From: an archaeon
GTDB lineage: Archaea > Asgardarchaeota > Hermodarchaeia > Hermodarchaeales > Hermodarchaeaceae
Direction: 5' to 3'
Length of the DNA: 44,958 nucleotides
Assembly: GCA_016550485.1 (NCBI GenBank)
Contig: JABXGV010000173.1
Span: 1 to 44,958 of the forward strand
Notes under the pieces: generated by a model
Seen by the model: the letters and a program-made list of their open reading frames with translations, nothing else
Told to the model about the DNA's origin: nothing
The model's database searches: none
In this document: one piece after another, positions 1 to 44,958 of the stretch
How the letters are laid out: each line of letters opens with the position of its first letter
Position numbering within the stretch: position 1 is the first letter of the stretch
Translations under genes and position numbers: made by a program

Positions 1-45
1 ATCGAAACATTGAAGTGCACAAGCAAAAGCAAAACAAAAATAGAA

Positions 46-53
46 TTATAAAA
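46..53 (+). promoter_or_regulatory. TATA-like box (TTATAAAA) upstream of tRNA-Ala
   Basis: An A/T-rich octamer ends 16 nt upstream of the mature tRNA 5' end at 69. The spacing is shorter than the usual archaeal -26, so this is tentative. Confidence 0.3.
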
Positions 54-68
54 TGAGAACGGATTTGT

Positions 69-143
<75 letters not shown>

Positions 144-202
144 CTCTTCTCTTTATCCTTGTGGAAACCTTTTTGAACGGACGATTATTAACCTCCACAC
201 GC

Positions 203-344
203 GCCCCGATAGTGTAGTGGCTCCAGACAGGTCATGTCGAGCCGCAAACCCCGGTCAATCATTATGGGCTTTCGACCCGTAGAGATTACGTCATGCAGTG
301 ATGTGGTCCGGGAAACCCGGGTTCGAATCCCGGTCGGGGCACCA
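203..344 (+). tRNA. tRNA-Glu(UUC) with two non-canonical introns (D-loop and variable-loop/T-arm junction), CCA encoded
   Basis: Acceptor GCCCCGA (203-209) / TCGGGGC (334-340), then A and CCA. Anticodon arm ATGGG-CTTTCGA-CCCGT (264-280). T arm CCGGG-TTCGAAT-CCCGG (317-333). The gene is 142 nt, so about 63 nt must be excised. About 32 nt lie in the D-loop (about 219-250, with a GGCTC...GAGCC hairpin), leaving AGTCCGGTCAA. About 31 nt lie within 281-316. Exact junctions are not resolved. Confidence 0.8.
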
Positions 345-354
345 TTTACCCCTT

Positions 355-471
355 GCGGGGGTTACCGAGCCTGGTCAAAGGTGCAGGGTTTAGGTCCCTG
401 TCGTGTAGGCGTTCATGGGTTCGAAAGCGGTCATCTCTTGATGTTAGCCGAAATTCCCATCCCCCGCACCA
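355..471 (+). tRNA. tRNA-Leu(UAG), class II, with a ~29-nt intron inside the T-loop, CCA encoded
   Basis: Acceptor GCGGGGG (355-361) / CCCCCGC (461-467), then A and CCA. Anticodon arm CAGGG-TTTAGGT-CCCTG (384-400). Long variable arm. T stem ATGGG (415-419) / CCCAT (456-460) encloses 36 nt instead of 7. Removing 426-454 leaves TTCGAAT. The gene starts only 10 nt after tRNA-Glu, so co-transcription is likely. Confidence 0.8.
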
Positions 472-512
472 CTTACATCTTTTGTGTCAGTCAAGAAATT
501 TTGAGGAAAAAA

Positions 513-589
513 TGGCGCCGGGGGAGCGATTCGAACACTCGACCTAGAGGTTAACAGCCTCCCGCTCTACCGGGCTGAGCCACCCCGGC
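513..589 (-). tRNA. tRNA-Asn(GUU), intron-less, CCA encoded
   Basis: The reverse complement folds as GCCGGGG-TG-GCTC-AGCCCGGTA-GAGC-G-GGAGG-CTGTTAA-CCTCT-AGGTC-GAGTG-TTCGAAT-CGCTC-CCCCGGC-G-CCA. Confidence 0.9.
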
Positions 590-634
590 TTCGGGTTTTG
601 CGGTTCTGTGTTTTCCATATGGTTGATTTTAAAG

Positions 635-1222
635 TTATGGTTTGTCGGTTGCTTCGGGGCCTACTGGGCGCCACCCTTTCTGTTGGCGTTGCCGTTTTAG
701 TCTTCGGCGTTGGTCGTTGAGGTAGCGGTATACCGTTGAGTGTTCGGCGCCCCGTAGTAGCCGGATAATCGCTGTTAGCGCGATTTGCTGGTTTTCGAGT
801 TCGCCGATGATGCCTATGGTGTTTCCGAATATGGTGATGAAGGTGCTGGTGAGTTCCTCTATGTTCCGGCGCGTCTTGCCTCCTTGACCGATTACCCTGC
901 CCTTTAGTCTACGAATTTGATTGGGGGTACTCCCGTATTCTTCGAGGCTAATAATTCTAAGGTAGACTTCATCGTCGAGTAGAGTAAACGCTCGCTGGGG
1001 GCTGAAGCCACGTCCTATCGCCTGTACGATATCTCGCGCTTTCCACACCGCAAGAGGATCTTCTGTTGATTCCATTGTATCAATCGTGACTAGACCGTCT
1101 GCACTATCAATGTCTATGCGTGTGTTGGTGAGTTTTTCAAGGCGGGTTTTGACGGTTCCGTTTGGTCCGATAAGGACAGCGATGCGGTCTTTGGGGATGC
1201 GAATCCGTGAGGTAGCTTCTAT
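635..1222 (-). CDS. KH-domain RNA-binding protein (aDim2/Pno1-like, two KH domains); canonical start codon missing
   Basis: The listed ORF 635-1075 holds the second KH domain (VIGQGGKTRRNIE). The same frame stays open upstream to 1228 and encodes a first KH domain (RIRIPKDRIAVLIGPNGTVKTRLE). There is no ATG, GTG or TTG between the in-frame TGA (1229-1231) and the ATG at 1075. The first plausible initiator is ATA at 1220-1222. Confidence 0.7.
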   Translation of the reverse strand: MEATSRIRIPKDRIAVLIGPNGTVKTRLEKLTNTRIDIDSADGLVTIDTMESTEDPLAVWKARDIVQAIGRGFSPQRAFTLLDDEVYLRIISLEEYGSTPNQIRRLKGRVIGQGGKTRRNIEELTSTFITIFGNTIGIIGELENQQIALTAIIRLLRGAEHSTVYRYLNDQRRRLKRQRQQKGWRPVGPEATDKP

Positions 1223-1989
1223 TCTAGTTCACCTCGGCGAATCAATTCGATTGTCTGTTGAGTATCGAGTTTGGGGATGTTGAAGTAGCGGAAGTATGAG
1301 AGGATATTCCGTATATCTCGTTCAAAAAATTGGTTGCTGTAGGGATGGTCAAGGAGCACAGCTTGGGATACGTCGATAATAACCGGCTCGTTCCAGAGCA
1401 TAACGTTGTACTCGCTCAGGTCTGCGTGGACCAAGTTTGCCTGATGATACAGCGTAGAGATTGCCCTGAGAAGAACGTCACGAGTCTCCTCCGGGTTTTC
1501 GGGTTCCACTTTCTGCATTAATGGCGCTGGCAGCCCCTCTTCTCCAATGAATTCCATGACAAGGACATTGCGCTTGACGATGATGGGTTTGGGTACACGA
1601 ACTCCAACACGCTCTGCACGTTGTAGATTCTTAAATTCCTTAGACGCCCACGCAGTGATGAGCGCACTTCGTGACCGAGGAACCCTAGTAAAACGTGGGT
1701 CTCCTTCAAGATACGCGGTGATACGTTTGAAGTTGAAGGTGGAAATCCGGTAGATCTTGATAGCGACATCTGTTCCGTCTGGTTGGACTGCCCAGTAGAC
1801 ATTCGCCTCCTTTCCTGTGGATATGCAGCCATTGACTATGTTGAGAACCTTTTGGTTTATCAGATTGTAGAGGACGAGGAGGGTTTTTGTATCAAAGACG
1901 GACTCGATTACCTGTCGGTCTTCTGACCGTTTAATACGCATTCGAGCCTGGTCTAACCGTTGTTCTAGTCGGTCAATTTTAGGGGACAA
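1219..1989 (-). CDS. rio1: RIO-type serine/threonine protein kinase (Rio1-like)
   Basis: 256 aa. RIO kinase core (ISTGKEANVY, LVHADLSEYNV). Sits in the conserved archaeal aIF1A-Rio-KH neighbourhood. Confidence 0.85.
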   Translation of the reverse strand: MSPKIDRLEQRLDQARMRIKRSEDRQVIESVFDTKTLLVLYNLINQKVLNIVNGCISTGKEANVYWAVQPDGTDVAIKIYRISTFNFKRITAYLEGDPRFTRVPRSRSALITAWASKEFKNLQRAERVGVRVPKPIIVKRNVLVMEFIGEEGLPAPLMQKVEPENPEETRDVLLRAISTLYHQANLVHADLSEYNVMLWNEPVIIDVSQAVLLDHPYSNQFFERDIRNILSYFRYFNIPKLDTQQTIELIRRGELE

Positions 1990-2066
1990 TAAACATTCTC
2001 CATGATTTGCTTTGTTAAGCGACAGCTCCGCGGATCGGTTGATAAGTCTTATTATGATTAGGTGCG

Positions 2067-2798
2067 TTATACTGGATTAAACCGCTGCTCCGAGAGTTTT
2101 AATTGATTTGCAACGCTATGCAAGACTATTCCAATTACCGTGGAGGCTGGTAGAGGGGCAGGATAGACGCACACCTTTCGCTCAGCAAGCTGCATTGTAG
2201 TTGATGTAAAGAAGCCGTGAGCAAACCCTCCTATCATTACTAGTGGCTTGTCTTCCGAGCATATCGATTTAGCGAGTTCTGTTGGCGGCGTAGGAGTTCC
2301 CGTTTCAGTAAGTAGGAAGGTACAGCTAGGTTTCAGTCGCTGAATGTGAACTGCAAGTTTTCGGCGGCGTAGCTGCATCAGAGCTGTACCTTTAGGAGGG
2401 ACACGTTTTGTCAATAGTAATTGTTCCATCAAGCCTGTGAACCGTGCGAAGCGGCGAGGCAACCGGGTCTCTGGTTTCACTTCAATTATGGCCTCATCAC
2501 TAGTATGCACAAAAAGTTTCAAAAGATTCTCCCGCGCCAGAACAGAGTCTAGAGCGGTAAGTAGGCTCCGGTGTAAGACATCAGGTCGCCCACGTTTCTC
2601 ACAATCAGGAAGCATCTTTAGCGCTGCGGAGTGAAGCGCCTCGTCTAACAAGGTGTGTTCTGCCTTCTTTCGCCTCGCTTTTGCGGCGGCTTGAACTGCT
2701 GAGTGCTGGGCTATTATTGATGGTACAAGTTCTAATGGTGATTCTACAATCCCTAAAACCAGCAAACCTTCTTTCTCCTTTCGAAGTTTGCTCAGCAT
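2067..2798 (-). CDS. nep1: rRNA small-subunit pseudouridine methyltransferase Nep1/Emg1 (SPOUT)
   Basis: 243 aa. Contains GRPDVLHRSLLTALDS and a C-terminal IGGFAHG knot region typical of Nep1. Confidence 0.8.
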   Translation of the reverse strand: MLSKLRKEKEGLLVLGIVESPLELVPSIIAQHSAVQAAAKARRKKAEHTLLDEALHSAALKMLPDCEKRGRPDVLHRSLLTALDSVLARENLLKLFVHTSDEAIIEVKPETRLPRRFARFTGLMEQLLLTKRVPPKGTALMQLRRRKLAVHIQRLKPSCTFLLTETGTPTPPTELAKSICSEDKPLVMIGGFAHGFFTSTTMQLAERKVCVYPAPLPASTVIGIVLHSVANQLKLSEQRFNPV

Positions 2799-2808
2799 AG
2801 CAAGCAGT

Positions 2809-3156
2809 CTAATACCCTATTTTTAGATAGCCGCGTTTTTCCAGCCACTCTGCTTCACCTTGCGAGTAACGCCAGATGATGTCACCCCGCTGGTCGGACT
2901 GGAAATCCCATGGAGCGACTAGAACAACATCATCTTCTCGGATCCAGACTCGTTTTTTCATCGTTCCACGAATTCGGCAGAGTCTAGATTTACCATCAGC
3001 GCATTTGACACGAACTCGATCAAAACCGAGAAGCTGAACTGCGATACCCAAGACCTCTCCCTCTTGTGGAATACGTACGCGAACCACTTCTCCTTCTGGT
3101 CTCGACTGACCCTTAAGTCGTCTTCGTCCGCCTTTTCCACGTCGAGGTTTAGACAT
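2809..3156 (-). CDS. eif1a: translation initiation factor aIF1A
   Basis: S1-like OB core (GEVLGIAVQLLGFDRVRVKCADGKSRLCRIRGTMKKRVWIREDDVVLV). I prefer the ATG at 3154-3156 (MSKPRRGKGG..., 115 aa) over the track start at 3219. Confidence 0.85.
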   Translation of the reverse strand: MSKPRRGKGGRRRLKGQSRPEGEVVRVRIPQEGEVLGIAVQLLGFDRVRVKCADGKSRLCRIRGTMKKRVWIREDDVVLVAPWDFQSDQRGDIIWRYSQGEAEWLEKRGYLKIGY

Positions 3157-3248
3157 CAATGATACTCCTAGATTACTAGCGGTATTACGAAACGAAAGCC
3201 TGTATATAAGCTTGCTCACATAGATACAATAAATGAGGGAACATTCAA

Positions 3249-4319
3249 TTAGACTTCCTCCGGTGGTAATATTCTGAGGCGGTCATTCCAACTAACCGCA
3301 CTGAGCGTGTCGCCGACTTTGACTTGGAATGGAGGACGGGGCAGGTCATAGATTGAGTAATCTTGTTGACTCATTAACTGTAGCGTATCCGAATCTATAG
3401 AAATTATCATGAAGTCTTGAACTTGGTCATTTAGCAATTCCCAATCGATACTAACAAGCTCCTTTGGAGAGAAGACACGACGCTGCTCCGATTCAAGGTT
3501 GATTAGAGTGTAATGTCCATTACGTATGCCAGTGATTCGATAAACTTGTTTTTCATGGGCCAGCACATCTCCTACTTTATAGAGAGGGAAACGCACCACA
3601 AAACTCTCGCGGCTTTGCGTTTTTCCTGCTCGTGATCGTCCTGTGACTTTACTAGAAACACCAATTAGGAGCCCAAACTTGGTAGCCAACGCCTTTGCAA
3701 GGCTGCGACACAACCGGCTGGAGAGAAATTTAATGTCTATTCCCCCGCGGGTGGGGGTAATCTTTAGGAGTGTTTGTGGTTGTGTTGAAGTGCTAAGCTT
3801 CTCATCGATAAAGGCTAATACGAGGTTCTCTTGGTGTTTTGATAGTTTTCCTGTTGATGCGCGTATCTGAAGAAGTGCTTCATAGTAGCCGCCAGATGTA
3901 CGTTTACACCGTTCGCAAAGGGTGGGTGTTATAGGTATTACTATTTCTTCCTCTTGTCGAAATGAGAACTGCTCTGTGTTTGCGACAACTCTGACCCGCA
4001 CCTTTTTCAATCGGGTCACCGGTCTTTCTGGCTCGTCAAGGAGTTGGATTTCATAAGTAGCAGGTATTTTTGGAGCAAATAGGGGATCCAGTAGGTCACA
4101 AACCATTTGGGAGACGTGTTCGACAATAGATGTATCGCCGCATTGGACCCATTGGCCGCTAACCCGGTATGCATCACATCGAGGGCACATAATTGCTTGG
4201 GGTGAGTGGCGCAACTGGACTAGAGGGTGCTGGCTGAAGAAACAGTCTAGGCAAAAACCTTCGATAAAATGGAGGTCTTCGGAAGGTGTTCGTCCACATT
4301 TTGGGCAATTTTGCGGCAT
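3249..4319 (-). CDS. nmd3: NMD3-family 60S-subunit biogenesis/export adaptor homologue
   Basis: 356 aa. N-terminal Cys clusters (CPKCG..CLDC..CPRCD) followed by the NMD3 body. Confidence 0.75.
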   Translation of the reverse strand: MPQNCPKCGRTPSEDLHFIEGFCLDCFFSQHPLVQLRHSPQAIMCPRCDAYRVSGQWVQCGDTSIVEHVSQMVCDLLDPLFAPKIPATYEIQLLDEPERPVTRLKKVRVRVVANTEQFSFRQEEEIVIPITPTLCERCKRTSGGYYEALLQIRASTGKLSKHQENLVLAFIDEKLSTSTQPQTLLKITPTRGGIDIKFLSSRLCRSLAKALATKFGLLIGVSSKVTGRSRAGKTQSRESFVVRFPLYKVGDVLAHEKQVYRITGIRNGHYTLINLESEQRRVFSPKELVSIDWELLNDQVQDFMIISIDSDTLQLMSQQDYSIYDLPRPPFQVKVGDTLSAVSWNDRLRILPPEEV

Positions 4320-4325
4320 TGTGAC

Positions 4326-4634
4326 TCATTTCGTTACAACTAGCTGAGCATGTGGGATGTTCTGGATTCTTATGATTCCGTTTTTGTGAATAAGTTGTGC
4401 TTTCAGGGCACTCGTTACTATTCTTTCACCGACTATATTGGCGATAGTCGCTTGCTCCAAAGCTCGAATTCCTTCTTCAAGAGAAACAAGCTCCCCCTTG
4501 TAAAAATTCTCTGTGACATGAATTTGGCGCTCACCTTCTTCGAAGCGTTTTCCTAAAATCTCTTCGTCACAGATTGCGATAATGTATTCGTCTTCGTGAC
4601 GAATTATGTTTAAGTAGACTTTCATCGAATTCAT
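4326..4634 (-). CDS. DUF424-family protein
   Basis: 102 aa. The pattern MKVYLNIIRHEDEYIIAICDEEILGK resembles archaeal DUF424 proteins, which often lie next to aIF2 beta. The family is recalled, not searched. Confidence 0.5.
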   Translation of the reverse strand: MNSMKVYLNIIRHEDEYIIAICDEEILGKRFEEGERQIHVTENFYKGELVSLEEGIRALEQATIANIVGERIVTSALKAQLIHKNGIIRIQNIPHAQLVVTK

Positions 4635-4642
4635 CTACTCCT

Positions 4643-5146
4643 CTAAATGCTTCTGAGAGGTGTACGTCCGCCACAGCCAGAGCAAACCAGTACTAGTAAT
4701 CGCTCTTCACGCTTCATATCCGTATCTGGACCATTACAAATTGGACACAATACATATTCTTTCGTATACCTTTCTACGAGTTCATCGAGTGCTCGCGTAT
4801 TAAACCGGCCATTGAAAATTGCCTGTCGTCCGCGCATCTCTCCTGCAGTTGCCAACTCGCGCGCAAGGAATCGAATCAAATGCCGTGGATCTCTACGGAG
4901 AGTGTCTGTAATCTCTTTGAAGTTCCTTATTACGGTTCTCGGACCCTGAATAAACGCGCTCACTTTTGGTATAGTAAACCTAGGCCGCTCGTAGGCTTCG
5001 GGAGGAACTTGACTCCTTGCTCGTTGTAGAAGCACCTGATAGTCAAAGGGTTTAGTTGTCTTACTTGACGTAGATTTTGTAGTTGCAGGTTTTGGTTTTG
5101 AAGTTGGTTTAGCTTTCGGGGTCGATGGTTTTGGTTTGGCTGGCAA
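4643..5146 (-). CDS. eif2b: translation initiation factor aIF2 beta with a Lys/Pro/Thr/Ser-rich N-terminal extension
   Basis: Conserved core FDYQVLLQRA...CPICNGPDT...CSGCG. TTG start at 5144-5146 with GGAGG 8 nt upstream. The first ~33 residues are low-complexity (PAKPKPSTPKAKPTSKPKPATTKSTSSKTTKP). Confidence 0.85.
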   Translation of the reverse strand: MPAKPKPSTPKAKPTSKPKPATTKSTSSKTTKPFDYQVLLQRARSQVPPEAYERPRFTIPKVSAFIQGPRTVIRNFKEITDTLRRDPRHLIRFLARELATAGEMRGRQAIFNGRFNTRALDELVERYTKEYVLCPICNGPDTDMKREERLLVLVCSGCGGRTPLRSI

Positions 5147-5315
5147 TTAACAAGCCTCCATTGTTAGGGATTAAAGTCAAAGAATTGCTCACTCATAAAG
5201 TATCCGTCAACGAGTGCCAGATTATCCAATGACTACTTCAAAATTGCTTATTTCAACTCTTTACCTAACAGCAGATAAGACTTTGTATTGACTAACATGG
5301 TGAATCCATATACTA

Positions 5316-6080
5316 TTATGATCTCTTATACCGGTGGATTTCAGGCTCGTATATAAGACCTTCACTAAGCAAATCTATTAGCACCTGTTCTATCTCCTCC
5401 TCTGAAGCATTCCCTGCTGCCTTTAGGATTTGCTCAAAATGGGCTCCTCCTTCTTCATCGTGTGCTTCAATTGTCTGTATAATCTTTCGACGAAGCTCTG
5501 CTGGTACCTGAAGTGTTTCCGCTGCCTCAGTTTGTTGCTCCAATGTTGCAGCAGCAGTTTGCCAACCACGCGGCGTTAACTCTGTTTGATGAGCGACGGG
5601 AGATGCACCACTTTCCTGTCTTTCCTCCTCTTTCGGTTCAGAGGCCTTTAACGGATGTGGTTTAGCTCGTGATCTGACTAACTCGAGGATTCGGACTGTT
5701 TCCCAGTTGGGGTCATCAAGTTTGCGTACAATTTCTCCATTGATATAGGTCTCTTCTTGGTATCTCCGAATTTTACCAATGACAAGAACAAGGTCACCAA
5801 CCTCAATCCCCTCAATTCTCTCACAGTCACTCCCCCACATCTTGACCCGAATTACATCTGTTCCGTCATCGATAGTTATCGTGGCATATCTTTTTTCTTC
5901 CTCTCCTTCATCCCTTCTGCCTTCAAATCTATCGACAACAGTGGCTATCACGTTAACACGACTCACCTGACCTAGGTGGGTCTCGACTCCCACAACTCTA
6001 TCTCCCTGTCGAGTGATTAATGTTCCTTTCACAATTTCTTCGATGGAAATCTTAGCTGCTGTTGCCCTTTGTGGAACCAC
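5316..6080 (-). CDS. RPA32(RPA2)-like ssDNA-binding protein: OB fold plus C-terminal winged helix
   Basis: OB-fold pattern VNVIATVVD...ITIDDGTDVIRVKMW...VLVIGKIR. An acidic linker follows. The C-terminal wH-like segment is IIQTIEAHDEEGGAHFEQILK...LLSEGLIYEPE. GTG start; the exact start is uncertain. Confidence 0.5.
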   Translation of the reverse strand: MVPQRATAAKISIEEIVKGTLITRQGDRVVGVETHLGQVSRVNVIATVVDRFEGRRDEGEEEKRYATITIDDGTDVIRVKMWGSDCERIEGIEVGDLVLVIGKIRRYQEETYINGEIVRKLDDPNWETVRILELVRSRAKPHPLKASEPKEEERQESGASPVAHQTELTPRGWQTAAATLEQQTEAAETLQVPAELRRKIIQTIEAHDEEGGAHFEQILKAAGNASEEEIEQVLIDLLSEGLIYEPEIHRYKRS

Positions 6081-6151
6081 TTTATATTACAACTCCGTGC
6101 TATCATTTTACTATGGCGTTCAAAAAGCCTTCTTCAACAAGCTGCCAGACC

Positions 6152-6157
6152 TATATA
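6152..6157 (+). promoter_or_regulatory. TATA-like box (TATATA) for the tRNA-binding protein gene
   Basis: Lies 38-43 nt upstream of the ATG at 6195, with TGAGGT between them as a possible SD. It sits in a divergent intergenic region. Confidence 0.3.
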
Positions 6158-6194
6158 GTCTGAAAAATATTGTGTTCTATTTGAGGTTACAATT

Positions 6195-6536
6195 ATGATC
6201 AGCTTTGATGCGTTCAAAAAACTTGATTTCAGGATTGCTACAATACTAGAGGTCGAAAAAATATCTGGTACGCGAAATCTGCTGCGACTAAAGATTGACA
6301 TGGGTGAACTGGGTCAACGACAAATCGTAACTGGTTTAGCTCAATATTATTCGGTAGAAACGCTAGTCGGTATGCAAATTATAGTACTAGCTAATTTGCA
6401 GCCGGCTGTTATCCGCGGCGTGAAATCAGAGGGTATGCTGCTTGCAGCGGAAACTGGGAAACCTGGTGACCCTAATTATAGTGTCGTCCTAGTAGTTCCT
6501 GAACAAAAACTTCCAGCAGGAACACCAGTTCATTAG
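6195..6536 (+). CDS. tRNA-binding domain protein (Trbp111/CsaA/EMAPII-like OB)
   Basis: 113 aa. Contains KLDFRIATILEVEKI...RQIVTGLAQYY...QPAVIRGVKSEGMLLAAE, typical of the MetRS C-terminal-like tRNA-binding domain. Confidence 0.8.
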   Translation: MISFDAFKKLDFRIATILEVEKISGTRNLLRLKIDMGELGQRQIVTGLAQYYSVETLVGMQIIVLANLQPAVIRGVKSEGMLLAAETGKPGDPNYSVVLVVPEQKLPAGTPVH

Positions 6537-6543
6537 ATTAGAG

Positions 6544-7281
6544 TTAAGCGAACATACCACCTAAATCACGGTCAGGTTCCCGCTCGCGCTGACGCTCAAG
6601 CAACTGCTTGATTTCGTTTTCAATTGTATCTGCATCTCGCATGAGTTCCTCTACACTCACATTAAGATTGTAGAGTTGATTCAAAACCTCAATGGCGACA
6701 CTTGCTGCCCGAGGATCAGGACGTCCGCGCTGAGCATAGGGGAGCACTGCTATTGCTGGGAAATTACGGATTTCAAAATTAGCCAGTAGCAACGCAAGCG
6801 GTCCGTAAATACCACGTCCATCTTCAAGAATTGGCAGCTGCTTCTCTTCTGCTTTTTTCTTATATGCTGTGGTTGGTGCACAACGAAACTTGCTGTCATC
6901 AGTCGCAAACTGAATGTCCAGCCCACCAAGGAGGAGCGCTTCTTGAAGTCCGTTCTTTAGTGCCCATTCAGCAATGGCTACAGTGAATGGGGTCCACTCG
7001 GCTCTATGAGGTTGTAGGCGTGTAAAGAGAAGAATGAAACGGTCAAAAGAATACAACTCGATTGGGAGAAGAAGCCTCCCGTTCCCCAAGAAGACATGTG
7101 GAGGTACAAGAGGGCTCATGATGTAACCAATAGGCTTCACACCTTCTTGCGAAACTAGATGGCGGATTAGGATGTATCCACACTCACCTAGAGCAGAGTG
7201 AAAACCGCCAATCAGCACTTTACCCTTAGGGTCAAAGTCCTTATCCTTGATGATAATCTCTATCTCTTCTACGTAGTCCAC
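6544..7281 (-). CDS. PAC2-family proteasome assembly chaperone (PbaA/B-like)
   Basis: 245 aa with PAC2/DUF75-like architecture. The C-terminus ends ...GGMFA, which resembles an HbYX proteasome alpha-ring docking motif. Confidence 0.55.
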   Translation of the reverse strand: MDYVEEIEIIIKDKDFDPKGKVLIGGFHSALGECGYILIRHLVSQEGVKPIGYIMSPLVPPHVFLGNGRLLLPIELYSFDRFILLFTRLQPHRAEWTPFTVAIAEWALKNGLQEALLLGGLDIQFATDDSKFRCAPTTAYKKKAEEKQLPILEDGRGIYGPLALLLANFEIRNFPAIAVLPYAQRGRPDPRAASVAIEVLNQLYNLNVSVEELMRDADTIENEIKQLLERQREREPDRDLGGMFA

Positions 7282-7481
7282 GTTTCGTCACAGCCGACCT
7301 CTATACGAGTAGCGCAAGATGTTGGGGTGTTTTAAGTCTTGTTGACTAATTATTGCCTTTGGTTGTGATTAGCTAGTGCCTATAAAATATTGACTAGTTG
7401 TCGAAAAGCATTTATGGTTGTGATGTGTGCATGGCGTTAATACTGGTGCTGAGCTGGAGTATTTAATTCAGGGGAATCAGG

Positions 7482-8744
7482 TTGACACGCATTCATTTCC
7501 TTGGCGGCTGTAAAACAATAGGCAGTTCAGCGTACCTAATAGAGGACGAAAGTAGCTCAGTTTTACTGGATTTTGGTGTATCCTTTGGGTCTTCTGCCCC
7601 CTCATTTCCCAAGCTTATTCGTCCTCGAAACCTTACAGTCGCCTTAACACACGCCCATCTTGACCACAGCGGTGGATTGCCGCTGATTTTCGCCAGTGGT
7701 GCTGCACCGGTGTATATGACGGCTATTACCCGTGAACTGATCCGTCTACTCTTAAAGGATTTCATCCGCATAAGTGAATATTACTTGCCTTTCGAAGAGT
7801 ACGAAATGCAGCGTCTTTTTCGCAGAATAAAGATAGTTCAGTATGATGAACCAGTGGATTTAGGAAACGGAACCACACTCACCTTTCTTGATGCAGGTCA
7901 CATACCTGGAAGTGCTTCGATTCAGGTAGAAACGAACACACACCGGTTCTATTATTCAGGTGACATAAACACCACTCAAACGCAGCTCCTCAACGGTGCG
8001 CGGATTCCTAGAAAAAGTCCGGATGTAGTTGTTCTAGAGAGTACGTATGCTCAGACCTGTCATGACCCACGTTCACAGATTGAGAAAGAATTTGTTGAAG
8101 GGGTTTCTGATACCATTGAAAGTGGTGGATCAGTTTTAGTTCCAGCCTTTGCAGTAGCACGGTCACAGGAGATATTGTGCATTCTCGAAAAACACAGGGT
8201 TGAATGTCCCATATATTTAGACGGGATGGCTCGTGAGGCTGCCCGTATCTTTCTCCGTCATCCGACCTTCTTCCGTGATTATCCTCTTCTAAGGGATGCC
8301 CTTAAGAAAGCTAATTGGATTCGTAGTAAGCGCCAACGAGAAAGTGTGATGGAGGAGGCGTGTGTAATGATAGCTCCCGCAGGTATGCTTCGCGGTGGCA
8401 CTGCAGCAATGTATCTACGTCAGATATTAGATGATGCTAAAAACGCTGTAATGCTTGTTGGATTCCAGATTCCAGGGACTCCTGGACGTATTCTGTTGGA
8501 GGATCATGTATTCGATGATGGGTTAGGTCTCCAGAAGGTTAAAGCTCGGGTCAAATTATTCGACTTCTCGTCGCATGCAGGACAAGATGAACTTTTAGAC
8601 TTGGGGAAGGCTTTCTCGAACGCCCAGAACTTATTTACGGTTCACGGAGAAGCAGAAGCCTGTGAATTCCTAGCAACTACCCTCAAGGAACAACATGGTG
8701 TAAATGCCTACGCGGCAGAGACAGACCAGCGTATAGAACTTTGA
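7482..8744 (+). CDS. metallo-beta-lactamase/beta-CASP ribonuclease (aCPSF2-type, no KH domains)
   Basis: 420 aa. HxHxDH motif (THAHLDHSGG), then beta-CASP and a C-terminal His motif (VHGE). TTG start. Confidence 0.8.
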   Translation: MTRIHFLGGCKTIGSSAYLIEDESSSVLLDFGVSFGSSAPSFPKLIRPRNLTVALTHAHLDHSGGLPLIFASGAAPVYMTAITRELIRLLLKDFIRISEYYLPFEEYEMQRLFRRIKIVQYDEPVDLGNGTTLTFLDAGHIPGSASIQVETNTHRFYYSGDINTTQTQLLNGARIPRKSPDVVVLESTYAQTCHDPRSQIEKEFVEGVSDTIESGGSVLVPAFAVARSQEILCILEKHRVECPIYLDGMAREAARIFLRHPTFFRDYPLLRDALKKANWIRSKRQRESVMEEACVMIAPAGMLRGGTAAMYLRQILDDAKNAVMLVGFQIPGTPGRILLEDHVFDDGLGLQKVKARVKLFDFSSHAGQDELLDLGKAFSNAQNLFTVHGEAEACEFLATTLKEQHGVNAYAAETDQRIEL

Positions 8745-8764
8745 TGAAAAAGGAGTGAATTACT

Positions 8765-9640
8765 TTGGCGGAAGATATGCCTGTAATTTCAGGAGAATCC
8801 ATGGGTACAATAATAGGGAACCTTCTAGTCGCAATGATTGGTGCGTGCCTTCTAGGCATCATCGTCTTCCTCTCGGGGAACAGGTTCTACGCGGAACCTT
8901 TCTCAGAGGCTGTTGGTGGTTTTTACGCTGCGCTTGCTAATGCTATACTATTTGTTGTTCTTGCAACGGTTGGTGCCTTACTTGTTATTCTTCTGCTTAA
9001 ATATGGGCGTGAAAACCTCCTCCGATATATCCTGATTGGCGCATTCGTGTTCATTGGAATTGTCGTGGTTGCTTATTTTGGATACATGTTTCTCATAGTA
9101 ATGGAGCTTGATGCCCTTCTCGCCATCGTTATTCTTTTTGCCTTCGTTTCTACGGCTAGCCTTGCTTTCATTATGGTCGAGCCAGAAAATCGGATGAAAA
9201 ATGCAGGCCTCCTAATTTTCGGGTCAGGTATTGGCGCATTCTTAGGCGTCGTCTTACCTGTTTGGACCAGTATTCTTCTCCTAATCGCCCTATCCATCTA
9301 TGATTACGTCAGCGTGAAGAGGGGGCCAATAAGGAAAATTGTAGAACTCACAGAAGAAAGCCCTGAGAAACTGGGCGCCCTCGCAGTCTCTACTGCTGAA
9401 TGGGATATCGGTCTTGGAGATGTGGCGTTTTACTGTATGATGACAGTGTTAGCTGTCGTGAACTTCGGGTTCCTGCCAACACTATTTACCGTTATAGGAG
9501 TAGTTGCTGGGTTCCGCATCACAATGCGTTTGCTAGAAAAACGTGGTTTAATGCCCGGCCTCCCAGTTCCTGTAAGTCTAGGTCTTCTGGGACTGCTTAT
9601 AGGCTTCCTCATTCGTCTCTTCTTCCCATTCATCCCTTAA
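8765..9640 (+). CDS. presenilin/signal-peptide-peptidase homologue (A22 intramembrane aspartyl protease, PSH-like)
   Basis: Polytopic membrane protein. Catalytic YD (ALSIYDYVS) and GLGD (DIGLGDVAFY) motifs, plus a PAL-like PGLPVP near the C-terminus. TTG start; an alternative ATG lies at 8777. Confidence 0.75.
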   Translation: MAEDMPVISGESMGTIIGNLLVAMIGACLLGIIVFLSGNRFYAEPFSEAVGGFYAALANAILFVVLATVGALLVILLLKYGRENLLRYILIGAFVFIGIVVVAYFGYMFLIVMELDALLAIVILFAFVSTASLAFIMVEPENRMKNAGLLIFGSGIGAFLGVVLPVWTSILLLIALSIYDYVSVKRGPIRKIVELTEESPEKLGALAVSTAEWDIGLGDVAFYCMMTVLAVVNFGFLPTLFTVIGVVAGFRITMRLLEKRGLMPGLPVPVSLGLLGLLIGFLIRLFFPFIP

Positions 9641-9666
9641 GCGGAAAGCCTCATCATCAGACAGAC

Positions 9667-9870
9667 CTACACATCCACAATAGGGATTTTCAGTCTGCCA
9701 ATTAGCCGCTCAGCGGTTGCTGTGTCACATTTGTAGGTATACAGGTATCGACTAGTTCGTAATTTCAACTTCACCATATCTCGCAACCTCTTTACCCGGC
9801 ACTCTACAGCTCGATCCACTAAAACAAGAAACTCCTCTTCAGATTGAATCTCGCGTGGCATTTTGATCAC
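9667..9870 (-). CDS. rpl38e: ribosomal protein L38e (eL38)
   Basis: 67 aa. The segment KLKLRTSRYLYTYKCDTATAERLIGRL resembles the eukaryotic eL38 core (..RCSRYLYTL...KAEKLKQSL..). The start may be the ATG at 9861. Confidence 0.7.
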   Translation of the reverse strand: MIKMPREIQSEEEFLVLVDRAVECRVKRLRDMVKLKLRTSRYLYTYKCDTATAERLIGRLKIPIVDV

Positions 9871-9954
9871 CGATGTGGCTCGGTTAGAGGAAAAATCGCA
9901 GCTTAAAAGGCTTGTGTTATTAATAATGTCCCGGTTATCGAGATGATTGGGGGG

Positions 9955-10088
9955 TGGTGGGCCGGGCGTGGATTGAACACGCGACCTCCGCCGTATCCTC
10001 GGGTCAAGGATGTCTCTGACACCGGTGAGGGCGGCGTCATACCATTATCCCAGCTCGATTAACCATCGGCTGACTAGACCACCGGCCC
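9955..10088 (-). tRNA. tRNA-Val(CAC) with two introns (D-loop ~29 nt; anticodon loop ~30 nt), CCA encoded
   Basis: In reverse complement: acceptor GGGCCGG/CCGGCCC, then A and CCA. T arm GCGTG-TTCAATC-CACGC. Anticodon stem CCGCC/GGCGG encloses 37 nt. The mature form inferred is GGGCCGG-TG-GTC-TAGTGGTAT-GAC-G-CCGCC-CTCACAC-GGCGG-AGGTC-..., a Val-like body. Introns lie at about 10045-10073 and 9995-10024. A one- or two-nt shift of the second junction would give anticodon CAU instead. Confidence 0.75.
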
Positions 10089-10105
10089 AATCGTGCTTTG
10101 CTGAT

Positions 10106-10267
10106 TTACTTCGTTAACTCGCGCCGCTTTGGTCGAAGGTTCTTGCGGTGGCACCGCCGGCACTTCGTTGCTCTATAGGGGTTCTTGGCTCCGCAATCTC
10201 TACAAATCGTAACGTAAAGTAGATGTGCAAGTGCAATACGGCGTTTTTCTGGATCAGCAACGGGCAT
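10106..10267 (-). CDS. rpl40e: ribosomal protein L40e (eL40)
   Basis: Not in the ORF track because it is only 53 aa. Translation: MPVADPEKRRIALAHLLYVTICRDCGAKNPYRATKCRRCHRKNLRPKRRELTK, with the CxxC...CxxC zinc ribbon of eL40. AGGTGA lies 5 nt upstream of the ATG. Confidence 0.85.
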   Translation of the reverse strand: MPVADPEKRRIALAHLLYVTICRDCGAKNPYRATKCRRCHRKNLRPKRRELTK

Positions 10268-10333
10268 AGGATTCACCTGTTTCGGTTGCGCTTCGCCACC
10301 TTACCTTATAAAAATTCCTAAGATAGGGCAGTA

Positions 10334-11203
10334 TTAGAGTAGAGTCTGTAGTGCCTCGTCTACGTCAATTGGGCGTTCGATAACGGTAACACCTGCTTCT
10401 CGGAGGGCGGCAATCTTGCTATCTGCTGTGCCGCTCTTTCCGCTTACGATTGCGCCTGCATGTCCCATCCGTTTGCCTTTTGGGGCAGTGCGTCCTGCAA
10501 TATAGGCTACGACTGGTTTGGTAGTATGTTCCTGGATGTATTCGGCAGCATTCTCTTCCGCCCGTCCTCCTATCTCACCTATTAGAACTGTAGCATCGGT
10601 CTCTTTGTCTTCTTCAAACAGTTTAAGCGCGTCGATGAAGGACATACCGGTCATAGGGTCGCCGCCTAATCCAATGGCAGTTGATTGGCCAAAACCAGCT
10701 TCACTGAGGCTGGCTGCAACCTCATAAGTGAGCGTGCCGCTTCGAGAAATCAAACCAATCCTGCCAGGTTTGAATACGTGAGCAGGCATGATTCCAAGCT
10801 TACACTTTCCAGGAGAGATGATTCCTGGAGTATTTGGGCCAATAATGTAGCTCCCCTGCTGGCGTGCCAAAGCCACAAATTTCATCTCGTCGTGTAGTGG
10901 GATATGCTCAGTGATTGCTACAATAATTTCGAGTTTTGCATCCAGTGCCTCATTGATAGCATCAGCCGCAAAACGAGCTGGAACAAAGATAATTGACGCA
11001 TTAATGCTTGGGAACTGCTCTTTGGCTTCAATTAGGCCATCGAATACCGGAATCCCTTCTACTTCCTGTCCGCCCTTGCCTGGAGTTGTTCCAGCAAGTA
11101 TCTTGGTTCCGTATTCAATCATCGCGCGTGTATGGAATTGCCCTTCTCTTCCTGTGATTCCTTGGACTACAACTTGAGTTTTATCGTTAATCAAGACAGT
11201 CAT
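10334..11203 (-). CDS. sucD: succinyl-CoA synthetase (ADP-forming) alpha subunit
   Basis: 289 aa. CoA-binding N-terminus ([11 protein letters not shown]) and the phosphohistidine loop ([11 protein letters not shown]). Confidence 0.9.
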
Positions 11204-12360
11204 GTTGGTTTTCCTCCGCTAGTTTTCTCAACTATGAGGCGTGCGGCTGCATCCATCGTTTCTAGGAACGGGATGTTAGCCTTCCGTAATATCTCTGCAC
11301 CTTCCTTCTCTCTCGTCCCTATTAGCCGAATAGCCATGGGGACTTCTTGCCTTAGATTCTTCTGGGACGATACAATCCCATTTGCCATCTCGTCACATCG
11401 TGTGATACCGCCGAGAATGTTGATGAAAACACCTTTCACGTCTGGATGAGAAAGGACAATATCCAGTGCTTGGGTCATACGATCTGCTGTAGCGCCTCCC
11501 CCAACATCAAGAAAGTTAGCTGGTTTTCCGCCATAATAATGAACAGCGTCCATAGTTGCCATCACAAGACCTGCTCCGTTCCCTATAATACCGATGTCCC
11601 CTTTCAATTCTACATAGGTCATACCCACTTCTCGGGCACGTAGCTCGAGCTCTGTTAACTCAGCGACGCCTTTTTCCAATCGTTCCATTAATGATTTATG
11701 ACGAAAGAGGGAGCTATCGTCAACATTGAGTCGAGCATCAGCGGCCATAAATTTTCCGTCTGTAGTTACGATTAGTGGATTAATTTCAGTGAGCTCTGCA
11801 TCATTGTCAGAAAATACGCGCCACAATTGCATTATAATTCTAGATAAATTGAGCAGCTCTCGTCCGTTGAATCCTGCAGCCTTGGCCAATCGACGGGCTT
11901 CGAACTCGCGCATTCCCATAAGGGGATTAATGGTTAGCCGTGCGATTTTTTCCGGGTGCTCCTCAGCGACTTTCTCGATGTCAACGCCTCCCATCCCACT
12001 ACAAATAGCCACGGGTTTACGCTTTTCTCTGTCAACGGTAATTCCAACGTAGATTTCTTTGGCAATATCTAGGCATTCCTCTACGAGGAGACGCTTTACT
12101 CGATGTCCATGTATTTCCATTCCAAGTAGTTTGCCTGCGATTACTCGTGCCTCTTTGGGGGTCTTCGCACGTTTAATGCCGCCTGCTTTACCACGTCCAC
12201 CAGCCAATACTTGCACTTTTAGGATTACTGGGCAAGCCAGCTCTTTTGCTATTTCTTCAGCCTCGTCACTGCTCTGGGCTGTTCGGCCACGTGGAATTGA
12301 GAGTCCAACTTTCCGGAATGCCTCTTTTGCTTCAAATTCAAACTGACGCATTTGCCCCAT
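11200..12360 (-). CDS. sucC: succinyl-CoA synthetase beta subunit
   Basis: 386 aa. ATP-grasp N-terminus followed by the ligase-CoA domain (GNGAGLVMATMD). Overlaps sucD by 4 nt. Confidence 0.9.
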   Translation of the reverse strand: MGQMRQFEFEAKEAFRKVGLSIPRGRTAQSSDEAEEIAKELACPVILKVQVLAGGRGKAGGIKRAKTPKEARVIAGKLLGMEIHGHRVKRLLVEECLDIAKEIYVGITVDREKRKPVAICSGMGGVDIEKVAEEHPEKIARLTINPLMGMREFEARRLAKAAGFNGRELLNLSRIIMQLWRVFSDNDAELTEINPLIVTTDGKFMAADARLNVDDSSLFRHKSLMERLEKGVAELTELELRAREVGMTYVELKGDIGIIGNGAGLVMATMDAVHYYGGKPANFLDVGGGATADRMTQALDIVLSHPDVKGVFINILGGITRCDEMANGIVSSQKNLRQEVPMAIRLIGTREKEGAEILRKANIPFLETMDAAARLIVEKTSGGKPT

Positions 12361-12366
12361 CTCTAA

Positions 12367-12855
12367 TCAGGTAGTTCGAGAGGTCCATGATGTCAGAATG
12401 GTATGGGTTGATGTGGATTCAACTCCCACGATATCTACAACCTTTGACAGGAATTCCGCCAAGTTTGCGCTACTAACTAAAACTACGATGTCAACAGATC
12501 CTGTTACTCGCTGAACCTGAAGTGGTTTAAGTTGCTTTATTTTTTCAAGAACTTCCATGCGGAATTTAGGTTGTACCTTAAGAAAAACAAACGCCTCGTC
12601 TGTGGATTTACCAAGTAACCGTAAGCAATCAGGTGATAAATCGATGAAACCCCGACCTGTTCTGATGAGCTTTAACGAACGAAGCTTCCGGAGATGATTA
12701 CTTAGTGCCTGACGAGTAATGTTTAACTCCTTGGCTAGCTGTGCCTGTGTCCTTATCACAGTCTGAAAAGAAACAGGAATGCTAGCTTGGTACAATTTAC
12801 GTAATATTTCCAGTTGCCGCTCTGTAAGACGTACAACCCTATCAACTAATTCCAT
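12367..12855 (-). CDS. HTH transcriptional regulator (Lrp/AsnC- or ArsR-like wHTH with a C-terminal alpha/beta domain)
   Basis: HTH segment TQAQLAKELNITRQALSNHLRKLRSLKLI. I prefer the ATG at 12853-12855 (MELVDRVV...) over the track start at 12921. Confidence 0.55.
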   Translation of the reverse strand: MELVDRVVRLTERQLEILRKLYQASIPVSFQTVIRTQAQLAKELNITRQALSNHLRKLRSLKLIRTGRGFIDLSPDCLRLLGKSTDEAFVFLKVQPKFRMEVLEKIKQLKPLQVQRVTGSVDIVVLVSSANLAEFLSKVVDIVGVESTSTHTILTSWTSRTT

Positions 12856-13026
12856 TCTGTAACACCAGAGAACCGTATTTTTCGAATTCGAACTCCACTT
12901 TTTCAGCCTTTCGAATGTCAAGTATTTTTCACAAATATGACAATGTTCGATGGGAACCTTTTTTAGAATTTGTCCATAGTCTTCTCCGGAAGAATCCTGT
13001 TGTTACCCTCCTAAGAGGTTCATATT

Positions 13027-13536
13027 GTGAAGACCACATTGTGTTCAATTTGTCTAACGAATTATCCACTTGTCTGTGTCAATTGCCAGGAAAAAATCGA
13101 TAGCGGAGAAATCTCGGAACTTGATGTTAGGGTAATTCGAGTTCTCATAAATCTCGAGAAGAATTTTTCATCCTTGAAAGACATAACGTTCGTGCGTGCT
13201 ATACAAGCTAACGGGTTGATAATCGTTCTAGTGTCTCGGGGCGATAGTCGTAGGCTACGCCCAGCTCTTAGAAAGATTCAGCGTCTTGCTGGAGGGGAAC
13301 TCGATACTACACTCCGTATTGTTGAGGAGAGCAGAAACCCTCAACACATCCTTCGAGATCTAATACGTCCTGTGCGAATACTAGGAGTAAATACGATATG
13401 GCTTCCAGACAATAGCTTTGAACGCAAAGTGAGAATCAGCAGCCGTGATCAATCTCGCATTCCTCTCGACATCAGACGTCTTGAGGAAATCGTATATGAA
13501 TTAAGCGGTGAGCGTATCCGTATCGCATTCGATTAG
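13027..13536 (+). CDS. NusA-like double-KH-fold protein with an N-terminal CxxC...CxxC zinc ribbon (family not firmly recognised)
   Basis: 169 aa, GTG start. Contains CSIC..(10)..CVNC. The following segments LIIVLVSRGD...RIVEESRNPQHILRDLIRPVRILGVNTI...RKVRISS follow the layout of archaeal NusA KH1-KH2, but the GXXG loops are degenerate. Confidence 0.4.
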   Translation: MKTTLCSICLTNYPLVCVNCQEKIDSGEISELDVRVIRVLINLEKNFSSLKDITFVRAIQANGLIIVLVSRGDSRRLRPALRKIQRLAGGELDTTLRIVEESRNPQHILRDLIRPVRILGVNTIWLPDNSFERKVRISSRDQSRIPLDIRRLEEIVYELSGERIRIAFD

Positions 13537-13553
13537 AGGGCTGGCTCAGCGTG

Positions 13554-14876
13554 TTATAACTGAGTTATAAGACGGGGTTTGATGAACTCCCTTAGTATCA
13601 CTGAAGCATAACTGCCCTTCAGTAAATCAAAACTAATCGTCACGATTTTTTCGGACTTTTCTTCAGTAATAGAGGATTGCAAGTTAGTAGGGTTTACAAG
13701 GAGTGGTCTAAACGACCCACGAGAACTCAGTTCAGGGATGTGAGTACTACGGAAGTTTGCAGGTGTTACTTGTTCTTGAGCAAGCAATTTTTTCAGAATT
13801 TCTCCCATTGGTCCATTAAAAGTGATGTTCTCGAAGTCATATCCGATTAATGGAATCACGATTTTGTATCGTTCATTTAGAACTTTCTGCCTTGCAGAGG
13901 CGAGCGTTTTCCTAGTGACCATTCGAGTTGAGTAAATCTCACCTGGAAAGGGTACCACAAAATCTCCTATACAGGGTTGTGTTAGAGAAATACCCTGTTT
14001 CACCCGCTCACTTACGGCTCTATTGAAGAGGTAGGATTGATATGCATGAACATAGAGCCGAACAAGGCCTTTAGGTAGTACACTTAGACAACCCTGAAGG
14101 TCACCTGGGTGTTTAGCAAGATAATGAGTGACCGCACGTTCAAAGAACCTATTTGGGTGGTGTCCTAGGTACTGAACACGAGGCTCGTTTTTCTCAATCT
14201 CTTCCTTTGAAGTCTGAGGGGCTTCATCTGGGCTTCTAGTCAGAATGTGGATGGCTTCCTCCAAGTTCCCAAGAACGAGGTGTTTCCCAATCAAGTGTGT
14301 GGTTGGGTTAACAATCCCAAATCGCTGAGGACCAAAAAAGTTCAGGACGCCTCCTTGTTGTTTGTAGTAATTTGTTATTTCTGTAATTCGCGTCCTGGTT
14401 TCTTCTGTCACCTCAAGCTTTCTAATTATTATGCGAAATCGATTGCCGTAATGTGCACCAGAGAGGACGGGTTTAGGAACTCGATGGGGATGTAGAATCC
14501 ATATTTTAGGAATGTCTAGGTCAACAAGGTCGTTGTATGTTCCTCTGTATAGAGTGACTCGCTGCGATGTTAATGCACGCCGGTCCTTTATTCCCGCATA
14601 AGAAAAACGCTTGTAGCTGACTCTTAGGGCTTTACTTAGCCGGTGAATTGCTTGAATTGTATCAATGTTTCTCTTTACTAGGAAAAAGGCCATAAACTTC
14701 CCTGGTTGGTCTGGAAAGTGCTCTTCTGTTGGTTCAAGAGGTGCCACGACACCATCTGACCCTATCTCTTGAACAATGAAATCCTCTGGGTGAACTCGTA
14801 AGCGCCCTCCTATCCCAGGTGTATTTGTTGAGAATACGTCGATACCAATAATCGTATCGAACACTTTTGCCTCCAC
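13554..14876 (-). CDS. truD: tRNA pseudouridine synthase TruD/Pus7 family
   Basis: 440 aa. Contains GIGGRLRVHPEDFIVQE and the catalytic FSYAGIKDRRALTSQ motif. Confidence 0.85.
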   Translation of the reverse strand: MEAKVFDTIIGIDVFSTNTPGIGGRLRVHPEDFIVQEIGSDGVVAPLEPTEEHFPDQPGKFMAFFLVKRNIDTIQAIHRLSKALRVSYKRFSYAGIKDRRALTSQRVTLYRGTYNDLVDLDIPKIWILHPHRVPKPVLSGAHYGNRFRIIIRKLEVTEETRTRITEITNYYKQQGGVLNFFGPQRFGIVNPTTHLIGKHLVLGNLEEAIHILTRSPDEAPQTSKEEIEKNEPRVQYLGHHPNRFFERAVTHYLAKHPGDLQGCLSVLPKGLVRLYVHAYQSYLFNRAVSERVKQGISLTQPCIGDFVVPFPGEIYSTRMVTRKTLASARQKVLNERYKIVIPLIGYDFENITFNGPMGEILKKLLAQEQVTPANFRSTHIPELSSRGSFRPLLVNPTNLQSSITEEKSEKIVTISFDLLKGSYASVILREFIKPRLITQL

Positions 14877-14894
14877 AAGTCCACCTCCAGTACC

Positions 14895-15308
14895 TCACAA
14901 CAGAGGCAGGTCACTTGTAACCTTATCTACATCAGCATTAGGTGCAGGTCCGATACCTAGTGCAGTTAATGTTCCAGGTTTGATCTCAGTCAACCCCCGG
15001 TCTCGAATAACTATACAGGGTAAACCTAGCTTCGCGGCTTTTTCTCTAATTGCTAGCAATTCCTCTTTACTGGCCACCTTAACTGCTACTTTCTTTTGTC
15101 CCTCGTTGAGCCACCTCCGCCACCAAGAAGAGTGGTGACGTCGTGCTTCTTCTGCAGCGGACACGGCAGCGTGTGCTGCCTGAACTCCGATTTTTCCTCG
15201 GCTCATCTTCAAATCCGTTCTTATCACTAGTACCTGTTTATAATCAAAATTCGTTGAACTGCCTATACGTTGCTGGGGGTTTCCACAAAGCCGCGCTCTT
15301 ATTTTCAA
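14895..15308 (-). CDS. pth2: peptidyl-tRNA hydrolase, archaeal/eukaryotic Pth2 type
   Basis: Contains KQVLVIRTDLKMSRGKIGVQAAHAAV...GLTEIKPGTLTALGIGP. TTG start with GGAG upstream. The N-terminal ~20 residues are uncertain. Confidence 0.8.
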   Translation of the reverse strand: MKIRARLCGNPQQRIGSSTNFDYKQVLVIRTDLKMSRGKIGVQAAHAAVSAAEEARRHHSSWWRRWLNEGQKKVAVKVASKEELLAIREKAAKLGLPCIVIRDRGLTEIKPGTLTALGIGPAPNADVDKVTSDLPLL

Positions 15309-15539
15309 TATGATGATCTCCTATTTACAAAGCTCTTTATCCAATTGTTAGTGAAGTTGGAAATACTTTATCATTCTGAGTAAATACAAATATGCTAGTC
15401 AAGAATATACGAAACCTGTACCATTAGGACATTTCAGTGGGGTTCCTTCGTTAAATTTCAAGCTCATGTGAACTATGTTCCAAATCCTTGAATAACATCT
15501 TGGGTAACAATATCGTCTCTGAAAAGCTAGGTGTTGTGG

Positions 15540-16751
15540 ATGGATGCTGAAGTTATTGTCATTGGAGCGGGCCCAGTTGGAGGACTTGCTGCTCGTCAGC
15601 TCGCTAGACTCGGGCTTTCGGTGTTACTCCTCGAAGATCACAGACAGGTTGGGCGTCCTGTTCATTGTGCAGGACTTATTGGTATTGAAGGATTGCATGG
15701 CTTGGGCATTCATCCTAAAAAATCAGCTATCATTAATCGCGTCCGTGCTTCCGTTCTTCATGCTCCCTCAGGAGTAGCTCTGACTGTAGATAAGGGGCAC
15801 TCTCACGCCTATGTTCTACACCGTAATCTATTGGATCAACAAATTGTGCATGAAGCAGAAAGCGCAGGAGCAAAACTGCTTTTGGGTAATCGTGTAACTC
15901 ATTGTCAGCCAACACAAACCGGCGTCAAGGTGACAGTCCGGGAAGCGGGCTCTACCAAGGAATACCGGGCACATGTCGCTGTTGATGCTGAGGGTATTAA
16001 TGCACGCCTTGCTCGGCAAAATGGTCTTCTGGGCCCAAAGAAATCCTTTATCCTTCCTGCACTGCAATATGAAGTGTCGAATGTATCATTGCTAGCAGAT
16101 AGGGTTCACCTCTACTTTGATAATCGGCTTGCACCAAAATTCTTCCTATGGGTTATCCCACTAGATGCGCACCGCGCAAGGGTCGGTTTGGCTAGTGCAG
16201 GTCGGAAAGTTCGTAAATCCTTAGAGAATTTTCTGTCTAAAACACCGATGCTTAAAGATGCAAAAGTCGATAAACGGTATGGAGGACTTGTTTATTCGGG
16301 TGGACCTTTTGGAAAAACGGTGGCAGAGAGATTCATAGCAATAGGAGACGCCGCAGGCCAAACTAAAGCGACTTCAGGTGGCGGCGTTGTCTACGGAGGA
16401 CGTTGTGCTATCATTGCTGCAGCTAGTATTCGGCGGGCTCTGCGAAATGGACGGTATCACCACAAGGAGCTTGCTAACTATGATAAGCAGTGGAAGCGTG
16501 CTTATGGCAGGCAGTTAAAACAGATGGCATTGCTTAGGCGCCTCATCAACTGCCTCAACAATACAGAGTTGGACAAACTGTTTCTAGCAATCCAGCGAAG
16601 CAGTGTACGCGAACTCATTGAAACTAAGGGTGATATTGATCAACAAGAGCGCCTCATCACAGCATCACTGACAAACCCTTTCCTATTAGCACAACTGATG
16701 AAAATCTTCCTATCAAAGGTGAAGTTCCTCCCACAGCTGCTATGGGGTTAA
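15540..16751 (+). CDS. geranylgeranyl reductase-family flavoprotein (likely digeranylgeranylglycerophospholipid reductase)
   Basis: FAD-binding motif VIVIGAGPVGG...LLLED and the GDAAG motif (AIGDAAGQTKATSGGG). I prefer the ATG at 15540 over the GTG at 15531. Confidence 0.75.
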   Translation: MDAEVIVIGAGPVGGLAARQLARLGLSVLLLEDHRQVGRPVHCAGLIGIEGLHGLGIHPKKSAIINRVRASVLHAPSGVALTVDKGHSHAYVLHRNLLDQQIVHEAESAGAKLLLGNRVTHCQPTQTGVKVTVREAGSTKEYRAHVAVDAEGINARLARQNGLLGPKKSFILPALQYEVSNVSLLADRVHLYFDNRLAPKFFLWVIPLDAHRARVGLASAGRKVRKSLENFLSKTPMLKDAKVDKRYGGLVYSGGPFGKTVAERFIAIGDAAGQTKATSGGGVVYGGRCAIIAAASIRRALRNGRYHHKELANYDKQWKRAYGRQLKQMALLRRLINCLNNTELDKLFLAIQRSSVRELIETKGDIDQQERLITASLTNPFLLAQLMKIFLSKVKFLPQLLWG

Positions 16752-16767
16752 AGTCGGAAAGAGGGCA

Positions 16768-24699: not shown

Positions 24700-25535
24700 T
24701 CGGGCTTCACCTGATATATAATGTTGGCTATTTCCGCTAGTTCTTCTGGGTTAAGCTCCTCTGCCCTGTGGTCTAGCCAGGGAATTTGGCACTTAATTTC
24801 TTCAATGGTATTTGGTTTTAACTCCATTTCTCGTAGGAGCGCAGTGAGCGGGGTACGGATTTTCTTTCGACGCTGATTAAACAGGACTACAACAAGTCTG
24901 GTGAAAAGCGAATAATCCATCACAGTAAACGCAGGTTCTACGCATCGTCTAATCCGAACTAGAGCGGACGTAACCTCAGGAGGTGGATGAAAACAATTGG
25001 GTGCTACATATTCTAGAATTTCAGATGTGGCTGTATAGGTTGCCATCACCGTTAGCCTTCCGTAAGTCTTTGATCCAGCAGAGGCGGTGAGACGTTCGGC
25101 AAATTCTCGTTGAAGCATTAAAAGAGCGGTTTGGATTTCTGAGGATAGAAACTTGAAAAGTACTGGTGAAGAGATTCCAAACGGCAGATTCGCTACTAGT
25201 TTGTTAGTTGCGGGCCATTCTACTTTTACAGCGTCACCGCGGATGAGTGTGATATTAGTGATTCCTTCAAACTCCTTCTGAAGTGCGTCGAACAACACAG
25301 AATCCTTCTCAATGGCATACACATGCCGAACATGATTGGCTAATGCTCGTGTTAATGTTCCAATACCCGCCCCAATTTCAAGTATCGTGTCAGTCGGGTT
25401 TAAATCAGCGTAGTCTAGAGTTCGAGCCAAGACTTGTTCATTAATTAGGAAGTGTTGCCCCAAAGTCTTCGAGATAGTAATACCATGAGTACGAAGCCAA
25501 CTCTGTGTTTGTTTGAGAAGCCCCTCCGTTGGCAT
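24696..25535 (-). CDS. rsmA: 16S/18S rRNA (adenine-N6,N6)-dimethyltransferase KsgA/Dim1
   Basis: 279 aa. Contains LGQHFLIN, ILEIGAGIGTLT and VANLPFGISSP. Confidence 0.9.
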   Translation of the reverse strand: MPTEGLLKQTQSWLRTHGITISKTLGQHFLINEQVLARTLDYADLNPTDTILEIGAGIGTLTRALANHVRHVYAIEKDSVLFDALQKEFEGITNITLIRGDAVKVEWPATNKLVANLPFGISSPVLFKFLSSEIQTALLMLQREFAERLTASAGSKTYGRLTVMATYTATSEILEYVAPNCFHPPPEVTSALVRIRRCVEPAFTVMDYSLFTRLVVVLFNQRRKKIRTPLTALLREMELKPNTIEEIKCQIPWLDHRAEELNPEELAEIANIIYQVKPD

Positions 25536-25542
25536 TCTATTT

Positions 25543-26136
25543 CTAAGTCCTTCCCATCTCTCTATCCGCAGCCGGTTTTCTCGTAAAAAGGCTATATTTG
25601 TCTTCTCGCTGAAGTTCAGATAGAATTCGTTTGATTATAATATCCTTTGGGGACCTAATATGGGTACGTTCTGCTATATCTTGGAAACTTGTGAATAACG
25701 CTTTCTGACGTTCTTTAAGAATTTGCCACATGAACTTCTTCCCGATACCAGGAAGTAGTTCGAGGCTATGCATCCGGGTTGTTAGAGGTCTTGAAGTATT
25801 AAAGAACTCCACAAAACGCTCTTCTGATTTCCCAACAAGCATTTCAATGATAAAAGGCAGTTCGCTGCGTGCTGTCGCTGTTAAATCATCATAAGTAATA
25901 CGTCGCTTGACATGGTCAATCTTGTCTCTTTTATCGCGACCTATGAAAACAGCTTCATGTGGCTCAAATCGTGCACCTTTTCGGGGCACTAGCTCGAGAA
26001 GAGTGAAGTAGGTGTCACCTATCGCTTGTACAATTGCTTCTTTCCTGAAAAGTGGACGGGTATCCTCTGGATAACCGCGAGGAAGAAAGTCTAATACAAA
26101 TGCGTATTCTTCAAACTTCTTTATCGGACGTGACAT
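25543..26136 (-). CDS. DUF655 (COG1491) putative RNA-binding protein with a helix-hairpin-helix
   Basis: Contains EEYAFVLDFLPRGYP...QAIGDTYFTLLE...FFNTSRPLTTRMHSLELLPGIGKK. Sits in the conserved L21e-RpoF-DUF655-KsgA cluster. Confidence 0.8.
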   Translation of the reverse strand: MSRPIKKFEEYAFVLDFLPRGYPEDTRPLFRKEAIVQAIGDTYFTLLELVPRKGARFEPHEAVFIGRDKRDKIDHVKRRITYDDLTATARSELPFIIEMLVGKSEERFVEFFNTSRPLTTRMHSLELLPGIGKKFMWQILKERQKALFTSFQDIAERTHIRSPKDIIIKRILSELQREDKYSLFTRKPAADREMGRT

Positions 26137-26189
26137 CTTCAGCCCCTCAAGGATATAAGATAAAACTAAAAGCTGTCTCTTACTGTTTT

Positions 26190-26549
26190 CTAACCCTCTT
26201 TCTCTTTTGTTTCAGCTTTCTTTCTAGGTACTTCTAGAATTTCCAGTATCTTTTCTTGCTCCTCTTCAGAATAAGTACGCGATGCTTTTGAAAGGAAGGA
26301 AGCTAGCTCCTCTGTAGTTGTTGGCAAGATATCAACAAGTTGTATTGCCAGATTTTCCTCCATATCGAACTTCTTAACTAGTTTGTTTACGATGGATCTT
26401 GTTTTTCGTGCGGTGAGCGGCGAGAACCTAGTAGTGTATTCCAGAGTCACGCGCTGTATATAGCTTAACTCGGCTTTTCTTCCACGTTTGGTAAGGGATT
26501 GTTTTACCTCTGCCAATGTAAGTGGTTCTGCTTCAAGTATCTTCTTCAT
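26190..26549 (-). CDS. rpoF: RNA polymerase subunit F (Rpo4, Rpb4-like)
   Basis: 119 aa. Helical Rpb4-like pattern (LTLAEVKQSL...LSYIQRVTLEYT...LVDILPTTTEEL). Conserved position after L21e. Confidence 0.7.
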   Translation of the reverse strand: MKKILEAEPLTLAEVKQSLTKRGRKAELSYIQRVTLEYTTRFSPLTARKTRSIVNKLVKKFDMEENLAIQLVDILPTTTEELASFLSKASRTYSEEEQEKILEILEVPRKKAETKEKEG

Positions 26550-26570
26550 CTAGTTTCCCTCGTTTACTAG

Positions 26571-26879
26571 CTATTGTTGTTGATCTCCACTGTAGGGACG
26601 AAGATGCTCTGGCCTGATAATCAGTAATTTCTCTTTTCTACCTAGCAGTGCAGTGACTTCATACGCGTTCCCTCTTCTATCCTTAATAATACCGACTCGT
26701 CCGTGGTATCGTCTATGTGGTTGCCCACCATGAATCGAAGGGTCTATCATAATCTCTACACGCTGTCCTTTTTCATAGGTGCGTAGAAGTCTACCCAATG
26801 GTGGTAAGCCGCGTTTGCGAGGACTTTTCGTCATTATCTTCCTGCTACCGACGCGGTAACCATGGCTGCGCTTCACCAT
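26571..26879 (-). CDS. rpl21e: ribosomal protein L21e (eL21)
   Basis: 102 aa. Contains MVKRSHGYRVGSRK...YEKGQRVEIMIDPSIHGGQPHRRYHGRVG. Confidence 0.9.
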   Translation of the reverse strand: MVKRSHGYRVGSRKIMTKSPRKRGLPPLGRLLRTYEKGQRVEIMIDPSIHGGQPHRRYHGRVGIIKDRRGNAYEVTALLGRKEKLLIIRPEHLRPYSGDQQQ

Positions 26880-27024
26880 ACATGAACAACTCGCTTCTTT
26901 CTAGGAGGTGCCAACGTGGTTGAATGTTCTTTTAAAGATTATTACTCTACTTGTTATTTACTTATCGAGATGAAACCCATCTTGTTGCCTTGCCGTGAAT
27001 AATCGTCATTGGATGTGTCTGATT

Positions 27025-28380
27025 TCAAAGTTGGAGTTCTTCCTCTGGCAGGTTTACATCTATCACATCTAGCTGGATGCATTTGGTTGGTTTTCCTAAG
27101 ATTTCAGTAATGCTGGGTGTTGTACGATTGTCGTCGCCAGATATGAACTCCTTTATGTAAAGACCACCTTGGCAGCGTATTAAAAGTATTATCTTATCCT
27201 TATCCTTAGAAGTGACCTTTAATTCGTATATCTGCTTTCTCCGAACTCTATCCGCTCTTCGGTGGAGTACTCGTTGTGGTGTGCGCTGTCTTATTTCAAG
27301 GGGCATTGGTATTGTTTCGAGTTTTTGTAGCTCCTCTGGTAGAAGTGGTTTTTCAGTTTGCGCGATTGCCTTGTAGGTTTTTTCAGTAGTCGCTGAACTG
27401 CCTTTTAGAAATTTAACCATCTCTTTATTGGTAAAACGTAATTTGTTTACCTCTACTTTTCCTTGTGCATACCGATTTATCGTCTCAGTTATTTCTTCAA
27501 GGTCGATATTCCGTCTTCTTGGTGTGAGAATTTCTAGAACAAAGGGGCGTCCAACACCCAACATACAGGCGTCGATATCTTCGCGGCCAGCCCCATGGAA
27601 TTTCACGCCTTTCCCTTGGGTTACTTCTAGTAATGGCGCGGCAATTAATTCTTCAACAGACTCGGGATACATCTTCCCTGTTCCTTCACACCGAGTACAT
27701 CCTTTTCCTAAACATTCACGGCAGGGCCATTTGGTCTGTGGAATTCCTCGAATAAGCTTCCGGTATCGTCCATAGATGAAAAGCGAGTTTACTTGCAGCT
27801 CTACTGTAAGTGATGGAATTTTCACCACAACAACGATGTCTGGTGATTTGAAGTCGACCGGGATGTTAAGAAGATCCGTAACTATTTTCCCAATTTCTCG
27901 GTTTAGTTCTGCCTTCAGCGGCTCTCCAGTTTCTATTTGTAGCTCACTGCGCATTTGTTCCTCTCTTTCAACAAAATCTGCAGAGATTTTTGAACCAAGG
28001 AGTATAGAGGTAGCCTCCCAGCCCTTCAGTTTCTGAATTGTCAAATTTGCAATCTCATCCAGCCGTTCCATAATACCAAGACAAATGCTGCAATGCTTTG
28101 CGGGAGCACATCCTGTTATTCCCTCTTTTTCAAGAAATTGTAGTGCTGGTAGAAACATCCCATGCTCAGCTAATTGCTTTAATCGAATGTTTCCGCGTTT
28201 CCTGCTTTTTAGGTAAGTCTCAGTACTTGCTAACAGCAGGAGGATTTTAAAAGCGTTCCCCCGCATTCGGTTTGACAAACCATATCCAAGAGATGCGAAT
28301 TGTCGACCGAGGCACCAGTCGCACACTGGACACCGGGCTAAGACCTGCTCAGCCTTTTTCAGTAATTTACTTATGGTCAT
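27025..28380 (-). CDS. pus10: tRNA pseudouridine(54/55) synthase Pus10
   Basis: 451 aa. N-terminal zinc-binding CxxC pairs (CPVCDWC; CSIC), a THUMP-like middle region, and a catalytic domain with GAGREDIDACMLGVGRPFVLE. Confidence 0.85.
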   Translation of the reverse strand: MTISKLLKKAEQVLARCPVCDWCLGRQFASLGYGLSNRMRGNAFKILLLLASTETYLKSRKRGNIRLKQLAEHGMFLPALQFLEKEGITGCAPAKHCSICLGIMERLDEIANLTIQKLKGWEATSILLGSKISADFVEREEQMRSELQIETGEPLKAELNREIGKIVTDLLNIPVDFKSPDIVVVVKIPSLTVELQVNSLFIYGRYRKLIRGIPQTKWPCRECLGKGCTRCEGTGKMYPESVEELIAAPLLEVTQGKGVKFHGAGREDIDACMLGVGRPFVLEILTPRRRNIDLEEITETINRYAQGKVEVNKLRFTNKEMVKFLKGSSATTEKTYKAIAQTEKPLLPEELQKLETIPMPLEIRQRTPQRVLHRRADRVRRKQIYELKVTSKDKDKIILLIRCQGGLYIKEFISGDDNRTTPSITEILGKPTKCIQLDVIDVNLPEEELQL

Positions 28381-28409
28381 TATTCAAGCAACATCTGATG
28401 GTACTATCA

Positions 28410-29024
28410 TTATTTCTCTTTTACCCAGTCTATCAAATCAAGCTTGTGCAGAACCGCTAGAATAGCCAAATCTCGTCTGTGGTAATCATTGTAGTGTTTT
28501 CCAGTAAAGGAGTTTGTCCATTGGAGACTCGGGTTCTCTGATAGTGGACAGTACATTACAATTCTGCTAAAATCTCTAACTGTTCTCTCCCAATTAGTAC
28601 TTCTACCTGGAAAGAGAAGGAGTGCATCTTCATTGGCTAACTGAGATAACGTTTCTTCGGCATTTGAAGGACTAATTCTAAGGCCTGCAGGAGCACGTTG
28701 CTTTCTTTTCAGGAACGTAGTTTGTCCTTTCATAAGAAGGAGAAGTATAGACCGCTCATCAGTTCCCATGTAACGTATTGATCCAGAATCAATATGGATT
28801 GATATGGGTCCAATCTTGTCAAAACAAATTACTAGGCCTACCCATCGGCGTAGATTATGGGAAATACACAGCGCACTTCGCACACAGTGTGCGACATATT
28901 GGTATGGGCGAGTTATTAGTCCAATATCCAGCTCGGTCTTCGTAATCATAAATTCAGCAGGAGAATCAACAACAACGAGAAATGTTTGCAACCTAGCGGC
29001 CGCCCTTTGGAAGCTGTTGACCAC
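28410..29024 (-). CDS. trmY: putative tRNA (pseudouridine54-N1)-methyltransferase TrmY (DUF358, SPOUT)
   Basis: About 200 aa. Resembles TrmY in TFLVVVDSPAEF...YVAHCVRSALCISHNLRR...GTDERSILLLLMK and lies directly downstream of pus10. Start is uncertain: GTG 29024 overlaps srp54 by 32 nt, and TTG 28991 is an alternative. Confidence 0.5.
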   Translation of the reverse strand: MVNSFQRAAARLQTFLVVVDSPAEFMITKTELDIGLITRPYQYVAHCVRSALCISHNLRRWVGLVICFDKIGPISIHIDSGSIRYMGTDERSILLLLMKGQTTFLKRKQRAPAGLRISPSNAEETLSQLANEDALLLFPGRSTNWERTVRDFSRIVMYCPLSENPSLQWTNSFTGKHYNDYHRRDLAILAVLHKLDLIDWVKEK

Positions 29025-30345
29025 CTAACGCCGCTGGCAGACGCATTCCTCCTCGGCGTTTCCGAAGTGATTTAATGAGGCGTTTGGACTGATTATACTG
29101 ACGCAAGAGTTCTTTAACGTCTTTGGGCTGACAACCAGCACCCCGGGCGATGCGTTCTGTCCGGGAACGGTGAATACATTTGGGTGTTTCCATTTCTTCT
29201 TGGGTCATTGATTTTATAATCACTTTCCATTTTTCTAGGTTTTCGGTTGCCATTTGCTGCATTTCCTTGGGCACTTTATAGCCAAGACCTAGCATGCTTA
29301 AGATTTTACTGAGTGACCCTACTTTTCCCATTGCTTCCATTTGTGCCATCATATCCTTTAGCGTGAAACGACCCGACATTATAGCTTTCGCCAGCTCTTT
29401 CTCTGGCATCGCTTCAGCATCTTTAACCCGTTGTAATAACGCTTCGAAATCAGCCATTCCAAGTAATTGACCGACGAATTTAGTTGGTACGAACTGTTCT
29501 AGAGCATCAATTTTCTCGCCTGTACCGATGTACTTAATCGGGGCACCGGTTGCGGCAACAGCTGAGAGCGCGCCCCCTCCACGGGCTGAACCATCTAACT
29601 TTGTTACAATAATTGAGCCTATAGGGGTCGCTTCATGAAATGCAGCTGCTTGTATTGCTGCCTGCTGGCCTAGCGTGCCATCTACTACTAGTATGATTTC
29701 ATTTGGATTGATTGCCTTTGCTATTTGTTGCATCTCTCGGATAAGCCCTTTTTCCTCCTTGTGCCGACCAGATGTATCAACAATAATTACTTCCGTGTTT
29801 TCTGACTTAAAGTGCTGAACGCCCTTCTTAGCGATTTTAACCGAATCCTTTGCTTTTGGCTCACCGAAGAAGGGTACATCAGCTTGCTCTGCAAGCTGGC
29901 GGAGCTGGTCATATGCACCTGGACGAAAGGTATCTGCTGCTACAACACCAACACGATGCCCCCTTTTCTTGATTAGCTTCGCTAGTTTACCAATAGTTGT
30001 AGTCTTGCCACTACCCTGGATTCCCACGACAAGATACACATTTGGCTGTCCAGGTTTGAGGGTCAGGGGAGCAGTCTTTTCTCCAAGAATGGCAGTTAAT
30101 TCTTCGTAGACTACTTTGATGACATAATCTCGACGAGAAATCCCTGGGGCAATCTCATCTTTCAAAGAGCGTTCTTCTATGCGTTTAGTTAGTTCCATAA
30201 CTAACCGGACATTGACATCAGCTTGGAGGAGTGCTCGTTGAAGATCCTGTACAAGTTCTTTGACTGATTTCTTGTCAACTAATGGGGCGCGAAGTAATTT
30301 CTGCACTGCAGAGTGGAGTGCTGAACCTAATTTTCCAAGAACCAT
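28993..30345 (-). CDS. srp54: signal recognition particle protein SRP54
   Basis: 450 aa. N, G and M domains. GIQGSGKTTT, DTSGRH and TKLDG motifs, with a Met-rich M domain. Confidence 0.95.
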   Translation of the reverse strand: MVLGKLGSALHSAVQKLLRAPLVDKKSVKELVQDLQRALLQADVNVRLVMELTKRIEERSLKDEIAPGISRRDYVIKVVYEELTAILGEKTAPLTLKPGQPNVYLVVGIQGSGKTTTIGKLAKLIKKRGHRVGVVAADTFRPGAYDQLRQLAEQADVPFFGEPKAKDSVKIAKKGVQHFKSENTEVIIVDTSGRHKEEKGLIREMQQIAKAINPNEIILVVDGTLGQQAAIQAAAFHEATPIGSIIVTKLDGSARGGGALSAVAATGAPIKYIGTGEKIDALEQFVPTKFVGQLLGMADFEALLQRVKDAEAMPEKELAKAIMSGRFTLKDMMAQMEAMGKVGSLSKILSMLGLGYKVPKEMQQMATENLEKWKVIIKSMTQEEMETPKCIHRSRTERIARGAGCQPKDVKELLRQYNQSKRLIKSLRKRRGGMRLPAALGGQQLPKGGR

Positions 30346-30432
30346 GGTCTCTTCCTACTTTCAATAGTACAACTCAGAATACAAAAAGAGGACTATTAAT
30401 GCTTTTCTTCTCCACGTCCAAGGTGGAATCAG

Positions 30433-31359
30433 TCATCCTAGCGTAGCACCTATGACGAGAGGAAAAAGAATAGTAGCATCGCCGATAATAGTTTCAAAGG
30501 AGGCAGTAGGGCTCACCTTGCCCCACGAAATACCTTCCTGGAGCTTTGCACCACTAAGGCTGCCATCCTCGTCACGTGCAGTTGTGATTTGAACGGCGCT
30601 ATTAAGTCCGCCGCGCAGTATATTCGCACCCAACGTGAAATGCTTAGGCAAGCCTCCGCCTAGAATCAAAGCCCCAACCTGCTTTGCCTCGAATAGGTTG
30701 TCATGAAGTATCTTCATATCTTTCAAACCGTCAAGCTGCATTTTCTGTAATTGCCGGAATAGAGCTAGGTGAAGACCCAGCATAGAATCTAATATTCCTG
30801 GACAAAAAACTGGCACATTATGTAAATGGGCTTGCCTAACGAAGGACTGGGTGTCCTCTAGTTGCTTACCAAGTTCCGAGATTAGCTCGGAGGGTGACAA
30901 ACCTGATACGCGCCTTGCCTCAGGAATGTTCCCAAGAAATTCTGTCATAAAATCTTCGAGTTTCTCGAAAGATTGGGTTTCGATGAAGATGTCACCAGCT
31001 CTTCCAATTTGACTTTCAGCTAGCTCACTATCATCAGCATCCATCGTTCCTCTGATGTGATGCCCTCCGATTGCCTCAACTAAATCGTGGACTACATTGG
31101 CTCCGTTTGTTATGATGATGTGCACTTGTTTTCTCCGTATCAGGTCTGTGATGATGGTACGTAATCCTCCCGCTATCATGGGCCCAGCCATTGATAAAAT
31201 TACAAGCCACTCGTTAGATTGAAACATCTTTTGAACGATTTTCACCGCTCGAGCTAGTCTACCCGCTCCTAAAACCCCCGCACCATCGTACTGCGATACG
31301 AGATTGCTGAGAGTCATTCGTTGTTTCAATATCATCTGTTTAACAATTCGTTTCTGCAT
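30433..31359 (-). CDS. dys: deoxyhypusine synthase
   Basis: 308 aa. DHS-like (AGPMIAGGLR, ITNGANVVHD, GGGLPKHF). Adjacent to aIF5A. Confidence 0.85.
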   Translation of the reverse strand: MQKRIVKQMILKQRMTLSNLVSQYDGAGVLGAGRLARAVKIVQKMFQSNEWLVILSMAGPMIAGGLRTIITDLIRRKQVHIIITNGANVVHDLVEAIGGHHIRGTMDADDSELAESQIGRAGDIFIETQSFEKLEDFMTEFLGNIPEARRVSGLSPSELISELGKQLEDTQSFVRQAHLHNVPVFCPGILDSMLGLHLALFRQLQKMQLDGLKDMKILHDNLFEAKQVGALILGGGLPKHFTLGANILRGGLNSAVQITTARDEDGSLSGAKLQEGISWGKVSPTASFETIIGDATILFPLVIGATLG

Positions 31360-31411
31360 TGTGTAACTACCAAAAATCTGTTAATACGAGGTAGTATGAA
31401 CACGATAGGTC

Positions 31412-31816
31412 TTAGCGGCTACGGATAAGTTTTCGGCGTTCCATCACAATCCAATACTCGACTTGAGCACCTTGCTCAATGCTGCCCTCAAAAGACTCTT
31501 CGTCAGGTGCTGGCATCTCAAAGTTCTCGAAGGATTCCATATCCATAAGACCCAAAATGGGCGGCGTCGCGTCTGTGATGTAATTAATTTGAGCGACACG
31601 TTTGTCAATGATTGGCGATTGAACCTTCGCGTCACTCGGTAAGACGATGCTGCGTTTCACACCATCAAAAAGTCCTATAGCAACAATTCGTACTTTTGCG
31701 TGACCATGCTTCCCTGACTTGCTTTTTTCGATACTTACAATGCGGCATGGCTCTTCATCAATCAAAATATAACGACCTATTTTTAGGCTACCTGCATCCA
31801 TTATTTTCATGGACAT
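31412..31816 (-). CDS. eif5a: translation initiation factor aIF5A
   Basis: 134 aa. Hypusine loop SKSGKHGHAKVRI. Confidence 0.9.
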   Translation of the reverse strand: MSMKIMDAGSLKIGRYILIDEEPCRIVSIEKSKSGKHGHAKVRIVAIGLFDGVKRSIVLPSDAKVQSPIIDKRVAQINYITDATPPILGLMDMESFENFEMPAPDEESFEGSIEQGAQVEYWIVMERRKLIRSR

Positions 31817-31919
31817 CGACTGCCACCTTTTCGGATAAAATGATAGACCTCACTTAAACTTTTAGGCTCTTTGTTCTAGTCGGGAATCTGTTATAAACTT
31901 GAAACGTGATGTCTCTTTG

Positions 31920-32741
31920 ATGAAGACGGTTGGACTATTAACGAGACCCAATTTTGCAGCAGGTGTGAAGGAAGCTGAGCGGCTCTTAGCTTTTCTCGAA
32001 ACTAAGGGCCTTTCAGTTCTTATGCCTGTTTACTTAGCGGAAAAACTAAGACGTTCTGAATTAGGTATTTCTCTTGATGATTTACAAGCGGACTTCGTTA
32101 TTACAATAGGAGGTGACGGAACAACCCTTCACGCAGCTCGGTCTCTTCCCCCTGGTGTACCGATATTTCCCGTGAACCTCCAGTCTTTTGGCTTTCTCTC
32201 TGAATGTGAGATTGAAGATGCAGAGACCCTACTAACTCGGGTGCTTTCCGGTGACTTTGAAGTTCAGGAAATATTACGGCTTTCTACCAGCTTCCAAGAT
32301 AATAAAATTCCAGATGCGGCAAATGAAGTGGCATTGTTCCCTCAAAAACATGGACGTCCTCTCGCCTTTCAACTCCAAATTGGGGAAGACTCGATACTCC
32401 AATTTCGTGGTGATGGTCTTGTTATCGCAACGCCGAATGGATCTACTGGTCATACGCTTTCATTAAGAGGGCCAGTTTTACATCCTAATGTTGGCGCTAT
32501 ACTCCTTGTTGCTTCCGCACCCTTACGTAACAGTATGCTTCCTCTAGTACTTCCTGATTCTACAATACTCAGTGTGCAAGCAAATAAAATTACGAATCTA
32601 GTGATAGACGGCGAGCTACTACATCGAATCCCAGCAGAAGCTCCTGTGACTATTAAGAAATCCGAATCCCCCCTCCTAATCCTTCGTCGACACAACAGTT
32701 TCTTTCGCCGCTTACGGGAAAAACTTCTTAGGTGGCCCTGA
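31920..32741 (+). CDS. nadK: NAD(+) kinase
   Basis: Contains GGDGTTLHAAR and ATPNGSTGHTLS. I prefer ATG 31920 (MKTVGLL...) over the TTG at 31899. Confidence 0.85.
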   Translation: MKTVGLLTRPNFAAGVKEAERLLAFLETKGLSVLMPVYLAEKLRRSELGISLDDLQADFVITIGGDGTTLHAARSLPPGVPIFPVNLQSFGFLSECEIEDAETLLTRVLSGDFEVQEILRLSTSFQDNKIPDAANEVALFPQKHGRPLAFQLQIGEDSILQFRGDGLVIATPNGSTGHTLSLRGPVLHPNVGAILLVASAPLRNSMLPLVLPDSTILSVQANKITNLVIDGELLHRIPAEAPVTIKKSESPLLILRRHNSFFRRLREKLLRWP

Positions 32742-33268
32742 TGGGAAACTCTGATTCACTTATCTTCGTTATTGATACATCAGCTCTTATAGGACATTTA
32801 GGCTATGCAGCGGCTGAAGCTCAATTTGCTACTACACCATCTCTTTTAGAGGAAATGAAACGCAAAAAACTCGACAATATCATTCAGACGCTACTAAATT
32901 CCGGGAAGCTTCGAATTATAGAACCAACTTCTTCCTCGATTAATACCGTAGTTGCAGCAGCAGCTGCCTTGGGCGACCTTCAATATTTGTCTGAACCTGA
33001 TCAGCAACTCCTAGCTCTTGCCCTGGATCTTACCAAGCAAGGCTATGATGCAGTAGTCCTAACTAATGACTATGCAATTCAGAATATCGCTTCTTCTTTG
33101 TCCATCAAGTTTCGCTCTGTGGGGGAGCATGGCATTCGTGAAATTATCAAATGGAAAACCTACTGTCCAGGTTGTACGCGGCAGTTCCCAAAACGTACCA
33201 AAGGCGAGATATGCCCACACTGCGGGACACCATTAAAGCGTAGGGCTGTTAACAAGGAAAGGCTGTAG
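32732..33268 (+). CDS. nob1: Nob1 endonuclease homologue (PIN domain plus C-terminal zinc ribbon)
   Basis: 178 aa. PIN N-terminus (IFVIDTSALI) and zinc ribbon CPGC...CPHCG. Confidence 0.75.
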   Translation: MALMGNSDSLIFVIDTSALIGHLGYAAAEAQFATTPSLLEEMKRKKLDNIIQTLLNSGKLRIIEPTSSSINTVVAAAAALGDLQYLSEPDQQLLALALDLTKQGYDAVVLTNDYAIQNIASSLSIKFRSVGEHGIREIIKWKTYCPGCTRQFPKRTKGEICPHCGTPLKRRAVNKERL

Positions 33269-33349
33269 GTGAAGGAGGGTGATGTTGAATAACATTTAAA
33301 GAACCGTGCATCTCTGAGAGGAGCAAAGCTACGAACGAAGGCGATATCT

Positions 33350-33526
33350 TTGAGTGAACATAAAACACCATTCTGCAATTCTTGCGGAGGTCTAGTTAGC
33401 CCTCTTGAAAACTCCGTACATTTCATATGTCCCGCTTGTGGCGGGCTAACACTTTGGCGATGCGAAAAGTGCCGGGAGTTTGCGAATCCTTATACTTGTG
33501 CGGGTTGTAATTTTAAAGGACCTTAA
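33350..33526 (+). CDS. small zinc-ribbon protein (COG2888/DUF1610-like), the conserved partner upstream of aEF1 beta
   Basis: Not in the ORF track because it is only 58 aa. Four CxxC pairs: (M)SEHKTPFCNSCGG...ICPACGG...RCEKCRE..YTCAGCNFKGP. TTG start assumed; the frame opens at 33293. Confidence 0.6.
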   Translation: MSEHKTPFCNSCGGLVSPLENSVHFICPACGGLTLWRCEKCREFANPYTCAGCNFKGP

Positions 33527-33566
33527 TTGACATCCCAACACAGGTATTAGACATAACTAGGAGGTA

Positions 33567-33839
33567 GTGCTTTTGGGCGATGTTCTTGCAATAATGAAAA
33601 TAATGCCTGAAGATGCCACGGTTCCTTTAGAAGAACTGAAGAAACGAATCGAGCAGTCCCTTCAAGGTAAGGTGGATATTGAAGGATTCGAGGAGGTGCC
33701 AATATTTGGTCCGTTATCCGCTCTTCGAATGCGCTTCATTGTTGGAGATGAGGCTGGCGGTACTGATTCAGTCGAGAAAATAGTACAGGATATTCAGGGA
33801 GTAGGTGAAGTCGTAATCGAAGCAGTCTCACTCCTGTAA
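33567..33839 (+). CDS. ef1b: elongation factor aEF-1 beta
   Basis: About 88-90 aa. GDVLAIMKIMPEDATV..LEELKKRIE matches the aEF1 beta N-terminus. Start is either GTG 33567 or TTG 33573. Confidence 0.8.
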   Translation: MLLGDVLAIMKIMPEDATVPLEELKKRIEQSLQGKVDIEGFEEVPIFGPLSALRMRFIVGDEAGGTDSVEKIVQDIQGVGEVVIEAVSLL

Positions 33840-33967
33840 TTATAATCTTTGATGAAAAGGGATTCAAGAATTTCCACTCCTTAACCACATCTGAAAAATC
33901 AAGAGATCTAATCATAATGCCGACGAAGTTAAAAGCCTAAATTTAATCTTAATAGCTGGGATAAGAC

Positions 33968-36160
33968 TTGGAAGATGAAATTCAACCTAAAGGCAAAACT
34001 GTCACACTCCGAGTGAAGAAGGCGCACGAACGGGATGCAGGACGGTTCATCGTCCGAATCGATACTTCGACAATGGAGTCGCTAGGCGTTCAGACAGGTG
34101 ACATCCTTGGAGTCAAGGGGCGCAAACTAACAGCTGGTATTGTGTGGCCAGCTTATCCTCAGGATGAGGGACAGCGCATTATTCGAATGGATGGTCGTAT
34201 GCGTCGAAACGCAGGGGCTAGCCTAGAAGAAAACGTATCAGCTTATCAGGTTCAGGAACGGTCAGCAGCAGCGATAGTTCTTGCTCCTCTTGAAATGAGG
34301 TTTCCTGCTAAAGATTTCGATGAGTTTGTGAAACAAAAACTCTTGAATTGCCCAGTAACCAAAGATGATACCGTCCATGTATCAATTTTAGGACGACCGG
34401 TCAGGTTCATAGTTCGTCGTCTACGCCCTACTGGTATCGGTCTTGTTGTTCTAAATACTCAGCTTACGATTCTAAGTGAACCGCCCAAAGAATTGGAAGC
34501 AGGTATCCCATACATCACATACGAAGAAATCGGTGGTCTTGGTGACGAAATTCAAAGAATTAGAGAAATGGTAGAACTACCGCTGAAACACCCTGAGCTT
34601 TTTGCGCGGCTTGGTATCACCCCACCAAAAGGTGTTCTTCTACATGGCCCGCCTGGTTGTGGTAAGACCCTGCTTGCACAAGCAGTTGCTAATGAATCTG
34701 AAGCGCATTTCATTTCCATAAATGGTCCCGAAATCATGAGCAAGTTTTACGGGGAATCTGAGAAACGCCTTCGTCAGATTTTCGAAGAAGCAGAAAAGAA
34801 TGCTCCAAGCATTATATTCATCGATGAAATAGACGCTATTGCTCCTAAACGTGAAGAAGTCTTAGGTGAAGTTGAACGTCGAGTTGTTGCACAACTACTC
34901 GCGGTAATGGATGGTCTACAGAAACGTGGCCAAGTCATTGTAATAGGGGCTTCCAATCGGCCTAATGCCATTGATCCAGCGCTTCGTCGTCCTGGCCGTT
35001 TTGATCGGGAAATCGAAATACGTATCCCCGATCGTGATGGTCGACACCAAATTCTCCTCATTCATTCACAAGGAATGCCGTTAGAGTCGGTGAGTCTTGA
35101 AACGATAGCCAACATAACACACGGTTATGTTGGAGCAGACCTTGCTGCCCTTTGTCGCGAAGCAGCTATGCTTGCGTTACGCCGTTACCTGCCTCGTATC
35201 AACCTAGAAGAAGACGAGATTCCTCCCGAAGTACTCGCCGATCTTAGGGTGACAAACGAGGACTTCCTGCACGCTCTAAGAGAGATTCAACCAACAGCAA
35301 TGCGAGAAGTCACTCTTGAAGTTCCCAATGTTCGTTGGACTGATATTGGTGGTCTTGAAGAAATTAAGGAGAAACTTAAACAAGCTGTCGAATGGCCTCT
35401 CAGACATCCTGAATCCTTCACTCGTCTTGGCGTAGAGCCACCTCGTGGTGTTCTCCTTTTTGGACCTCCTGGCTGCGGGAAAACACTTCTTGCTCGAGCA
35501 GTAGCAACTGAAAGCGAAGCGAACTTCATAAGTATCAAAGGACCAGAGGTTTTGTCAAAATGGGTGGGTGAATCAGAAAAGGCTGTAAGGGAAGTCTTCA
35601 GGCGTGCTAGGCACGCAGCTCCTGCGATCATATTCTTTGATGAAGTTGACGCTCTAGCACCCGCTCGTGGTAGTGGTGTGGGAGATTCGCATGTAACCGA
35701 GCGTGTAATTAGTCAAATCCTAACCGAAATTGATGGCATTCAATCCCTAAAGGATGTCGTTGTGTTAGCTGCTACTAATCGTCCTGACCTTCTCGATTCA
35801 GCATTACTCAGACCGGGGCGCTTCGATCGACACATCTTGGTTCATGCACCAGATGCAGACGCACGCCAAAAAATCTTTGAAATTTACATCAAGGGTATGC
35901 CTCTCGCAAAGGATGTAAAAATCGACGAATTAGTTCAAGCCACTGACCGCTTCGCGGGTAGTGATATTCAAGCATGTTGTAGAGAAGCTGCCCTTGCCGC
36001 GCTTGATGAGGATATGGCGACAGAAAAAGTCCATCGTAGACATTTCATGAAAGCGATTAAAGAGGTAAACCCCACAATCACCGCAGAGATGGAGAAAGCC
36101 TACCTAGCCTGGGGTAAAAGAGCTCGTCAAACACGACCCAGTACTACTCCATTTGTATAA
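33968..36160 (+). CDS. cdc48: CDC48/VCP-like AAA+ ATPase (double-psi barrel N domain plus D1 and D2)
   Basis: 730 aa. Two Walker A motifs (GPPGCGKT, twice), two Walker B motifs ([16 protein letters not shown]) and second regions of homology (SRH). TTG start. Confidence 0.9.
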
Positions 36161-36178
36161 CCGAAGCATCGAGGAATA

Positions 36179-36430
36179 TCAGTCTTCTGCAATGGTGAGA
36201 TATCGACGACTAGTAACCCGCTCTATCTTGCGCTTTGATTTTGTGATTTGCTGAACATGGACAAGCCCGCTTATCTCCAATTCCATTAGGGTACGGTTCA
36301 ACTCTGCAGGAGTAGTGTTCTCTCTAATAGTCTTTAGCAATCTGACTAGTTCTTTGTCTATCAATACACCTTGCCGCTTATCAAGAAGGGCTAGGATGAC
36401 ATTTCGAAGCGGAATAGTTCTCCACGACAT
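36179..36430 (-). CDS. small winged-helix-like protein, function unknown
   Basis: 83 aa. Helical/wH-like pattern (VILALLDKRQGVLIDKELVRLL...LMELEISGLVHVQQ). No family recognised. Confidence 0.3.
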   Translation of the reverse strand: MSWRTIPLRNVILALLDKRQGVLIDKELVRLLKTIRENTTPAELNRTLMELEISGLVHVQQITKSKRKIERVTSRRYLTIAED

Positions 36431-36607
36431 GAAATCACCTTAAATGCTGTTCGTCCGTAGGTTTAGCTGAAATCGGTTCTCCTTTCTAGTAAAAGGAATA
36501 CGACGTCATCGCAGGAGAGATGCTTTTAATCTTTCCTTCATTGTCATCTTAATATAGGTAGTTTTAAGTCTATTATCGAAATTCACTATTTTAAATCAAT
36601 GAGGTAG

Positions 36608-36937
36608 ATGGTGGCTTTGTCAGGAACTTCCTTTGTCAGAGAGGCTGCAGTCTTCAAAGAAATAGGTGCCATAACAGGAGAGGATGTAGGTCGCCGCGTT
36701 CGCATAATGGGATTCGTAGTTGATGTCCACAATGAATTGATTGTACTTAGTGATGACACTGGTCGAATTATGGTATCAGTAGAGGCTCCTCCAAAGCTCC
36801 AAGCCTTTGTACGCGTTTTTGGCACTGTTGCTCTTTCAGGTGAGGGACAACCATTAATTCGTGCAGATTTTGTCCAAGACATTGCGGCTCTTGATAAGCA
36901 ATTATATAAACGTGCTATACGATTATTCAAAACCTGA
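36608..36937 (+). CDS. single-OB-fold protein, RPA14(RPA3)-like small subunit candidate
   Basis: 109 aa. OB pattern GRRVRIMGFVVDVHNELIVLSDDTGRIMVSVEAPPKLQAFVRVFGTV, followed by a C-terminal helix. Lies immediately upstream of PCNA. Confidence 0.35.
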   Translation: MVALSGTSFVREAAVFKEIGAITGEDVGRRVRIMGFVVDVHNELIVLSDDTGRIMVSVEAPPKLQAFVRVFGTVALSGEGQPLIRADFVQDIAALDKQLYKRAIRLFKT

Positions 36938-36958
36938 CTACTTCGGAGGATTGACTAA

Positions 36959-37714
36959 ATGTTTACTGCCAAGTTTGAAGATGCAAAAACATGGCAAGCT
37001 CTCATCAGCGCTATTTCCGCTCTAGTTGACGAAGCTAATTTTGAAATTTCGCCTAAGGGACTTACCTTACGTGCCATGGATCCATCGAGAATAGCGATGG
37101 TTGACTTCGAGCTCCCCAAGGGCGCCTTTAGTGAGTATAAATGTGATGAGGAAACTAAAATCGGCGTAAACCTAGACGAGATAGAAAAAATCGTCAAGCG
37201 TGCTGCTTCTGGTAACAGCTTGGAGCTAAGTGTAGATCATGAATCAAACAAATTAGTAATTACACTCTTAGGACGCACACGCCGCAGCTTCAGTGTAGCA
37301 TTAATCGAATTGGGTGGTGAACGGCCACCAACACTTACAGTGGAGTTTGGCGTGTCTGTAAAAATAACAGCTGATACACTTAAGGAGATAATTCAAGACG
37401 CTGATATTATTAGCGATTTTGTAGCGTTAAACGCGACTGAAAGTGCCTTAGTGATTTCTGCACGTGGGGATACAGGCAATCTTGAAGTGCGGCTCAGCAA
37501 AGAAGATGAAGCACTTCTAGAATACAAGGTCAAGCAACCATCCAAGTCTCTTTATGCTCTGGAGTATCTGAGTGATATGATGAAAGCAGTGGCTGCATCT
37601 GACACAGTCCAAGTCGAATTTGGTGAAGGAACACCAATCAAACTGGTTTTCACAGTAACCAACGGTGGTCATATAATCTATTATCTTGCACCGCGAGTAG
37701 AAGACGAATTCTAA
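36959..37714 (+). CDS. pcn: DNA polymerase sliding clamp PCNA
   Basis: 251 aa. Starts MFTAKFEDAKTWQALISAISALVDEANFEISPKGLTLRAMDPSRIAMVDFELP and shows the two-domain repeat pattern. Confidence 0.9.
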   Translation: MFTAKFEDAKTWQALISAISALVDEANFEISPKGLTLRAMDPSRIAMVDFELPKGAFSEYKCDEETKIGVNLDEIEKIVKRAASGNSLELSVDHESNKLVITLLGRTRRSFSVALIELGGERPPTLTVEFGVSVKITADTLKEIIQDADIISDFVALNATESALVISARGDTGNLEVRLSKEDEALLEYKVKQPSKSLYALEYLSDMMKAVAASDTVQVEFGEGTPIKLVFTVTNGGHIIYYLAPRVEDEF

Positions 37715-37724
37715 GGCAGGACAA

Positions 37725-38768
37725 ATGCTCGAGGATACTAAAATCTATGAGGCTGCGAAATATCCGTGGTCGATTTCTGCACGGCGTCTGTTGAAGGAGC
37801 TAGACATATCTCTTAAAGAGATTGATGCAGATGCACAAGCGCTTCAGCTGGCTCGTAGCCGCCTGCTTCAAGCCCTTGAAACAAAGGAATCTGCGAGTCC
37901 AGAACGTAAAACAAGTAGCGAGTTCGTAGAATTAACTAGCTTCTTTGTTGCGAAGGTGATGGTTGACGCAATTAAAAGCATGTTTTTCCGCCGGCGTTGG
38001 GCTACCGCAGAAGCTAAGCGTGCTGAGCGCTATTTCTTCAAAGAATCAGATTTAAAGCTTGCACAATTAGCTACGCGCAACTTCAACTGGCAGCTAGACC
38101 CAAAACCCACGCGAATTGCTGGACGTGAATTCTCTCACAGGCTTCACTTTGCAAATTATCTTGCCGCTACAGCAGGTTTTCATGAGCGAGAATGGAAGCT
38201 AGTAAACAAACGTATGGTCAGTGGCTATGTCCTTCTCAGGAAGGGAGATACTGCACGAGTGTTGCGGGCAGCTGTGGAACAGCTGCTAATCAGTGATGTA
38301 AAACAAGTTACACCACCTTTCCCTCCTAACATTCAACAATTTTATGAAGAGTTAGAAGTGATTGTTCGCGGTCGTACAGAACGTATGAAGCAGGAAATAA
38401 TGGGTGAGATAATCCCAGAAGCATTCCCGCCCTGCATTCAAGCCCTTCTAGGTGATATGGCTGAGGGTAAACCGCTTTCGCATATCGCGCGATTTACAAT
38501 AACATCTTTTCTTTTAAATGTCGGGATGGATGTCGATTCAATTCTAAACCTTTTCGTAAAGGCTCCTGACTTCCGTGAAGATCTTGCGCGGTATCAGATT
38601 GAACACATTGCTGGCAAGCGAGGGAGCACCGAATATACTCCACCTGCATGTGCCTATTTGGTATCCACTCGGCTTTGTGTGAAGAAGGATAAATACTGCG
38701 AGTTCATACGGCACCCTCTTGCATATTATCGGAGGAGGAGAAAGTGGATAAAACCGAAGAGTTCCTGA
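37725..38768 (+). CDS. priL: DNA primase large subunit PriL
   Basis: 347 aa. C-terminal Fe-S domain cysteines (FPPCIQ...; PPACAYL...LCVKKDKYCEF). Confidence 0.8.
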   Translation: MLEDTKIYEAAKYPWSISARRLLKELDISLKEIDADAQALQLARSRLLQALETKESASPERKTSSEFVELTSFFVAKVMVDAIKSMFFRRRWATAEAKRAERYFFKESDLKLAQLATRNFNWQLDPKPTRIAGREFSHRLHFANYLAATAGFHEREWKLVNKRMVSGYVLLRKGDTARVLRAAVEQLLISDVKQVTPPFPPNIQQFYEELEVIVRGRTERMKQEIMGEIIPEAFPPCIQALLGDMAEGKPLSHIARFTITSFLLNVGMDVDSILNLFVKAPDFREDLARYQIEHIAGKRGSTEYTPPACAYLVSTRLCVKKDKYCEFIRHPLAYYRRRRKWIKPKSS

Positions 38769-39976
38769 AGAATCAATTTGCGGCGTACTACCAGCGGAAG
38801 CACGAAGGCCTTACTATGCCACCAGACTACGAAAAACGCGAGTTCGCCTTTTTCTGGTTCACTCGAAGAGGGGCTCTCCGTCATACCAGCTTCACAAAGA
38901 AGGAAGAGTTAATTCAATTCATAGCGAATGAAGGACCAGCCCATATCTTCTATTCTGCCGCAAAATACAGGAAGCCAGACGCACCTCAGATGCCTCTTAA
39001 AGAATGGGAAGGTGCAAATCTAATCTTTGATATCGATGCTGACCACCTAATTCTCCCCTGTCAGAAACTTCACGACCGGTGGCTTTGTACAGAATGTAGT
39101 ACTCGTGGTAAAGGTCAACGACCAGAAGCTTGTCCAAATTGTGGGGCTCATGCATTTCAGGAATTGAAGTGGATGTGTAAGGAATGTCTTGACGCAGCAA
39201 AAAGCGAAGCAATAAAGATTATTGAAGAATTTCTCCTACCCGATTTTGGCATCGTCCACAAAGACATTATGATAGTCTTTTCCGGTCATCGTGGATATCA
39301 CGTTCACTGTTTCACAGAGGAAGTTCAGCCATTAGGTTCAGCTGAGCGACGTGAAATCGTTGACTATGTGTCTGGTGTTGGACTAGATTTCCTGCATCAT
39401 GGTCTTGTAGATCAATCATACGGGATACCAAAAGGGCCAGATACTCGAACACCCGGGTGGGAACAAAAAATAGCCCGGGGTATAAAGGCAATCTTCAAAT
39501 CCCCCTCAAAAATCTCAGAGATAACTCAATTAAAGGCGTCTCAGAAAGAGATTTTAACTCGAGACGCTGCTTCGATTTTAAGGCAGCTGGAGGAGAGTCC
39601 TCCTCGCTACGTTATGCCTAAAGGAATCGGTAAGGTAGCATGGCGTGCAATCGCCCAGTTTGCTGTTGAGCAGATGGGTGCTAAAGTAGACGAGCCAGTT
39701 ACAACTGATATTCACCGTCTCATTCGCCTTCCAGGCTCGCTACATGGTAAAACCGGCTTCCTTGTGAAACAATTAGATATGAACTCGCTAGAGAAATTTG
39801 ACCCATTTAGCGACGCCCAGGTTTTCGAAGGCTCTACAGAAGTCTTTGTGAAAGAATCGCCAGGATTCAGCTTGGGAAACACTGAATATCCGCCTATGAG
39901 AGAATGCGAGTGTGAGCTTCCTCTCTCTGTCGCTATCTTGCTATTAGGCAAGGGTGTGGCTATAATTAATGAATAA
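38744..39976 (+). CDS. priS: DNA primase catalytic (small) subunit PriS
   Basis: 410 aa. Catalytic LIFDIDADH and SGHRGYHVH motifs, with an inserted zinc-knuckle region (CTECS...CPNCG...CKEC). GTG start preceded by GGAGGAGGAG. Overlaps priL by 25 nt. Confidence 0.9.
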   Translation: MDKTEEFLKNQFAAYYQRKHEGLTMPPDYEKREFAFFWFTRRGALRHTSFTKKEELIQFIANEGPAHIFYSAAKYRKPDAPQMPLKEWEGANLIFDIDADHLILPCQKLHDRWLCTECSTRGKGQRPEACPNCGAHAFQELKWMCKECLDAAKSEAIKIIEEFLLPDFGIVHKDIMIVFSGHRGYHVHCFTEEVQPLGSAERREIVDYVSGVGLDFLHHGLVDQSYGIPKGPDTRTPGWEQKIARGIKAIFKSPSKISEITQLKASQKEILTRDAASILRQLEESPPRYVMPKGIGKVAWRAIAQFAVEQMGAKVDEPVTTDIHRLIRLPGSLHGKTGFLVKQLDMNSLEKFDPFSDAQVFEGSTEVFVKESPGFSLGNTEYPPMRECECELPLSVAILLLGKGVAIINE

Positions 39977-39989
39977 GGAGGCGTGTGCG

Positions 39990-40556
39990 ATGTATGAATC
40001 GTTATTTGAATATTGGAAACAGGAACGGGCGTCAGACAAACTACTCCCTCTACGTGAAACCTTTATGCAAAGGCTAAGAACCTACATAGAGCAACTAATA
40101 ACCGAGACGCAATCAGAGGATATATCGGATACCCACCGTCTCCTTCTTGAGGCCGAGTTATCCAACTTGCGCTTCATTTTGAAGAGTCTTTTACAACATC
40201 GCGTAAAGAAGATTCTAGCAATGGTGCTAGCATCAGATACAATAGACCATAGTCTTATGACAAGGCAAGAACAGCGGTTCGTTGAACAAATAACGAGAAG
40301 TCTACGCTCTGTTAGGATGCTGGAGGAAGACTTATTCGCACCAATGGAGGCTGATTCGTCGTCAAGCCTAATCTTGGTCCGGTTCCTTGAAGATTATCCA
40401 CAAATCGCTGGAGTAGATTTAAAAACATATGGACCGTTTAGGGCTGATGACTTGGCGGTGCTCCCCCTTGAAAATGCTCGTGGGATCATAAGAAGAAATG
40501 GGGCGGAGCCAGTCGTTATTGGAGCTGAAAGAAGTGAAAGCGCCCAAGGAAGTTAA
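39990..40556 (+). CDS. GINS subunit (Gins51/Gins15 type)
   Basis: Helical A domain, then the B domain (LILVRFLEDYPQIAGVDLKTYGPFRADDLAVLPLENARGII). I prefer ATG 39990 with AAGGAGG upstream. Conserved PriS-GINS linkage. Confidence 0.7.
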   Translation: MYESLFEYWKQERASDKLLPLRETFMQRLRTYIEQLITETQSEDISDTHRLLLEAELSNLRFILKSLLQHRVKKILAMVLASDTIDHSLMTRQEQRFVEQITRSLRSVRMLEEDLFAPMEADSSSSLILVRFLEDYPQIAGVDLKTYGPFRADDLAVLPLENARGIIRRNGAEPVVIGAERSESAQGS

Positions 40557-40812
40557 GACATATTGCGCACGGTGTAGGATGCATACAGAGCACTCGCTCT
40601 CACTGTATAAAAAAGGTCGAGAGCGCCGCCTATCTGCTGGAGCTCGACGATATCGCAGGAAAAAAGCAGGCTATGGCTCGCAGCCCAAAGCGGTTCAGAA
40701 ACGTTTCGCAAAAGCTGGTACAAAGAAGTACGTGATTAGGTACAAGTGTAAGACGTGTGGTCACACTACTGTACGTAAAGGCAATAGACTGAAGAAGATA
40801 GAGTTTGTCTAG
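40534..40812 (+). CDS. rpl44e: ribosomal protein L44e (eL42)
   Basis: (M)KAPKEVKTYCARCRMHTEH...KCKTCGH zinc ribbon. I prefer GTG 40534 over ATG 40498, because it gives the canonical N-terminus and has GGAG 9 nt upstream. Confidence 0.85.
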   Translation: MKAPKEVKTYCARCRMHTEHSLSLYKKGRERRLSAGARRYRRKKAGYGSQPKAVQKRFAKAGTKKYVIRYKCKTCGHTTVRKGNRLKKIEFV

Positions 40813-40825
40813 TAAGGTGAGTGAT

Positions 40826-41023
40826 ATGCCAAGAAAAGACCTAATACCTGAACCAACATCGCGGTTTTTGATAGTGAAGTGTCCTGAATGTGGAAATGAT
40901 AAGCAGATAGTCTTTGGTTGGGCAACGCTGGTTGTTAACTGTGATGTCTGTGGTAAACCCCTACTAGAGCCAACTGGGGGTAAAGCTCGAATACTCGGCG
41001 AAATAGTAACAGAGTTAGAATGA
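40826..41023 (+). CDS. rps27e: ribosomal protein S27e (eS27)
   Basis: MPRKDLIPEPTSRFLIVKCPECGNDKQIVFG....CDVCGKPL. AGGTGA lies upstream of ATG 40826. Confidence 0.9.
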   Translation: MPRKDLIPEPTSRFLIVKCPECGNDKQIVFGWATLVVNCDVCGKPLLEPTGGKARILGEIVTELE

Positions 41024-41066
41024 GCCATAGCGTAATCTGTTAGGTTCCGCTCTAGGTGTCGTGTAA

Positions 41067-41876
41067 ATGTCAGAAAAACAAGAAGGCCCTCATGCTGGAG
41101 ATTCAGATTTACCAAGTGTTGGCGAACTAGTAATTGCAACAGTGACACGTATCACTTCACATGGTGCCTATGCCAGCCTTGACGAACATGATGGTCGTGA
41201 AGCATTCGTTCACATTTCTGAAATTGCCTCCACGTGGGTTCGAAACATTCGGAACTTCGTTAGAGAATCTCAGAAAATAGTTGGGAAGGTTCTCCGTGTC
41301 GATTTACGGAGAGGACAAGTCGACCTGTCTCTTCGACGTGTAACGAAGGAGCATTCCCGTATGAAGATTCAAGAGTGGAAACGTGCCCAGCGAGGGAAGC
41401 GGCTACTTGAATTGGCAGCAGAGAAACTAAAAACCTCATACGAAGAAGCCTTTGAAGCAGCAGGAAAGCTCATGGAATCGAATTATAGTGACATGCTTGA
41501 AGCACTAGAAGAGGCTAAGGAGAAGGGCGTCAAAGTTCTCCGAGATATTGGTGTACCTAAAAAATGGGCAGACGTACTTTATGAACTTGCTTTGATTCAT
41601 GTTATTGTTAGGGAAGTCAGCCTTGAGGCAACGATAAAATTAACATGCTCGAGCGCAGAAGGGATTGAAGGTGTTAGAAAGGCCCTTCTGGCTGCTCAGG
41701 CAATCGTTGCTCCATCAAAGGGTGAAGTCTTCGTCGATGGAGCTCCACGATATCGAATTCGACTAAAGGCAAAGGGTGCCAAGGACGCGGAAAGTATTCT
41801 CGACCGTGCCGTTGAGGAAAGCCTTAGAGTTATCAAAGAGTGCGGCGGAGAGGGCAGCGTCGTAGCCCGCTCCTAA
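41067..41876 (+). CDS. eif2a: translation initiation factor aIF2 alpha
   Basis: 269 aa. S1 domain (GELVIATVTRITSHGAYASLDEHDGREAFVHISEI), then a helical domain and an alpha-beta domain. Confidence 0.9.
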   Translation: MSEKQEGPHAGDSDLPSVGELVIATVTRITSHGAYASLDEHDGREAFVHISEIASTWVRNIRNFVRESQKIVGKVLRVDLRRGQVDLSLRRVTKEHSRMKIQEWKRAQRGKRLLELAAEKLKTSYEEAFEAAGKLMESNYSDMLEALEEAKEKGVKVLRDIGVPKKWADVLYELALIHVIVREVSLEATIKLTCSSAEGIEGVRKALLAAQAIVAPSKGEVFVDGAPRYRIRLKAKGAKDAESILDRAVEESLRVIKECGGEGSVVARS

Positions 41877-41885
41877 ATTAATGAG

Positions 41886-42089
41886 GTGTTGGCATTACCC
41901 CGACAACTTAAGAAGTGCTCTCGCTGTTCCCACTACACAATGCATTCTACTACATGCCCACATTGTGGTGGGTCAGTAGTGTTTGCTCATCCTCCCCGCT
42001 TCTCCATAGACGATCGCTACGGGAAGTACCGCCGAGTAATGAAGAAAGGGCTGCTGTCGGAACAAGAGAGTGACGACGATTCTGCGTAA
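41886..42089 (+). CDS. nop10: H/ACA RNP protein Nop10
   Basis: LKKCSRCSHYT...CPHCGGSVVFAHPPRFSIDDRYGKYRR, followed by an acidic tail. GTG or TTG start. Confidence 0.85.
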   Translation: MLALPRQLKKCSRCSHYTMHSTTCPHCGGSVVFAHPPRFSIDDRYGKYRRVMKKGLLSEQESDDDSA

Positions 42090-44958
42090 GCCATTCGAGA
42101 TGAATGGTCGTAATAGATTTCTATTCCGTTCAATGGGTTGTCGTGAACCGAGGAAATAGAGGGCTGGTGCGGCGTGGGAGTCACCTGTACGGTCAAGTTG
42201 AGGGTAACGTTCTGTCCCATATACTCAGGAACTAGGGACATATAGAACAATTCAACCTCCACAGTTCCTCCGGCCGTCAGCGTCTCACCCGCCTCAGCTG
42301 CGTCTAGGTTAAATTCAATCTGTTCACCAGTAAACAGTACAAGCCCGCGCTCAGAATCATCCGAGATGTACAAATCATTTCCTTCTATACGACCAACCCG
42401 ATCGATTTCACAGTAACCTTCACCAGTATTTTCTAACACGATGTGGATTGAACCGTTATCAAAGGCATAGCACTCTGAGAGGATGGCTGTCAGGTTATAG
42501 CTGGGGGCAAGGCGGACAGGTATCCGTGCCGTTGCATTCAGCTGGGGATGGAATCCCTCAGTTTTCACCGTAGCCTCAATAGTCGAACCAACTGGGAACT
42601 CGAGCTGAACCCGAGTGCTAAGAATCACCGACTCACCAGCCTTAACCTCAAACTCTCCAGATGAAGTGGTTAACCCATAGATGGTTACCGGCTCAACCCG
42701 CCACTCCTCAGCCTCATCGTCGTAGTAGCGGATATCAACACTCGAAATCGTGAAGGAGTGAAGTCCAGGGTTTGCCACCTCCATGACTACCGAGGAGAGC
42801 GGATCAGTAGGCGAAGGCCCACCGTGAATTGGATAAGCGCTAGCTCCTTTAATTGCTATTTCAGAATCAAGCCTAGTATAATCAACCTTGAAAATCTTCA
42901 TCAACTGATACTGCGACTGATAAGCCATGGGGAACGCGTCAAAGATCGAAAGCGCCGGGTCAACCGTTGGGTCGACCACACCACCTCCCAGGTCATTGTA
43001 GTTACCCTCGCCTAGGTTTGACGCATTAACGTAGAGCATATTGTAGAGCAGTGAATCGTAAAATCGCTGATGGGATGTGCCTCCTAGTGGGTCCCAGAAC
43101 TCGTTCTCGTGTGGCACCTCGTCGCCAAAGACCTCATAGGCGATTCGGACCATCCACTGCCATTTCCCTTCATCACCGCCATAACCTTGGGCGCCATAGC
43201 CAAAATGGACGAAGACATAGTCAATGTCAAAGCGGCGACAAATACGCAGCGCCTCAATCGGATCATCCTCCATGAGCATACGGCCAATCCAGGCAATCTG
43301 CGTCTTATTCACCGTCGCGTTATCCACAACCGTCGTACGGTTACCCATCACACGCGTCCAATACCCATAATCCCACCACGATGCAAAGACCGCATCTGGC
43401 GCCGTATGCGTGCGCATCCAACCAAAAGCCTCTAGATAATCTCTACTCTGAAATTGAATCTCACCAGTATCTGGAAATCTGTACCCCGGCACCATCTCGG
43501 GACCACCCATAGTGTTGGCGCCATCGATGGCAAAAAACACAGTCCCCATCAGCAGTAACAACACCAGCATGTACGTAACCGTAGCAAAGCTACGCGACGT
43601 TGGAGCCGTAATACGGCGCCGACGACGAGTGAGAATGGGGCGCTGCCAATACACCGTACGGAAGGGCGTCAACACACCAACCAAGCCATACGCGCCAACC
43701 AGCGCAGCAGCAGGGGCAAGCAACAAGGCAAGACGAATCATGGACCCAGTAAAGTAGATCCCAGTAAGCGTAAACACAATAATAAGCAAATCCACCTCCC
43801 GCTCCCTCCGGAAAGCAATGTACAGCCCAAAGGGAATCAGCAGCATCAGAAAACTAAGGTTATACCAGAAAGACGCCCACGGCGACGGCAAATGCTCCCC
43901 CACCGACGCCAGCAAATACGCCGTCTGACGAATAAACGGATCAAGCACCGTCGAAAACTTCCCCGCCAGCCCCGAAAACAGATTCACCTCCGGCGCCGCA
44001 AGAAGCTGCACAATCAACCCCGACTGGAAGAGAAACGCCAACCCCGCAACAACAATGCCACACATACCGCCAAACACGTACGCCGCATACGGCCGCAACC
44101 GAGCCGAAAACCCAACCACCGAACGAGGCATCCCCCGCTCACTCAGCCGCACCGCCCCCGCCACCTCCATCAACACCATCAACCCAAACACGCCAATGGG
44201 AATCAACCCCATCGTCGAATGCACAAAATCCGGCCCAATCCGCGGCACCAACACCGCAATAAACAACCCACCAAAAATCGTCCCCGAATACGCCACCAGC
44301 AGCCGCCGACTATACCGACGCAGCAAAATCAAGAGCAGCGCAAACAACGCCAACAACTCAAACACGTAAATATAACTGCTCCAACTCGCCGCCAAATACC
44401 CCAACGACAACCCCCCAAGAATCGCCGACGCCACACTCCCCTTCCGCAACGCCCGACAAAAGAAGAACAACACCAAAATAATCGCAAAAATCCCAATCGC
44501 CTCATTATCATAAAACCCCACAATCGTCCGCTGCGTATACGACGGCACAATCGCCAAGAAAAACGCACAAAACAACCCCACCTCCGTCGTCGCCACCTCC
44601 CGCCCCAAGAAAAACGCCGCCACCACCCCAAACGTCCCCATCAACGCCGGAAACAACACACACAACAACATCAAATCAATCCGCACACCAAAAAACTGCA
44701 ACACCAAATACAAAAACGCCGTCGTAAACGGCACCCCCGGATAACTCGACGTCGCAATCTCCCGACCAAACGGAAACCACGACGTCTCATCATACCAATT
44801 AAACCACGCCCCAAACCCATACTCCAAAATAAACTCCGTCTCACGATAGTTGTACCAAGGATCAAACGCCCTTAGGAGAGTCTCGAACCCCAACCCTGGG
44901 AGGATGCGGATGAGGAGGGCGATGACGGTGATGGAGATGAGGGCGAGGGTGGCGATGA
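42017..44958 (-). CDS. aglB: oligosaccharyltransferase AglB, eukaryotic STT3-like; 5' end runs off the window
   Basis: FDPWYNYR...NWYDETSWFPFGR in the first loop, the WWDYGYW catalytic motif, and VDNATVNKTQIAWIGRM after it. The frame stays open upstream of the track start (TTG 44893) to the window edge and encodes a TM helix (IATLALISITVIALLIRILPG). The ~330-aa C-terminal region is beta-rich. Confidence 0.85.
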   Translation of the reverse strand, partial: IATLALISITVIALLIRILPGLGFETLLRAFDPWYNYRETEFILEYGFGAWFNWYDETSWFPFGREIATSSYPGVPFTTAFLYLVLQFFGVRIDLMLLCVLFPALMGTFGVVAAFFLGREVATTEVGLFCAFFLAIVPSYTQRTIVGFYDNEAIGIFAIILVLFFFCRALRKGSVASAILGGLSLGYLAASWSSYIYVFELLALFALLLILLRRYSRRLLVAYSGTIFGGLFIAVLVPRIGPDFVHSTMGLIPIGVFGLMVLMEVAGAVRLSERGMPRSVVGFSARLRPYAAYVFGGMCGIVVAGLAFLFQSGLIVQLLAAPEVNLFSGLAGKFSTVLDPFIRQTAYLLASVGEHLPSPWASFWYNLSFLMLLIPFGLYIAFRREREVDLLIIVFTLTGIYFTGSMIRLALLLAPAAALVGAYGLVGVLTPFRTVYWQRPILTRRRRRITAPTSRSFATVTYMLVLLLLMGTVFFAIDGANTMGGPEMVPGYRFPDTGEIQFQSRDYLEAFGWMRTHTAPDAVFASWWDYGYWTRVMGNRTTVVDNATVNKTQIAWIGRMLMEDDPIEALRICRRFDIDYVFVHFGYGAQGYGGDEGKWQWMVRIAYEVFGDEVPHENEFWDPLGGTSHQRFYDSLLYNMLYVNASNLGEGNYNDLGGGVVDPTVDPALSIFDAFPMAYQSQYQLMKIFKVDYTRLDSEIAIKGASAYPIHGGPSPTDPLSSVVMEVANPGLHSFTISSVDIRYYDDEAEEWRVEPVTIYGLTTSSGEFEVKAGESVILSTRVQLEFPVGSTIEATVKTEGFHPQLNATARIPVRLAPSYNLTAILSECYAFDNGSIHIVLENTGEGYCEIDRVGRIEGNDLYISDDSERGLVLFTGEQIEFNLDAAEAGETLTAGGTVEVELFYMSLVPEYMGQNVTLNLTVQVTPTPHQPSISSVHDNPLNGIEIYYDHSSRMAYAESSSLSCSDSSPFFITRRYFP

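Follow-up and report, generated by a model that had tools for sequence, protein, structure and literature searches.

A two-armed domain of extreme strand composition that changes sign inside the aglB gene of Hermodarchaeota

Why should the 5' half of aglB be written almost exclusively with codons that end in G or T, close to a run of codons that all end in C? Local strand asymmetries are usually faint, and here a stretch of a cellular chromosome is near saturation. The locus lies at the end of the window, by which we mean the whole stretch of DNA analysed (44,958 nucleotides), and belongs to the Asgard archaea, the closest relatives of eukaryotes. An earlier note on this DNA had described abrupt switches of synonymous-codon usage inside the gene, and had offered deamination of the coding strand, a mosaic or recombinant gene, or an assembly chimera as causes.

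Codon regimes along aglB

The affected gene encodes an STT3-type oligosaccharyltransferase. Its translation has 255 homologues at E<=1e-3 that carry Pfam STT3 (PF02516), with full-length similarity to annotated STT3 proteins; the top homologues (PF02516/PF21436) are named dolichyl-diphosphooligosaccharide-protein glycosyltransferase, and the motifs DPWYNYR (FDPWYNYRE) and WWDYGYW, the latter including WWDYG, were read directly, together with an acidic DxD-type loop 1. The gene order aglB-eIF2alpha-L44e-GINS-primase-PCNA-CDC48 is common to the window and Thorarchaeota loci. The 5' end of aglB is cut off by the window edge, to which the frame stays open, and the aglB of relatives begins about 30 codons upstream of 44958, so the true start lies beyond the window; the TTG at 44893, from which codons had been counted earlier, is not the start codon.

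Table 1. Features of the aglB locus in the window.
Feature	Position	Strand	Basis or remark
aglB/STT3 oligosaccharyltransferase gene	42017..44958	-	ORF and translation; 979 codons + stop
Left-arm tail (A/C-rich arm)	44900..44956	-	last 57 nt; 19 codons, transmembrane helix 1, all C-ending
Transition zone PGLGFETLLRAFDPWYN	44849..44899	-	17 mixed-usage codons; encodes conserved DxD-type catalytic loop
Allelic or recombination junction	44858..44935	.	14 differences from an otherwise identical strain, all synonymous
Right (G/T-rich) arm core	43871..44848	-	~326 codons, G/T-ending almost throughout; run lengths
Right-arm decay zone	43100..43870	-	per-30-codon third-position table, skew profile
Antisense 'shadow' ORF, 327 aa	43892..44875	+	by-product, not a gene

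The counts of the earlier note were exact. Read from the window edge, 19 C-ending codons are followed by mixed usage, first put at about 15 codons and counted by us as 17, and then by 79 straight G/T-ending codons on the minus strand (44848-44612), the next codon being TTC (44611-44609); the three 60-nt base counts were likewise correct. More G/T runs of 16, 30, 27, 44, 37 and 52 codons follow, reaching 43871. A-ending codons stand at 44899 and 44875 and next only at 43603, leaving 423 codons without one. At the 4-fold sites of aglB codons 36-360 we counted A0 C6 G146 T17. The 2-fold sites of the right-arm core hold C8 T62 (pyrimidine) and A0 G53 (purine), 33 of its 47 Leu codons are TTG, and its sense strand is composed of G 0.40, T 0.36, C 0.14 and A 0.10. 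In the decay zone C-ending codons come back first and A-ending ones later, the 4-fold sites of codons 360-560 holding A5 C19 G50 T38, and ordinary usage is regained by about 43100-43300.

Within the window this bias is exceptional. Third positions in the 44 other ORFs are A 0.30, C 0.21, G 0.19 and T 0.30, and in the sliding-window calculation that had been proposed as a check (8,879 windows of 79 codons) the G/T-ending fraction averages 0.493, with an sd of 0.068 and a maximum of 0.684, no other ORF coming near aglB. Hydrophobic content does not explain the pattern, as had been argued, the two other membrane-protein ORFs having G/T-ending fractions of 0.50 and 0.53. On the + strand (G+T-A-C)/N goes down to -0.57 in 300-nt windows (sd in the window core 0.074), and G+C is 0.5-0.59 in the arms vs 0.39-0.45 in the flanks. 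The chance probabilities, about 3e-25 for the 79-codon run, 4e-67 for the 423 codons without A and 1e-13 for the 19 C-ending codons, exclude a chance origin; the pattern is real, strand-specific and extreme.

The 327-aa frame on the opposite strand, previously described as a side effect, does exist, because aglB there has no TTA, CTA or TCA codons. A frame of equal length is present in a relative (H1, below). As an antisense gene it failed: its translation is 0.62-0.75 identical between genomes, vs 0.87-0.89 for the sense frame. Such domains produce long false ORFs.

A conserved two-armed domain and its switch point

We compared aglB with its orthologues in two other Hermodarchaeota genomes, assembled independently of the window's: Ca. 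Hermodarchaeota SRR22302347_concoct_51 (L003; H1) and YT1_014 (L013 and L004; H2). At about 87% amino-acid identity, both display the same regimes at the same codons. The right-arm 4-fold sites in the two relatives hold A0 C3 G71 T93 and A6 C13 G62 T93, and the codons orthologous to the 19-codon C-ending run end in A or C (4-fold sites A6 C6 G2 T0 in H1 and A9 C5 G0 T0 in H2). Outside the domain 4-fold identity is 0.41-0.54, that is, synonymous sites are partly saturated.

The longer contigs of the relatives also made it possible to read past 44,958. The strong bias goes on there, with its sign reversed to A/C-rich. Along L003, strand skew stays between -0.5 and -0.6 as far as position 1750 and stands at +0.5 from 2000 onward, and in YT1_014 the A/C arm spans about 7200 to 12620. 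The whole domain measures roughly 7 kb, with an A/C-rich upstream arm of about 5.4 kb and a G/T-rich downstream arm of 1-1.8 kb, and the bias weakens with distance from the switch on both sides, within aglB (over 1-2 kb to the right) and within the HerA-like gene of the left arm (over about 5 kb to the left). What had been taken for an intragenic property of aglB is rather one arm, the right one, of a two-armed strand-composition domain that is conserved in Hermodarchaeota chromosomes and whose left arm lies beyond the window edge. Thorarchaeota aglB orthologues have no bias, and at other Asgard loci the skew has an sd of 0.06 and a maximum absolute value of 0.19.

The polarity switch was placed at 44897/44898, at the codon boundary between ILP and GLG (the cumulative (G+T)-(A+C) curve has its minimum at 44897). 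In H2 it falls on the identical codon boundary (L013 12623); in H1 it lies 20 nt farther upstream (L003 1957). The near-saturated state, with its point-like sign flip inside an essential gene, persists in lineages that have largely randomised their ordinary synonymous sites. A further contig, L029 (GCA_016550505.1, JACGUL010000063.1), is 100% identical to window positions 38048-44857; after these 6,810 nt with 0 differences, 14 mismatches cluster within the last 85 nt (44858-44935), which marks the flip as a junction of allelic or recombinational origin. Both contigs stop within 16 nt of one another. The switch thus coincides with an allelic junction, inside the coding sequence for the conserved catalytic loop. 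To this extent the suggestion of a mosaic gene was right, but the G/T regime lies on the conserved side of the junction and is common to diverged lineages. On direct reading, the window sequence does not retain the TATA-like elements of the transition zone, and no repeat family, ORB-like elements or inverted repeats were found around the switch.

Genes of the left arm and the level of the pressure

In the relatives, the left arm covers the genes of a HerA-like ATPase and of an HTH-LAGLIDADG protein of endonuclease fold, both transcribed toward the switch and A/C-rich on the coding strand; about 220 nt separate the end of the LAGLIDADG gene from the switch. Sequence-only searches of Pfam and PDB gave no match for the LAGLIDADG protein. 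Its AF2 model (pLDDT 85.1) predicts the alpha-beta-beta-alpha-beta-beta-alpha double-domain fold, and Foldseek matched the model to I-Tsp061I (E 6.6e-6, TM 0.61), I-DmoI, PI-SceI and WhiA. The two LAGLIDADG motifs are ..SDGHI and ..IPEDG, and both predicted catalytic acidic residues are kept in all 35 sequences (D509 in 35/35; position 607 D in 27 and E in 8); the fold can also be non-catalytic, as in WhiA. The gene is multi-copy, with at least five paralogues in one MAG, and is missing from the syntenic Thorarchaeota locus; together with the junction at the switch, this is an indirect hint of possible site-specific cleavage and homing. Paralogues elsewhere carry A/C patches with sharp bounds inside their own 5' halves, one of them has a bias of opposite sign, and bias is kept in paralogues diverged to 33-50% identity; the HerA-LAGLIDADG module has no bias in its distant copies or in other Asgard lineages. 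The left arm belongs to a defence island that contains pAgo and a Cas4-like nuclease, and it is an uncharacterised HerA-like/LAGLIDADG pair that adjoins the domain.

The bias reaches beyond third positions. Codon positions 1+2 are shifted (A 98 vs 135; T 243 vs 192-209), Leu first positions shift in the same direction as third positions, and a 90-nt intergenic spacer is 70% A+C. The FLVGWC content of aglB is 0.47 vs 0.39, and the TPNKQH content of biased LAGLIDADG copies is 0.42-0.43 vs 0.23-0.26 in unbiased homologues. Since codon positions 1+2, Leu codons, intergenic DNA and amino-acid content all shift alike, the pressure acts on nucleotides and is not translational selection.

The deamination proposed earlier, C->U and A->I, has the right direction, C and A being lost from the coding strand, but is unable to yield the excess of C over A in part of the left arm or that of G over T in the window (146:17). 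For the latter, the window's lineage needs an extra T->G or GC-raising pressure, which would act separately on the same strand; the 4-fold counts of the relatives are compatible with transitions alone.

Candidate causes of the domain

Either this locus has a mutation bias stronger than the mitochondrial one, or two-letter strands have an unrecognised selective value; whichever applies, the process suffices to alter the amino-acid make-up of three proteins. The reading that we prefer, with a probability of about 0.5, is a strand-asymmetric substitution pressure anchored at a fixed point, in which A and C would be lost from the strand running 5'->3' away from the flip, probably through outward polymerisation. 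To the right of the switch this is the aglB coding strand, whose depletion would result in the G/T-ending codons, TTG for Leu and more F, L, V, G, W and C. To the left it is the template strand of the HerA-like and HTH-LAGLIDADG genes, whose depletion would result in A/C-ending codons, CTC/CTA Leu and T/P/N/K/Q/H-rich proteins upstream. The pressure would be visible mainly at synonymous sites because purifying selection keeps the proteins working. From the polarity we infer that polymerases may start at the switch and travel outward on both sides, the outward strand being either a fresh product with G.T-type misincorporation or a displaced single strand that undergoes deamination (C->U, A->hypoxanthine).

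Break-centred C>N and A>N mutagenesis at human meiotic hotspots (PMC7615360) provides a precedent for the chemistry and scale of such a pressure, and the endonuclease-fold gene close to the switch also speaks for this reading. Against it, the purity (0 A in 169 4-fold sites) exceeds any known replication- or transcription-linked asymmetry and vertebrate mtDNA, and G and T interchange freely between lineages despite that purity; further difficulties are the sharply bounded patches of the LAGLIDADG paralogues, one of opposite sign, a tRNA promoter in L013 without an A/C patch, and the unbiased module in other Asgard lineages.

Two engines could drive this pressure. A possible one, which we hold tentatively, is recurrent nick- or break-primed strand-displacement, SDSA or BIR-type synthesis, started by the adjacent LAGLIDADG-fold endonuclease with its HerA-like partner. 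The other, to which we give somewhat less credence, is a strong bidirectional promoter at the switch that gives rise to divergent transcription and R-loops; this engine would need a dominant antisense transcript because the A/C-rich coding strand of the upstream genes opposes the canonical transcription-associated sign. In its fullest and still speculative form the preferred reading would be cis-acting, site-anchored, strand-specific hypermutation, in which the HerA-like ATPase and LAGLIDADG-fold nuclease (or a bidirectional promoter) repeatedly start outward strand-displacing synthesis and, on an evolutionary time scale, drive several kilobases of flanks, an essential gene included, to a two-letter alphabet at free positions. 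Such a process would be a naturally occurring counterpart to somatic hypermutation or nickase-polymerase targeted mutagenesis. The locus offers a testable case for studying homing-type elements, R-loops and mutagenesis induced by breaks or transcription in Asgard archaea.

Known systems resemble the domain in part. In vertebrate mitochondria, the H and L strands reportedly differ along a gradient set by the time spent single-stranded. As here, C and A disappear from one strand (C->T, A->G), which turns G/T-rich, 4-fold sites are near a reduced alphabet, amino-acid content follows, and strength depends on the distance from a start point. However, that is a whole small replicon of one polarity, whereas the aglB domain is a 7-kb chromosomal island with a sign flip and a stronger depletion (A and C each 4% or less, compared with G 3-5% and T 15-20% in mtDNA); strand-displacement replication would be conjectural for the aglB domain. 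Around human meiotic DSB hotspots, mutagenesis is strand-asymmetric, with C>N and A>N over +-2 kb, a BIR-type tail of >10 kb, C and A lost on the 3'-tailed strand, and C>G and A>G changes assigned to translesion polymerases (Hinch et al. 2023, PMC7615360). The aglB domain is likewise point-centred, with mirror-image arms, C/A loss from one strand and a kb scale, and the endonuclease-fold gene next to its centre strengthens the likeness; it differs in that the main (resection) signal of the hotspots has the opposite polarity and is a faint excess of rare variants, compared with saturated composition at aglB.

Transcription is said to leave asymmetry at gene 5' ends, at R-loop-prone GC-skewed promoters and in somatic hypermutation. 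The non-template strand, G/T- (and G-) rich, peaks there in the first 1-2 kb and then decays, which the aglB arm fits with its coding-strand G+T excess downstream of about codon 36; divergent promoters give mirror arms, and A->G arises by Pol eta-type T.dGTP errors. In contrast, the genes upstream of aglB are anti-canonical, the coding strand is A/C-rich there as well as in the first ~60 aglB codons (the first ~190 nt of the transcript), and the magnitude is far greater. Free-standing homing endonucleases, such as those of the T4 seg and mob genes, co-convert flanking markers. Like them, this locus combines a multi-copy family, whose LAGLIDADG-fold gene adjoins a conserved essential gene, with kb-scale flanking effects and an allelic junction in conserved target-like sequence. 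We know of no compositional strand bias at free-standing homing endonuclease loci, and the protein upstream of aglB, known from sequence and model, differs in carrying a fused HTH domain and in having a HerA-like ATPase as partner, an arrangement found in defence systems.

Selection could instead act on base composition itself, a two-letter strand being advantageous and the 5' half of aglB part of a selected, often exchanged unit. The gains might be freedom from palindromic restriction sites, RNA that can neither fold nor be cut by sequence-specific RNases, or R-loop tuning. This would accommodate the extreme purity while G and T swap freely (65 of the 71 4-fold differences between the window and H1), the bias retained in diverged paralogues, the defence island and the exchange of left arms between strains seen at the junction. 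We nevertheless consider it unlikely, since the bias fades gradually inside aglB and the HerA-like gene, the sign flips inside a housekeeping gene at no functional protein boundary, and the module is unbiased in other lineages. Moreover, amino-acid content does not set the sign (hydrophobic TM1 has A/C-ending codons, and one paralogue is opposite), and protein composition is dragged along, likely at a cost.

The passage from A/C to G/T along either strand has the polarity of a replication origin. Origins of bacteria and archaea reportedly show such a skew switch, and Borrelia is said to have strand-specific codon usage. A chromosomal or integrated-element origin at the switch, its arms an exaggerated local form of the G/T-rich leading-strand skew, would suit the replication-gene cluster 3-8 kb away (GINS, PriS, PriL, PCNA) and the adjoining HerA-like ATPase and DNA-binding HTH protein. 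Yet known origin skews are genome-wide and about 10 times weaker, and the origins are intergenic with ORB/DnaA boxes. Here the skew is limited to a few kb, the switch lies inside coding sequence and not in an intergenic A/T-rich unwinding element, ORB-like elements and inverted repeats are lacking around it, orc1/cdc6 was not seen among the neighbouring genes within 10 kb of the switch, and the syntenic Thorarchaeota loci have no skew. We regard an origin as quite improbable.

HerA is the archaeal resection motor, and a break at the switch followed by classical 5'->3' resection, with exposed 3' tails deaminated as at meiotic hotspots, would account for the endonuclease-fold and HerA-like genes beside it and for C and A loss on the kb scale of the human hotspots. 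The sign of the skew contradicts this simplest break model: the depleted strand runs 5'->3' outward, so its 5' end lies at the break and would be removed by resection, and we give the model hardly any weight. Just as little falls to a horizontal mosaic, in which a donor with other codon usage supplied either all 7 kb or just the 5' half of aglB. The junction and the raised G+C of the arms agree with it, but no known genome is confined to G/T-ending or A/C-ending codons, the arms have opposite signs on one strand, and the bias fades gradually and must be actively maintained because it is common to lineages with saturated synonymous divergence. As for the suspected assembly chimera or a sequencing artefact, several contigs are interrupted inside or close to the domain (the window, L029, L004/L013, the P0001 contig, L003), and such domains seem to break short-read assemblies, but the reading frame and STT3 motifs are intact, and only positions that are synonymous or tolerate change are affected. 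The structure recurs in four independent assemblies, and two contigs from different assemblers (L003, L013) span the switch, so that an assembly chimera is excluded.

Milder gradients at other promoters also speak for the preferred reading. Two relatives have an A/C gradient immediately upstream of the 16S rRNA gene, and four genomes have one beside tRNA-Asn; either would fit outward (upstream-antisense) transcription.

Codon regimes of aglB

When the aglB frame was re-read on the minus strand from the window edge, the codon counts of the earlier note proved exact (see the table), and its three 60-nt base counts and 327-aa plus-strand ORF were likewise recovered. As a gene this antisense ORF was rejected, its frame being conserved less well than the sense frame. 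Nor could TTG 44893 be kept as the start, since the frame is open to the window edge and the relatives have their start some 30 codons further upstream. A-ending codons are absent from 44875 to 43603, a stretch of 423 codons (P about 4e-67; for the 79-codon run, P about 3e-25). The 44 other ORFs of the window have third positions of A 0.30, C 0.21, G 0.19 and T 0.30, and in 8,879 windows, each of 79 codons, G/T-ending codons make up a mean fraction of 0.493 (sd 0.068), with a maximum of 0.684. By this sliding-window check the aglB pattern lies far beyond the range of the remaining window, bearing out the claim that it is exceptional. The plus-strand skew, (G+T-A-C)/N, reaches its minimum of -0.57 at aglB, with an sd of 0.074 in the window core. 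Outside aglB, no G/T-ending run is longer than 20 codons, a length reached in a membrane-protein ORF (20887-22161, minus strand) where the skew is also -0.23 locally (21900-22200); we judged both to be ordinary variation.

Features of the biased domain, its left-arm genes and related patches
Feature	Sequence	Position	Strand	Remarks
C-ending run, 19 codons	window	44956-44900	-	aglB frame
Mixed usage, 17 codons	window	between 44900 and 44848	-	aglB frame
G/T-ending run, 79 consecutive codons	window	44848-44612	-	ended by TTC at 44611-44609
Later G/T-ending runs, 16 to 52 codons each	window	down to 43871	-	aglB frame
Contig ends	window; L029; L004; L013; L003; L014; P0001 (86%-identical JGI contig)	44958; end; start; end; start; end; 		inside or at the edge of biased domains
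Left-arm gene 1	relatives			HerA-like P-loop ATPase, 1010 aa; Pfam DUF87; PADLOC HerA and mad8
Left-arm gene 2	relatives			793-aa protein; HTH domain and two LAGLIDADG-like motifs
Paralogue patches	L019	1500-2550 and 3600-3900		same MAGs
Paralogue patch	L015	200-2400		same MAGs
Paralogue patch	L020	1-600		same MAGs

A two-armed strand-composition domain

The aglB product, whose relatives are Asgard proteins, is an STT3/AglB protein bearing the motifs FDPWYNYRE and WWDYGYW. The nearest genomes are Ca. Hermodarchaeota SRR22302347_concoct_51 (locus L003; H1) and YT1_014 (loci L013 and L004, overlapping by 127 nt; H2), whose AglB proteins are each about 87% identical to that of the window; the window also has a near-identical counterpart in a contig of GCA_016550505.1 (L029, JACGUL010000063.1). 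Orthologues from Thorarchaeota, which are 57-60% identical, have the downstream synteny in common (eIF2alpha, S27e/L44e, GINS, primase, PCNA, CDC48) and GCV_H upstream of aglB. In the window, the replication and translation cluster adjoining aglB (33965-41876) comprises CDC48, PCNA, PriL, PriS, GINS, L44e and eIF2alpha, in an order kept in Thorarchaeota.

Counted at 4-fold sites of aglB codons 36-360 (the core), the bias is found in the window (A 0, C 6, G 146, T 17), H1 (A 0, C 3, G 71, T 93) and H2 (A 6, C 13, G 62, T 93); the two Thorarchaeota orthologues give A 37, C 88, G 24, T 37 and A 54, C 35, G 16, T 69. Two-fold sites of the window are biased likewise (pyrimidines, C 8 and T 62; purines, A 0 and G 53). 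Outside the domain, the three Hermodarchaeota sequences agree at a fraction of only 0.41-0.54 of 4-fold sites, indicating that synonymous sites are largely randomised and that the common bias must therefore be actively maintained. A seeming intragenic regime switch in a 60%-identical orthologue (L001) is ordinary for that C3-rich genome.

The relatives also revealed that the biased object is larger than the gene. Read on the aglB strand, the H1 skew lies at -0.5 to -0.6 between the contig end and position 1750, flips sign at about 1900-1980, holds at +0.5 up to 2900 and is near 0 by 3800, while in H2 an A/C arm extends from about 7200 to 12620 (5.4 kb), with 4-fold G+T below 10%. The cumulative-skew minimum falls at the ILP|GLG codon boundary both in the window (44897) and in H2, and 20 nt upstream of it in H1. 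Given this fixed switch and the A/C arm of the relatives, what the window shows at its edge as 19 C-ending codons is the final 57 nt of the left arm. In polarity the domain resembles an origin, either strand being G/T-rich when read 5' to 3' away from the switch. The pattern reported in the earlier note thus stands, and the reading given there is right in part. Its intragenic scope does not hold: what Hermodarchaeota have is a conserved, extreme two-armed domain with a fixed point inside aglB and a HerA-like/LAGLIDADG module next to it. We found no description of such a strand-composition domain in the searchable literature.

The assembly chimera offered as an alternative in that note was rejected, because the codon regime is conserved in relatives, four assemblies carry the same pattern, and two contigs from different assemblers (L003 and L013) span the switch. 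Against the near-identical strain contig there are 0 differences over 6,810 nt (window 38048-44857) and then 14 in 44858-44935, 14/14 of them synonymous, including TCC versus AGC for serine; at these sites the window allele is all C and the strain contig has A or C. This junction implies that the left arm has a history separate from that of the right arm, its alleles being swapped where the G/T regime starts or no more than about 10 nt from there, which also explains why assemblies break at this place. The window and strain contigs end no more than 16 nt apart. Short-read assembly breaks recur inside or at the edge of biased domains, suggesting strain-level heterogeneity within them; in YT_063, aglB was not recovered at all.

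Several structural candidates at the switch were rejected. High nucleotide identity just right of the switch, which could pass for a conserved target site, is due to the reduced alphabet, and matches between the arms are short and composition-driven, not a large inverted repeat or palindrome. RNA structure pairing the C-rich with the G-rich part of the aglB 5' region gave z = -0.54 in the window and +0.47 in H1, and a search of the arms for known RNA families (introns, retron-like RNAs) returned one tRNA only.

Genes of the left arm

The left arm, as read in the relatives, holds two co-oriented genes. For the 793-aa protein, Pfam, PDB sequence and PADLOC searches gave a weak HTH match only and did not see the LAGLIDADG fold. 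With 4 sequences, AF2 gave a model too poor for use (pLDDT 50.6); an alignment of 35 sequences raised pLDDT to 85, and the C-terminal ~290 residues of the predicted structure match I-Tsp061I, I-DmoI, PI-SceI and WhiA. Both LAGLIDADG catalytic acidic positions are kept in 35/35 family sequences. Other Asgard lineages have the pair as a conserved module that lacks the bias, and a viral origin was rejected, as no copy of the module was found on viral contigs.

The LAGLIDADG-fold family is multi-copy in Hermodarchaeota MAGs, and most copies carry A/C patches, some sharp-edged inside the gene and one of opposite sign. The L019 paralogue has a sharply bounded 1-kb A/C block in the 5' half of the gene and a small G/T patch downstream; the N-terminal part of the L020 paralogue, of opposite sign, has 70-80% G/T-ending codons. 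Recent gene conversion between paralogues was rejected as the source of the A/C patches, there being no stretch over which identity is raised. Upstream of the left arm in H2, between a tRNA gene (L013 1206-1288) and the module, sits a defence island (1797-5185; G+C 0.39) with a Cas4-like PD-(D/E)XK nuclease and a class II prokaryotic Argonaute; it is without strand bias.

Nucleotide-level pressure and candidate mechanisms

The pressure works on nucleotides. Codon positions 1 and 2 in the G/T core are shifted to G and T (A 98-101 versus 134-137; T 242-244 versus 192-209), leucine is TTG in 33/47 core codons and CTC or CTA in more than 90% in the A/C arms, and the 90 nt separating aglB from the upstream gene are about 70% A+C except for a conserved TATA-like TTTTTAAG. 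Protein composition follows, with FLVGWC at 0.47-0.48 versus 0.39-0.40 in aglB, and TPNKQH at 0.42-0.43 in biased LAGLIDADG-fold proteins versus 0.23-0.26 in unbiased homologues. Because of these shifts translational selection cannot account for the bias. Selection for two-letter strands stays a serious rival, since the bias is so pure. Horizontal import of codon usage was rejected in view of the opposite signs on one strand, the gradual decay and the conservation across diverged lineages.

The geometry robustly implies that the strand running 5' to 3' outward from the switch loses A and C. This depleted strand could be the nascent strand of switch-primed synthesis, the strand displaced by it, or the non-template strand of outward transcription. 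Human meiotic hotspots show C>N and A>N mutations on a comparable scale, with resection-tail polarity plus a longer BIR-type tail (PMC7615360); mutation types and scale are alike, but the polarity there is that of resection tails, and it is polarity that rules out the depleted strand as a 3' tail from resection of a break at the switch. On these grounds we prefer a reading in which polymerisation proceeds outward and the outward strand undergoes exposure or misincorporation.

Two engines are candidates for this outward polymerisation, each with counter-evidence. One would be endonuclease-primed strand displacement or SDSA/BIR-type synthesis, for which we count the allelic junction, the LAGLIDADG-fold gene lying 220 nt away from the switch, and the fact that the switch falls where a conserved catalytic loop is encoded. 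The other would be divergent transcription with R-loops, for which we count the canonical sign and 5'-peaked decay of the aglB arm, the roughly 3.5-fold enrichment of G3+ runs in the G/T arm (28.5 per kb versus 8.3 per kb elsewhere), and milder A/C gradients upstream of the 16S rRNA gene (H1, H2) and beside tRNA-Asn (four genomes). The canonical four-run G-quadruplex motif was sought in the G/T arm and not found.

The lineages differ in which letters replace A and C. Of the core 4-fold differences between the window and H1, 65/71 are G in the window and T in H1, and the purine:pyrimidine ratio at these sites is 43:57 in both H1 and H2 versus 86:14 in the window. The former is consistent with transitions only. 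The latter, together with the all-C TM1, calls for a further, GC-raising pressure that turns T into G on the depleted strand; GC-biased conversion is one possible source. Part of the H2 left arm also has C in large excess over A.

Milder patches lie elsewhere. At 500-1400 of the window, beside tRNA-Asn, the plus strand is G/T-rich (up to +0.31), and a KH-domain gene (638-1228, minus strand) has 71% A/C-ending codons, 22 of them in one run. The patch is also conserved in YT_063, YT1_014 and concoct_51, with coding-strand skews of -0.2 to -0.3. Two tRNA-like plus-strand genes nearby (201-344, GCGCCCCGATAGTGTAGTGG...GGTTCGAATCCCGGTCGGGGCACCA, and about 353-475) have long insertions that are probably archaeal introns; ARAGORN reported only tRNA-Ala (69-143) and tRNA-Asn (513-589) there. 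In relatives, past the left end of the window, a 1-kb A/C-rich gradient on the rRNA-sense strand (L033 1650-2770; L032 9300-10690; skew to -0.4) spans the rRNA leader and the 3' part of a methyltransferase gene, along which the share of A/C-ending codons climbs from 0.5 to 0.93, and stops where the 16S rRNA gene begins (CTGGTTGATCCTGCCAG). YT1_014 has two further genes inserted between the methyltransferase and 16S genes.
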